This document shows positions 1 through 54,785 of a stretch of 54,785 bases of DNA, piece after piece. Source of the DNA: an uncultured Syntrophus sp. (lineage in GTDB: Bacteria; Desulfobacterota; Syntrophorhabdia; Syntrophorhabdales; Syntrophorhabdaceae). Each line of letters starts with the position of its first letter. The first letter of the stretch is position 1. A program made the position numbers and the translations under genes. The stretch lies in contig CAZXVZ010000001.1 of assembly GCA_964644085.1 (NCBI GenBank), positions 1 to 54,785 of the forward strand, read 5' to 3'. The notes under the pieces are model-generated. The model had not been told where the DNA came from, did no database searches, and worked only from the letters and a program-made list of their open reading frames with translations.

Positions 1-531
1 GGTGACGCATATGCAGGGGCCTTAACAACAACCTTCCTTATTAGGGGTGTTAATTTTACGCCCACCGATGTTGGGACAATCAATAAAGGCCTGGGGCTGG
101 TCGCAACGATTGTGGGGGCTCTCTTTGGCGGCTCGATTATGGTGAAACTCGGCCTTTTCAGAGCACTTATGATTTTCGGTCTTTTTCAGATGATATCAAA
201 TTTATCTTTCATGGTACTGGCCTGGGTCGGGAAGAGCTATCCTGCTATGATCACGGCAGTTGCCTTTGAAAATGTTTCAGGAGGTATGGGGACGGCTGCT
301 TTCATGGCCCTTCTGATGGCTCTTTGCGATAAACGCTACAGCGCGACACAGTTTGCCCTTCTGTCATCACTTTCCGCGCTTGGCCGGGTTGTCATCTCGC
401 CTACATCAGGCTATCTTGTTGCTGCTGTTGGCTGGCCGGTTTTCTTTTTCATCACCTTCCTCGTTGCCTTACCGGGATTGGCGCTTCTCTGGTGGCTGCG
501 CGGTGATATCAATGCCATAAAAGAAAATTGA
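1..531 (+). CDS. ampG: AmpG-family MFS muropeptide permease, C-terminal fragment (5' end lies outside the window)
   Basis: Frame 1 is open from nt 1 (GDAYAGALTTTFLIRG...) into ORF 112..531. The sequence is hydrophobic and multi-TM. It contains FENVSGGMGTAAFMALLMALCDKRYSATQFALLSSL, which I recognise as AmpG-like. Confidence 0.6.
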   Translation, partial: GDAYAGALTTTFLIRGVNFTPTDVGTINKGLGLVATIVGALFGGSIMVKLGLFRALMIFGLFQMISNLSFMVLAWVGKSYPAMITAVAFENVSGGMGTAAFMALLMALCDKRYSATQFALLSSLSALGRVVISPTSGYLVAAVGWPVFFFITFLVALPGLALLWWLRGDINAIKEN

Positions 532-634
532 TCTATTGACATGCGTGGAAAGATTATTTTACTGCCCATGAAAGAAAAAAAGGGTATAATAAAATTGATA
601 TGATTATTCGATGCAATTTTGTTATTAATAATGA

Positions 635-2131
635 ATGCCGATACAGATAAGAGATATGGACAACGGATCGGAAAACAAGGCGGATAGAGGTAAAATTATT
701 GTAGTCGAAGATGAACAGAGCATACTGAATATGCTCTGTGAACTTTTAACCGCCAACGACTACGCCGTGGAAGGTTATGCAGACAGCAAGAAAGCCCTTG
801 CCTCACTTAAAAACGGTGGATATCAGGTATTAATTACCGATTTAATGATGCCGAAAGTCGATGGCCTCCAGCTTATTAATTTCATACAAAAAGAATTTCT
901 GGATACGCTCGGTATAGTCATGACGGGTTACGGGAGCATGGACAGCGCTATCAGCGCTATGAGGAGCGGGGCTTTTGACTATATTCTTAAACCATTCAAA
1001 CTGGAAGAAGTCCTTGCGACAGTTGATTCTGCGATGTACTATTACAATCTGTTAAAGAGCGATAATATCCCTAAAGGTCTTACTCTCAAAGCAAATTTGC
1101 TCCGCCGGTACGCAGAGAATAAAATTATTCGGGAAAATACTATCTTACGAAGTTGCCTGAAAGACAAATACAAATTTGAAAATATTATCGGCATCAGTTT
1201 TGCGATGCAAAAAGTTTTTGAGATGATTGAAAAGGTGGCTGATACAAATGCCACAGTATTGGTCACCGGCGAAAGCGGTGTAGGCAAGGAACTTGTTGCC
1301 AGAGCCATTCACTATAATTCTTCGAAGAGAGACAATCCTTTTGTGGTCGTCAATTGCGGCGCAATACCGGAGACCCTCCTTGAGAGCGAACTTTTTGGCT
1401 TTGAGAAAGGTGCTTTTACAGGAGCTATCAATACGAGATTCGGCAAATTCGAGCTTGCCGATGGAGGCACGGTTTTCCTTGATGAGATAGGCGATTTAAG
1501 CCTTAATCTGCAAGTAAAGTTACTCAGGGTTCTGCAGGAAAAGACCTTCGAGAGGATAGGGGGAGCGAAAACAATAAAGGTGGATGTGCGAATCATCGCG
1601 GCCACCAACAGAATCCTGGATGATCTGGTGCGACAGGAAAAATTCAGGGAAGATCTTTATTACAGACTTAATGTAGTGCCCGTTCAGATACCGCCGCTTC
1701 GAGAAAGAAGACAGGATATCCCGCTTCTCCTCAATTATTTTCTCGAACGCTCAAATAAGATGAACCAGGCTGCCATAGAAGGATTCACCGAGGAAGCCAT
1801 GAGGGCGCTTATGGATTATGAATACCGCGGCAACGTTAGGGAACTCCAGAATATTGTTGAGAGAGTGGTGGTATTGAAAAAGAACGGCTATATCGATATT
1901 GAAGATCTTCCGGAAAAACTCTATAGTGGAGAACGAACACATGGCGACGAAAAAGAAGCCGGGCAACTTGACAATGGAAAGAGCTATGATACTCTCGTGT
2001 CTGAGTTTGAGAGAGGTCTTATTAGAAAAGCGCTTGGTCAAACTCAAGGTGTGAAAAGCAAGGCGGCAAAGATTCTTAATATCAACAGGACTACTTTAAT
2101 CGAGAAAATGAAACGGCTGGGCCTGGAATAA
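635..2131 (+). CDS. Sigma-54-dependent response regulator (NtrC/Fis-family enhancer-binding protein)
   Basis: 498 aa. It has a receiver domain (VLITDLMMPKVDG). The AAA+ sigma-54 interaction domain shows Walker A GESGVGKE and the GAFTGA loop (EKGAFTGA). The C-terminal Fis-type HTH reads AAKILNINRTTLIEKMKRLGL. Confidence 0.9.
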   Translation: MPIQIRDMDNGSENKADRGKIIVVEDEQSILNMLCELLTANDYAVEGYADSKKALASLKNGGYQVLITDLMMPKVDGLQLINFIQKEFLDTLGIVMTGYGSMDSAISAMRSGAFDYILKPFKLEEVLATVDSAMYYYNLLKSDNIPKGLTLKANLLRRYAENKIIRENTILRSCLKDKYKFENIIGISFAMQKVFEMIEKVADTNATVLVTGESGVGKELVARAIHYNSSKRDNPFVVVNCGAIPETLLESELFGFEKGAFTGAINTRFGKFELADGGTVFLDEIGDLSLNLQVKLLRVLQEKTFERIGGAKTIKVDVRIIAATNRILDDLVRQEKFREDLYYRLNVVPVQIPPLRERRQDIPLLLNYFLERSNKMNQAAIEGFTEEAMRALMDYEYRGNVRELQNIVERVVVLKKNGYIDIEDLPEKLYSGERTHGDEKEAGQLDNGKSYDTLVSEFERGLIRKALGQTQGVKSKAAKILNINRTTLIEKMKRLGLE

Positions 2132-2667
2132 ATCTGTCTGTCAAAAAAGTGACGAATACAACGAAATTATAACACCACCCATTAAAATTTAAAAAACCCT
2201 TAGTAATAAATAAAAAATCAATAAAAACCCCAAAGGGACCCGCCAAAAGATTTGAAACCCGGTGTATTGTTCGGTTATCAGAGATGTACCTTCCACAAGT
2301 AATAAACCAGGATTTGTCATTAAAACAAGGGCCATGCCGGATTTCTTTTACAAGCACGCTCCCTCAAGCCCCCGCCGCTTCAATCGGCGGGACTCACGTC
2401 GCCCCCTCCATGAACAAAGTCCATAAAGGCACGCCCTCTCGCCCGCTGCGCGGTCTATTAAATATTCCCGCTCGACGTCGGAACTTCTACTTACGCAAAA
2501 GGCCAAGCTTCCTTGTCTCTTGAGGGTTTCTTTCAGAAAACCCAACGTACCACTTAATGACAAACTCGGGATACGTAGACATTTTCATGTCAACATTTTG
2601 ACGTAATCGCCTGTCATAATTTGTTAGGTTATTTTTAACTTGCTAATATTATTTAATTTATTTTATT

Positions 2668-2683
2668 TGGCATATTTATTGCT
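2668..2683 (+). promoter_or_regulatory. Sigma-54 (-24/-12) promoter upstream of flhG-fliA
   Basis: TGGCAT-ATTTA-TTGCT has GG and GC at the canonical spacing of TGGCAC-N5-TTGCW. It lies about 100 nt upstream of the flhG start, in an AT-rich spacer, downstream of an EBP gene. Confidence 0.6.
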
Positions 2684-2783
2684 TTCTCCACTAAGCAATG
2701 AAAAGACAAGGGAAGATTAAGGAATTTACCGATAAGCTGCCCCATAATGAAAGACTTGACAGTGTATTTCCTGTGGGTGCCCT

Positions 2784-3530
2784 ATGATGACTGTTGAAGG
2801 AAGAAAGACGATTACAATTACGAGCGGAAGAGCAGGAGTAGGTAAGTCATCAATTGTTTCCAATATGGCCTATATCCTGGGGAATATGAACAAGGCCACG
2901 TTCATTCTTGATGCTAATCTTGCTTTGGGAAATAACAAAAAAATATCCGGCATAGCCTCGAAATCCAGTGTAAAGGATTTTTTTGAAGGGACCAAAAAAT
3001 TAGATGAAGTCATTGAGAAAGGCCCTTGTGGTATAAAGATTATTCCTGTTGCGTCCAACATCAGTGAATTTTCCAGACTATCTGAAAATGAAAAAAATAT
3101 GTTCTTTTCTTTTATACAGGAACTCCCTGAGTACGATTATTTGATTGTTGATACTTCCGCCGATATTTCAACCAATGTCGTCTATTTCAATGTGATGAGT
3201 CAGGGTATTTTTATAGTCCTTACCCCTGAACCGTCAAGTGTCAGCGATTCATACGAGGTCATAGAAGCCTTACATAAGAAGACAGGCAGAAAAGACTTTA
3301 ATATCATTATAAATATGGTGAAGGATGAAAAGGAAGCCCTGGAAATATTCAAAAAAATTGTGAGTGTGACGGACAAACTGTTCGATGTCTACCTCGATTA
3401 TTTCGGCTATATCCCACTTGATAAGAATATTATTGAAGCGACGAGAAAAAAGGAATTATGGGTGGAACATTTCCCTGATATTTTTGCCACAAAGGCGCTC
3501 GTCCAAATCTGTAAAAGGTTGGTGTCATAA
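2784..3530 (+). CDS. flhG: MinD/ParA-family ATPase, FlhG (YlxH)-like flagellar regulator with a variant Walker A
   Basis: 248 aa P-loop protein (TITSGRAGVGKSS; LIVDTSAD). Its stop overlaps the fliA start by 1 nt (TAATG at 3528-3532), which is the usual flhG-fliA arrangement. Confidence 0.7.
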   Translation: MMTVEGRKTITITSGRAGVGKSSIVSNMAYILGNMNKATFILDANLALGNNKKISGIASKSSVKDFFEGTKKLDEVIEKGPCGIKIIPVASNISEFSRLSENEKNMFFSFIQELPEYDYLIVDTSADISTNVVYFNVMSQGIFIVLTPEPSSVSDSYEVIEALHKKTGRKDFNIIINMVKDEKEALEIFKKIVSVTDKLFDVYLDYFGYIPLDKNIIEATRKKELWVEHFPDIFATKALVQICKRLVS

Positions 3531-4267
3531 TGTGGAAAAGAGCATACGCGAAAACATATGTGGATGAAAGAGAAAAAATCATTGACGAATTCGTGCCCAT
3601 CGTCAAGAATCTTGCCTACAAGGTATCAAAGCGCTATGATGACGGCGATATCATCGAAGACCTCATCTCTGCGGGTATTGTAGGTCTTCTTGAAGCAATG
3701 GAAAAGTATGATGAGAGCAAGGGCAATAAGCTGAATACGTTCGCGTACCTCAGAATAAGAGGGGCAATGATCGATGAATTACGCTCCAGAGACTGGTTTC
3801 CGAGGAGTGCCCGGTCGAAATCAAAAAAAATCAACGAGGTAATCAGAAAGCTGGAAAACAAACTGGGCAGGCTTCCCGGTGAAGAAGAAGTTGCCGACGC
3901 TTTGGGAATTGGCCTTGAAGACTATTTCACGATGCTCAAGGACTACGGAAATCTATCCGTGTTAAGCATAGAAGATTTGCACGAGCTTCTGGGAGAAGAC
4001 AAGGAAAAAGTTATCCGCTATGTCATGAATGAAAGCGATGATCCTGAAAAATGTGCGGAGATGTTCGAGTTGGAAGATCTCCTTACTAAAGAATTCGATA
4101 GACTTCCGGAAAGACAGAAATTTGTCCTCAGCCTCTATTACCATGAAGACATAAATATGAAAGAGATTGCCAGAGTACTGGGCATTACTGAGGCAAGGAT
4201 TTGCCAGATCCATTCACAGGCTATTATGAATTTGCGTGTGTCAATGAAGAAATATCTTAAGAATTAA
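3530..4267 (+). CDS. fliA: Flagellar sigma factor sigma-28 (FliA/WhiG family)
   Basis: 245 aa. Sigma-70 regions 2 to 4 are recognisable (FAYLRIRGAMIDELR; LSLYYHEDINMKEIARVLGITEARICQIHSQAI). Size and flhG/che/flgM context fit FliA. Confidence 0.9.
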   Translation: MWKRAYAKTYVDEREKIIDEFVPIVKNLAYKVSKRYDDGDIIEDLISAGIVGLLEAMEKYDESKGNKLNTFAYLRIRGAMIDELRSRDWFPRSARSKSKKINEVIRKLENKLGRLPGEEEVADALGIGLEDYFTMLKDYGNLSVLSIEDLHELLGEDKEKVIRYVMNESDDPEKCAEMFELEDLLTKEFDRLPERQKFVLSLYYHEDINMKEIARVLGITEARICQIHSQAIMNLRVSMKKYLKN

Positions 4268-4441
4268 ATATAGATCATTAGAGACACCTATCGCAATAAT
4301 TCGGTAAATGTCTGCCACAAATGATTTGGGGATTTAAATAGACAGATGTCGGATTTTGAAAGTTTTCCTTGTCCGCTTATCGTCACATTTCACAGTAGTT
4401 TTCATAATATATGTTTTTTAGTGCACTTTATAATTTGGGAT

Positions 4442-4468
4442 TAAGATTTACCTGCTTTGATCCGATAA
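4442..4468 (+). promoter_or_regulatory. Sigma-28-type promoter ahead of the cheB operon
   Basis: TAAG-N17-CGATAA (TAAGATTTACCTGCTTTGATCCGATAA), compared with the consensus TAAA-N15-GCCGATAA. It lies about 310 nt upstream of cheB. Confidence 0.55.
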
Positions 4469-4779
4469 TAATAATGGATTGAGAATATGCGCGCAGTCAT
4501 GTTTGGAAAAATAGGCCTTATTGCGGTGTTTTTCCCGAACGATGTGAGAAATTATCAATGGATTTCGAGAATGATTGCGGTACTGAAGCTGATGAGGAAA
4601 GAGGGGACTGCTCAGCTGTGATAAACCGGAGGCATATATCTGCAAAAGAGATTGACCAGGAGATAATCGCCTCAGTTTTAGTGAGTTTTTTTACGGCTAT
4701 GGTCTTTTGTTTTAATTATGGAAAGCTTCGGATTGGGGTTTATCTCTGTTGATGAAATGAAGGGGCAACAAGGAAAAAA

Positions 4780-5808
4780 ATGATTAAGGTTCTCGTTGTG
4801 GATGACTCTCTTGTTATGCGAAAAGCAATATCACGCATGCTGTCGAAGGACCGTGATATCCAGATTGTGGGAACCGCCATGAATGGCCGGGACGCCATTG
4901 AGAAAGTGGAGACTCTAAAGCCGGATGTAATAACAATGGACATTGAAATGCCCGTCATGGATGGCCTTGAAGCGCTCCGTCATATTATGTCTCGAAACCC
5001 TATCCCTGTTATTATGCTGAGTGCCTTGACGAAGGAAGGCGCTGATGTGACCATGGAAGCGCTTGACCTCGGCGCTTGCGACTATGTAACAAAAGATTTT
5101 GCCAACATGGCAAACTCCTTAGCCGCGAAAGAAGCGGAGATTCTCGCCAAGATAAAAAATATTGCTAAAAATAAAGTTAAATTCTTATTAAGAAAACTGG
5201 ACGTTACCAAAAAACCGATCGTCCTGGATCCTGATCAGAAAATTAAACATGAAGTTTTATCCATTGGAGCATCCACCGGCGGCCCGCCTGCTCTTCAGCA
5301 TATTCTTTCAAAGCTCCCGAAAGATTTCCCGATTCCCGTCATTATAGCGCAACACATGCCGAAGCTTTTTACACAGTCTTTTTCGCAGAGACTCGACGCT
5401 GTTTCTCAGCTTCATGTAAAAGAGGCAGAGGAAAATGAACAACTTGTCCCCGGTGTTGCCCTCGTCGTGCCGGGAAATACGCATGCCGCGCTCAGAAGAA
5501 AAGGAAAGGAAGTCATCGTTGAGTTTGTGAATGGGGCACAGTATATTTACAGGCCTTCAGTTGATCTTCTTATGTCATCTACCGCCGAGGCCTATCAAGA
5601 ACAATCAATCGGTGTTGTCCTGACGGGGATGGGTAATGACGGATTGGTAGGCATGAAAGAGATGAGATCGAAAAATGGATACATTATCGCTCAGGACGAG
5701 GAGACGTGTGTGGTTTATGGCATGCCGAAGGCAGTCATTGCAGCCAAACTCGCTGACGCCATTCTCCCTATAGACAAGATATCCGAGGAAATAATGAGGG
5801 TGCTATGA
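4780..5808 (+). CDS. cheB: Chemotaxis response regulator protein-glutamate methylesterase
   Basis: 342 aa. It combines a receiver domain (VLVVDDS...DIEMPVMDG) with a CheB methylesterase domain (GASTGGPPAL, GMGNDG). Confidence 0.95.
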   Translation: MIKVLVVDDSLVMRKAISRMLSKDRDIQIVGTAMNGRDAIEKVETLKPDVITMDIEMPVMDGLEALRHIMSRNPIPVIMLSALTKEGADVTMEALDLGACDYVTKDFANMANSLAAKEAEILAKIKNIAKNKVKFLLRKLDVTKKPIVLDPDQKIKHEVLSIGASTGGPPALQHILSKLPKDFPIPVIIAQHMPKLFTQSFSQRLDAVSQLHVKEAEENEQLVPGVALVVPGNTHAALRRKGKEVIVEFVNGAQYIYRPSVDLLMSSTAEAYQEQSIGVVLTGMGNDGLVGMKEMRSKNGYIIAQDEETCVVYGMPKAVIAAKLADAILPIDKISEEIMRVL

Positions 5809-7652
5809 AAAAAACTAAGAGTCAAAAAACGGCACATAAGAGAGTGACTAAAAAAGCATTAGCGCATAGTATTGGCCTCTTGAGAGATGGGGATAATTTC
5901 GAAAAAGAAAAAGCCATAGATGCCCTGATAGCGTCTCCGGGTAAGGAAGTCGTGGAAGCGATTATTCCTCTTTTGCAGGAGAAGAATACGAGCACAAGAA
6001 TGGCAGTTCTTGATGTTTTAAAAAAAATCGGAGGCAGCCATGTTGATGGTATTATTACAATGCTCTACGATGAAAATGAAGATATAAGAGTCTATGGCTG
6101 CGAGGTTCTCAGTTTTTTAAAAGACCCGCGGGCCATCCCCAGCCTCATTGATAAATTGGGTAATGACGCCGAAAACGTGAGAAACGCTGCGTGCATGGCA
6201 CTTGGAGATTTTGATGACAAAGAAGCTATAGAGGCTCTCTTAAATGCCCTGCAGGATGACGAATGGGTTGCTTTCTCAGCGATATACAGTATCGGACCGA
6301 AAAAACTCAAAAGTGCCGCACCACGGCTTATGGAGTTTTTCAAAACAGGCAGCGAAGAACTGTCAATCGCCGCGTGCGAAGCGCTGATTGAATATAAGGA
6401 TAATGATATTCTTGATGAGATTTTTGAAATACTGAAGAGATGGGACAGGCCGAAGAGAAACGTCTATTTGAAAACCATTCTTGAGAAAGGCAATGAAGAG
6501 CTTTTTCGAAAACTCAAGGAAAAAATTGGGGATGAATTATATGAGCACCTTTTAAGCAGTGTCCGGAACGAGAAACAGCATTCTCTTGAAATAATGCGAA
6601 TGCTCACGAATTTCAAACACAGGGAGACCTGCGAGGCAATCCTCGACGTGCTCAAAGAAATGGATGCTGATAGCGAAGATTATGAAGCAATATTAATACT
6701 TTTTGCCTCCGTCAGTGATATGTGGGGTCATTATATCGAAGAATATATGAAAAAGGACGAGAAATACCTGATACCGATTATCAGGGCTTGCAAGATAGCC
6801 GGTGTTAAACTTGAAGAACCGGTACTCCTGGATGTGTATCTTTCCTCTTCTATCGATGTTAAAAGGGAGATTATCACCGGTATCCCCGGTATTATCCGTG
6901 AAAATGGAAGCTCAATCGTGCGGGAAGCCATCAAAGACACTGACGGTCATATAAAGGGATATGCCGTGGATGTAGTTGGGGCCCTTTCGCTCCATGAATT
7001 AAAAGATGACATAATATCTATTACACAAAATGATTTCCCCGACGTAAGAACAAAAGCAATCAAAACGCTTTTCTCTCTCGATAAAGGCGGGGCAATGAAA
7101 CTTATAAAGACTTTTGTATATGACGGTTCTGCGGAAGACAAGAAAATATATCTCTCGGCAACGCACCTTATCGACGGAGAAGATAATTATCCCTTTATTG
7201 AAAAACTGATCTTTGACAGGGATGAAAACGTGAGAAGAAGTACGACAAGAGTAATCGGCAATTTTGTCCAAAATCAGCGTTATGTTGATTTGCTCCAAAA
7301 AATTCTCAAAGATGACAATATATCCCATGAGGTATTAAAGGTCATTAGAGACAAAAAAATGAGTATGTTTACAGACAGGTTGATAGAAATATTTGTCGAC
7401 AAGAAGAAGGAGGCGTGGACACGATATTACGCGCTCACGGCGCTCGGTGCTTTTGAAGACAATTCATTGTTTGATATTTTCGTGAACGGTCTTAAAGACC
7501 ACAATGGTCTGATTGTCATAGGATGCATGAGGGCACTGGCGGATTTAAATGATAAAAGGGCTATACGTTATATAAAATCTTTTACGGAGAATTCCAACGA
7601 AGATGTCAGGTCAACGGCAGAGTCGGTGCTGGAAAAACTTGAGGGCATATAG
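5805..7652 (+). CDS. HEAT/PBS-lyase-type repeat protein encoded inside the che operon
   Basis: 615 aa. The start overlaps the cheB stop (ATGA at 5805-5808). The protein is a continuous series of roughly 30-residue HEAT-like repeats, e.g. DENEDIRVYGCEVLSFLKDPRAIPSLIDKLGNDAENVRNAACMALGDF. Confidence 0.85.
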   Translation: MKKTKSQKTAHKRVTKKALAHSIGLLRDGDNFEKEKAIDALIASPGKEVVEAIIPLLQEKNTSTRMAVLDVLKKIGGSHVDGIITMLYDENEDIRVYGCEVLSFLKDPRAIPSLIDKLGNDAENVRNAACMALGDFDDKEAIEALLNALQDDEWVAFSAIYSIGPKKLKSAAPRLMEFFKTGSEELSIAACEALIEYKDNDILDEIFEILKRWDRPKRNVYLKTILEKGNEELFRKLKEKIGDELYEHLLSSVRNEKQHSLEIMRMLTNFKHRETCEAILDVLKEMDADSEDYEAILILFASVSDMWGHYIEEYMKKDEKYLIPIIRACKIAGVKLEEPVLLDVYLSSSIDVKREIITGIPGIIRENGSSIVREAIKDTDGHIKGYAVDVVGALSLHELKDDIISITQNDFPDVRTKAIKTLFSLDKGGAMKLIKTFVYDGSAEDKKIYLSATHLIDGEDNYPFIEKLIFDRDENVRRSTTRVIGNFVQNQRYVDLLQKILKDDNISHEVLKVIRDKKMSMFTDRLIEIFVDKKKEAWTRYYALTALGAFEDNSLFDIFVNGLKDHNGLIVIGCMRALADLNDKRAIRYIKSFTENSNEDVRSTAESVLEKLEGI

Positions 7653-7661
7653 AGAAACGCT

Positions 7662-8492
7662 ATGATGACAAAAGACGAATTTGTCATGTTACGGGATTTC
7701 ATCTACGAGAAGTCGGGAATATTTTTTCCTGAAAACAAAACCTATCTTTTAGAGAGCAGACTGACGAACAGGCTTGGTGAACTCGGATTAAGTTCTTTTG
7801 AAGACTATTATTACAGACTCAAGTACAGCAATGATAAGGCGATGAATGAAATTCCCAACCTTTTCGATGTTGTTACCACGAACGAAACAAGTTTTTTCAG
7901 AAACCCTCCACAATTGGATGCGTTCAAAATTATTATGCAGAAGAATTATTTAAACGGTACCAAATCTGCCGCCGCACCTCTGAAAATATGGAGTACCGCC
8001 TGCTCAACAGGGGAGGAACCGTACACGCTTGCCATTATGATGGAAGAGCTTATTCAGACAACAAAACAGAACATACCTTATTTCATTTACGCGACCGACA
8101 TCAGTCAAAAAGTCCTTGAATCGGCGAAACGTGCGGTATTCAGTCAATACAGCATGCGCAACACTGATGAGTCGCTTAAGAATAAATATTTCATTGAAGA
8201 AAATCACATGTTTAAATTAAAGGAGAATGTGAAGAGAAACGTTAAGATAGATTTTATGAATCTGATTGATGAAAACTCGTATCGAGCATATCGACAGATG
8301 GACATTATTTTTTGCAGAAATGTTCTTATCTATTTTGATGAAAAGATGAAGAAAAAGGTCATCGAGAATCTGTATGAGTGTTTGAAGCCAAGAGGATTTC
8401 TGACAATCGGCCATGCGGAGTCACTTCACAATATTTCAAGAGCTTTCAAACCCCTCGTATTTCCGGGGACTATTGCCTATCAGAAAGGATAA
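7662..8492 (+). CDS. cheR: Chemotaxis protein methyltransferase
   Basis: 276 aa. It has a CheR N-terminal domain and a SAM methyltransferase domain (IWSTACSTGEEPYTLAI; IFCRNVLIYFD). Confidence 0.95.
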   Translation: MMTKDEFVMLRDFIYEKSGIFFPENKTYLLESRLTNRLGELGLSSFEDYYYRLKYSNDKAMNEIPNLFDVVTTNETSFFRNPPQLDAFKIIMQKNYLNGTKSAAAPLKIWSTACSTGEEPYTLAIMMEELIQTTKQNIPYFIYATDISQKVLESAKRAVFSQYSMRNTDESLKNKYFIEENHMFKLKENVKRNVKIDFMNLIDENSYRAYRQMDIIFCRNVLIYFDEKMKKKVIENLYECLKPRGFLTIGHAESLHNISRAFKPLVFPGTIAYQKG

Positions 8493-8495
8493 TCT

Positions 8496-8876
8496 ATGAA
8501 AACAGTACTTATCGTAGACGATTCATCAACTATAAGAAAACTGCTGGGTTATATCTTAAAAAAGAAAAACTTTGTCATTGCAGAAGCGGAAGATGGCATC
8601 GATGCTATGGAAAAATTGGGCCACGTGCAGGTTGATCTCGTGATCGTGGATCTTAATATGCCTAATATGGATGGGATTGAGTTCGTTAAAAATCTGAGAG
8701 ATAATTACTATTACATGGACACTCCTGTTATTATGCTGACGACAACGAAAGATGATAAGCTCAAAAAAGATGCTTTTGATGCCGGAGTCAATATGTTTCT
8801 CAACAAACCTATCCAGCCGAATTTTTTACTTTATAAGGTTGAGAGCCTTTTAAGCGAGGAGGAAGACCATGGATGA
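8496..8876 (+). CDS. cheY: Single-domain chemotaxis response regulator
   Basis: 126-aa stand-alone receiver (LIVDDSSTIRK; VDLNMPNMDG; NKP). It sits between cheR and cheA, and its stop overlaps the cheA start. Confidence 0.85.
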   Translation: MKTVLIVDDSSTIRKLLGYILKKKNFVIAEAEDGIDAMEKLGHVQVDLVIVDLNMPNMDGIEFVKNLRDNYYYMDTPVIMLTTTKDDKLKKDAFDAGVNMFLNKPIQPNFLLYKVESLLSEEEDHG

Positions 8877-10719
8877 AGCATTACAAAGAGATGAAATGCA
8901 GGAAATCATTGATGAATTTATCGCTGAATCCAGTGAGTTAATGGATAATGTAATTCGGGATGTTATTACGATAGAACAAAACCCGGATGAAGAGATGATT
9001 AACAGCATATTCCGTGCCGTCCATACCATAAAAGGGACGTCGAGCTTCTTGGGGTTTAATCTGCTCTCCAACCTGGCTCATAAAGCTGAGGATGTTCTCG
9101 GGTTGGTACGGAAAGGAGAGTTAAAAACAGATCAGGAATCGGCCGATGTACTTCTCGAGACTTTTGATTTAATAAAGATGATCATTAACGATATTCGATC
9201 GGACGGCACAGAGAAGCATGATATTTCTGCAGTCCTGGAAAAATTGAAGTTCCTTATGGAGGATAACAAAAATAAGGAGAAGAAATCCCCAGGGGAGCCG
9301 AAAAAATTAGGCGAGATTCTTCTTGAAGAAAATATTTTGACTAAAAGCGAACTTGATGATGTTTTGCAAAAACAAAAAAAAGAAAAAGATAAAAAAATAG
9401 GCGAAATCATTGTTGAGGAAAAGCTCGCCACTGAAGGGCAGATGAAAAAAATACTCTCCCAGCAGAAGTCGGTCAGTAAGGAAGAACAAAGCGTCCGCAT
9501 TGATGTTAAAAAACTTGATGAACTGATGAACCTTGTCGGTGAACTTGTCCTTGGGAAGAACAGGTTAATTCTCGTAAACAGCCTGGCAAAGAGAGAGGAG
9601 ACCAACGAAGCCGTATTTGATAATCTTACCGATGTGACGAGCTATATTGAAACCATCACAAACGAACTCCAGCTTTCCGTAATGCGGGCCCGCCTTGTTC
9701 CTGTCGGCAAAGTATTTAATAAGATACCCAGAATGGTCAGGGACCTCTGCGCTGAATTCAAAAAAGATATTGAACTGAAAGTTGAAGGCGAAGAAACCGA
9801 GCTGGACAGGTCATTAATAGAAGCGCTGGTGGACCCTATCGTCCATATTATCAGAAATTCCATTGATCATGGTATCGAACTACCGGATGAGCGGGAAAAG
9901 AAAGGAAAGGAAAGAAAGGGTATTCTTTCGATTCAGGCATATAATGAAGGGAACCACGTTATCATAGAAGTTTTCGACGACGGAAAAGGAATCAACCTGC
10001 AGGCTGTGAAAGATAAGGTGATGGAAAAAGGACTCATGACCGAGGCTGAACTGACAGGACTTTCACCAAAGGAAGCAATGAACCTCATTTTTATCCCCGG
10101 ACTCAGCACTGTGCAGAAGGTGAGCAGCGTCTCCGGCAGGGGCGTGGGAATGGATGTGGTGAAAACAAACATAGAAAAAATGAACGGTCAGGTCTACATC
10201 GATTCGGAAGAAGGCCGGTGGACAAAGCTTACCATTAAACTTCCGCTCACACTTGCTATTATGAGGGCATTGATTGTCAGGGTTGAAGATGAACTTTTCG
10301 CGATCCCTCTGAATACCGTTACCGAACTGGTAAAACTGGCAGAAGGGACCATTAAGACGGTTGATAAGAATGAAGTCATGATACTGAGAAACGCAGTTAT
10401 CCCCCTCGTAGACTTGTTAAGGACTTTTTCCATACAGAAAGAAGAAAGAAAAGACGGTTATGTCATCATCTGCAATATAGGAGAAAAAACGGTCGGAATC
10501 AAAGTGCATTCCGTCGTGGGCCAGGAGGAAGTGGTGATTAAACCGCTTGGAGAATTTTTAAAGAATATCAAAGGTATCAGCGGTGCGACAATAAGAGGTG
10601 ACGGAAAAGTAATCCTCATCCTTGATATTCCTTCCGTAATTATCCATTACAGCAATCAAAAGAAGGCATACGCGCATCTGCACAATGTTGTTGGCACACC
10701 GGCAACTGCCTTGAACTGA
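8869..10719 (+). CDS. cheA: Chemotaxis histidine kinase CheA (P2 region replaced by a K/E-rich linker with tandem MshEN-like motifs)
   Basis: 616 aa. The Hpt domain carries AVHTIKGTSSFLG. The HATPase_c domain shows HIIRNSIDHGIE, DDGKGIN and GRGVGMDVV. A CheW-like P5 domain is at the C-terminus. Confidence 0.95.
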   Translation: MDEALQRDEMQEIIDEFIAESSELMDNVIRDVITIEQNPDEEMINSIFRAVHTIKGTSSFLGFNLLSNLAHKAEDVLGLVRKGELKTDQESADVLLETFDLIKMIINDIRSDGTEKHDISAVLEKLKFLMEDNKNKEKKSPGEPKKLGEILLEENILTKSELDDVLQKQKKEKDKKIGEIIVEEKLATEGQMKKILSQQKSVSKEEQSVRIDVKKLDELMNLVGELVLGKNRLILVNSLAKREETNEAVFDNLTDVTSYIETITNELQLSVMRARLVPVGKVFNKIPRMVRDLCAEFKKDIELKVEGEETELDRSLIEALVDPIVHIIRNSIDHGIELPDEREKKGKERKGILSIQAYNEGNHVIIEVFDDGKGINLQAVKDKVMEKGLMTEAELTGLSPKEAMNLIFIPGLSTVQKVSSVSGRGVGMDVVKTNIEKMNGQVYIDSEEGRWTKLTIKLPLTLAIMRALIVRVEDELFAIPLNTVTELVKLAEGTIKTVDKNEVMILRNAVIPLVDLLRTFSIQKEERKDGYVIICNIGEKTVGIKVHSVVGQEEVVIKPLGEFLKNIKGISGATIRGDGKVILILDIPSVIIHYSNQKKAYAHLHNVVGTPATALN

Positions 10720-10786
10720 AAAACAGCTCACGGTTGAAAATGAATTTGTCACATTTAAGATATCGGAAAGAATTATGAAAGCGTGA

Positions 10787-10810
10787 TTAATCAACTTCGC
10801 CGTTGATTAA
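10787..10810. repeat. Perfect 9-bp inverted repeat (TTAATCAAC-N6-GTTGATTAA) downstream of cheA
   Basis: Read directly from the sequence, about 70 nt after the cheA stop and just upstream of the cheW promoter. It is an AT-rich hairpin with no T-run. It could be an operator or a weak terminator. Confidence 0.3.
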
Positions 10811-10832
10811 GAAATAAATAGATAAAATAATT

Positions 10833-10858
10833 TAAGTATAACAAGGATTTTCCGATTA
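10833..10858 (+). promoter_or_regulatory. Sigma-28-like promoter ahead of cheW
   Basis: TAAG-N16-CGATTA (TAAGTATAACAAGGATTTTCCGATTA). The -10 element has one mismatch. It ends 23 nt upstream of the cheW ATG. Confidence 0.4.
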
Positions 10859-10881
10859 AATAGAATAGGGAGGAAGATCTT

Positions 10882-11349
10882 ATGAATGAAGCAAAAATCC
10901 TGCAACTTGTAACCTTTAAACTTGGCAGTGAAGAATTCGGGGTAGATATTTTGAAAGTGCAGGAAATCATTAAGATGATGAACATTACAAAGATACCCAA
11001 TGCCCCTGTATTTATTGAAGGAGTGATCAATCTGAGGGGTAAAATTATTCCTATAATTGACCTCAGAAAAAGGCTGGGATTTAAGGATCAGGACTACGAT
11101 AAATCAACGAGAATCATTGTTGTTGAACTTGACGGGCTGGTTCTCGGATTTATTGTCGATTCTGTTTCAGAAGTGTTGAGAATACCGGAAAATACGATAG
11201 AACCGCCACCGTCAATGGTCGCAGGGATAGAATCTGAGTATATAGAAGGAGTAGGCAAGCTTGATGACAGGCTCCTCATATTGCTTGAACTGAAGAAGAT
11301 TTTTACATCACCTGAAAAAAAAGATATAGAAAATATCGATGTTGGTTAG
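10882..11349 (+). CDS. cheW: Chemotaxis coupling protein CheW
   Basis: 155 aa single CheW-like domain (FGVDILKVQEII...PNAPVFIEGVINLRGKIIPIIDLRKRLG). A GGGAGGA ribosome-binding site lies upstream. Confidence 0.95.
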   Translation: MNEAKILQLVTFKLGSEEFGVDILKVQEIIKMMNITKIPNAPVFIEGVINLRGKIIPIIDLRKRLGFKDQDYDKSTRIIVVELDGLVLGFIVDSVSEVLRIPENTIEPPPSMVAGIESEYIEGVGKLDDRLLILLELKKIFTSPEKKDIENIDVG

Positions 11350-11510
11350 AATATAAATGATTTTGATGAGCAACATACAATAATCTCTTTCTGAGCCCTG
11401 GTATTGTGAGCGGTATTTTCTGATCTCCTGATTAAAAAATAAGCGAAAAAGAGGAGAAAAAAAACGAATAACGGAAACCACTATTATTCGCTGTGATGAT
11501 AATGAAATGC

Positions 11511-11537
11511 TAAAGTTTTGCGAAAAAAAAACGATAA
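11511..11537 (+). promoter_or_regulatory. Sigma-28 promoter ahead of flgM
   Basis: TAAAGTTTT-...-CGATAA, i.e. TAAA-N17-CGATAA (TAAAGTTTTGCGAAAAAAAAACGATAA). The -35 element matches the extended TAAAGTTT consensus. It ends 30 nt upstream of the ATG. Confidence 0.6.
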
Positions 11538-11566
11538 TATATGTAAGCAGAAAAGGCAGGTCTTAA

Positions 11567-11863
11567 ATGGTGGACGACAAAAACATTAATTTCCTTGATA
11601 ACCTGGCAGGACTTGCGGAGAAAAAGATGCAAAAAAAGAGGGCCGGCAAAGAAAGCAGCAACAATGCCGTTGTGAAGGTCGCGCTCTTTGCGAAAAAACA
11701 GGAAATTAATGCGCTGAAAGAAAGGGTTAGAGCAGAACCTTTCATTCGCATGGAAAAAGTGAATGAGATAAGAACATTAATAAAGAATGAAGCATTCACG
11801 ATTAACAGTAAGCTTGTCGTGAGAAGCATTTTAAAAAATCACCTCCTTGATGAGTTGTTATGA
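11567..11863 (+). CDS. flgM: Anti-sigma-28 factor FlgM
   Basis: 98 aa. The C-terminus EKVNEIRTLIKNEAFTINSKLVVRSIL resembles the conserved FlgM sigma-28-binding end. The gene has its own sigma-28 promoter, and the next gene overlaps it by ATGA. Confidence 0.7.
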   Translation: MVDDKNINFLDNLAGLAEKKMQKKRAGKESSNNAVVKVALFAKKQEINALKERVRAEPFIRMEKVNEIRTLIKNEAFTINSKLVVRSILKNHLLDELL

Positions 11864-12291
11864 TGAATAATCATGCGCTTTTAGAGATAACACGTAAAGA
11901 AAAGGAAGCCCTCAATGAATACTTGAAAGTTCTTCATAGAGAAAGGGATTCAATTGTCTCTTTTTCACTCGAGGGGGTTATCCGGGGGAACAGCGAAAAA
12001 GAAGATATAATAAAAATAATAGAGCATTTAGAGAAAGAGAAACATAGGCTTACTCAATCTGTTAACAAGGAAAATGCGGTGTTTCAAAGCGAAACATGGA
12101 AGCTGTTAAGGGCAGAGATGGCACAGATAGTAAGAGAAATTAAGACAGTGGTCAAGAACAACATAAAATTGCTGGTGTTCTCGGTGGATTTCACGAAATC
12201 ATCTATGGAGCATGTCCTTATTTTTGTCAATAACTTCAAGTTTGACAAAAACGAAGAAAAAAGACCGGTTTTTCACTCAAAGGTGATTTGA
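11860..12291 (+). CDS. flgN: FlgN-like flagellar export chaperone (context-based call)
   Basis: 143 aa, E/K-rich and helical-looking, translationally coupled to flgM. The call rests on size, composition and the conserved flgM-flgN order, not on a diagnostic motif. Confidence 0.45.
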   Translation: MMNNHALLEITRKEKEALNEYLKVLHRERDSIVSFSLEGVIRGNSEKEDIIKIIEHLEKEKHRLTQSVNKENAVFQSETWKLLRAEMAQIVREIKTVVKNNIKLLVFSVDFTKSSMEHVLIFVNNFKFDKNEEKRPVFHSKVI

Positions 12292-12375
12292 AATGAATAC
12301 AAAGACAATGCCGCAAACCCGCCGAAAACACCCCGCAAACATGATGAACAACTATTTGGAGATATCTGGAAATCT

Positions 12376-12401
12376 TAAGTATCCGGTTTTCTGTCCGATA
12401 A
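12376..12401 (+). promoter_or_regulatory. Sigma-28 promoter ahead of the 66-aa ORF / response-regulator unit
   Basis: TAAG-N16-CGATAA (TAAGTATCCGGTTTTCTGTCCGATAA). It ends 18 nt upstream of the ATG at 12419. Confidence 0.55.
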
Positions 12402-12418
12402 TAGTATAGGAGTTATTT

Positions 12419-12619
12419 ATGACAATTACGGATTATCAGATAAACAGCATTATAAAGACGTACATGAAGAACATGAAAATCAGGGCAACGTGCAGGGACA
12501 AATTTGATGAGCTGATGATAAAAGATGAGATGAACATTTCAAGAGAAGCCGTAAAAAAAGTGATATATAACCGAATAGGAGAGCGGGTAACAGAAAAACT
12601 GAAAAAGAATGAACGATAA
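12419..12619 (+). CDS. Small hypothetical protein (66 aa, K/E-rich)
   Basis: An AGGAG ribosome-binding site lies 6 nt upstream and a sigma-28 promoter is immediately upstream. The 3' end overlaps the next gene by 11 nt. I recognise no motif. Confidence 0.5.
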   Translation: MTITDYQINSIIKTYMKNMKIRATCRDKFDELMIKDEMNISREAVKKVIYNRIGERVTEKLKKNER

Positions 12620-13190
12620 TAGCGAAGATTTCAAAATACTTGTTGTGGATGATAGCAGGGAATTACGAGAGATTCTTGAAGAATATCTCGGAAGTGAGGG
12701 TGATAACGTGGAGGGGGCCGGTAATGGGAAAGAGGCCCTCGAAAAACACAGAAAGAATTATTACGATCTCATCATCACTGATTTGAATATGCCGGAACTA
12801 CCGGGTATGGAATTGATTAAAACGATTCGGAAAGAAAATGATATTACCGAATTCGTGATTATTACCGGCTACGCTTCAATAGACAGCGCTGTTGAAGCAA
12901 TAAAGGCCGGCGCTTTTGACTACATTGTAAAGCCATTCAGAATGGAAGAACTGAAGGTTGTTGTAAAAAATGTCCGTGAAAAGGTAAGACTCAAGAAACT
13001 GAATGCACAGCTTTACGATGCTCTGAAAAACTTTAATGACGAAATAGATAAGTATCGTCATCAAAGCGGGGACTGCGTCGTCGACAATGAACCAAAAGAA
13101 GTAATCTTTCAATCCATCAGTAGCGCGGAAAAGATTGTCAAAGAGATAAAAAACTTTGAAAAAGTCAGAAAAAGCAGATTCTCCTGCTGA
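12609..13190 (+). CDS. Response regulator, receiver domain plus helical C-terminal tail, no recognisable output domain
   Basis: 193 aa. The receiver motifs are ILVVDDSRELRE, LIITDLNMPELPG and FDYIVKPF. Confidence 0.85.
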   Translation: MNDNSEDFKILVVDDSRELREILEEYLGSEGDNVEGAGNGKEALEKHRKNYYDLIITDLNMPELPGMELIKTIRKENDITEFVIITGYASIDSAVEAIKAGAFDYIVKPFRMEELKVVVKNVREKVRLKKLNAQLYDALKNFNDEIDKYRHQSGDCVVDNEPKEVIFQSISSAEKIVKEIKNFEKVRKSRFSC

Positions 13191-13231
13191 TTAACCGTAG
13201 GGTTGTTAAAAACGAATAGGGAAAATGCGAC

Positions 13232-14692
13232 ATGATCAGTGGTTCCCAGGTGCTTATCGTTGATGACAGTCCCGAGATTATTGAAATACTCTCGGATTTC
13301 TTTACCCTTAATAATTGTGATATTTATAAGGCGTTGACAGGCAAGGAAGCCCTTAAAATCCTCGATAAGAAAGATGTTGAAGTCGTTATTCTTGACGTAA
13401 AATTGCCTGATATAAACGGAATATCGCTTCTCAGCATGATCAAAGAGAGCAAACCTGCAACTGCTGTTATTATGGCCACGGGTCATTACGAACTCAATTT
13501 TGTCGTTGAGGCGATGAAAAGGGGGGCTTCTGATTTCTTGTTCAAACCTTTTGAGTTTGAAAAACTTATGCTTGTCATGATGAGAGTCTTGAGAGAAAGG
13601 AAACTATTAATTGAGAAAGAGTATATGCTTCATAACCTTGAAGATAAGAGAAAAATAGAGGTATTAAACAGAGAACTCCATAAAAAGATAAAAGAACTGA
13701 CAACCATGTACAATATTTCCAATAAATTTAATTCCATCAATATATGCGACGATGTTTATGAAAAGATGATACAGATGGTGGGAGATGTATTGGATGTAAA
13801 GTCCTGCGGATATTACATTGCCGACGGCGACGGCAAGCTTGTACTATACACGGGTTTTATGAATAATAATAAGGAACTTGTAAAGGGACAAAAAATTGCC
13901 ATAGTTGACGAGATGTTAAAGGAATGCGGGACGTCCAGAAGACATGTTTTACAGGGAAACAGAATATACCTGCCTCTCGTCATTAAGGGCGAATCAATCG
14001 GATATATCATGGCCGAAACAAACGGAAATGGAAAAAACAATAATCGCCTTGAGAACGAGGCGTTTATTTTAAAACTCATCGCAGAGAAAGCTTCCACGTA
14101 TATTGAAAACAGAATGCTCTACGAAAGTCTCTTTGAAAATATTCTCCATACATTAAAATCTCTTATCGCTGCCATTAATAAGAGAGATTTGTACACAGAA
14201 GGCCATTGCAAGCGTGTTACGGAGATGAGTCTCCTGTTAGGAGAAAGAATGGGGATCACCGAGTACGAAATGGATGTCATACGAGTGGTGGGGCCTGTCC
14301 ATGATCTTGGGAAAATAGGTATTCCAGATTCAATATTACTGAAACCCTCTGGGCTTACAGATGCCGAATATTCCATGATGAAAAGTCACTCAATTTATGG
14401 AGAAGAAATAATGAGCAGGTTCGAAATCCTTTCCAATGAAGCAAAAATTATACGTCATCATCACGAAAGATACGATGGAACCGGATACCCTGATAATTTG
14501 CATGGCGAGGAAATACCTGTATGTTCACGCATCATAGCCGTCAGCGATGCCTGTGACGCAATGACCGATAGACCTTACAGAAAAGCAGTCACAAAAGATG
14601 AAATCGCGACTGAAATAAGACGTTGCAAGGGAAGCCAGTTTGACCCCCCCATGGCCGATCATATTGCTGATATAATACAAGAGGGCCATTAA
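13232..14692 (+). CDS. Response regulator with GAF-like and HD-GYP domains (c-di-GMP phosphodiesterase, RpfG type)
   Basis: 486 aa. The receiver shows VLIVDDSPEI and ILDVKLPDINGI. The central region is GAF-like. The HD-GYP domain carries HDLGKIGIPD and HHHERYDGTGYP. Confidence 0.9.
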   Translation: MISGSQVLIVDDSPEIIEILSDFFTLNNCDIYKALTGKEALKILDKKDVEVVILDVKLPDINGISLLSMIKESKPATAVIMATGHYELNFVVEAMKRGASDFLFKPFEFEKLMLVMMRVLRERKLLIEKEYMLHNLEDKRKIEVLNRELHKKIKELTTMYNISNKFNSINICDDVYEKMIQMVGDVLDVKSCGYYIADGDGKLVLYTGFMNNNKELVKGQKIAIVDEMLKECGTSRRHVLQGNRIYLPLVIKGESIGYIMAETNGNGKNNNRLENEAFILKLIAEKASTYIENRMLYESLFENILHTLKSLIAAINKRDLYTEGHCKRVTEMSLLLGERMGITEYEMDVIRVVGPVHDLGKIGIPDSILLKPSGLTDAEYSMMKSHSIYGEEIMSRFEILSNEAKIIRHHHERYDGTGYPDNLHGEEIPVCSRIIAVSDACDAMTDRPYRKAVTKDEIATEIRRCKGSQFDPPMADHIADIIQEGH

Positions 14693-14867
14693 GCCAAGAG
14701 AATCACCTTTTTCTGAATCATTAATGCCCGGTTGCAAAATCAGGATTGGAAATTTTCCGAAGATAATTTGCAAATAAAGTTTACTGAATATTTCATTTTG
14801 CTTTCGGAAGGCATGATATGCTATGTTTTCCCGGCTATTATTTTTTAAGAAGGGAGAGGCCAAAAGG

Positions 14868-15212
14868 ATGAACGAGGCCGATCATCGTCCATGGGGATTT
14901 TTTGAAGTATTATCCGACAGCCAGGATCATAAGGTAAAACGTGTTACTGTTGAGCCGGGAAAGCGTCTGAGTCTTCAGAGGCACAGGCAAAGAAGCGAAC
15001 ACTGGTTTATTGTATGCGGAGAATCTGTGGTGACGGTCGGTGACGAGGAAAAAAAAGTCGCGAGCGGTCAGACTGTTGATATACCCCGGGGTGTACTTCA
15101 CAGAATATTAAATACAGGCACGACGAATCTGGTTTACATAGAGATTCAGCTGGGAAGTTATTTCGGGGAGGACGACATAGAACGCGTAGAAGATGATTAC
15201 GGGCGGATTTAG
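14868..15212 (+). CDS. Cupin-domain protein resembling the C-terminal domain of type II mannose-6-phosphate isomerase
   Basis: MNEADHRPWGFFEVL...KVKRVTVEPGKRLSLQRHRQRSEHWFIV. I prefer the internal ATG at 14868 to the ORF-track start at 14823. Confidence 0.7.
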   Translation: MNEADHRPWGFFEVLSDSQDHKVKRVTVEPGKRLSLQRHRQRSEHWFIVCGESVVTVGDEEKKVASGQTVDIPRGVLHRILNTGTTNLVYIEIQLGSYFGEDDIERVEDDYGRI

Positions 15213-15339
15213 GAAAAAAGAAAAAATATAAAAGAGAAAAATAATTGTTGCATATTGTGCAGAATAAGGAGTATAAACTATTCACCAAGCGGTGGCGTTG
15301 AAAACCGCCATAATTCAAAATTCTAGAGGAGGGGTAAGT

Positions 15340-15609
15340 ATGACAAAGGCAGAATTAATCGGCAAAATGGCCTCGGGGGCAAAGATTTCAAAAGCAGCCG
15401 CCGGGAAATCTCTGGAGGCTTTTCTTGATGGCGTGAAAGCGGCCCTCAAGAAAGATGACAGGGTAACACTCGTAGGTTTTGGTACCTTTTCGGTTTCAAA
15501 GAGAAAAGCAAGAAAGGGAAGAAACCCGAGGACCGGCAAAGAAATCAAGATTCCCGCAAGGAAAGTGCCGAAGTTTACCGCAGGAAAAGCCCTCAAGGGA
15601 GCACTCTGA
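15340..15609 (+). CDS. hup: HU-family nucleoid-associated DNA-binding protein
   Basis: [11 protein letters not shown]...[49 protein letters not shown] ribosome-binding site precedes the ATG at 15340. Confidence 0.9.
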
Positions 15610-15637
15610 TTTTTCAGGTATTCATAATTACAAAATG

Positions 15638-15665
15638 CCTCCCGGACTAAGGGAGGTATTTTTTT
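15638..15665. terminator. Bidirectional rho-independent terminator between hup (+) and hemC (-)
   Basis: CCTCCC-GGACTAA-GGGAGG hairpin followed by TATTTTTTT on the + strand. On the - strand it sits immediately after the hemC stop. Confidence 0.6.
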
Positions 15666-16557
15666 ATGCGAGTCCCGCCTTTACTTTCGAAAGAATCTTC
15701 GAAATGAGGGCGTCAACACTCTTTATGTTGCCGCTGTAAAGGTTGTGTATGAAAAGCGTGCCGTTATCTTTACCCATTGAGATATAAATTTTTACGGTGT
15801 TTCCGGTGATGACCGCCTGTATGCCGAGAGGCAGATGACATCCCCCGCCTATTCTGGAGAGAAGCGTTCTCTCGATCGCTATTTCACGAGAGGTGTGTCC
15901 GTCGTTTATTGGTTCAAGGAGTTCAAGCGCTTCCTCTTCATTTCTGATTTCAATTCCGATTGCCCCCTGACCACAGGAAGGAATCATAATGTTCAGAGGA
16001 ATTATCTCGCTGATATGTTCTTCCATGCCCAGCCTTTTTACTCCGGCGCATGCCAGAATAATACCATCCAGGTTATCTATTTGTATTTTTTTCAGACGTG
16101 TTTCTATATTTCCGCGTATCGGCACTACCTGCAGGGTTTTGTTCTGATTGAGTATCTGAGCTTTTCTTCTGAGGCTGCTTGTCCCTATCCTGGAGCCATT
16201 TTTAACCTCAGCCAGTTTATTGTACTTATGAGAGATGAAGACATCCCTCGGGTCTTCCCTTTCTAAGATTGCTCCGAGGAGGAGGTGCTCTTCAAGTTCA
16301 GCGGGAAGATCTTTTACGCTGTGCACGGCCAGATCAATTTTTTTGCTAAGAAGTTTCTCTTCTATCTCTTTTACGAAGAGGCCGTTGCTGCCTATGAGGT
16401 GTAGCGGCCTGTTTTGAACGGCATCACCTGTTGTTTTTATGACCTTGATGGTAAATTCAAGCTGCGGATGCGAGGATTGAAGTTTACGCAACGCGATCTG
16501 TGTCTGCCTGAGCGCGAGTTTGCTACCCCTGGTCCCAATTACCCATTTCCTCTTCAT
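15664..16557 (-). CDS. hemC: Hydroxymethylbilane synthase (porphobilinogen deaminase)
   Basis: 297 aa with IGTRGSKLALRQT, GNIETRL and GGCHLPLG. It lies downstream of hemA with a 35-nt overlap. Confidence 0.95.
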   Translation of the reverse strand: MKRKWVIGTRGSKLALRQTQIALRKLQSSHPQLEFTIKVIKTTGDAVQNRPLHLIGSNGLFVKEIEEKLLSKKIDLAVHSVKDLPAELEEHLLLGAILEREDPRDVFISHKYNKLAEVKNGSRIGTSSLRRKAQILNQNKTLQVVPIRGNIETRLKKIQIDNLDGIILACAGVKRLGMEEHISEIIPLNIMIPSCGQGAIGIEIRNEEEALELLEPINDGHTSREIAIERTLLSRIGGGCHLPLGIQAVITGNTVKIYISMGKDNGTLFIHNLYSGNIKSVDALISKILSKVKAGLA

Positions 16558-17818
16558 TATCTTCCTCGAAATGAAAATACCTTTTATAAATATCCATGAG
16601 AGAAGTATCGCTATTTTCCTTAATGAGTGTGATGTGTGAATGGACCAGCTTATTAGTAATTGTTTTTGTCAGAGCGTCAAAAGCCCGCGCGATATTACTA
16701 TCAACATTGTTCAGTTTTTTCAGTGTCTTGTCAAGCTCTCGCGACCGCATCGTCTCCGCTTTTTCAATAATATGTTCTATGAGAGGATTCATATTCAGTT
16801 GTCTTAAAGTCTTTGAAAACTTCCTCACTTCTTCCTCAATGATGCCGCGGGCTTTTTCCGATTCCTTTAATCTGTCGGAAAGATGTCTTTGGGAAAGTTC
16901 CTTAAGATCATCTATGTTATACAAATAAACGTTCTCAATATCGTTTACTTCAGGAGATATGTCGCGGGGAACGGCTATATCAATGAGAAAGAGAGGCTTG
17001 CCCTTTCTTTTTTCCATGATGGAATGGACAAATGTTTTATCGATAAATGGTTGTTTTGAACCGGTGGACGTGAGGACCATATCAGCCTTAATAAACAGCT
17101 TCGCGAGTTCCTGAAAAGGATAAGCGGTACCGAGAATATCTTCCGCGAGCCGGCAGGCTTTCTGATAGGACCTGTTTGATATGAAGACTTCCTGAAGACC
17201 TTCCTTTTGAAAATATTTCAGCGCCGTCTTGCACATTGTGCCGGCGCCCACAACGAGTATCTTTTTTTCCTTTAGATCAGTGAAAATATTTTTTGCCAGT
17301 TCAATCGCCATAGAACTGATCGAGAGAGTATTGTACCCTATTTTTGTCTCTGTTCGAATTCTCTTTGCAACGTTAAATGTTTTATGAAAGATCTTGTTCA
17401 GAAAAAATCCTGTGGCGTTATGAAACCCGGCAATCCTGTATGCATCTTTTACCTGCCCTAAGATTTCCGGTTCCCCTACGATGAGAGAATCGAGACCGGA
17501 AGCAACGAGAAATAAATGCCTGCATGCGTCCTCGTTATGAAAAGCATACGTATACTTATCGAGCCATTCTGTTCGCGTTCCAGCTGTTTCAGAGAATATC
17601 TTTTTTACTTTTAAAAGAGATGATTCGTGATGGAGAGAATGGAAATATATTTCCGTTCTGTTACATGTGGAAATAACGACGGACTCGTCAATACCGTTTT
17701 TCTTCAGTCTGTCGAGAAACTCAGGCGTGTCCGATTCTTCGATGAACATCTTTTCCCGTATCTCAACGGGCGCCGTATTGTGATTAAGACCTAATACAGT
17801 GAGATAGGCATTATTCAT
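16523..17818 (-). CDS. hemA: Glutamyl-tRNA reductase
   Basis: 431 aa with LGLNHNTAPVEIREK, the catalytic ISTCNRTEIY and a VVGAGTM Rossmann motif. Confidence 0.95.
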   Translation of the reverse strand: MNNAYLTVLGLNHNTAPVEIREKMFIEESDTPEFLDRLKKNGIDESVVISTCNRTEIYFHSLHHESSLLKVKKIFSETAGTRTEWLDKYTYAFHNEDACRHLFLVASGLDSLIVGEPEILGQVKDAYRIAGFHNATGFFLNKIFHKTFNVAKRIRTETKIGYNTLSISSMAIELAKNIFTDLKEKKILVVGAGTMCKTALKYFQKEGLQEVFISNRSYQKACRLAEDILGTAYPFQELAKLFIKADMVLTSTGSKQPFIDKTFVHSIMEKRKGKPLFLIDIAVPRDISPEVNDIENVYLYNIDDLKELSQRHLSDRLKESEKARGIIEEEVRKFSKTLRQLNMNPLIEHIIEKAETMRSRELDKTLKKLNNVDSNIARAFDALTKTITNKLVHSHITLIKENSDTSLMDIYKRYFHFEEDNEEEMGNWDQG

Positions 17819-17856
17819 GAGACGTGCTCAACATGCAAACAGTCATGATCTCAGTA

Positions 17857-18528
17857 TCAGCCATTGTGGTGTCTCTTCTGTGATAAGAATGTCCTTTTTT
17901 TCATTCGTGCCAGTCCGGTTTTGATAACGTCCTCCATGCCCATCTTCGCGACAGCCTTCATTATTGCAGCTCTTTTATGCGCCTCTTTAACGGTTTTTAG
18001 AAGGTAAGTTCTGAACTCTCCGACAATATAAAGATATTCAAGGTAATCATCAGTAACAATCTCTTCAATCTTTTGACGGAGCTTTTTTGAAAGCAGGGGC
18101 AGTTCTCCTGACGTTGAAATAGCGATTGTGAGTCCGTCCTTTCTGATGATTGAAGGGACAATAAAATCACATAAATCAGGACTGTCTGCCACATTCACGG
18201 GAATGTTTTTTAGAATCGCGTCTTTTTTTATTTTATTGTTAACAGCGTTCTTGTCCGTGCAGGCAAAGACCAGGGCTGTATTTTCAAGATCTTTTGCCCT
18301 GTAGTTCCTCCGGAAAAATTTAATCTTATCCGTTTCGCCAAGTTTACTGAGGGCTTTTGTCATCGTTGGACTGACCACGGTAACGCGGGCATTGAATTGA
18401 AGGAGCATTTCTACCTTCCGTTCTGCTACCTTACCGCCACCGACAACAAGACATTGTTTATCCTGAATGTCGAGAAACACAGGGTAATAGGTATGTTTCT
18501 TACCTGATTTGGAAAACATTGAATTCAC
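17857..18528 (-). CDS. Precorrin-2 dehydrogenase / sirohydrochlorin ferrochelatase (siroheme synthase N-terminal-domain type)
   Basis: 223 aa with VFLDIQDKQCLVVGGGKVAERKVEMLL, in a hemA-hemC context. The start may be one of the first Met codons. Confidence 0.75.
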   Translation of the reverse strand: MNSMFSKSGKKHTYYPVFLDIQDKQCLVVGGGKVAERKVEMLLQFNARVTVVSPTMTKALSKLGETDKIKFFRRNYRAKDLENTALVFACTDKNAVNNKIKKDAILKNIPVNVADSPDLCDFIVPSIIRKDGLTIAISTSGELPLLSKKLRQKIEEIVTDDYLEYLYIVGEFRTYLLKTVKEAHKRAAIMKAVAKMGMEDVIKTGLARMKKRTFLSQKRHHNG

Positions 18529-18772
18529 CGGTGTATTGTTCCCATTTTGTTTCTACTTCCCTCACATAAGCCCCATCGGGTCCTTTCTTGCACCATCGCA
18601 CCATATTATCAATATTTTCTTCCGTACCTTCGCAAAGTATTTCCACGCTGCCATCGGTCTTGTTTCTCACCCAGCCCGTAAGATGAAATTCTTCGGCTTT
18701 CCGCAAAGTGTTGTAACGATAATAAACCCCCTGGACAATTCCTTTAACAATAATATGCGTTCTTTTCAGCAT
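18500..18772 (-). CDS. acyP: Acylphosphatase
   Basis: 90 aa with VKGIVQGVYYRYNTLRKAEEFHLTGWVRNKTDGSVEILCEG, matching the acylphosphatase signatures. Confidence 0.85.
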   Translation of the reverse strand: MLKRTHIIVKGIVQGVYYRYNTLRKAEEFHLTGWVRNKTDGSVEILCEGTEENIDNMVRWCKKGPDGAYVREVETKWEQYTGEFNVFQIR

Positions 18773-18837
18773 AATGAATCAGTCTTGTGTGTTTTTTATC
18801 TCATGCGCTGTGTATGGTCTTTACCCTTGAAAGAACG

Positions 18838-18864
18838 TGTATGTTTTGTCTTGATAAACATACA
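18838..18864. promoter_or_regulatory. 9-bp inverted repeat overlapping a sigma-70-like promoter of the activase gene
   Basis: TGTATGTTT-N9-AAACATACA. The repeat encloses TTGATA (18851-18856), which is followed 16 nt later by GATATT. It lies about 70 nt upstream of the ATG at 18932. Confidence 0.3.
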
Positions 18865-18931
18865 GCTGGTATGATATTTTTTAACACAAAATTGCTTTGA
18901 AATCAAAACCTTGGTGTGTTGCGGAGGTTTC

Positions 18932-21900
18932 ATGAAGAAGATCGGCATAGACATCGGTTCGGTAAGTGTCAATCTGGTTGTCATGGATGAAAACAATGAG
19001 ATTGTCACAACACAATATTTTCGTCACAAGGGCAGGCCCTTTGAAATCGCGCGGGAAATTATCCGGGAATGCACAGACGGTTACGGTATCGATTTTATTG
19101 CCACAACGGGCACCGGCGCGAAATTATTTTCATCCCTTGTTGGAGCTTCCTCTGTTAATGAAATCGTGGCGCTGACGAAAGGGTTCAGCTGGTTTTACCC
19201 TCGCACGGGTAGTGCCATCGATATTGGCGGTGAAGATTCAAAGCTTATTATTTTCGAACCGACCGGAAATAACGGGGTCTTGCGCGTGAAAGATTTCTCC
19301 ATGAACGCGCTCTGCGCGGCCGGCACCGGCTCCTTTCTCGATCAGCAGGCATCGCGTTTATGTTTCACTATTGAGGAGTTCAGTGAGATCGCGCTGAAAT
19401 CGAAAAATCCTCCACGAATAGCAGGGCGTTGCACCGTCTTTGCCAAATCGGACATGATCCATCTCCAGCAGATAGCGACACCTGATTATGAGATTGTAGC
19501 CGGCCTTTGCTATGCCCTTGCAAGAAATTTCAGAGGCAATATTGCGAAGGGCAAAGACATAAGGACTCCCGTGGCATTTATCGGAGGTGTCGCAGCGAAT
19601 GCCGGTATGAGAAAGGCTTTAAGAGAAGTTTTTGATCTGCGCGATGAAGATTTTTTTATTCCTCAACATTTTGCCTCCATTGGGGCCATCGGGGCCATTT
19701 GCACCGTCATCGAAGAGCCTTCCTTGAGGCAGAGTTTCACAGGCCTTGAAAAACTCGATGAGTACCTGCGGGAGGAGAAACTTCAGGCTTCTCTCGAACC
19801 GCTTACCATTTCTGAAAAGAACCTCCATGTGTCCTACAATTTGAGGCCTATTCTGGAGAAAACAAAGGTGTATCTCGGTGTAGATGTCGGCTCAATCAGC
19901 ACCAATCTGGTTATCATCGACGAGGAGAAACGCCTTATCGCGAAGAGATACCTCATGACAGAAGGCCGGCCCCTTGAAGCGGTGAAGAGAGGCCTCTTTG
20001 AAATTGGAGAAGAGGTCGGCAATCTGGTGGAAATTGTCGGCGCCGGGACAACAGGCTCAGGCCGATATCTTACAGCGGATTTTATTGGCGCCGATATTGT
20101 GCGAAATGAAATTACCGCTCAGGCTGAAGCGGCTATTGATATTGATCATCAAGTAGACACAATATTTGAAATCGGCGGGCAGGATTCGAAATATATCAGT
20201 ATTGAAAATGGTGTTATAGTTGATTTTGAGATGAATAAGGCATGCGCTGCCGGAACAGGCTCGTTTCTTGAAGAACAGGCCGAGAGGCTGGGCATTTCCA
20301 TTAAGGAAGAATTCGGTAAGCTTGCCTTATCATCAAAAAAACCTGTTAAGATGGGGGAGAGGTGCACTGTTTTTATCGAATCCGATGTTGTTCACCACCA
20401 GCAAAGAGGAGCACCGACAGAGGATATAGTAAGCGGGCTGGCCTATTCAATAGTCCAGAATTATTTGAACAAGGTGGTTGGCGACAGAAAAATAGGTAAG
20501 AGAATATTCTTTCAGGGAGGAACTGCCTTTAACAAAGGCGTTGTGGCAGCATTCGAAAAGGTACTTGAAAGACCTATCGAAGTGCCTCCTCACCATGATG
20601 TTACCGGCGCCATCGGTGTTGCTATTCTTGCAATGAAAGAAAGAAACTGGGAGAAGAGCGGCTTCAAGGGTTTTGATTTGAGCAAGAGAAAGTATGAAAT
20701 AGAAACATTTGAATGCAAGGGGTGTGAAAATCTCTGCGAAATCAGGCGTGTTACCGTTGAGAACGAGGAGCCGCTTTATTATGGAAGCAGGTGTGAAAAA
20801 TATGATGTTGTAAGAAAAGTTGAGAAGAAAGATATCGCGGACCTTTTCAAAAAAAGAGAAAAACTGCTCGATTCGGTCTATGATAAAACGGCTGACGGTC
20901 CACAGATTGGCATACCCAGATTCCTTCATATGCACGAATTCGCTCCTTTCTGGAAAAGTTTTTTGACAGAATTAGAATTTTCTGTTTGTTTTTCAGATCA
21001 GACAAATAAAAAAATTATCCGTAACGGCGTTGAAAACATTATCGTTGAAACATGTTTTCCCGTCAAGCTTGCCCACGGTCACGTTCTTAATCTCATTGAG
21101 AAAGGGGTAAAACGAATCTTTATACCGAGCATTATCAACCTGAAAAAGCCAGCAGAAGATTCATCAAACGCCTTCGCCTGTCCGTATGCTCAGTCACTCC
21201 CGTATTCCATGAAAGCTTCCATCAATTTTAAGGAAATGGGAGTCCGCGTCCACACACCCGTTGTGCATTTTGGTGAAGACGATAAGGCTGTCATGGATAA
21301 TCTTGTGAAGCATTTTAAGAGATACAAAATCTCCAAGTCTCGTGTTGAGAATGCTTTCCGGGTGGCCACGAAGGCTCAGGAAGAATTTTACAGGAAGTGC
21401 GTTGAAACCGGTTCTTCGTTCCTGTCGTCACTGAACACGGATGATAAAATTATGGTGATTATAGGGAGACCCTATAACAGTGCCGATGCCGGGGCCAATC
21501 TGAACATCCACAAAAAGCTGATCAACCTTGGCGTATATCCTATCCCTATGGATATGCTGCCTCTTAATGAAGTTACCGTCGAAACTGACGACCTTGACCA
21601 CATGTACTGGGGATATGGACAGAAAATATTGAAAGCTGCGCGATTCATCAAATCCCATAAGAATATGTATGGTATTTATCTCACCAGTTTTGGTTGCGGC
21701 CCTGATTCTTTTATCGTTCACTTTTTTAAGAAAATTATGGGGGCTAAACCCTATCTTCAACTGGAGATCGATGAACACAGCGCTGACGCGGGGATGATTA
21801 CGCGTCTCGAGGCCTTCATCGACAGCATCAAAAATGCAAAGTCAGAAAAAGAGAAGGTTCAATACAAAAAAATAACATTTGGATCAAACGGAGAGAGGAG

Positions 21901-23086
21901 AAAGATTTATCTACCGTATATGTCTGATCATGCTGTTACACTTTCATATGCTTTTAGAGCGTGCGGTATCGATGCTGAAATTATGGAAGAATCAGAAGAA
22001 GCCACAGTAGTCGTGGGTAGAAAATTTACTACCGGTAAAGAGTGTTACCCGTGTATCCTCACGACAGGTGACATGCTGAGGACGGTAAGAAAAGAAGGTT
22101 TTAATCCGGACAGGAGCGCTTTTTTTATGCCGTCCGGAGACGGCCCCTGCCGTTTTGGCCAGTACCACAGATTTCATAGAATGGTCCTCGATGAGGCCGG
22201 TTTTGACAGTGTCCCAATATATGCCCCCAACCAGGACCATCGCTTTTACAAAGAGCTCAATATTTTAGGGGGAAAATTTAAACGTCTCGGGTGGCGCGCT
22301 GTTGTGGCAACAGATCTTCTCATCAAAATGCTCCACGAGATACGTCCTTATGAGAAAAAAACCGGAGAAACCGATGATGTGTACAGGGAGGCACTCACGT
22401 CCGTCTGCCGGTCAATAGAAGGAGGAGCGGAAGATATCGTCAACGTTCTTCAATCTGTTTTAGATCGTTTTTTAAGTATTGAACGGATAGCCGCGCAAAA
22501 ACCGATTATTGGCGTTGTCGGGGAGATTTACATACGTTCAAATCGGTTCAGTAATAATAATCTTGTGAGAAAGATAGAAGAGTATGGGGGTGCTGTCTGG
22601 CTTGCGCCAATTTGTGAATGGATATCCTATGTAAACTATACCGGCAAAAAGAAAAGCAGGAAAAAGGATAACATCATGGGACTTTTCAGGCTTTTTCTCA
22701 CCGATTATATCCAGCACAAAGACGAACGCTTACTGGAAGAGATTTTTACCCCTTACCTCAAATATGGCAGAGAACCACACGTAGAAGAAATTCTTCAAAA
22801 GGCAAGCCCTTATATCCATGAGAGTTTTGAAGGGGAAGCAATCCTCAGCGTGGGAAAGAGTGTTGATTTTGCCGGTAAAGGTGTTTCCGGTATTGTCAAT
22901 GCCATGCCTTTTACCTGCATGCCCGGCACCATATCCAGTGCCATCATGAGGCTGATTCATAAAAACCATGATATTCCGGTCATGAATGTGGCCTACGATG
23001 GACAGGGCGCGACGAATATTTTGACGAGGCTTGAGGCTTTTATGTATCAGGTTAAAGATCAATTCCAGAGCAAGCGTAATGAGTAG
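18932..23086 (+). CDS. Fused double BadF/BadG/BcrA/BcrD-type ATPase (2-hydroxyacyl-CoA dehydratase activase-like) with a large C-terminal domain of unknown function
   Basis: Two tandem ATPase modules are present (IGIDIGSVSVN and LGVDVGSISTN). Each keeps the CAAGTGSF and RCTVF Cys contexts used for the bridging [4Fe-4S] cluster in activases. Next come CKGCENLC and a tail of about 750 aa. A GGAGG site precedes the ATG at 18932. Confidence 0.85.
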   Translation: MKKIGIDIGSVSVNLVVMDENNEIVTTQYFRHKGRPFEIAREIIRECTDGYGIDFIATTGTGAKLFSSLVGASSVNEIVALTKGFSWFYPRTGSAIDIGGEDSKLIIFEPTGNNGVLRVKDFSMNALCAAGTGSFLDQQASRLCFTIEEFSEIALKSKNPPRIAGRCTVFAKSDMIHLQQIATPDYEIVAGLCYALARNFRGNIAKGKDIRTPVAFIGGVAANAGMRKALREVFDLRDEDFFIPQHFASIGAIGAICTVIEEPSLRQSFTGLEKLDEYLREEKLQASLEPLTISEKNLHVSYNLRPILEKTKVYLGVDVGSISTNLVIIDEEKRLIAKRYLMTEGRPLEAVKRGLFEIGEEVGNLVEIVGAGTTGSGRYLTADFIGADIVRNEITAQAEAAIDIDHQVDTIFEIGGQDSKYISIENGVIVDFEMNKACAAGTGSFLEEQAERLGISIKEEFGKLALSSKKPVKMGERCTVFIESDVVHHQQRGAPTEDIVSGLAYSIVQNYLNKVVGDRKIGKRIFFQGGTAFNKGVVAAFEKVLERPIEVPPHHDVTGAIGVAILAMKERNWEKSGFKGFDLSKRKYEIETFECKGCENLCEIRRVTVENEEPLYYGSRCEKYDVVRKVEKKDIADLFKKREKLLDSVYDKTADGPQIGIPRFLHMHEFAPFWKSFLTELEFSVCFSDQTNKKIIRNGVENIIVETCFPVKLAHGHVLNLIEKGVKRIFIPSIINLKKPAEDSSNAFACPYAQSLPYSMKASINFKEMGVRVHTPVVHFGEDDKAVMDNLVKHFKRYKISKSRVENAFRVATKAQEEFYRKCVETGSSFLSSLNTDDKIMVIIGRPYNSADAGANLNIHKKLINLGVYPIPMDMLPLNEVTVETDDLDHMYWGYGQKILKAARFIKSHKNMYGIYLTSFGCGPDSFIVHFFKKIMGAKPYLQLEIDEHSADAGMITRLEAFIDSIKNAKSEKEKVQYKKITFGSNGERRKIYLPYMSDHAVTLSYAFRACGIDAEIMEESEEATVVVGRKFTTGKECYPCILTTGDMLRTVRKEGFNPDRSAFFMPSGDGPCRFGQYHRFHRMVLDEAGFDSVPIYAPNQDHRFYKELNILGGKFKRLGWRAVVATDLLIKMLHEIRPYEKKTGETDDVYREALTSVCRSIEGGAEDIVNVLQSVLDRFLSIERIAAQKPIIGVVGEIYIRSNRFSNNNLVRKIEEYGGAVWLAPICEWISYVNYTGKKKSRKKDNIMGLFRLFLTDYIQHKDERLLEEIFTPYLKYGREPHVEEILQKASPYIHESFEGEAILSVGKSVDFAGKGVSGIVNAMPFTCMPGTISSAIMRLIHKNHDIPVMNVAYDGQGATNILTRLEAFMYQVKDQFQSKRNE

Positions 23087-24368
23087 CCCCTTTTTTGAGA
23101 TATCCCTTATTGCCATTTTAATAATTTTAAACGGTATATTTTCCGCCGGAGAGACGGCGATTATTTCTTTGAGAAAAAGTAAAATCAAAGAGCTGACGAA
23201 AGAAAGAAAAGACGAGAAGACTGAAAAGCTTATGCGCATGAAGGAAAATCCCGAAGGATTTCTTTCTGCCGTGCAAATCGGAATTACCCTTTTCGGAACA
23301 CTGGCATCAGCGATCGCCGGCACACTTGCCGTTCAACATCTGACGCCTTTGTTCGTAAGGATTACTCTTATCAGACCTTTTGCGGAAACCATCGCGCTGG
23401 GAATTGTTGTCGTTGTTCTCACCTATCTGTTTCTTGTCTTTGGAGAACTAATTCCCAAACATATCGGTTTGAGCAATAAAGAGAAAGTCTCTATTTTCAT
23501 CGTACCCTTTTTTGATTTTGTTTCTCGTTTCTTTTTCTTTCTCGTAAATGTTCTTTCCTTCAGCACAACTTTTTTTGTGAAAGGTCTCAAGCTGAAACAC
23601 GGAGAGGAACATGTAGGAGAAGGAGAGATCAAAATATTGATTGAAGAAGGCAGGCGAAGAGGGGTGTTCGACCGCACCGAGGAAGAACTGATACACGGTG
23701 TTTTTGAATTTGCTGACCGTTCCGTCAAGGAGATTATGGTCCCCAGGCCGAATGTCTATGCCATTGACCTTGAGGACAATAAAGATAAAGTCCTTGATTA
23801 CATCATTGAAAACGAATTTTCGCGTTATCCCGTTTACAAAGACAGTTTTGATAATATTGTCGGCGTCGTTTATCACAAAGAGATTACCAAACATATATGG
23901 CGGAATAAAGAACCTTTTAGATTGGAGAAGATACTCAAAAAACCATTCTTTGTTCCGGAGACAATGGAAATCAGCATCCTTCTCAAGGAAATGCAAAGAA
24001 CGCGGCAGCACCTCGCGATTGTTGTCGACGAATACGGTACTACAGTTGGAATTGTTACCCTCGAGGACATCATGGAAGAAATCTTCGGCGAGATTATGGA
24101 TGAGACTGACACGGAAGATAAAATTGAGCGGATGCGTGACGGGTCGTATATTATTGATTCATCCTATTCCATACGTGATCTGAATGAACGATTACAGATC
24201 GACATTCCGGAATCGACCGATTACGAAACGCTTGGGGGGTTTATTCTGACACAGTTGCAGGGCATGCCCAAAGGCGGGGAGATTATTTTTCATGGCCCTT
24301 ATAAATTTACTGTTGCAGGTATTGCGAGGAGAAGGATTACGAAGATCAAGTTTGAAAAGAAAAGCTGA
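23079..24368 (+). CDS. CNNM/DUF21-CBS-CorC_HlyC family transporter (hemolysin/CorC-like)
   Basis: It has a TM N-domain with GIFSAGETAI, a CBS pair and a CorC/HlyC C-terminal domain. I chose the ATG at 23079, which overlaps the upstream stop. Confidence 0.9.
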   Translation: MSSPFFEISLIAILIILNGIFSAGETAIISLRKSKIKELTKERKDEKTEKLMRMKENPEGFLSAVQIGITLFGTLASAIAGTLAVQHLTPLFVRITLIRPFAETIALGIVVVVLTYLFLVFGELIPKHIGLSNKEKVSIFIVPFFDFVSRFFFFLVNVLSFSTTFFVKGLKLKHGEEHVGEGEIKILIEEGRRRGVFDRTEEELIHGVFEFADRSVKEIMVPRPNVYAIDLEDNKDKVLDYIIENEFSRYPVYKDSFDNIVGVVYHKEITKHIWRNKEPFRLEKILKKPFFVPETMEISILLKEMQRTRQHLAIVVDEYGTTVGIVTLEDIMEEIFGEIMDETDTEDKIERMRDGSYIIDSSYSIRDLNERLQIDIPESTDYETLGGFILTQLQGMPKGGEIIFHGPYKFTVAGIARRRITKIKFEKKS

Positions 24369-24446
24369 TGCATGTCACCTTCATTTGTTGCTGGAACATA
24401 ACGGGCGTGTAGCCGGATACCGGCAGGTAATAATACATAATTTGAA

Positions 24447-24845
24447 TTAGTAGTATTCCTTCAAAATGCTGTAGAAAAAAAAGGCTATTAAAGGTAGAAG
24501 CGTAAAAGCTGACAAGGCCACAATGAGAATTACCAACGATGAAACATTTTCGCCCCTGAAGATTGTTATGCCCGCGAGAAATACACCGGTCACGATAAAT
24601 ATTGAAGCGAACATAATGGATAATTTAAGCCATATTCCGGAGCGACCCAATTCCCTCCGTGTAGATTTTCGATATTTTCCGAATAATTCCCAGTGAAAGA
24701 AAAATCCTGTCATAAGCCTCCATGCGGGCAATAACTGTCTCTTGAACATGTATATTCGCATAAAAAAATCGGATACCGCGAAACCTATCCCGCACAGCAA
24801 AGCGCAGATAATGAGAATGTTGACGATGGTATCAATTATGTTCAT
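24447..24845 (-). CDS. Hypothetical membrane protein (about 4 TM segments)
   Basis: 132-aa ORF with alternating hydrophobic stretches. I recognise no motif. Confidence 0.45.
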   Translation of the reverse strand: MNIIDTIVNILIICALLCGIGFAVSDFFMRIYMFKRQLLPAWRLMTGFFFHWELFGKYRKSTRRELGRSGIWLKLSIMFASIFIVTGVFLAGITIFRGENVSSLVILIVALSAFTLLPLIAFFFYSILKEYY

Positions 24846-24904
24846 GAGTTGAATGCTTTTATAAAAAGGTTACTGCTTGAGTTTTAACGCACGTAATATA
24901 AAGT

Positions 24905-26278
24905 TCAAAATGTAATAATTGTTCGGGACAAGGAGGAGAGTGACTCTATCTTTGAACGTTCATCTCCGAGTCCTTTCTTTCCCATAATTGCCTTTGTGTA
25001 AATCTTTCCCCGTTCAACACCTGGCTGATCGAAGGTATTGACTTTGTAGAGAACACCAAGATAGACAATAACCATTTCAAAAAGTGAAAAAAGGGCACCC
25101 AGCGTGCGGCCGCTGATTTCTTCCACTGTTATACTAAGGTTTGGCGTCCCCGCATCAACCAGGGAAAGAGCAGTGCCCTGAAATTCGGCATTAAAAAGTT
25201 CCTTCATATCCTTTCCTGCCAGGTAAGACACGTCGTCGAGATACGGAAAGCTGTCAGGGATACGCCTATTGTCCTCTGCTGAGTAGAAAAACATTACGCA
25301 CTTGTCTTTCGGGCCGTCAACGTAAAGCTGGAGTTGAGAGTGCTGGTCAGTTACACCAACTGACTTTGTGGGCGTAGGCCCGTTGCCATTTTTGCCGAGG
25401 CTCTCGCTTTCCAGTTGTCTGAACCAGTCGGCAAATCCGGAGAGCCTTTCGCAGTAGGGCATAATCACGTGAATGTGTTTACCCGCCTTATCCATGCCGT
25501 AAAGTGTGGCGGCGAGGATGAATGCCATATTGTCCATTCCGGCGTTTTTCTTTATGCTGGTAAACATCTCCCTGGCTCCATCCATAATAGTATCAACGGG
25601 AATATCCATTATGAGAGCGGGAAAAAGTCCGACAGGGGTAAGGACAGAGAAGCGTCCACCTATCCCGTCCGGTACATTGAGCGTACGGTAACCTTCTTTT
25701 TCGGCTATTTTGTTAAGGATGCCTTTTTCTTTATCGGTGATCAGTATGATCCGTTTCTGAAAGTCGCTGCCTTTTTTTTTCATCATTTTTTTAAAAACCA
25801 TAAACTGCGAGATTGTCTCCGGGGTTTCACCGGATTTGCTGACAACAATGAGAAGCGTCTTGTCTATTTCCGGTTTTACCATCTCGACAATGGCGTTTAT
25901 TTTATGCGGATCGATATTGTCAACGATGAAATAACGTGGTTTATTACCGCGTACTTTTTTGTCGTAATTGTGAAAAGGATGAAGCAAAGCGTTAAAGATC
26001 GTCTCTGTCCCGAGAGCAGAGCCGCCGATTCCAAGGAGAACGACATTTTTAATACCTATGCGCCTGATGGTTTTCACAATCCCTTTCATTTCTGCAAACT
26101 GAAAGCGCATCTCGGGAAGCTCCATAAAAGGATAGGGTGCCGTCATCAGTTTTTTATTATATTTATCGAGGGCTGCGATGTGTTTGCTGATGATGTCCCG
26201 GTCGAGCCCGTGATGACCGATTCTGTCAAAGAATATGTTGCTTATATCCAGCGATATCGACATTGTCCATCCCTTCAC
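24905..26278 (-). CDS. pgi: Glucose-6-phosphate isomerase
   Basis: 457 aa with SIS-domain motifs (GIGGSALG; SKSGETPET) and VGVTDQHSQLQLYVDGP. Confidence 0.85.
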   Translation of the reverse strand: MKGWTMSISLDISNIFFDRIGHHGLDRDIISKHIAALDKYNKKLMTAPYPFMELPEMRFQFAEMKGIVKTIRRIGIKNVVLLGIGGSALGTETIFNALLHPFHNYDKKVRGNKPRYFIVDNIDPHKINAIVEMVKPEIDKTLLIVVSKSGETPETISQFMVFKKMMKKKGSDFQKRIILITDKEKGILNKIAEKEGYRTLNVPDGIGGRFSVLTPVGLFPALIMDIPVDTIMDGAREMFTSIKKNAGMDNMAFILAATLYGMDKAGKHIHVIMPYCERLSGFADWFRQLESESLGKNGNGPTPTKSVGVTDQHSQLQLYVDGPKDKCVMFFYSAEDNRRIPDSFPYLDDVSYLAGKDMKELFNAEFQGTALSLVDAGTPNLSITVEEISGRTLGALFSLFEMVIVYLGVLYKVNTFDQPGVERGKIYTKAIMGKKGLGDERSKIESLSSLSRTIITF

Positions 26279-26364
26279 GCAAAAATTTTAAGAAATAACC
26301 TAATTTTATGTACTCTTTACCGGCAGCAGATAAAAGGTTAAACTGCTGTCTCGGCACGACTATG

Positions 26365-27330
26365 TCATGAATGCCGTTCCTCGAATATGCCCATGTTTCT
26401 GAACTTTTCGTATCGTTTCTGTTTCAATGTTTCGGCAGACATCTCCATGAGTTCTTTCAGGTTTTTGTCGAGGATTTTCCCGGTGTTGATAAATGTCTGT
26501 TTCCAGTCCCTGTGAGCGCCGCCGAAGGGTTCCTCAATAATTTCGTCAACAACCTTCAATTCGAGTAAATCATATGAAATGAGTTTCAGCGCTTCTGCAG
26601 CCAGTAAAGGTCCTTTCACGTCATTTCTCCAGAGAATTGACGCGCACCCTTCCGGAGAAATGATAGCGTAATTGGCATTTTCAAGCATCAGTATTCTATT
26701 ACCAACTCCTATTGCGAGGGCACCACCGCTACCACCTTCTCCTATGACGATGGAGATAATGGGAACGCCGAGGGAAAACATGAGATAGATACTCGAGGCG
26801 ATTGCTTCTGCCTGTCCCCTCTCTTCAGCGCCGACGCCGGGATACGCGCCGGCGGTATCAATAAATGTTATAATGGGCTTGCCCCATCGTGCTGCCATCT
26901 CCATAATCCGCATTGATTTTCTGTAGCCATCCGGATTTGCCATACCGGAGTTACGGTGAGCCATCTCCCGCACGTCTTTACCTTTCTGATGGCCCACAAG
27001 AGCAACACCAGTTCCGTTGTAACGGGCAAATCCGGCTACAATGGCGGGATCATCTCTAAACTTTCTATCCCCGTGAAGTTCCACAAAATCCGTAAAGAGA
27101 TTGTGGATATAATCGAGAGTATGAGGCCTGTTGATGTGCCTGGAAAGTTGTACACGCTGCCAGCTTGTGAGATCACTGTAAATTTCCTTTTCCAGTTTGG
27201 CAATTCTCTTTGTGAGATATTCCGTTTCTCTGGCGTAATGCGGATCATGGGTATCATAAAATCGTTCTATTTCGTGTAGTCTTCTTTCGAGTGGTTCCAG
27301 TTTTTTCTCGAAATCAAGATAATGTCTCAT
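26365..27330 (-). CDS. accA: Acetyl-CoA carboxylase carboxyltransferase alpha subunit
   Basis: 321 aa with RPHTLDYI, FIDTAGAYPGVGAEERGQAEAIA and GEGGSGGALA. Confidence 0.95.
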   Translation of the reverse strand: MRHYLDFEKKLEPLERRLHEIERFYDTHDPHYARETEYLTKRIAKLEKEIYSDLTSWQRVQLSRHINRPHTLDYIHNLFTDFVELHGDRKFRDDPAIVAGFARYNGTGVALVGHQKGKDVREMAHRNSGMANPDGYRKSMRIMEMAARWGKPIITFIDTAGAYPGVGAEERGQAEAIASSIYLMFSLGVPIISIVIGEGGSGGALAIGVGNRILMLENANYAIISPEGCASILWRNDVKGPLLAAEALKLISYDLLELKVVDEIIEEPFGGAHRDWKQTFINTGKILDKNLKELMEMSAETLKQKRYEKFRNMGIFEERHS

Positions 27331-30300
27331 CTATCACCTCTACCTCTATGCCGTTCGTGAAATGCTTCAGAAGCAGTTCTTTTTTCTTATAGTCAATTTT
27401 CACGTTGGACAATTTTAATGATTGTTTTTCTCCGTTCAGTTGAAATTCCAGAATAACAGCGGCGTTTCCTCTCATGCTGTTCAGGACATCTCTTAATTTT
27501 TTTAGGTCGCTCTTTGTGAATGATTCACATCGCACTTTTAGCTTTACGGTCTTTCCCAGTTCCCGGGTCAAAGTATCCAGGAGAGACACTGTTTTTGCCT
27601 TTATCTTCGGGTTTCCATCTTCTGTTTTTTCGAGGGACCCGGAAATCATGATGGGTTTATTACTTTTGATGGTCATGAATTCCCTGGAGAAGAGATCGGG
27701 GAATACAATGACCTCTATGATGCCTTTTGTGTCTTCCAGTGTCAGGTAGGCCATCCTGTCACCGCGTTTTGTCGTAATTTCTTTCGCGGCGCTGACAATG
27801 CCCGCGATAGTTACGTCTTCCACGGTGTCGGTCTCTTTCAGGTTTTGACTATCGAATGGGGTAAGCTGTCCTATCAGATGTTCATAAGGCTTGAGAGGGT
27901 GTTTGCTGAAATAGAATCCGAGAGATTCCTTTTCGCCGTTTAAAATGTCATCATGGGAGAGTTCCTCCATATCAGGTATTTCAAAAGCTGTTGTTGTCTC
28001 AACAGAAGTACCGAACATGTCCATCTGAAAGAGGCCGCTCTTATTTCCCTTTTTTGTAAATTTGTCCGATTTCTCCTGAATGAGATTGAGAATTTGAGAC
28101 CGTTTGAGGCCCAGAGAATCGAAACAACCACCTTTAGCGAGGCTTTCAAGTACTTTTTTGTTCGCCTTCCGGGAATCAACGGTATTCATGAAGTGGGCAA
28201 AAGAGTTAAATTCGCCGATCTCCTCGCGGACCTGAAGGATGTTGTCTATGGCGGCATCGCCGACATTCTTGACCCCGGAGAGACCAAAGCGTATCTTGTT
28301 TTCTGTAATGGTAAATTCCTTGGCGCTCTTGTTGATATCGGGCGGCAGAATCTCAATACCGGCGTCGCGGCATTCAGTGATGTATTTGATCATTTTATCG
28401 GTATTGTTTACTTCGTTTGTAAGCATGGCGGCGAAGTAATGGACAGGATAGTGTGCCTTGAGATAAGCGGTCTGATAGGCAATGAGACCGTAGGCGGTGC
28501 TGTGAGATTTATTGAATCCGTATTCGCCGAAACGGACGATAACGTCATAGATTTTCTCCGCCACAGCCCGGGAAACGCCGTTTAGTTTGGCGCCTTCAAT
28601 GAACTGTGTTCTATATTTATTCAGTTCTTCAGGTATTTTTTTACTCATCGCTTTTCGCAGGATATCGGCATCCTTCAAAGAGAAATTTGCCAGGACACGG
28701 GCGATCTTCATAATCTGTTCCTGGTAGATAATAACGCCGTAGGTATCTTTCAGAATATCCTCAAGAAGCGGTGTTTCATATGTCACTTTATCAGGATTAT
28801 TTTTTCGTTCAGTGAACTCTTTTACCATACCGCTGTTCAATGGACCCGGTCGGTAAAGGGCGATGAGGGGCATGATGTCATCAAATTTGGATGGTTTCAA
28901 TTTCATGAGAAGATCTTTCATGCCGCTGCTCTCAAGTTGAAAGACGCCTGAAGTATCACCCGAGGAGAGAAGCGCAAAAGTTCTTTTATCATCGAGAGGA
29001 ATTGTGGCGATATCAATGTCGATTCCTTCGTTCTTTAGCAGTTTTATGACGCTGTCAATGAGAGTAAGCGTTTCAAGGCCGAGGAAGTCGATCTTGATGA
29101 GACCGATTTTTTCGATGATTTTCATATGATACTGGGTCACCGTCTCGTCGTGTTGTCCCCGGTAGAGAGGGACATATTCGGAGAGATGTTTGTTGGCGAT
29201 AACAATGCCTGCCGCGTGGGTAGACGCGTGACGGGCGAGCCCCTCGAGAACAATGGCGTTGTCGAGAAGCTCTCTTACCTGCCCATTCGTCTCATACATC
29301 TCGCTTATCTGGGGGTCTTCATTGATGGCTTTTTCTATACCCCGATCGACGGAAACGATCAATTTGGCGATTTTATCAACTTCCGCGTATGGCATGCCGA
29401 GGGCACGGCCCACGTCTCTCACCGCGGCTTTTGATTTCATTGTTCCGAAGGTGATAATCTGGGCCACGTTGTCTTTGCCGTATTTCTCGGTTACATAGCG
29501 GATGACCTCGTCCCGTTTATTTCTGCAAAAGTCGACATCGATATCAGGCATGCTGATACGTTCCGGGTTGAGGAAACGCTCAAAGGTAAGGTCATACTTG
29601 ATTGGATCGATATCGGTAATTCCCAGACAATAGGCAATAAGACTCCCTGCGGCAGAGCCTCGACCGGGACCAACGGGGATATCATGGGTCTTGGCATAGT
29701 TGATAAAATCGGCAACAATGAGGAAATAGCCGGCAAACCCTGTTCTCTTAATAACGGAAATTTCGTAATCAAGACGCTCCCTGTAAGTTTTCAGGAGGTT
29801 TTCACCGAATTCGTTGTAGAGGGCGCGGATCGCCGGGAGTCTATGTTCAAGGCCGTCGCGAGCGAGTCCTTCAAAATAATCGTTGAGAGTTATACCGTCA
29901 GGAGCTCTGAATTCAGGAAAATGATAAGTGTCGGTATCAATGGTAAGATCACACCGTTCGGCAATCCGGACAGTATTGGAAAGCGCTTCGGGATAGCGCG
30001 AGAATGCCATATCAATTTCGTCAGGTGATTTGAAATAGAAATGATCGCTCGAAAAACTCATGCGGTCTTTGTCATTCATGGTTTTTCCCGTTTGAATACA
30101 AAGCAGAATTTCATGAGCTTTTGCCTCTTCTCGCAGGAGATAATGACAGTCATTCGTAGCCACAATGGGTATGTTGTAATGACGGGAAAGGTCGATGAGG
30201 GTTTCATTGATGGTTTTCTGTTCATTGATGCCGTTGTCCTGAAGCTCAAAATAGAGCCTGTCACCGAAGATGGAATAATATTCTTCCACAAGGGTGGTCA

Positions 30301-30766
30301 CGTGTGCCTTATCGTATTTGAGGATTGCGTTGGGTATCTCCCCTTTAAGACAGGCCGTCAGACAGATAAGCCCTTCGTTGTATTGCCTGAGTATTTCCTT
30401 ATCGATGCGAGGCACGTAATAAAAACCTTCCGTGTGCGCCAGGCTGATAAGTTTCAGGAGATTTTTGTATCCCTGATGGTTCATGGCCAGAAGAACCAGG
30501 TGGTACGCGTTATCTTCACCCTTTACTTTTTTCTGATCGAAGCGGGATTTGGGAGCGAGGTAGGTTTCACAGCCAATGATGGGTTTTACACCAGCCTTGC
30601 GCGCGTCAAAATAGAAATCGACTGCGCCAAACATGTTGCCGTGATCTGTGATGGCACAGGCTTTCATATTAAATGATTTGGCAAGGTTAAAAAGACGGTC
30701 TGAGCGGATGGCGCCGTCAAGAAGACTGTACTGTGTGTGGACGTGGAGATGGACAAAGTCTTTCAT
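27314..30766 (-). CDS. dnaE: DNA polymerase III alpha subunit
   Basis: 1,150 aa. The PHP N-terminus reads FVHLHVHTQYSLLDGA. The Pol III alpha core shows PDIDVDF and FNKSHSTAYG. An OB-fold region is at the C-terminus. Confidence 0.97.
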   Translation of the reverse strand: MKDFVHLHVHTQYSLLDGAIRSDRLFNLAKSFNMKACAITDHGNMFGAVDFYFDARKAGVKPIIGCETYLAPKSRFDQKKVKGEDNAYHLVLLAMNHQGYKNLLKLISLAHTEGFYYVPRIDKEILRQYNEGLICLTACLKGEIPNAILKYDKAHVTTLVEEYYSIFGDRLYFELQDNGINEQKTINETLIDLSRHYNIPIVATNDCHYLLREEAKAHEILLCIQTGKTMNDKDRMSFSSDHFYFKSPDEIDMAFSRYPEALSNTVRIAERCDLTIDTDTYHFPEFRAPDGITLNDYFEGLARDGLEHRLPAIRALYNEFGENLLKTYRERLDYEISVIKRTGFAGYFLIVADFINYAKTHDIPVGPGRGSAAGSLIAYCLGITDIDPIKYDLTFERFLNPERISMPDIDVDFCRNKRDEVIRYVTEKYGKDNVAQIITFGTMKSKAAVRDVGRALGMPYAEVDKIAKLIVSVDRGIEKAINEDPQISEMYETNGQVRELLDNAIVLEGLARHASTHAAGIVIANKHLSEYVPLYRGQHDETVTQYHMKIIEKIGLIKIDFLGLETLTLIDSVIKLLKNEGIDIDIATIPLDDKRTFALLSSGDTSGVFQLESSGMKDLLMKLKPSKFDDIMPLIALYRPGPLNSGMVKEFTERKNNPDKVTYETPLLEDILKDTYGVIIYQEQIMKIARVLANFSLKDADILRKAMSKKIPEELNKYRTQFIEGAKLNGVSRAVAEKIYDVIVRFGEYGFNKSHSTAYGLIAYQTAYLKAHYPVHYFAAMLTNEVNNTDKMIKYITECRDAGIEILPPDINKSAKEFTITENKIRFGLSGVKNVGDAAIDNILQVREEIGEFNSFAHFMNTVDSRKANKKVLESLAKGGCFDSLGLKRSQILNLIQEKSDKFTKKGNKSGLFQMDMFGTSVETTTAFEIPDMEELSHDDILNGEKESLGFYFSKHPLKPYEHLIGQLTPFDSQNLKETDTVEDVTIAGIVSAAKEITTKRGDRMAYLTLEDTKGIIEVIVFPDLFSREFMTIKSNKPIMISGSLEKTEDGNPKIKAKTVSLLDTLTRELGKTVKLKVRCESFTKSDLKKLRDVLNSMRGNAAVILEFQLNGEKQSLKLSNVKIDYKKKELLLKHFTNGIEVEVIDETLS

Positions 30767-30772
30767 GAGTCC

Positions 30773-32338
30773 TCATTCCCATTCAATAGTGCTTGGTGGT
30801 TTCGATGAGATATCATAAACTACCCTGTTTACGCCTTGTACCTCATTAATGATCCTCCGTGCCACTACGTCGAGTGTGTCATAGGGAATGCGTGCCCAGT
30901 TGGCGGTCATGGCGTCTTTACTCTCGACGACCCTTAAGGCGATGACATTGGCATATGTCCGTTCATCGCCCATGACTCCCACCGTTTTGACCGGTATCAG
31001 GATGGCAAAGGACTGCCAGATGTGTTTAAATTTAGGATTTCGTTCCACCTCGTTACGTATTATGCTGTCGGCATCCTGCAGCACATGAATACGTTCCTCT
31101 GTGACTTCCCCGATAATCCGTATGGCAAGCCCGGGACCGGGAAAGGGCTGGCGGTGGACGATCCTGTCGGGAAGGCCTAATTCTTTTCCGACAACGCGGA
31201 CCTCATCTTTGAAAAGTTCCCGGAGGGGTTCGATGAGTTTCAGTTTCATCCGTTTCGGAAGACCGCCGACATTATGATGACTTTTAATTGTTGCTGATGG
31301 TCCTTTATGCGAAACACTTTCAATGACATCAGGATAGAGAGTGCCCTGCGCGAGAAAACGAACATTGCCGATGGCGCGCGCTTCTTCCTCAAATATTTTT
31401 ATAAAGAGCCTGCCGATAATCTTCCTTTTCTTTTCGGGGTCTCTCACGTTTTTCAGGGCTTTCAGGAATACTTCTTCAGCGTCAACATATTTCAGGTTCA
31501 TGTGGAGCCTGTCTTTGAAGATTTCAAGAACTTCCTTTTCTTCATTTTTCCGGAGAACACCGTTATTGACAAAGACACAGCGAAGCCTGTTTCCAATTGC
31601 CTTATGAATAAGGGCAGCCACCACAGATGAGTCAACACCGCCGGAAAGGGCACAGACGACGGTTTCGTTACCCGCTGTCTCTCGTATTTTTTCTGTTGTC
31701 ATTTCAATAAAAGATTTTGGTGAAAAAAGCCCTTTTAATCCACATATCTTGTAAAGAAAATTTTTGAGGATCCGCTTTCCTTTCGGGGTATGATGGACTT
31801 CGGGATGGAACTGCACCCCGTAGATTTTTCTTTTTATATCAGCCACGGACGCGCAGGGTGAGTTATCGGAATGGGCAAGAACGGTAAAGCCCCTCGGTAT
31901 CCTCAGTACCTTGTCCTGATGACTCATCCACACGATATCACCATCTCTTATGCCGTCTAAAAAGATATCTTGTCTGTCGATAAATATATGGGCTTTGCCG
32001 TATTCCCTTTTTGTTGATTTTTCTACCCTGCCGCCGAAAAGGAACGTTGTCAGCTGAAGTCCATAGCAGATGCCGAGAATGGGAATACCAAGATCATATA
32101 TTTCCCTTGCACAGATTGGAGCATCTTTATCATTGACGCTTTTTGGACCTCCCGAAAGGATAATTCCTTTGGGCTTCAGAGAAATAATTTTTTCTATGCC
32201 AATATTAAAAGGATAAATTTCGCAGTAAACATTAAGTTCTCTCGTCTTGCGCGCGATGAGTTGCGTGTACTGTGAACCGAAGTCAAGTATGAGAACAAGT
32301 TCCTGGTGGTAGTCTCTTTCCGCTCTCATAAGTCTCAT
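30773..32338 (-). CDS. guaA: GMP synthase (glutamine-hydrolysing)
   Basis: 521 aa. It has a GATase domain (ILGICYGLQ), the PP-loop SGGVDSS and a C-terminal dimerisation domain ending in TIEWE. Confidence 0.97.
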
Positions 32339-33810
32339 TCAATCCTGTAGTTCGGCGCTTCTTTTGTGATAATGACATCGTGAACGTGGCTTTCACGGAG
32401 GGCTGCAGGAGTGATGCGTATAAAGGAGGCGTTTTTCTGCAGTTCTGCGATAGTCTTCGCGCCGGCATATCCCATACCTGCTTTTAGGCCTCCAACAAGC
32501 TGATTGATGGAAATTGACAGCGAACCCCTGTAAGGGACCCTTCCTTCGATGCCTTCCGGAACGATCTTGGATTCTATCTCATTTTCCGGGATGCAGTAAC
32601 GATCCCGCGTTTTTCCTTCTTTCATTGCTTCCAGGGAACCCATACCGCGATAAACTTTGTAGGTTCTTCCCTGGTAAAGGACCATTTCACCCGGTGTCTC
32701 ATCAGCGCCAGCGAAGAGGTTGCCGATCATGACCGCGTCCGCGCCGGCCGCGATGGCCTTTGTAATATCGCCTGAAAACTTGATTCCGCCGTCGGCGATG
32801 ATGGGAATGCCCTTACTTTTCGCAATCTTTGCGGCTTCCATGATTGCCGTTATCTGAGGCACTCCCACACCCGCCACAATCCGTGTCGTGCAGATCGATC
32901 CGGGTCCTACCCCGATCTTTACCGCGTCGCAGCCTGCTTTGATGAGGGCTTCGCAACCTTCCTTTGTGGCCACATTCCCGGCGATGAGTTCAATATTGGT
33001 AAATGTTTTTCTTAGGTCTTTTATTGATTCGATGACGTTTTTTGAGTGCCCGTGGGCGGTATCGATAACTATGACATCACAACCGGCCTTCAATAAGGCG
33101 TCAACCCGTTGGTTTCTGTCGGCGCTGACGCCGACGGCAGCGCCAACGCGGAGCCTGCCGAGGCTGTCTTTCGAAGAATGGGGGTATTTCCGCATCTTCT
33201 CAATATCTTTTATGGTAATGAGCCCTTTGAGGTTGAAATCCCTGTCAACAACGAGAAGTTTTTCTATCTTGTGCCTGTGAAGGATTTTCTTCGATTCCTC
33301 AAGACTGATACCTTCTTTGACGGTAACGAGATTTTCCTTCGTCATGACATTCTCAACCTTTTCTTCAAGATTTGTTTCAAATCGGAGGTCTCTGTTCGTT
33401 ATGATGCCGACGAGTCTCTTCCCTTGTGTTACCGGTATGCCGGAGATATGGTATTTTGCCATAAGGTCCAGGGTGTCTTTAATCTTTTGATCAGGAGAAA
33501 TAGTTATAGGATCGACGATCATGCCGCTTTCTGATTTTTTTACCTTCTCAACTTCCTGTGCCTGCTCTGTAATGCCCATATTTCTATGGATGATGCCGAT
33601 GCCGCCTTCCTGCGCAAGGCAGATCGCTGTTTTGGACTCTGTTACCGTATCCATGGCAGCGCTGAGAATGGGGATGTGCAGCCGAATTGTACGGGTAAGG
33701 AAAGCTGATACATCAACATCAGCGGGCATGATTTTACTGAAGGCAGGCGCCAGTAGGACATCGTCGAAGGTAAGCCCTTCCTGTAAATTGCGTGGACCTT
33801 TTTCCGGCAT
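32335..33810 (-). CDS. guaB: IMP dehydrogenase
   Basis: 491 aa. It has a CBS-pair insert, the catalytic loop [11 protein letters not shown] and GGIKFSGD. Confidence 0.97.
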
Positions 33811-34280
33811 TTTTCACCTCATTTTTAAAAATTGTACAGTTCTTTGTTGGTTCATTCTATATACTATACTTTCATGTGTTTTTTTTCCATTACACCGGAT
33901 TGCTGCAATGAAATGCCCGTGAAAAATAATAGTGCCCGTCTTCATTTCAGTTTCATATATACTGTATGCATGAATACTTTCTATAAGGAAGCATCTATAC
34001 ACAAATGGTTTGCCATTTTATATGGGGTTAGTATAATGCATAAGGCATAAATAATCAAAACGTTTTTGGCTGGCATCAACCCTGACAAATTGTGGCAGAT
34101 GAATGATCCTTTTTTTAGAAAATCATCTTAAGGATGTTATTAATCGATAAATAATAAAGATATCCTCAAATCGATACTTAAAAATAAAATCAGCAATAAC
34201 CCATAATAAAGAGAATTGTTTTGTAATTTATGTTAACTATGCTAAAAATAATGCGATAATATTTGATAGTTTATAACGCA

Positions 34281-36425
34281 ATGAAAAGAATCGATTATAA
34301 ATCCATTCTTCAGAACGAAAAGAGTTATTTTTTATTCTATCTCATAATTCTTTCGGTATATTGCGTCTTTAATCTGTTTCGATGGCCGGTAACGGCCGGC
34401 GATACAGACCTGTGGTATCATCTGAATGGCGGGAGGTACATTTTCGAACACAATGCCATCCCAAAAGACAGTTTTTTCTCTTTTATGGTGCCGCCTCGTC
34501 AATGGATTGATTACTACTGGTTGTTCCAGGTCTTTGTGTATAAAATACATCAATATACCGGCTATTATGGATTGGTGTACTTAAGGGCCCTCCTTTTTAT
34601 GGGGCTTATGTATTTTATATTTCGTTATTTCACGCGCAATCTAAATGAAAGAAAGCCTTATTTTGCCATATCGGCCATATTTTCTCTCTATCTCCTTTTT
34701 TTATTGTCCCGATACTGGATGATCAGACCCCATATGTTTTCTTACTTCTTCGTGGTCCTTTTTATCTATATTCTTGAGTACAGACAAAGAATGGCTTTTG
34801 TTCTGCCATTGCTGGCTCTTTTTTGGGTCAACATCCACGGTATTGTCTACCCTGTAATGCTGCTCATTGTCCTTGCTTATATTGTCGAATTCGCGATTAA
34901 ACGCGTTATGGAAAGAAAAGAAACCGGGAAAGAAGGCCTCAGGGTTGTTGTACCACTGGTGCTTGTCTTGTTTATGGTCTATTGTACACCCCACGGCGTG
35001 CGCCTCATCGGGGTGCCGGTAACCCCTACAGATTTTGCGTCGCTTTACATACTGGAATTACAAAAGCTCTCCTTTACGGCTTTGTCATCGTTGAATTTTA
35101 CGAAATTCATTCCCACAGTAAATTCCCTGCTTGTTATAATATTCATTATAGCTTGTTTTTCATGTTTCCAGATTGCGTTGATACCGAAAAGAAGAATTGC
35201 CCACCTGATTTTGTTTGCCGGTGGTTTCTTTCTCCTGATAAGAGGAAAACGATTTGCCTATGAATTTATTCTTCTTGCGATGCCTGTAATTAAGGATGCG
35301 TTAAGTTCGACTGCTCTGCGTATGCCTGTGAAAAATGAGAAAAGGGTACTGGCCGTAAAGACTATTTTCATATGCTTTATAAGTATTATACCGTTGCTTT
35401 TTTTACAGAATTATTTCAAGAATCTTCCAAAGTTTCCCACTTCACATATCAATCTGCCACATGGGATCACCACCTTTCTTAACAAGATAAACACAGGTGG
35501 CGCAGTATTAAATCAGCCCAATATGGGCGGATATCTCCAATGGGCCCTGTATCCACGATATAAAATTTTCATGGATATGGAGGTTCCTTTCCTTTTTACC
35601 GATGAAGATATGTATGTTACCAACAGGATGTTTTCCGAAGATCGGATATTCAACAGATTGCTGAGACAATACAATCCCCCGTTTATAAGCGTCCCCCTCA
35701 AGACTGCCGCTTCTTTTCCATCACTCATCATTAAATACCCTCAATATAAGCCTGTTTTTTTTGATGATACAGAGGTGCTCTATGTTGATGAGAAACAGTA
35801 TCCGGACGTTGCCGCAGAATATCGTCTAAAATACGTTGATCCTTTTACGTTTTCTCAGCTAATTTCTTCGGGATTCAGAAGCCGGGAAGATATTGAGATG
35901 ATACTTGCTGAGCTTGAGAAGATGCACAAGATTGACCCTGACAATGGTGTTGTGAATCGAGGTCTTTCCGCTATTTATCGTGAAAAAAGGGATTACCAAA
36001 AGGCAATCTTCCATGCCGATATGTTGATCAGGAATTATCCAGAATCACATGTAGGACATGCATTCAAGGGAGAAGCCCAGAAAGACTCAAAGAGATATGA
36101 GGAAGCCTTGAAGAGCTATAAATCTGCCTTGAAAATAGCACCCGATGTTTTTGACATTTACAGAGATATTGGATTGATCTATTTTGAACTAAAAAAATAC
36201 CGGAAAGCATACGGTGCTCTTATCCGGACTGAGAATCTCTACTCGTGGACAACATCTTACAAAGATCTCTACTATATCATTTACTCGGCCGTCAAGGCGA
36301 ACTTGAGAAAAGACGCTGAAATATTATTACGCTACGGCCTGGAGACTTTGCCTCCTGATGATGAAGAATGGAACGCTAAATATGAAGAACTAAGACGGAT
36401 GCTTGCGGTTGATAAAGCTAAATGA
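34281..36425 (+). CDS. Polytopic membrane protein (GT-C-like N-terminal domain) with C-terminal TPR repeats, putative periplasmic glycosyltransferase
   Basis: About 714 aa from the ATG at 34281. It has more than 10 hydrophobic segments, with an acidic/aromatic first loop (AGDTDLWYHLNGG). TPR-like repeats occupy the last 200 aa or so (AIYREKRDYQKAIFHADMLI...). Confidence 0.55.
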   Translation: MKRIDYKSILQNEKSYFLFYLIILSVYCVFNLFRWPVTAGDTDLWYHLNGGRYIFEHNAIPKDSFFSFMVPPRQWIDYYWLFQVFVYKIHQYTGYYGLVYLRALLFMGLMYFIFRYFTRNLNERKPYFAISAIFSLYLLFLLSRYWMIRPHMFSYFFVVLFIYILEYRQRMAFVLPLLALFWVNIHGIVYPVMLLIVLAYIVEFAIKRVMERKETGKEGLRVVVPLVLVLFMVYCTPHGVRLIGVPVTPTDFASLYILELQKLSFTALSSLNFTKFIPTVNSLLVIIFIIACFSCFQIALIPKRRIAHLILFAGGFFLLIRGKRFAYEFILLAMPVIKDALSSTALRMPVKNEKRVLAVKTIFICFISIIPLLFLQNYFKNLPKFPTSHINLPHGITTFLNKINTGGAVLNQPNMGGYLQWALYPRYKIFMDMEVPFLFTDEDMYVTNRMFSEDRIFNRLLRQYNPPFISVPLKTAASFPSLIIKYPQYKPVFFDDTEVLYVDEKQYPDVAAEYRLKYVDPFTFSQLISSGFRSREDIEMILAELEKMHKIDPDNGVVNRGLSAIYREKRDYQKAIFHADMLIRNYPESHVGHAFKGEAQKDSKRYEEALKSYKSALKIAPDVFDIYRDIGLIYFELKKYRKAYGALIRTENLYSWTTSYKDLYYIIYSAVKANLRKDAEILLRYGLETLPPDDEEWNAKYEELRRMLAVDKAK

Positions 36426-36487
36426 ATACATAACATAAAAGAATTAGCAAATATATTTGAACGATTTCAGCCGATTTGTAAACGCAG

Positions 36488-37921
36488 ATGCTTAAACTCA
36501 ATATCGAATCCAAAGAACAACGCATGAATAAATTGTTCATAATAACACTTATGTCGCTGGCTATGGCACTTCGTATCCCAGGTATTTTTCATGATTTCTG
36601 GTTTGACGAAGTCTGGTCATTTCAGTTGGTTCATGGTTTGGAATCTCCTTTAGAGATATTTACAAGGTTAATTAATTCTAACAATCATTATTTAAATTCG
36701 CTACTTATGTATTTAATTGACAAAGACAATCCTGTGCATTGGTGGAAATACAGGATATTTTCTTTATTGTGCGGAACAGGCACGGTTCTTGTGGGCGCTC
36801 TCCTTGTGAGAAAAGTATGTAAACGTAACGTTGCAGTCGTAACCACTTTTTTGCTTCTGGCAACATCTTTGCCGTTAGTAGCATATTCTTCCGAGGCTCG
36901 TGGATACAGCTCGTTAACATTCTTTTCAATCTTGTCTTTATATTCTTTGCTTGAGTTTTTCAAAAGTAAGGAAAAATTGATGCTCATTATTTTCAACCTG
37001 TCAGTCATTTTTGGATTTATGTCTCACCTGACTTTTATATATGTCTTTGTGGGATTATTAGCTTCAAGCGTTGCATTTTTACGAAAAAATGAGAAAAAAA
37101 CAATACTAAAAGAACTGGCGAAAATATTTCTTATACCACTGATTGTCGTATATGCAATGTATATCAGGTATCTCATTTATTTTATGTTTTTCCCTGTTTT
37201 GGTTATCCAAAGCGGCGGTCTCAACGTTTCTCCAATCAAAACCTTTTCTGAGTTACCCTCCTATATTGTTGGCTATAGCAAGTTTGGAGTGGTACTCGGA
37301 GTATCACTCTGGATTGCCATATTAACCGAACTTATTATGCTTATAAAAGAAAAACAAATCTTTGGATTATTCTCGTCTGTTGTCATCGTTACAGCTCTAT
37401 GTCATATCCTGTTATCGTATCCTGACTTTTCACATTTCAGATTCTTTATTTGTCTTTTTCCTTTTCTTATATTTTTATTGTGTGGATTTATCAGCAGATT
37501 TTATGATTCAAACAAAAAATATTTTATTGTAGTGCTGATTACTATAATAGTTATTAGTAATGTATATTATGTGTTTGAGTTTATTTCGAGTGGAAAAGGC
37601 AAATACCTTGAATTGATAAAGTACGCTGAAAAAAATACAACAGGTGAAATTATTACTATAAGTTCTGATGATGATTTTACAACATGGAAAATGATTACAT
37701 TCTACGAAAGATTCTCCAATAAAAAAATAAAATATGTTGCCTACAATGATTTAGATAGACGAAACCCACCGGATTGGTTTATCGTTCACGATGAGAGCGA
37801 CGAACATCCCATCAGTCAATCTTTCGAAGTTTTTAAAGGGATGTTTTACAAATTTGAGGGTTATTACCCATATTCGGGCAAGTTTTCAGGATTTAACTGG
37901 ACATTATATAAACATCCTTGA
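36488..37921 (+). CDS. ArnT/PMT-like (GT39/GT83-type) polytopic glycosyltransferase
   Basis: 477 aa and very AT-rich. The first periplasmic loop motif is HDFWFDEVWS, followed by multiple TM segments. The start could be 36488 or 36524. Confidence 0.6.
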   Translation: MLKLNIESKEQRMNKLFIITLMSLAMALRIPGIFHDFWFDEVWSFQLVHGLESPLEIFTRLINSNNHYLNSLLMYLIDKDNPVHWWKYRIFSLLCGTGTVLVGALLVRKVCKRNVAVVTTFLLLATSLPLVAYSSEARGYSSLTFFSILSLYSLLEFFKSKEKLMLIIFNLSVIFGFMSHLTFIYVFVGLLASSVAFLRKNEKKTILKELAKIFLIPLIVVYAMYIRYLIYFMFFPVLVIQSGGLNVSPIKTFSELPSYIVGYSKFGVVLGVSLWIAILTELIMLIKEKQIFGLFSSVVIVTALCHILLSYPDFSHFRFFICLFPFLIFLLCGFISRFYDSNKKYFIVVLITIIVISNVYYVFEFISSGKGKYLELIKYAEKNTTGEIITISSDDDFTTWKMITFYERFSNKKIKYVAYNDLDRRNPPDWFIVHDESDEHPISQSFEVFKGMFYKFEGYYPYSGKFSGFNWTLYKHP

Positions 37922-38124
37922 ATAATCATAAATCCTTTTCTTAGAGACTTGGAATTATTACTCGTACGGTTATCCCTCCATCTGTCCTGGCCGTCCAAAT
38001 GTGTTCAGGTATCCACCAGAATTACAAAAATTTAATCGTTTTTATCGCCGGTGTAATACGTATTAAATACAGACAACTGGTGCAGCAAATTGAATAATGG
38101 TTAGATTTGTTGATGCTATGAAAA

Positions 38125-38859
38125 TTATTTGAAACGAATTATCTGCATTTTAGCAAGTCGGAATTTAAGTGCTGTCCATAAACATCCCAGACCGTATTTT
38201 ACACTTCTGGGAAAATTGATTGATGAAGCATCGGCATAATATTTAGTCGGACAGCTTACTTCAGCAATGATATACCTGTGCCAAATAATCTGTGCCAATA
38301 TCTGGTTGTCAAAGATAAAATCATGTGAGTTGATTTCGAAGGGTATTTTTTCTAACAGTTCCCTTGAAAAAGCCCGATAACCCGTGTGGTATTCAGAGAG
38401 CTTTGCCCCGAAGAGGATATTCTCCGTGAATGTTAGAAATCTGTTGGAAATATATCTCCAGATTGGCATTCCCCCTTCGAGGGCATAACCTCCTAATATT
38501 CTTGATGCCAGTACGCATTGATAAAGCCCATTTCCTATGAGGGAGGCCATAGCCGGAATAAGCTTGGGTGTATATTGATAGTCAGGATGTACCATGATTA
38601 TTATATCTCCGGATTCCTCCAGCGCAAGTCGATAACAGGATTTTTGGTTGGCTCCATACCCGAGATTTTTTTTGTGCACATATACTTTTGTGTTTGGCAG
38701 CGTGCGCGCAATCGCAGTTGTTTCATCACGGCTACCATCATCGACAATGATAACGAGGTCAACAATGCCCTGGTCCATTACCTCTTCATACGTTTTACGC
38801 AATGTGTTAGCAGCGTTGTATGCCGGCATAACGACAATTACTTTTTTATTTTTATACAT
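38125..38859 (-). CDS. Family 2 glycosyltransferase, polyprenyl-phosphate sugar synthase-like
   Basis: 244 aa with VIVVMPAYNAANTL, the DXD context IIVDDGSRDET and HPDYQY. It has no TM tail. Confidence 0.8.
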   Translation of the reverse strand: MYKNKKVIVVMPAYNAANTLRKTYEEVMDQGIVDLVIIVDDGSRDETTAIARTLPNTKVYVHKKNLGYGANQKSCYRLALEESGDIIIMVHPDYQYTPKLIPAMASLIGNGLYQCVLASRILGGYALEGGMPIWRYISNRFLTFTENILFGAKLSEYHTGYRAFSRELLEKIPFEINSHDFIFDNQILAQIIWHRYIIAEVSCPTKYYADASSINFPRSVKYGLGCLWTALKFRLAKMQIIRFK

Positions 38860-39065
38860 ATCTTAATCCTTACATTTAATTAACTTGTAAATCAATATTT
38901 TTTGGACAAATTAATGAATAATGTACCAAATAGTATTCGACAAAGAGTCATTTGGAAAATATAGAATCATCAATAACATAAAAAACATGAATCAGCATGA
39001 AAACCTTTTTAAACGTAAAATAGGAAATGTTTAATGGTCGTGGAAGTAATTATTATATTTTCTCG

Positions 39066-40988
39066 TCATTTACTTGAGTCTGCCAGGTTCTTCTGTATCT
39101 GTGAAATAAGATTTTTAAATTCAGGATCTATTTTATGCCCTAAGGCCACGGCAGCGTTAAAATGTCTTATCGAAGATTTATAGTCTTTTGAATAATAATA
39201 AAGAACAGAGAGATTATTGTGAACCTCGGGTAGATTTGGATTTATCTCAAGTGCATGCATGTAAAAAAAGATTGCCCTGGTGTACTGACCGGCATTTAAG
39301 TAAAGATTGCCAATGTAGTTACAGAAAGCTGTATCATCGGGATTATATACTATCGTTTCCAAACAAACCGGATAAGCATCGTCGTATTCTTGGAGTGTCA
39401 TATAGGCTTTGCACAGACGGTTATAACCGGCAGGATAATGTGAGGAAAAAGATACTGATTTCTTATACATCTCTACAGATAATGATTTGTCTTTTGACCA
39501 GTATATATCGCCAAGTATTATGTACGTGTTTGGTTGAGCCGTATTAATTTGAAGTGCTTTCTCGCAGTATGGCAGTGCTTTTTCAGGCTCATTTTTTGAG
39601 AAATAAACAGCACAAATGTTGGCATATGCACGTCCATACTGCGGATTAATCTCAATAACTGTCTGAAAGTTATGAAGCGCTTTGTCATATTCCTTGAGTG
39701 CAAAAAATTCGCTACCAAGGTTATTAAACGCCACATCGTTCTGAGGATAATGTTTCACCACATTTGACCAGAGAGATATACCGTCTTTCCATATCTTACA
39801 AAGATTCTGGGTAAGAAAGACCGATTGGATTATAATTGCTAAGGCAATGACGATAGTAATTATTTTCCAATAAAAATGATTTCTGAATGTTCTGTGCCAG
39901 GTCCATACGAAAAATTCTGAGACGACGTAGAAGATTCCTATGAGTGGAACATATGTATATCGGTCGGAAGCGACAGCAAGCCCTATGGGTAAAAGCTGTA
40001 TTACCGGAAGGAGCGTAATAAAGTAGAATGAACTGCCCCAGGCCACCTTTTTTGTATATCTTGCCGAATAAAAGACAGCCAAAGCGAGTGCAGAAAATAT
40101 TGCCGGTGCAGCTATATACTGGAAATGTGAAAAAAGATTGCCATCAATAGGGTACCTGTAAAGGGCTGCAAGTTTCAGCGGAAAAATCATTTTAAAGAGA
40201 TAAAAAATATATCCATGAAATGCCACAATGATGCTTATAGGAAAGGAAAAAACAGATTCCGAATGTGTCGCTGGTTGCTGGGCAAATAATGTGACAACAC
40301 CGGAGAGGATAGAGAAAATGAAAAAGGGTATTTTTTCAACGATGGTGCGATAGCCAATTTTTCTATCTCTTATATAATCCATGGTGAAAAGCACAAGAGG
40401 AAGAGTAACAGCCATTGGTTTAGAAAGGATCGACAGGAGAAAGAAAAACAATGTAAAAAGATAGTACTTACGTTCAGATTTTTTCTCCAGATATGAAAGA
40501 TAACAGATAAGCGAAATTATGTAAAAAAAGGTATAGAGGACATCTTTTCTCTCTGATATCCATGCGACGGATTCGACGTGCAGGGGGTGAATCCCGAAGA
40601 GCAGTCCGGTGATAAAGGCAACAGGAATACTGCGACTTAGACGCAGGATGAAGAAAAAAACGACAACGCAATTAAGGAGGTGCAATATCAGATTCACCGC
40701 ATGATAAGGGATTGGGTTCAATTTGAAGAAAAAGTATTCCCAGGCGTATGAAATAATGACAAGGGGATGATAATTACCCATGACAGGGGTAGTTAAAATA
40801 GCCTTTAAATTGTCCATTGAGATGTTTTTAATGAGGTAATTTTTTAGGATATAGACTTCATCATCCCAGACGAAACCGTTCTTCAAGCATGGAGAGTAGG
40901 CTATTGCAGTAATAATAATGATAAAGCAGATCGCAAGAGATAAAATCAGGTATCTCTTGTTTTTGACTATGCCGTTCAAATGTCGCAT
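39066..40988 (-). CDS. PMT/TMTC-like polytopic O-glycosyltransferase with C-terminal TPR repeats
   Basis: 640 aa. The first-loop motif is FVWDDEVYILKN. About 10 TM segments follow, including HPLHVESVAWISERKD. The C-terminal TPR array includes EYDKALHNFQTVIEINPQY... Confidence 0.7.
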   Translation of the reverse strand: MRHLNGIVKNKRYLILSLAICFIIIITAIAYSPCLKNGFVWDDEVYILKNYLIKNISMDNLKAILTTPVMGNYHPLVIISYAWEYFFFKLNPIPYHAVNLILHLLNCVVVFFFILRLSRSIPVAFITGLLFGIHPLHVESVAWISERKDVLYTFFYIISLICYLSYLEKKSERKYYLFTLFFFLLSILSKPMAVTLPLVLFTMDYIRDRKIGYRTIVEKIPFFIFSILSGVVTLFAQQPATHSESVFSFPISIIVAFHGYIFYLFKMIFPLKLAALYRYPIDGNLFSHFQYIAAPAIFSALALAVFYSARYTKKVAWGSSFYFITLLPVIQLLPIGLAVASDRYTYVPLIGIFYVVSEFFVWTWHRTFRNHFYWKIITIVIALAIIIQSVFLTQNLCKIWKDGISLWSNVVKHYPQNDVAFNNLGSEFFALKEYDKALHNFQTVIEINPQYGRAYANICAVYFSKNEPEKALPYCEKALQINTAQPNTYIILGDIYWSKDKSLSVEMYKKSVSFSSHYPAGYNRLCKAYMTLQEYDDAYPVCLETIVYNPDDTAFCNYIGNLYLNAGQYTRAIFFYMHALEINPNLPEVHNNLSVLYYYSKDYKSSIRHFNAAVALGHKIDPEFKNLISQIQKNLADSSK

Positions 40989-41196
40989 TATTATTTTATC
41001 GTCAGTTATTATACTAAAAAAAAGAAAAGTACTCTAAATTTGTTTCAAAAATGGTGACAAAAATCATTACCAGGAACCTCTTTTTTTATGATAAAATCAA
41101 GCATATGTATTACAATGTATATCCAACATAGCGGAATAAAAAGAGTTTTTAAATACAATGACATGCCGAACAAAGATAATCTATTTTTTTAAAAAA

Positions 41197-41212
41197 TGTG
41201 ACAAATATCACT
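41197..41212. promoter_or_regulatory. CRP/FNR-family-type palindrome upstream of pilA
   Basis: TGTGA-CAAATA-TCACT matches 9 of 10 positions of TGTGA-N6-TCACA. It abuts a sigma-70-like promoter (TTTACA-16 nt-TGtTAAACT, 41212-41239). This places the site centre near -41/-42 of the predicted start. Confidence 0.3.
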
Positions 41213-41221
41213 TTACATTGT

Positions 41222-41247
41222 TAATGAATATGTTAAACTACCGATAA
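41222..41247 (+). promoter_or_regulatory. Sigma-28-like element ahead of pilA (alternative to or overlapping the sigma-70-like promoter)
   Basis: TAAT-N16-CGATAA (TAATGAATATGTTAAACTACCGATAA). The -10 element CCGATAA is identical to those of the cheB and 12376 sigma-28 promoters in this window. It ends 39 nt upstream of the ATG. Confidence 0.35.
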
Positions 41248-41285
41248 TGGTATTACTACATATTTTATTCTAATGGAGGTGTTTT

Positions 41286-41744
41286 ATGTTGCAGATTCAC
41301 AGGAACAAAAAAGGTTTTACGTTGATTGAGTTGCTTATTGTTATCGCCATCATCGGTATCCTCGCGGCGATAGCGCTCCCCGCTTATTTGGACTACGCGA
41401 AAAAGTCGCGTCTTACGGAGGCATTCAACACGATAGGCGCTGTAAAGACAGGCCTTGTTGCGTATAGTACAGAGCGGTCAGACACAACGAACTTTGGCAC
41501 CCTCGCAGGAATAGCTGAAGTACAAAATGCTTCAGGCGTATCGATTCCCACAAAATATATTCAAAATATGTCAGCCGTTGGTCAGACCAGTGGGGCGCCG
41601 TATATATCGATACAGACGACGTTGAACGGAATAGATAGCGCTATCAATGGTTCAACGCTCAGCATGAATGCAAACGATGTAAATCTTCAAACTTGGTCAT
41701 GGACTGGTGGTAGTTTACCAGCTAAGTTTCAGCCCAAGAACTAA
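41286..41744 (+). CDS. pilA: Type IV major pilin (cysteine-free)
   Basis: 152 aa. The class III signal is [10 protein letters not shown]|[24 protein letters not shown] (Gly-1, Phe+1, Glu+5). A GGAGG ribosome-binding site is upstream and a strong terminator is downstream. Confidence 0.9.
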
Positions 41745-41761
41745 TTACTGCTCATGAGAAT

Positions 41762-41787
41762 AAAAGGGGGCTTCGGCCCCCTTTTTT
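41762..41787 (+). terminator. Rho-independent terminator after pilA
   Basis: AAAAGGGGGC-TTCG-GCCCCCTTTTTT: a 6-bp GC stem extendable with A:U pairs, a UUCG tetraloop and a T6 run. Confidence 0.85.
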
Positions 41788-41811
41788 GAGCCTGATAATT
41801 TTGGGGAGTGT

Positions 41812-42180
41812 ATGGGACAAAACGGATTCACCCTTATTGAACTGATTATTGCCATGCTGGTTCTTTTTTCTATTACGGTCATTGCACTGCCCATGCGCGC
41901 CGTGCAGGTAAAAAAGTCAGAACAGGTCCGCGCGAAGGTACAGCTCATGACCATTAAGGAATCCCAGGAAAAGTACAAAATGGAACACGGGAAATACACT
42001 TCGGACACCACGAAGCTCGCGGGCTGGAAGGCGGGCACGAAAAAATACCGGTTTGACGTGGCCTATGCTGACAGATCCCGTTTTATGGTTCAGGCGCATG
42101 GTGACACCGATTTTGATAAGGTCTATGACGATGATATATGGACCATTGACCAGAGCGGAACGCTTAAGCAGATAAGATGA
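41812..42180 (+). CDS. Small prepilin-type protein (pilin/pseudopilin-like, 122 aa)
   Basis: MGQNG|FTLIELIIAMLVLFSITVIALP is a prepilin cleavage/methylation motif with Glu+5. Confidence 0.8.
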   Translation: MGQNGFTLIELIIAMLVLFSITVIALPMRAVQVKKSEQVRAKVQLMTIKESQEKYKMEHGKYTSDTTKLAGWKAGTKKYRFDVAYADRSRFMVQAHGDTDFDKVYDDDIWTIDQSGTLKQIR

Positions 42181-42192
42181 CGCGGGGAGAAG

Positions 42193-42969
42193 ATGGATTA
42201 TCTGACCCCTATAATAATTTTCATATTCGGCGCCGCCATCGGCAGCTTTCTCAACGTCTGCATATACCGGCTGCCGCGTAGTAAATCTATCATAAGACCG
42301 AACTCATTCTGTCCGGCCTGCGAAAGACCGATAAAATTCTATGATAATATTCCTATCGTGAGCTACATTATCCTCGGCGGGAAATGCCGCCACTGCGGCG
42401 CGAAGATTTCCAGGAGATATCCCTTTGTTGAATTGATAACGGCGATACTGTTTCTGATTTTTTACCGCCGGTTCGGATTGTCCTATGAATTGCTTGCCTG
42501 CATGATATTTGTTTCACTCCTTATAACCATATCTTTCATTGACTATGACTTCCAGATTATCCCCGATGTGCTGAGCATCGGCGGATTGGTTCTGGGATTA
42601 TTAATAGCTTTTATACGGCCCGGTTTCCGGTTTATGGATGCTTTCTACGGTGTGCTCATCGGGGGCGGGGTGCTTTTTATCATTGCCTACGGATACCAGT
42701 TGATCGCGAGAAGGGAAGGCATGGGTGGAGGAGACATAAAGCTTCTTGCCATGATCGGTTCCTTCACGGGTTTCAAGGGTGTTCTCTTTTCTCTCATCGG
42801 AGGGTCCATCATCGGGAGCCTCGTGGGCATACCCCTTATGCTCATGAAGAAGGAAAATATGAAATACGCCATACCCTTCGGGCCTTTTCTCTCGCTTGCG
42901 GCGCTCATATTTCTCTTTACAGGGGACAGGTTCATGGACGCCTTGTTTCATTTTATTCTGGGGCGATAA
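42193..42969 (+). CDS. pilD: Prepilin peptidase / N-methyltransferase (A24 family)
   Basis: 258 aa. The Cys motifs are CPACERP...CRHCGAK. The catalytic Asp contexts are SFIDYDFQIIPD and GGGDIKLLAMIG. Confidence 0.95.
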   Translation: MDYLTPIIIFIFGAAIGSFLNVCIYRLPRSKSIIRPNSFCPACERPIKFYDNIPIVSYIILGGKCRHCGAKISRRYPFVELITAILFLIFYRRFGLSYELLACMIFVSLLITISFIDYDFQIIPDVLSIGGLVLGLLIAFIRPGFRFMDAFYGVLIGGGVLFIIAYGYQLIARREGMGGGDIKLLAMIGSFTGFKGVLFSLIGGSIIGSLVGIPLMLMKKENMKYAIPFGPFLSLAALIFLFTGDRFMDALFHFILGR

Positions 42970-43048
42970 TGTGAAAACGGGGAGGATAATTTTGGGTGTT
43001 GATTGTATGGAGAAACGAAGTGTTGATAGAAGAGGAGGAAATGTAAGG

Positions 43049-43354
43049 ATGAAAAATTTCATGAGTAAAAAGATGGGGATTGTCCTTGTTTCCTTTGCGC
43101 TTATAGCCTTTTGTGCGCAAGCGAGTCTTGCCGATGACGGATTGTCTTTAACCGGTGTTGTCAGATCAGTTGACAGCGCGACCGGAATTATCAGTGTGGA
43201 CGTGACATCGGAAGGGTGCAGGGGTGTAAGGACATTTAAGGTACCTGATACCGTTAAAGGAGATTTGAACGCGTCATTCGTCGGCAAGAAACTCAACTTC
43301 AAAATCGATGGTGTTATTTGTGAGCGCGGAAGGATATATAACATAATATTTTAG
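43049..43354 (+). CDS. Small secreted protein of unknown function (101 aa)
   Basis: A GAGGAGGA site lies upstream of the ATG at 43049. It has a signal-peptide-like N-terminus (MGIVLVSFALIAFCAQASLADD). The mature part looks beta-rich and has 2 Cys. Confidence 0.5.
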   Translation: MKNFMSKKMGIVLVSFALIAFCAQASLADDGLSLTGVVRSVDSATGIISVDVTSEGCRGVRTFKVPDTVKGDLNASFVGKKLNFKIDGVICERGRIYNIIF

Positions 43355-43366
43355 CGAGGAGCAGCC

Positions 43367-46300
43367 ATGAAGAAACTTTTTCATATAATTTTACTTTCCC
43401 TGGTATTACTGGTGAGCCCCTCCTTTTCGGAGGCGCAGACTATGGATAATTATTGCCAGATACCGTCTTCTATCAGCGCTCCTGTACCACCCAATGTAAT
43501 GTTTTTGATTGATACCAGCGGGAGCATGTCGTGGTGCGCTTATACAGGAGATTCCTGCAGCACAGTCGCATATCCGTATTCAGCGACCACCACATATGAA
43601 GGATACTTTGATCCTGAGAAGTATTACGCCCCCGATGGAAGCGGCGTATATGTCGAGGTCACACCTACGGGACTTCCCTGCGTGAAGACGTGTGTTGATT
43701 GGAAATGCTATAATTGGCCTTTCGGTGCCGAATGCGACTATACTCCGGGAACCCATAGCTGCAGTTCCAAGAAGTATGCATGCTGCCAGAGTTACACACA
43801 GTCCGGGGATTGCGGCGTGGAGACGGGCAATTATCTCAATTATCTCCACATGAGAAGAATTGATGTCCTCAGGTGGGCGCTAACGGGAGGTAAACCCGAT
43901 AGCTGCGATAATGAGACGGACACGAAGTGTAATCCTGACCTCTATCTCGATCCTAAACCTGACCAGTTAAGCTGCGACGCCACAGGCTGCATCCTGAGGG
44001 CTTACGACGGGACAAAGGTGAAGGCCCGGTATGACAGGATAGACGGGGTCAACGGCGGTCTTCTGTATCAACTCAAATTTGACCTTGAAACAAAACCATA
44101 TATCGGCGCCATGTTTTTTAATAACAATGGTATAGTAAAAACGGTTTATATCGGCGATTTCACCGCTTCAAACGAAATTGATACGATGAGTCCCTTTAAA
44201 AACGTTATCACTTCGGTCAATTATCAGCCTGTTGGAGGTTCCACCCCAACGGGGCCCGTCATGTGGGATGCCCTCAACTACTACGCGCAGAATGACTCAA
44301 GATATGGGGGACCGGCGCCGCAGACAGGTTTAGGTTCAGAGTGGAAGAACCCCATGAACCGCTGCTTTGACACGAACCTGAGCGGTGACTGTCAAGGGAG
44401 CGAGTATCAGTTCGTTCCCTGCTCAAAGAATTTTGTTATCCTCATGACTGACGGTCAGTGGAACAGGGGAGGGTATCCGGTCAATTCCTATTGCAAAATA
44501 GATGGCGATACCATAGAGACTGAATCGCCTGACCCTGTGGTGGCAGCGTACAAAATGCATAAAATCGGATTTACGAATGTCGCGGCCATTCCCCCCACCA
44601 CGAGTTACGTGGAGTCGGTTTATACTGTTGGTCTCTGGCTCGGCGGGACTGGCGAGCAGTCTTTAAAAAATGTGGCAATGTACGGCTCCTTCAACAGGTC
44701 AAATACGTGGCCCGGCGGCACGAGCGGGTATCCCCTGGACACCTGCAGCCCCGTCAATGATTGCTGTAACACCGCCGACTGCGGAAAGGGAAGTCCGTGC
44801 ACCGCTTTGCCGGCATCTTCTCCGGATTGGGATTCAAATGGCGATGGAATTCCGGACACCTTCTTCAAAGCGGATGATGCGGCGGGAATTAAGGCCAAGA
44901 TCGCGGAAATTATCCTGGAGATCATGCGCCGTGTCTCTTCGGGCAGCGCCGTTTCCATTCTTTCCTCCAGCGAAGGTACGGGAGCCAACCTCCTGCAGGC
45001 CGTGTACTATCCGAGAAAGGCATTCGGTGCCACGGAGATAGAATGGATCGGAGAGATGCAGAACCTGTGGTATTACGTTGATCCTTATCTCGCAAGTTCC
45101 ACCATACGGGAGGATACAAATATTGTAGACGGCGCAGACGGAAAAAACATACTCAACCTCAGTGATGATTATGTTTTAGAATTGTATTTTGATCCTCTCG
45201 ATGGTAAAACAAAAGCGAAGAGATACTCCACCGACAACGAAGGCGGGAGCAAAACCTATATTGATACGGTACAACTCGACGATATAAAAAATCTCTATGA
45301 GATAGGATCAGTGTTGTTTAACAGGACATCCTCCAGGACAGTTTACACAACAACAGATGAAAGCACCTTTATAGATTTTTCAACGGCAAATAAATCAACA
45401 TTGAGGGATTATCTGCAGGCGGCAGACGATACCGAGTCGGAAAAGATCATAGACTACGTGCACGGGATAGACCAGGCAGGATATCGAAGCAGGACCGTAA
45501 CAATAGACGGCACAACCGCTGTATGGAAGCTCGGAGATATAGTAAACTCATCGCCGCGCATGCAGTCTTCAGTGCCCTTGAACAGCTATTACAAGTCTCC
45601 GCCGGACGGCTATTCGGATACAACATATCGCGCGTATATCGACAGCAGCATGTACAAAGAACGAGGAATGTCCTACATAGGCGCTAACGATGGAATGTTG
45701 CACGCCTTCAAGCACGGTATTCTTGAACAGGTCTGGTCAACCCCTTCGCCCCAGCAGAGCGATGAAAAGGCCAGATTAAGAAACCCTGACGGGACAACTC
45801 CTCTCGGTACGGAGATCTGGACTTACATCCCGAAAAATACCCTTCCCTACCTGAAATACCTCGCTGATCCTGATTACTGCCACCTTTTTTCCGTAGATGG
45901 ATCAGCTATTATGTTTGACGCGAGCATTGAGAATGTTGACACAACGAACGGAACCACACCTGATGATTATTCTAATGACACAAAGACGCAGGCAAGCTGG
46001 AAAACTGTCCTCATAGGCGGAATGGGTTTAGGCGGCGCCAGCAAGATTACAGGCCATTCGTGCACGACCGGTGCCTCAGGAACCTGCGTCAAAACACCGA
46101 GGACTGACCCTGCTGACGCGACAAAAGGATTGGGTTATTCTTCCTATTTTGCTATTGATATTACCAATCCTGACAGTCCGTCGCTCTTGTGGGAGTTCTC
46201 AAACCCTAATCTGGGTTTTTCCACGTCAGGCCCTGCTGTTGTGAGGATCGGTGACGCGTCGAAGAACGGTAAATGGTTCGCGGTTTTTGCCTCCGGTCCT

Positions 46301-47290
46301 ACCGGCCCGCTAGATACGATTGAGCGCCAGTTCCTCGGGAAATCCGACCAGAATTTGAGGCTTTTTATCCTTGATCTGAAAACAGGTAATCTATTGAGAA
46401 CGATAGATACGGGTATAGCGGAGGCTTTTGGCGGTTCTCTCTATAACGGCACCATCGATACGGACAAGGGAGACATCACATCAGGCGGACGTTACAAGGA
46501 TGACGCGATCTACCTTGGTTATACAAAAAAGGATTCAACAACATGGACCAAAGGTGGAGTTATAAGAATACTCACAAGGGAAAGCGATAACCCCGCTGAT
46601 TGGGTATGGAGCCACGTCATAGAAAATATCGGTCCTGTAACGAGTGCTGTCACGAAGCTTCAGGACAGAAATAAGAAGAACCTATGGCTCTATTTCGGAT
46701 CGGGAAGGTTTTTCTACAGACTGCAATCCGGGGTGGACGACGTGAACGGGCTGCGGTCTATTTATGGAGTGAGGGAGCCCTGTTATAATGATACAACAGG
46801 ATTACCGCCGGGGCCGGTCAATGATATCAACCCGAATTGCACGAAAACAGTAACTACAGGGCTGGAAGACCAGTCCGAAGACGCGCCCGATGCCACACTT
46901 CCTACAGGATCAACAGGATGGTACATTAATCTTGCCGCCACAAGCGGGAACGATGGCGCGGAAAGGGTCATCACAGATCCATACGCGGTATCCTCCGGCG
47001 CGGTCTTTTTTACCACCTACACTCCCTCGACTGATGTATGCGCCGAGGGTGGGAGTACGGCCATCTGGGCAGTGAAGTACGATACCGGCGGTGTGGTCTA
47101 TTTATCGGGCATGGCCCTTACCCAGGTATCAACCGGGGCCATTCATGAATTACCCTTGAAGACCGTCTTTACACAAAGGGGGAACAGGAGGACCGCTCTG
47201 ATGACAGGTATGCCTCCCAAAGGGCAGGGCCTGTCAATTCTCATCGGCCCCAAGCCAATAAGGAAAATATTGCACATGAAGGAAAAATGA
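43367..47290 (+). CDS. pilY1: PilY1-family pilus tip protein with an N-terminal vWA domain
   Basis: 1,307 aa with a signal peptide. The MIDAS-type motif is FLIDTSGSMSW. PilY1 hallmark stretches WKLGDIVNSSP and YIGANDGMLHAF are present in a C-terminal propeller-like region. Confidence 0.9.
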   Translation: MKKLFHIILLSLVLLVSPSFSEAQTMDNYCQIPSSISAPVPPNVMFLIDTSGSMSWCAYTGDSCSTVAYPYSATTTYEGYFDPEKYYAPDGSGVYVEVTPTGLPCVKTCVDWKCYNWPFGAECDYTPGTHSCSSKKYACCQSYTQSGDCGVETGNYLNYLHMRRIDVLRWALTGGKPDSCDNETDTKCNPDLYLDPKPDQLSCDATGCILRAYDGTKVKARYDRIDGVNGGLLYQLKFDLETKPYIGAMFFNNNGIVKTVYIGDFTASNEIDTMSPFKNVITSVNYQPVGGSTPTGPVMWDALNYYAQNDSRYGGPAPQTGLGSEWKNPMNRCFDTNLSGDCQGSEYQFVPCSKNFVILMTDGQWNRGGYPVNSYCKIDGDTIETESPDPVVAAYKMHKIGFTNVAAIPPTTSYVESVYTVGLWLGGTGEQSLKNVAMYGSFNRSNTWPGGTSGYPLDTCSPVNDCCNTADCGKGSPCTALPASSPDWDSNGDGIPDTFFKADDAAGIKAKIAEIILEIMRRVSSGSAVSILSSSEGTGANLLQAVYYPRKAFGATEIEWIGEMQNLWYYVDPYLASSTIREDTNIVDGADGKNILNLSDDYVLELYFDPLDGKTKAKRYSTDNEGGSKTYIDTVQLDDIKNLYEIGSVLFNRTSSRTVYTTTDESTFIDFSTANKSTLRDYLQAADDTESEKIIDYVHGIDQAGYRSRTVTIDGTTAVWKLGDIVNSSPRMQSSVPLNSYYKSPPDGYSDTTYRAYIDSSMYKERGMSYIGANDGMLHAFKHGILEQVWSTPSPQQSDEKARLRNPDGTTPLGTEIWTYIPKNTLPYLKYLADPDYCHLFSVDGSAIMFDASIENVDTTNGTTPDDYSNDTKTQASWKTVLIGGMGLGGASKITGHSCTTGASGTCVKTPRTDPADATKGLGYSSYFAIDITNPDSPSLLWEFSNPNLGFSTSGPAVVRIGDASKNGKWFAVFASGPTGPLDTIERQFLGKSDQNLRLFILDLKTGNLLRTIDTGIAEAFGGSLYNGTIDTDKGDITSGGRYKDDAIYLGYTKKDSTTWTKGGVIRILTRESDNPADWVWSHVIENIGPVTSAVTKLQDRNKKNLWLYFGSGRFFYRLQSGVDDVNGLRSIYGVREPCYNDTTGLPPGPVNDINPNCTKTVTTGLEDQSEDAPDATLPTGSTGWYINLAATSGNDGAERVITDPYAVSSGAVFFTTYTPSTDVCAEGGSTAIWAVKYDTGGVVYLSGMALTQVSTGAIHELPLKTVFTQRGNRRTALMTGMPPKGQGLSILIGPKPIRKILHMKEK

Positions 47291-47847
47291 GGAACGATAA
47301 AGGATTGACGCTTGTTGAATTGATTCTTGTTATTGGAATCTGCGGAATACTCGCGGCGATCGCCGCCGCGAGTATGACGAATCTTGTCAGAAAGGGGCGC
47401 ATAGAGAACCAGACGAGACGGATATATGCCGATCTTAACAACGCGCGGCTTAGGGCGATGAACAATAACATGATGCATTTTTTTCGCATTGTCGGCAATT
47501 CCTATGAGATCTGGGCCGATACGAGCAACACCGGCGCAAATTATGAGACCTATGACGGAGGTGATTCCCAGGTATTGCAGAGAGGAGGGGCGGATATTGT
47601 GCCTTTTACCTTCTCAGGCGCAGTCCCGGGCAGTGAGGCTACACAGGCAAATAATGGAATCAGGTTCAACGCGCGGGGCCTTGCGAGCACGCAGGGAACA
47701 ATATGCGTTGGAGGCAACGATGTGGTGACGCAGCCTCAGACGAATTGTGCAGTAGTCAGCACTACAAAAACAAGACTGGGGTGGATCAAAATTCAAGATA
47801 TAAAAAATGGTGACTGCGATGCGGATCATTGTCGTGAAGTTCAGTAA
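47287..47847 (+). CDS. GspH/FimT-family minor pilin
   Basis: 186 aa. The prepilin N-terminus is KG|LTLVELILVIGICGILAAIA, followed by RIENQTRRIYADLNNARLRAM. The start overlaps the pilY1 stop by ATGA. Confidence 0.75.
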   Translation: MRNDKGLTLVELILVIGICGILAAIAAASMTNLVRKGRIENQTRRIYADLNNARLRAMNNNMMHFFRIVGNSYEIWADTSNTGANYETYDGGDSQVLQRGGADIVPFTFSGAVPGSEATQANNGIRFNARGLASTQGTICVGGNDVVTQPQTNCAVVSTTKTRLGWIKIQDIKNGDCDADHCREVQ

Positions 47848-48232
47848 GCAAGCAAAGGGTTTCACGCTCATCGAATTGATGGTTGCCGTGGCGATCCTCA
47901 TGATCAGCATGACTGCCATCCTCCATGCCACCATCCACTATCACCGCATTAATATTGAAAACGCCATGAGGAATGAATCAATGCGCGTTGTGGAAGCGCA
48001 GATGGAAGAGCTTCGCGGTCTGCAATTTGCTCAATTGGTTCCCGGAGGGCCTTACACCCCCGCGTCTCAACCGACAAGGAGAATCAGGAACATAAATGTT
48101 ACCTACCATGTAAACTGGACAATAGAAAGTATATCGTCGAACAGCGTGGCCATCAGGGTCAATGCAACGTGGGACTACAGGGGCATTACCCATCGCCACA
48201 ACGCGTCGACAATCATCAGCACGGAAGTGTGA
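47807..48232 (+). CDS. pilV: PilV-like minor pilin
   Basis: KG|FTLIELMVAVAILMISMTAIL. The size is about 130-140 aa. The true start is uncertain (47807, 47819 or GTG 47834), and it overlaps the preceding gene. Confidence 0.7.
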   Translation: MVTAMRIIVVKFSKQAKGFTLIELMVAVAILMISMTAILHATIHYHRINIENAMRNESMRVVEAQMEELRGLQFAQLVPGGPYTPASQPTRRIRNINVTYHVNWTIESISSNSVAIRVNATWDYRGITHRHNASTIISTEV

Positions 48233-48233
48233 A

Positions 48234-49439
48234 ATGGGCCAGATCAAAAAACATACAAGGAACAGGCAAAGCGGGTTTTCTTTGCTGGAATTGCTCATAG
48301 CCATAGCCATACTTGCCATCATTATGGCCATGAACAGCACCCTGCTGCAGGAGATGATCCGGGGTAAAACACAACAAGGCGCCATTGTGGCGTCACAGTT
48401 TGAGACAAGCCTTGGACTTGAGATATTGAGAAACGATCTCGGGAACGCCGGATTCGGCCTGCCCGACCAATTTGAAATGGGAATAGTCTATACTGAGATT
48501 GCCGGGAACCCAGGTTTGCAGTTTAATGACGCGCCAAGCAATGTCCCGAGGGCTCTTGCCCACAGTAATGACATCAGCGCCATCGCTCCTTACGCAAGCA
48601 CGGGATACCTTGCCAATTCTGATTATGTTGTCATTAAATCGCCGGCCGTGGGTATGAATAAAGCATCGGGAAAGTGGACATACATTGACAGTGTCGCTGC
48701 AGATTATGTACAGATTTGGAATGACCCGAGCCTCGATATGGAGAATAATGATTATATGGTTGTCATCAGGGCGCGCTCATCAGCTACGGATTTGGCAAGA
48801 CTTGAAGTTGTCTCAGATGCCAGTGGTATTAGGTATGCCCCTCAATACAACGGTTCAACACTTGGAGCTGCCGACCAGGGTTTTCGACCTCCGATGCCTC
48901 CCACAGGTGATCGGTATATTGCCTATGGTGTTGATAAAACCGACCCGGCAATGCCTTTCAACAGGACTGACTACTATGTGCGCAGGACGGCAACCAACAC
49001 CAGTGCCGGTTGTGCCCCAAACACAGGTACATTTTTCAAAGCAGTGGCGAACCAGTCCGGAGACGGTCAATTTACAACATATCCCATCGTTGACTGTGTG
49101 GCAAATATGCAGGTAGTCTTCGGACTTGATCAGAATCCTACTGACAGTGTTACTGTCGATACATGGAAAAACACTCTTACAGATAGCGACGACGCGACAC
49201 CACTCACCGCACTGCAGATCAAGGAACGGGTCAAGGAAATACGGGTGTATATACTGGCTCACGAGGGGTCGTATGACAGGGGATTTCGATACAGCGGCGG
49301 CAATACCATTGTGGTGGGGCGTGATGTTGCGACCGGCAGGAATGTAGACTTAACAGCGTTTCAGGATGCTGGCCACCCTTGGGACCGATACCGCTGGAAG
49401 ATATATACCATTTCTGTAAAGCCCCGAAGTTTTTATTAA
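48234..49439 (+). CDS. pilW: PilW-like minor pilin
   Basis: MGQIKKHTRNRQSG|FSLLELLIAIAILAIIMAM, about 400 aa. The ATG lies 1 nt after the pilV stop. Confidence 0.75.
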   Translation: MGQIKKHTRNRQSGFSLLELLIAIAILAIIMAMNSTLLQEMIRGKTQQGAIVASQFETSLGLEILRNDLGNAGFGLPDQFEMGIVYTEIAGNPGLQFNDAPSNVPRALAHSNDISAIAPYASTGYLANSDYVVIKSPAVGMNKASGKWTYIDSVAADYVQIWNDPSLDMENNDYMVVIRARSSATDLARLEVVSDASGIRYAPQYNGSTLGAADQGFRPPMPPTGDRYIAYGVDKTDPAMPFNRTDYYVRRTATNTSAGCAPNTGTFFKAVANQSGDGQFTTYPIVDCVANMQVVFGLDQNPTDSVTVDTWKNTLTDSDDATPLTALQIKERVKEIRVYILAHEGSYDRGFRYSGGNTIVVGRDVATGRNVDLTAFQDAGHPWDRYRWKIYTISVKPRSFY

Positions 49440-49451
49440 AGAGGATCTTTT

Positions 49452-50090
49452 ATGAAAATACGTCCCAATAAAAAAGGTGTTGCCCTTGTGCTAGTTTTGG
49501 TGATTGTCGTGCTCTCAGCGGCACTTCTGGCAGTCATCATGTATTATTCTATGACAGGGACGGAAATCTCCGGTTTGCAGAGAAAGTACGAAACGTCAAA
49601 AGAAGCCTCCCTTGGGGCTGTTGAGATATTTACGAAGGATATTATCCCCAGTGTTTTACAGAATCAAGGCGCCGGTTTGTCCGGAATTACAGGAGCGCTT
49701 ACTCAGGGAGTCGGTATTGTTGATTCTGTTGTTCCGGTTTCATCAAATGCCTGTTTTCTCAGCAAACTGACGTCGACGACAGGTAGCTGGGCAGGTTGTG
49801 ACGCTCAGGCCACCAATACGGACCCTACTGCTGTGCCAGATATAACCTTTAACCTGTTGAGCGCTGCCGGGTCAACCCGTCCCTATGTGGTAAACGCGAA
49901 AATCATCGATACTGCAGCCGGTAATTCAAGTATGAGCGGTATGAATCTCGAAGGCGCCGGAGTTGTCGAAACGGGATTGGGCGAAATAACGACCCGCCAT
50001 TTCCCCTATCTGTATACGATGATGGTCCAGGGACAGCTTCAAAACAGCCAGACAGAGCGAACAAACCTTGAAATCCTCTATGCCTACTAA
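49452..50090 (+). CDS. pilX: PilX-like minor pilin/assembly protein
   Basis: 212 aa. The PilX_N-type N-terminus is KKGVALVLVLVIVVLSAALLAVIMYYSMTG. Its position after pilW supports the call. Confidence 0.65.
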   Translation: MKIRPNKKGVALVLVLVIVVLSAALLAVIMYYSMTGTEISGLQRKYETSKEASLGAVEIFTKDIIPSVLQNQGAGLSGITGALTQGVGIVDSVVPVSSNACFLSKLTSTTGSWAGCDAQATNTDPTAVPDITFNLLSAAGSTRPYVVNAKIIDTAAGNSSMSGMNLEGAGVVETGLGEITTRHFPYLYTMMVQGQLQNSQTERTNLEILYAY

Positions 50091-50880
50091 AAGACAAAAC
50101 ATACCTGTCAGAAAGAAAGCCGCGAAAAAACCTGAAAAAAATAAGACCTTTCTTCTCGTCGCAGCCATAATGGCAGTTTTTATTATCATTATTATCGCCG
50201 GATATGTTTTTTTTAAGGGGCCGTCGGATTTAACAATGGATAGTCCTAGGAAAGGGGAAGAACCATTTAACGCCGATGGGCAAGTTGTTCCTGTTCCAGA
50301 CAGAGGCTTTCAGGCTGCCGTGGAGAAGGCGAAGCTCCAACTGGAATCTGTCGATAACAAGGATATCATGAAAGTAATTGTCGAAAAGACTACGGGAGCG
50401 AATAATAAAGAAATCATGTATACGTATGAATGGTCCATCAACGGACAGCCAACCGGAAACGGAAGCGACAGCATCAGCGGATTCAAGCGGGGAGATAAGG
50501 TTTCCGTGAAGATAACACCGTTTGATGAAGAAAAAAGAGGACAGCCGCGGACACTGGTCCTGGATGTTCAGAACACAACGCCGAAAGTTACCCCGGCGAA
50601 GGAACCGAAATATGACGGCAAAGTATTTACCGCGCAGATCAATGCTTCTGATCCCGACGGCGATACCTTATCATATGAACTGCTCAGCGGTCCTGAAGGT
50701 ATGGTGATAGATAAGAAGAGCGGAATGATACACTGGACGGTAAAAGAGGATAAAGAAGGCGATTATCCTGTCAAAACAAGAATAGCTGACGGGCATGGAG
50801 GCGAAACAACCTATGAGTTAACGGTGACGATACCAAAAGAACTTCCGATGCCCGAAACCCCGCCGAAAAAAACCCCGTGA
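50080..50880 (+). CDS. Single-pass membrane protein with extracytoplasmic Ig/cadherin-like repeats, unknown function
   Basis: It has a basic N-terminus and one TM segment (FLLVAAIMAVFIIIIIAGYVFF). Beta-rich repeats follow, including DPDGDTLSYELLSGPEGMVIDKKSGMIHWTV. The start overlaps the pilX stop. Confidence 0.6.
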   Translation: MPTKRQNIPVRKKAAKKPEKNKTFLLVAAIMAVFIIIIIAGYVFFKGPSDLTMDSPRKGEEPFNADGQVVPVPDRGFQAAVEKAKLQLESVDNKDIMKVIVEKTTGANNKEIMYTYEWSINGQPTGNGSDSISGFKRGDKVSVKITPFDEEKRGQPRTLVLDVQNTTPKVTPAKEPKYDGKVFTAQINASDPDGDTLSYELLSGPEGMVIDKKSGMIHWTVKEDKEGDYPVKTRIADGHGGETTYELTVTIPKELPMPETPPKKTP

Positions 50881-50917
50881 TTTTTTACGCTTATTTTCAT
50901 TACGATTGGTGAGTACT

Positions 50918-52954
50918 ATGCCAAATATACCTGTCCGCCGATATGTACTTTTCATAGTCTATTGTCTCGTGCCATTCCTGGGAGGCAACCATCTCCCTTT
51001 ATTTTATGTCACCATTGACAAATTCTGGATAGAAAACGTTTTTCTTCTTTCTCTCATTATCTCATTAATGATTATATTGCTCAATCGAAAACAGGTCGGA
51101 GATCTTGCCTTTGGAAAATTCTTTCTTTTTTTTACGCCATTCTTAGCAATTAACATAATCAGCCTTTTTTTTACGTGGAACATTCTCGATACTCTGCAGG
51201 AGATCAATATACTCCTGTGGGTAGTGGGTGCAGTATTTCTTGCGGGCGGATTTCCCGACAAAGACCTTATTCTGAAAGCCTTTATTCTGGGAGCTTTCCT
51301 GTCATCTATCTGCGCTGTAATGCAGTTTACCGTGGTCTATCCCGCGCTCCACGATACCTTTCGGAATAGCAGGTATGCTTCCCTTATCGCGAGTCAGACA
51401 ATCCCTTTTTCCTCATTTCTGTATCATAATATTTTCGGAGGATACCTTGCGTCGGTTATTCCTATTTCCCTTTATTTTGCGGTCTTCAGAAGAAATATCA
51501 TTTATTCGGTTACGACAATAGTCATCCTTACAGGTTTAATCCTTACCACGACCAGAATCGGAATTGGCCTGGCCACACTTTCGATTTTGGCGTTGTTGAT
51601 AGTGTCATTGAAAGATCGCGATCTGAAACGCCTTGTCCATATAATAGGGCTAACATGCGCGGGGGTGCTCCTCGCGGTGCTCATTATGAATATTAATGTG
51701 AAAAGTTCACCAAAGGGTGTTCAGAAGGAAATAGCCCAGAAAATAACGGGCATCCCCACACAGATAAAAACATTAAACACCCGTACGGAAATCTGGAAAG
51801 CCGGTCTCAGGGCATTTGTCCATAAACCGTTGCTTGGATACGGTGCGGGGACTTTTGAGTACCCCTACAAGAAGTATTATGATGGTGGTTTTGGGACGAA
51901 GTACGCACACAGCGCTTTAATCAAGATTGGAGTTGAACTGGGAATTATCGGTCTTTTATGCTGGTTCTTTTATCTTGCGGGATGTTTTTTCTGGATACGG
52001 GATTCTGATTGGGACAGAAAGAAAGTCTGCGTTTTATTTTCTTTGTGTTCGTTTTTTCTTTTCAGTATTCTGGATTTTTCATTCAATGCCCCGGCGCACG
52101 TGATTACTTTTTATCTGCTTTCGAGTTGGTTTATTTCTCATCATGAAGAAAAAAAGGTAAAATGCGAAAAAAACAATGCATTGGTAATCAGCAAATATGG
52201 AATAATTGCTGCCTTGATGTTTTTCTGTATAGTCTCTTTTTATTTTACAATGAGGGTTAATCTGGCGGACAAGGCAATAGAAAACGGCACAGCCATGGAA
52301 GAAAATGGTTTTGCTCTTGCCGGAGCCTTTAACGCTTATGAGGACGCGATTAAAAAAATGCCCTTTAATAATGAAGGTTTTATAAAAGCTTCAACGGTGC
52401 TCATCGCGGGTGGCAATAATGAAAAGAATGACGGAAAGAAAGAAGAAATAAAATCGGTTCTTTCAGGGTATCTGAAAAAAATGGAGAAAATTAATGACAA
52501 GGATTCCGAATTATTTTACACGATGGGCATCGGATATGTAACATTAGATGATAAAGAAAAAGCCAGTCATTATCTCATGGAAGCTGTCTCTTACCTGCCA
52601 TCTTCGGCGTATTATGTTTTGGGGCTGGCGGAATATTATTTCGATCTTGGGAATTTTGAAAAGGCAAGGCAGACGATTAAGTCCTTTGATATCTATAAAA
52701 ACAATTATGAAATAACAAGAAATCCCAACGGGTTTTACGTCTACTTGATGAAAGACCTTGAGGCTGAAATTGCATTCAGAGAAGGTCATAAACAGAAGGC
52801 CCTGACTCTCGCCCTTGAGAATTTTGAAGACGCTGCAAGGGAAAGATTTCTCATAGCAAGCGCACGAGCGAGGCAATTGGTCGGGAAAGACGCGGTTATC
52901 AATCATTTGAGGAAAAGAGCTGATCAGATAAAATCAGAAGAAGCCGGGAAATAG
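50918..52954 (+). CDS. O-antigen ligase (Wzy_C)-domain polytopic protein with C-terminal TPR repeats
   Basis: About 678 aa with more than 10 TM segments. The Wzy_C-type loop motif is KYAHSALIKIGVELGIIGLL. TPR-like repeats occupy the last 230 aa or so. Confidence 0.8.
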   Translation: MPNIPVRRYVLFIVYCLVPFLGGNHLPLFYVTIDKFWIENVFLLSLIISLMIILLNRKQVGDLAFGKFFLFFTPFLAINIISLFFTWNILDTLQEINILLWVVGAVFLAGGFPDKDLILKAFILGAFLSSICAVMQFTVVYPALHDTFRNSRYASLIASQTIPFSSFLYHNIFGGYLASVIPISLYFAVFRRNIIYSVTTIVILTGLILTTTRIGIGLATLSILALLIVSLKDRDLKRLVHIIGLTCAGVLLAVLIMNINVKSSPKGVQKEIAQKITGIPTQIKTLNTRTEIWKAGLRAFVHKPLLGYGAGTFEYPYKKYYDGGFGTKYAHSALIKIGVELGIIGLLCWFFYLAGCFFWIRDSDWDRKKVCVLFSLCSFFLFSILDFSFNAPAHVITFYLLSSWFISHHEEKKVKCEKNNALVISKYGIIAALMFFCIVSFYFTMRVNLADKAIENGTAMEENGFALAGAFNAYEDAIKKMPFNNEGFIKASTVLIAGGNNEKNDGKKEEIKSVLSGYLKKMEKINDKDSELFYTMGIGYVTLDDKEKASHYLMEAVSYLPSSAYYVLGLAEYYFDLGNFEKARQTIKSFDIYKNNYEITRNPNGFYVYLMKDLEAEIAFREGHKQKALTLALENFEDAARERFLIASARARQLVGKDAVINHLRKRADQIKSEEAGK

Positions 52955-53114
52955 TATGCCTCATGAGTCTTTCCTGTCAAAAGTGATTGGCATATAAAAA
53001 CTGTGTAGTAGATAAATATCTTTAGTATTGATATAATAAAGTTGTATATAAGACATCAGCATGATTGAAATAAACATTCGCAGTGGCGATTATTTATTTG
53101 ATATTGTGTAAAGA

Positions 53115-53894
53115 TTGGATGCCAGAGTGAACCATAGATTACAGCATATCATTGATATTATCATTGTTCTCACGCAAAAAGAACTGAAAGTACGATACAA
53201 AAGCAGTGTATTAGGGTATCTCTGGTCTGTGGCACATCCGCTGGCTTTTGCGCTCGTGTTTTTTGTGGCATTTAAGGTTGTGGTGAGAATACAGATTGAA
53301 GATTATGCGCTCTTCCTGATTGCCGGAATGTTCCCATGGCAATGGGTTGCGAACTCTGTCAATGCGGCTCCGTTGTTCTTCCTTGGCAATGCATCAATAA
53401 TCAAAAAGGTGAATTTTCCGAGGAACCTCATCGTCTTTTCCCAGGTGTTGCAGGATATGGTTCATTTCGTTTTTTCTATTCCAGTTCTTTTGCTGTTTAT
53501 GTTTTTCTATGGAAAGACACCCTCGGTTTCATGGTTCTACGGAATTCCAATTTTACTGGTGATGCAGTTTTTCCTTATTTACGGGTTGTGTCTGTTTATT
53601 TCTTCCGTGAATCTTTTTTTTAGAGATCTCGAAAGATTGACGACAATCTTTATGATGCTCCTTCTTTATTTCACTCCTGTGATATATTCAGAAACGATGA
53701 TTCCAGACAAATACCGTATCTATATGCATGCCAATCCGCTTGCGTCGTTTATAGTCAACTGGAGAAACCTGTTACTTAAAGGAAATATTGACTGGACTCT
53801 AGTTCTGGAAAGCTTGATGTATGCTCTGATCATTTTCGGTGTCGGACAAATAACATATAAAAAGCTGAATGGACGTTTTGCAGAGGTGCTATGA
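53115..53894 (+). CDS. wzm: ABC-2-type polysaccharide/glycan exporter permease
   Basis: 259 aa with LTQKELKVRYKSSVLGYLWSVAHPL and about 6 TM segments. It starts at a non-ATG codon (TTG) and is followed by an overlapping ATPase gene. Confidence 0.85.
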   Translation: MDARVNHRLQHIIDIIIVLTQKELKVRYKSSVLGYLWSVAHPLAFALVFFVAFKVVVRIQIEDYALFLIAGMFPWQWVANSVNAAPLFFLGNASIIKKVNFPRNLIVFSQVLQDMVHFVFSIPVLLLFMFFYGKTPSVSWFYGIPILLVMQFFLIYGLCLFISSVNLFFRDLERLTTIFMMLLLYFTPVIYSETMIPDKYRIYMHANPLASFIVNWRNLLLKGNIDWTLVLESLMYALIIFGVGQITYKKLNGRFAEVL

Positions 53895-54625
53895 GTGATC
53901 CAGTAATTGTATTTGACAATGTGAGCAAGAGTTATCCCTTATATCATCATGTAAGAGGTGGATTAAAAAATTTTCTTTTCAATCTCCCCAAGGCAATGAG
54001 CACGCTTAGAACTCCACATTTTGAAGCGTTGAGGGATATCTCATTCGAGGTAAGTCAGGGAGAGACTCTTGGGATAATTGGGAAAAATGGTGCCGGGAAA
54101 AGCACTCTACTTGGACTCATTGCCGGTGTGCTCAAGCCGAATAAAGGTTTGGTTACTGTCAAGACGAGGGTATCGCCGCTTCTCGAACTCGGTGCTGGTT
54201 TTCATCCTGACCTGACAGGACATGAAAATATTATTCTCAATGGTGTACTCATGGGTTTACGTAGAGATGAGGTTCTTAAAAAACTTGATGAGATAATAGA
54301 CTTTTCTGAGATCGAAGATTTTATCGATCAGCCGATCAGGACGTATTCAAGCGGCATGCTGGCAAGGCTTGGTTTTTCAGTAGTGGCTAACCTTGATCCG
54401 GAAATGCTCCTCATAGATGAAATCCTTGCTGTCGGTGATACAAAGTTCCAATCTAAATGCATAGACAGAATGACATATTTTAAAAGAACAAATGTCACTA
54501 TGGTGTTTGTCTCGCACCATATGCCGAACATAGAAAAAATCTGCGACAGAGTAATGTGGATTGAAAACCATGTTGTAAAAATGATCGGAGATACTAAAAC
54601 GGTGGTTAAATCATATGTTTCGTAA
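53891..54625 (+). CDS. wzt: ABC exporter ATP-binding protein (short Wzt/TagH type, no C-terminal carbohydrate-binding domain)
   Basis: 244 aa. Walker A is GKNGAGKST, the signature is YSSGMLARLGF and Walker B is LLIDEILAVGD. Confidence 0.9.
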   Translation: MSDPVIVFDNVSKSYPLYHHVRGGLKNFLFNLPKAMSTLRTPHFEALRDISFEVSQGETLGIIGKNGAGKSTLLGLIAGVLKPNKGLVTVKTRVSPLLELGAGFHPDLTGHENIILNGVLMGLRRDEVLKKLDEIIDFSEIEDFIDQPIRTYSSGMLARLGFSVVANLDPEMLLIDEILAVGDTKFQSKCIDRMTYFKRTNVTMVFVSHHMPNIEKICDRVMWIENHVVKMIGDTKTVVKSYVS

Positions 54626-54785
54626 AAATGGTAGAAATACCGACAAACATTGCTCCGTAGTGAAGAGAAGTGAGCCAATTTATGTCACGAGACCTTTTTT
54701 GCCACCACTTGAAGAATTTCAAAAATATCTTGAAGACATTTGGGCATCGAAACAACTTACGAATCAAGGCAAGTACCATCAGCTG
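54615..54785 (+). CDS. DegT/DnrJ/EryC1/StrS-family sugar aminotransferase, N-terminal fragment (continues past the window)
   Basis: This ORF is not in the ORF track because it is under 60 aa. The ATG at 54615 overlaps the wzt stop. The translation ...PIYVTRPFLPPLEEFQKYLEDIWASKQLTNQGKYHQL matches the conserved N-terminus of this family. Confidence 0.6.
   Translation, partial: MFRKNGRNTDKHCSVVKRSEPIYVTRPFLPPLEEFQKYLEDIWASKQLTNQGKYHQL

Follow-up and report, generated by a model that had tools for sequence, protein, structure and literature searches.

A CheA histidine kinase from an uncultured Syntrophus sp. carries an MshEN_N-type module, a predicted c-di-GMP receptor, in place of a P2 domain

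The CheA chemotaxis histidine kinase encoded in the 54,785-nt stretch of DNA analysed here (the window), from an uncultured Syntrophus sp., contains a genuine MshEN_N-type module at residues 146-199 (nt 9304-9465), as established by a profile match above cutoff, sequence matches in the PDB, and a predicted fold. MshEN_N is a 53-residue, four-helix, two-half-motif c-di-GMP receptor that was first defined in Vibrio cholerae MshE. We put at roughly 60% the probability of the whole explanation, in which the module is a c-di-GMP input that tunes kinase output through the tethering of P1. A direct c-di-GMP input to CheA, whichever direction it acts in, is likely. Homology, predicted fold, conservation of contact residues, and position in the protein were computed here; c-di-GMP binding by CheA, an effect on kinase output, and the sign that such an effect would take are what we infer.

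The open reading frame at 8869-10719 (forward strand, 616 aa), which overlaps the 3' end of cheY by 8 nt, is a CheA with P1, P3, P4, and P5 in order and within a che operon. In Pfam, Hpt (residues 12-100), H-kinase_dim (206-273), HATPase_c (322-461), and CheW (467-591) all score above cutoff, and the NCBIfam CheA models match with E-values of 1e-113 to 1e-133, yet stay below their equivalog cutoffs. P1 (residues 1-136, nt 8869-9276) is made up of five helices in the AlphaFold2 model (2-37, 41-61, 64-81, 89-112, and 120-136), and its phospho-accepting histidine is H52, within FRAVHTIKG. This is followed by a flexible, indel-rich linker (residues 137-145, nt 9277-9303) that has pLDDT values below 50 at 137-143 and is variable and gapped across 120 homologues. 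Beyond the MshEN_N module, a short junction (residues 200-212, nt 9466-9504) leads into the P3 dimerisation domain (residues 213-275, nt 9505-9693; helices 213-242 and 247-275), the P4 ATP-binding kinase domain (residues 322-461, nt 9832-10251), and the P5 CheW-like coupling domain (residues 467-591, nt 10267-10641). The junction is modelled as a single unbroken helix, at low confidence, when the fragment is predicted alone, and in the prediction of the whole protein its residues 203-207 have pLDDT values under 50.

The P2 response-regulator-docking domain is present in CheAs of the E. coli and T. maritima type and is missing from many others. Pfam finds no P2 or CheY_binding domain in the CheA described here, and in the AlphaFold2 model P1 and P3 are separated by no more than 9 disordered residues and the 54-residue helical module. 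Because this model is all-helical up to residue 275, it leaves no space for an alpha/beta P2 domain. An earlier reading of the DNA made from its letters alone (the sequence-only reading) had described a CheA without P2 that carries the module in the P2 slot, and on this point the domain search and the model agree with it.

In translation, residues 146-199 read KLGEILLEENILTKSELDDVLQKQ-KKEKDK-KIGEIIVEEKLATEGQMKKILSQQ. Half-motif 1 (residues 146-169, nt 9304-9375) covers helices alpha1 and alpha2, half-motif 2 (residues 176-199, nt 9394-9465) covers alpha3 and alpha4, and the 6-residue spacer KKEKDK (residues 170-175, nt 9376-9393) lies between them, giving the two tandem 24-residue half-motifs and short spacer that characterise MshEN_N. 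Both halves fall within a match to the NCBIfam model NF053729 ('c-di-GMP_motif, MshE-related'), which the segment covers over its whole length (positions 1-53 of 53). The match reaches 40.2 bits on the whole CheA against a curated cutoff of 38 (E 2e-10) and 45.3 bits on an 86-residue CheA fragment alone (E 5e-12). The NCBIfam model for NfrB also matches the segment, and no open reading frame of the window other than CheA matches an MshEN_N profile. Against the PDB, phmmer with the CheA segment returned PilF (4.5e-8), Geobacter PilB (3e-5), and MshE 5HTL (3e-4), while a profile built from 45 CheA-type modules reached PilF at E 1e-27, PilB at 4e-11, and MshE at 3e-10. The P3 part of the profile matches solved CheA P3 domains.

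A profile search, which the sequence-only reading had proposed as a check, gave a divided answer. Pfam T2SSE_N has no match in CheA because that model covers mainly the C subdomain, which the CheA module lacks, whereas the NCBIfam motif model matches above its cutoff. A full MshEN or GSPII domain, MshEN_N plus T2SSE_N1, is not present, as there is no C-terminal alpha/beta subdomain: P3 starts about 10 residues past the four-helix bundle, and AlphaFold2 predicts no strands before residue 276. CheA therefore has the N subdomain only, which places it with the proteins that Wang et al. class as 'MshEN_N only'. Two other Pfam families were considered and set aside. FumaraseC_C lies below threshold (23-25 bits, where the cutoff is 32.5) and reflects a similar helical hairpin, with fumarase and aspartase structures appearing only at the foot of the Foldseek list; DUF4388 is also below cutoff, and neither family gives a lead to function.

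[quoted passage not shown] In a Foldseek search of the PDB with this predicted structure, the best 12 matches are all MshE or PilF GSPII domains; 11 of these are c-di-GMP-bound structures, led by MshE 5HTL and PilF GSPII-B, and rank 12 is the non-binding GSPII-A. The top match, chain 5htl_B of MshE, superposes with an rmsd of 1.1 Å over 57 columns, a probability of 1.0, and 32% identity. The Foldseek E-values are weak (0.03), since the module is short. Ranks 13-17 are complexes of the Xanthomonas PilB N-terminal domain with PilZ. The profile match, the PDB sequence matches, and the predicted fold thus concur with the tandem MshEN motifs that the sequence-only reading had seen in CheA. The outcome that it had named as fatal, a missing profile match together with a generic coiled coil, did not arise, as NF053729 passes its cutoff and the predicted fold is not a coiled coil.

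The extended consensus for each half (PMC11731258) has R, K, or L at position 1, L at position 2, G at position 3, L at positions 17 and 21, and Q at position 24. At these six positions half 1 of the CheA module has K, L, G, L, L, and Q, and half 2 has K, I, G, M, L, and Q, in which I and M are conservative, so that the ligand-contact residues are retained in both halves. G148, G178, L166, L196, Q169, and Q199 are invariant in 120/120 homologues (65-100% identity). Among 45 distant CheAs drawn from 50%-identity clusters, Gly3, Leu21, and Gln24 of both halves are 90-100% conserved, with Q199 present in every one, and the ligand-contact residues are conserved to the same degree as the P3 core. 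The structure of MshE shows Gln side chains that touch the ligand only, and side chains placed on the Gly positions abolish binding. Given these ligand-only roles, the conservation of Gly3 and Gln24 argues for binding beyond mere folding.

There are several departures from the stricter MshEN consensus, and all of those listed by the sequence-only reading are real: both halves begin with K, position 10 is N155 in half 1 and K185 in half 2, half 2 also has A187 and M192, and the spacer, at 6 residues, is one longer than in MshE. The consensus glycine of the turn, written [GAS] in the relaxed pattern of Wang et al., is replaced by N155 and K185, and the pattern fails on the CheA segment because neither residue is G, A, or S. 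In the 45 CheA-type modules, position 10 is G in 30 of the first halves and 20 of the second, with K in 15 of the second halves, and the spacer ranges from 1 to 8 residues, 6 being the commonest length. Lys at position 1 is found in PilF GSPII-B, which binds c-di-GMP at 6 nM and whose K167R mutant binds 25-fold more weakly. Bd2402 and NfrB, with Asn and Gln at position 10, both bind c-di-GMP. Since these two proteins and many CheA modules do without the glycine, it is a consensus feature and not a requirement for binding. The CheA module has none of the eight substitutions to which the loss of binding in XpsE was ascribed. Most of the departures are thus tolerated by published binders, and two are common among related CheAs; they are not the peculiarities of one CheA that they had seemed to be.

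Similarity alone is no guarantee of binding, as the close relatives PilF GSPII-A and XpsE are non-binding. With these precedents, the module could be a degenerate MshEN_N fold that binds no nucleotide and acts between P1 and P3 as a folded spacer or a docking site for other proteins, a reading that we consider unlikely, though it is the strongest of the alternatives. By analogy with the N-terminal domain of Xanthomonas PilB, which is degenerate and binds PilZ, the docking partner might be CheY, a phosphatase, or a PilZ-type adaptor. The PilB(N)-PilZ complexes do stand among the weaker structural neighbours, the turn glycine is gone from both CheA halves, and the module sits in the slot of the CheY-docking P2, which Pfam detects in 0/41 of the CheA representatives that match the MshEN_N profile. 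However, the contacts that XpsE and GSPII-A have lost are exactly those of Gly3 and Gln24, which touch only the ligand and are invariant or nearly so across phyla in both halves of the CheA module, and Bd2402 and NfrB bind c-di-GMP with Asn or Gln at the turn.

Alternatively, the ligand may be another cyclic dinucleotide such as 3'3'-cGAMP. MshEN does bind cGAMP weakly (KD ~0.33 mM), but the affinity of the prototype is about 600-fold below that for c-di-GMP, the backbone NH pair of Gly-X, which recognises guanine through O6 and N7, is kept in both halves and would clash with an adenine, and the neighbouring signalling gene is of HD-GYP type; we regard this as very improbable. The idea that a charged helical linker of low complexity, or a coiled coil, resembles the MshEN motif by chance, as might be suspected from the K- and E-rich composition and from a Pfam result with no T2SSE_N match and only the two sub-threshold families, is refuted by the end-to-end, above-cutoff match to a curated NCBIfam model, the profile match to PilF, four short helices with turns that superpose on 5HTL with no coiled coil, and a motif that is strictly conserved in homologues when the adjacent true linker is not.

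MshE (5HTL) shares with the CheA module the two 24-residue half-motifs, the four-helix bundle, and the Gly3, Leu21, and Gln24 contacts. It differs at position 1 (Arg; K in CheA), at position 10 (Gly; N and K in CheA), and in spacer length (5 residues; 6 in CheA), and it also carries an extra MshEN_C (T2SSE_N1) subdomain and regulates a type IV pilus ATPase. The isolated MshEN_N of MshE (residues 1-62) binds c-di-GMP with a KD of 0.35 uM, and so the module is sufficient alone. PilF is the best PDB sequence match to the CheA module, through its GSPII-C region, and its GSPII-B has the same Lys at position 1; unlike the CheA module, the PilF GSPII domains belong to a pilus and DNA-uptake ATPase, have C-terminal subdomains, and keep the turn glycine. 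In a further group of proteins, MshEN_N alone serves as a portable input module for c-di-GMP: Bdellovibrio Bd2402 (REC-MshEN_N), E. coli NfrB (GT2-MshEN), and the Geobacter lovleyi (MshEN_N)2-CheX. Bd2402 and NfrB share the non-Gly turn, and the CheX fusion is a second chemotaxis protein with the module, but the output domains of all three differ from that of CheA, and none is a histidine kinase. An Aeromonas CheA in the catalogue of Wang et al. has its module directly upstream of P3, as here, also without Arg at position 1 (M and K; K and K here), and is likewise a predicted c-di-GMP receptor. However, it keeps a CheY-binding P2 ahead of the module and the turn glycine in both halves. A link between c-di-GMP and flagellar behaviour is also made by YcgR-type PilZ brakes, MapZ-CheR1, PlzC, and the CheA-dependent activation of the phosphodiesterase Pch. 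These routes rely on separate adaptors or lie downstream of CheA, whereas here the putative receptor is within the kinase polypeptide.

The architecture is not confined to this lineage. MshEN_N adjoining P3 was found in CheAs of about ten phyla, and in our survey CheAs of the P2-less form Hpt-MshEN_N-P3-P4-P5 are common and spread widely across the phylogeny; the lone P2 match among 44 CheA representatives, P0242, is in a protein without the module. Motif regex searches were too insensitive for a census, and HMMs were used instead. Distant loci were collected by a genome scan that used 8 closer sequences as query and a search pattern that fell in P3. The resulting 80 loci give breadth and not prevalence, as they were ranked towards module-bearing CheAs.

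All genes described around cheA are on the forward strand. Upstream in the same operon are cheB (4780-5808), a HEAT-repeat gene (5805-7652), cheR (7662-8492), and cheY (8496-8876). Downstream are cheW (10882-11349), flgM (11567-11863), flgN (11860-12291), a stand-alone receiver protein (12609-13190; Pfam Response_reg), and a REC-HD-GYP protein (13232-14692; Response_reg, HD_5, and HD), a putative c-di-GMP phosphodiesterase whose translation contains VHDLGK and HHERYDGTGYP, with the HHExxDGxGYP signature intact. Candidate sigma-28-like promoters precede cheB (4441-4468, TTAAG-N16-CCGATAA), cheW (10832-10858), and the REC/REC-HD-GYP pair (12375-12401), all three of the form TTAAG-N14-16-CCGATWA. 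This form has 3 intergenic matches in the window against 0.09 expected, for a pattern derived after the sites had been seen, and a strict sigma-28 consensus found nothing useful in the window. The earlier suggestion of a downstream HD-GYP gene in an apparent sigma-28 regulon is consistent with these sites. Adjacency of the HD-GYP gene was rejected as a conserved feature, since the gene is absent from 3/3 Syntrophorhabdaceae-type relatives (84%, 80%, and 68% identity), all of which have an EAL-HDOD gene between cheA and cheW. In the distant set, only 2-3 of the 80 loci have a c-di-GMP turnover gene within 6 kb of a module-bearing cheA. In the family of this CheA, the module is accompanied by differing c-di-GMP phosphodiesterase-type genes, HD-GYP or EAL-HDOD.

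Returning to the c-di-GMP receptor reading, MshEN_N would form a separately folded bead on the P1-P3 tether of a P2-less, flagellar-cluster CheA and would bind one c-di-GMP molecule per module. Each guanine would be held by the backbone NH of Gly3, the Leu2/Leu17/Leu21 cluster, and a stacking Lys at position 1, and Gln24 would hold the ribose-phosphate. Binding would rigidify or re-dock the module and so alter the access of P1 to the P4 ATP site, to CheY, or to both, and the output of the chemotaxis kinase would then track the cellular level of c-di-GMP. No rigid transmission path is evident, because the stretch that joins the module to P3 is anywhere from 8 to 19 residues long in relatives and is modelled at low confidence. 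A more specific version, in which c-di-GMP switches CheA output via P1 mobility, with a possible feedback loop in which CheA-P would phosphorylate the co-regulated REC-HD-GYP protein, and this protein in turn would lower the c-di-GMP level sensed by CheA, is tentative and somewhat less probable than not.

The fusion itself had been catalogued before. Wang et al. 2016 (PMC5013675) name CheA among the MshEN partners in their main text and list MshEN_N inside CheA in Supplementary Table 4 (Nat Commun 7:12481), so the belief of the sequence-only reading that such a module in CheA was undescribed does not hold. In the freely accessible literature that could be searched, we found no experimental work on c-di-GMP binding or kinase activity for a CheA-borne MshEN_N. 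The present survey adds the breadth of the P2-less form, the conservation of the contact residues, and the company of phosphodiesterase-type genes, which makes the CheA MshEN_N a well-defined target for biochemistry and not a new discovery. To our knowledge, the characterised links between c-di-GMP and chemotaxis all either run through a separate adaptor protein or target the motor. A receptor within CheA would instead bring c-di-GMP in at the first enzymatic reaction of the pathway and, as the architecture occurs in about ten phyla, would if true represent a general second-messenger gating of chemotaxis at the kinase itself.

The cheA ORF (8869-10719, forward strand) encodes a 616-residue protein in which Pfam recognizes an Hpt domain (P1, residues 12-100), a dimerisation domain (P3, H-kinase_dim, 206-273), an ATP-binding domain (P4, HATPase_c, 322-461), and a CheW domain (P5, 467-591). 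No P2 domain was found by the Pfam search of this 616-residue protein, and the AlphaFold2 model of the full-length chain (44 aligned sequences, mean pLDDT 86.9) has no strands before residue 276 and therefore no P2-like alpha/beta domain, in agreement with the sequence-only reading. In place of P2, nucleotides 9304-9465 translate to residues 146-199, which read KLGEILLEENILTKSELDDVLQKQ / KKEKDK / KIGEIIVEEKLATEGQMKKILSQQ. This translation bears out the coordinates, both 24-residue copies, the spacer of 6 residues, and each deviation from the published MshEN motif that was previously listed; the two copies are identical at 9 of 24 positions. The cheA start codon lies inside the end of cheY (8-nt overlap, 8869-8876), an arrangement suggestive of translational coupling between kinase and response regulator.

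There is strong support for residues 146-199 being an MshEN_N module. NF053729, an NCBI curated domain model of 53 positions named [quoted passage not shown] spans these residues end to end, scoring 40.2 bits (cutoff 38) in the full protein and 45.3 bits (E 5e-12) in an 86-residue CheA fragment alone. The same segment is also matched by NfrB and type IV PilB models. Pfam T2SSE_N, named in the suggested profile search, has no match in CheA. The sole Pfam matches in the module segment, FumaraseC_C and DUF4388, are both sub-threshold. DUF4388 (PATAN) weakly matches an MshEN half-motif at residues 145-180 (9304-9390) and also matches 5 of 44 related CheAs (best E 8e-7), suggesting that the Pfam model includes an MshEN-like helical hairpin. 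Among PDB sequences, the fragment retrieves Thermus thermophilus PilF (E 4.5e-8), Geobacter PilB (3e-5), and Vibrio cholerae MshE (5HTL, 3.4e-4), and a profile of 45 CheA-type modules strengthens these matches to 1e-27, 4e-11, and 3e-10, respectively. Solved CheA structures are matched by the P3 part of that profile alone, meaning that no structure of a module-bearing CheA has been solved.

The predicted structure agrees with this assignment. In the full-length model, the five helices of P1 extend up to residue 136 and are followed by a disordered stretch (137-143), four module helices (147-153, 159-171, 177-183, and 189-203) with a pLDDT of about 90, a low-confidence break (203-207), and the P3 hairpin (213-275). 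A separate model of the fragment contains the same four helices, and the best 12 Foldseek hits against the PDB are all MshE or PilF GSPII domains. The first 11 are c-di-GMP-bound structures, with non-binding GSPII-A in twelfth place. At the top of the list, 5htl_B superimposes with an rmsd of 1.1 Å over 57 columns at 32% identity and a probability of 1.0; its E-value is just 0.03 because the module is short. The proposal that the linker is an MshEN-type motif is thus borne out by profile, PDB sequence matches, and predicted fold. The two models differ on whether alpha4 continues into the first P3 helix, and relatives have anywhere between 8 and 19 residues joining module and P3, so a rigid helical link is not established.

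CheAs of this kind are widespread. Searching residues 130-275 against 1.84 billion cluster representatives returned 1502 matches at E up to 1e-3, and in 76 of the best 150 of these the module is fused directly to P3 in CheAs or CheA fragments. When the protein was aligned with 43 full-length representatives, NF053729 matched 41 of the 44 sequences at E ≤ 0.001 (best E 1.5e-28); Pfam P2 occurs in one of the 44, itself a protein without the module. Some CheA representatives carry at least two module copies or additional N-terminal domains. Those with two to four consecutive MshEN_N domains before P3 include the proteins P0155, P0237, and P0255 from outside the window, and several representatives have an extra N-terminal Hpt or unknown domains. 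When one genome per species was scanned, a CheA ORF was present at 78 loci and contained the module at 59. The loci are labelled as Syntrophorhabdaceae, other Deltaproteobacteria, Thiorhodococcus, Acidobacteriota, Actinomycetota (Acidimicrobiales, Micromonospora), Gemmatimonadota, Gemmataceae, Verrucomicrobiia, Armatimonas, Eisenbacteria, Spirochaetaceae, and Nitrospira, a sample ranked by similarity to the query that shows breadth rather than prevalence. The architecture had been thought undescribed, a view that does not hold: the alignment of Wang et al. (2016, PMC5013675) contains a CheA-borne MshEN_N module, and the concept is therefore already published. Later reviews found in the literature search cite the 2016 paper and go no further, and no study in the searchable literature was found to test experimentally whether a CheA binds c-di-GMP. 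The protein described here is set apart from the CheA of Wang et al. only by its absent P2 and is a P2-less member of a catalogued, widespread CheA class.

Both half-motifs are kept in all 120 of the nearest CheA homologues (65-100% identical; those with a source name are labelled Syntrophorhabdaceae or Syntrophorhabdus), and G148, G178, L166, L196, Q169, and Q199 are invariant among them, while the P1-side linker (residues 126-144) shows many substitutions and indels. Across 45 CheA modules drawn from 50%-identity clusters, conservation in halves 1 and 2 is 45/45 and 44/45 for Gly3, 41/45 and 42/45 for Leu21, and 41/45 and 45/45 for Gln24 (numbered within each half-motif), equal to that of the P3 core. 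In the MshE structure Gln24 contacts ribose and phosphate and nothing else; Gly3 is required, its backbone NH reading guanine O6/N7, and the MshE variants G11L and G40I bind poorly or not at all. That exactly the ligand-contact residues are conserved argues for ligand binding, beyond fold alone.

The deviations from the published motif mostly have precedents. Lys is the commonest residue at position 1 of CheA-type modules (22/45 in half 1, 25/45 in half 2); PilF GSPII-B has Lys there and binds c-di-GMP at 6 nM, its replacement by Arg weakens binding 25-fold, and the PilF authors' extended consensus begins (R/K/L)LG. In place of the turn glycine (position 10), the two halves have N155 and K185, and even a relaxed published pattern with [GAS] therefore does not match. 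Among CheA-type modules, Gly occupies this position in only 30/45 first and 20/45 second halves, with Lys in 15/45 of the latter, and the published binders Bd2402 (N) and NfrB (Q) also lack it. A187 (position 12) is what related CheAs typically have. M192 (position 17) is a conservative hydrophobic change, found in 1/45 distant CheAs, where V and I prevail, and in 27/120 close homologues, where the majority have L. None of the eight substitutions blamed for the lost binding of XpsE is present in the CheA module. In isolation, the MshEN_N subdomain of MshE binds c-di-GMP (0.35 uM), and lack of the C subdomain should therefore be no obstacle in CheA. In PilF GSPII-A, small deviations and structural context can abolish binding, and for this reason c-di-GMP binding by the CheA module is something that we infer as likely.

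The gene order in the window runs from a sigma-54 activator through an flhG-like ParA gene and a fliA-like sigma factor to cheB, a HEAT-repeat protein, cheR, cheY, cheA, and cheW, followed by flgM, flgN, and the genes of two REC proteins, one stand-alone and the other REC-HD-GYP, the latter with VHDLGK and HHERYDGTGYP as read in translation. The activator is of the REC-AAA+-HTH type (635-2131), and a sigma-54-like TGGCAT-N5-TTGCT (2668-2683) lies just before the flhG-like and fliA-like genes. The gene of the 615-residue HEAT-repeat protein (5805-7652) lies within the che operon, shares 4 nt with the end of cheB, and also occurs in relatives. Intergenic sigma-28-like sites (TTAAG-N14-16-CCGATWA, forward strand) precede cheB (4441-4468), cheW (10832-10858), and the REC/HD-GYP pair (12375-12401), three against 0.09 expected for a pattern chosen post hoc; a weaker site, TAAAG...ACGATAA, lies at 11511 ahead of flgM. 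In three relatives (L081, L083, and the P0010 contig), whose CheAs are as a set 84%, 80%, and 68% identical to that of the window, cheA and cheW are separated by an EAL-HDOD gene of opposite orientation, and an HDOD/HD gene lies between fliA and cheB. The corresponding gaps in the window (10720-10881 and 4268-4779) contain neither gene, and the REC/HD-GYP pair is missing from the relatives, in which cheW is followed by flgF-flgG-flgA-flgH-flgI rather than flgM-flgN-REC-(REC-HD-GYP). In the window (HD-GYP) and in the three relatives (EAL-HDOD) alike, cheA thus has a neighbour that encodes a c-di-GMP phosphodiesterase-type domain, but it is not the same gene. At a fourth, more distant locus, the sequence breaks off too near cheA to show such a neighbour either way. 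In distant phyla, c-di-GMP phosphodiesterase-type genes are rare within 6 kb of cheA, at 2-3 of 80 loci.

CheA is the only ORF product of the window with an MshEN_N profile match, and the search of the window yielded no MshE/PilB-type ATPase carrying an MshEN module. Genes at 43367-49439 encode a PilY1-like protein (1307 residues) and a pilin-like protein whose N-terminus has a methylation motif, which suggests that type IV pilus genes are clustered some 33 kb downstream from cheA. At 18911-23086, two BcrAD/BadFG ATPase modules are fused with DUF2229 and an HGD-D-like region in a protein of 1391 residues; this activase-type member of the 2-hydroxyacyl-CoA dehydratase / benzoyl-CoA reductase family is unrelated to the CheA finding.

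In CheA, P1 has to reach the ATP site of P4 and then offer its phosphate to CheY. In the AlphaFold2 model, the module forms a bead of confidently predicted fold on the tether between P1 and P3, with a flexible or uncertain junction on either side. Binding of c-di-GMP may alter the module's conformation or docking, which would in turn change the availability of P1; in PilF, alpha1 unwinds by its first turn as part of binding. Gating of P1 availability by c-di-GMP is the best-supported working model. It is also conceivable, purely by inference, that a feedback loop runs through the REC-HD-GYP protein; a parallel would be the phosphodiesterase Pch of Pseudomonas, whose activation depends on CheA.
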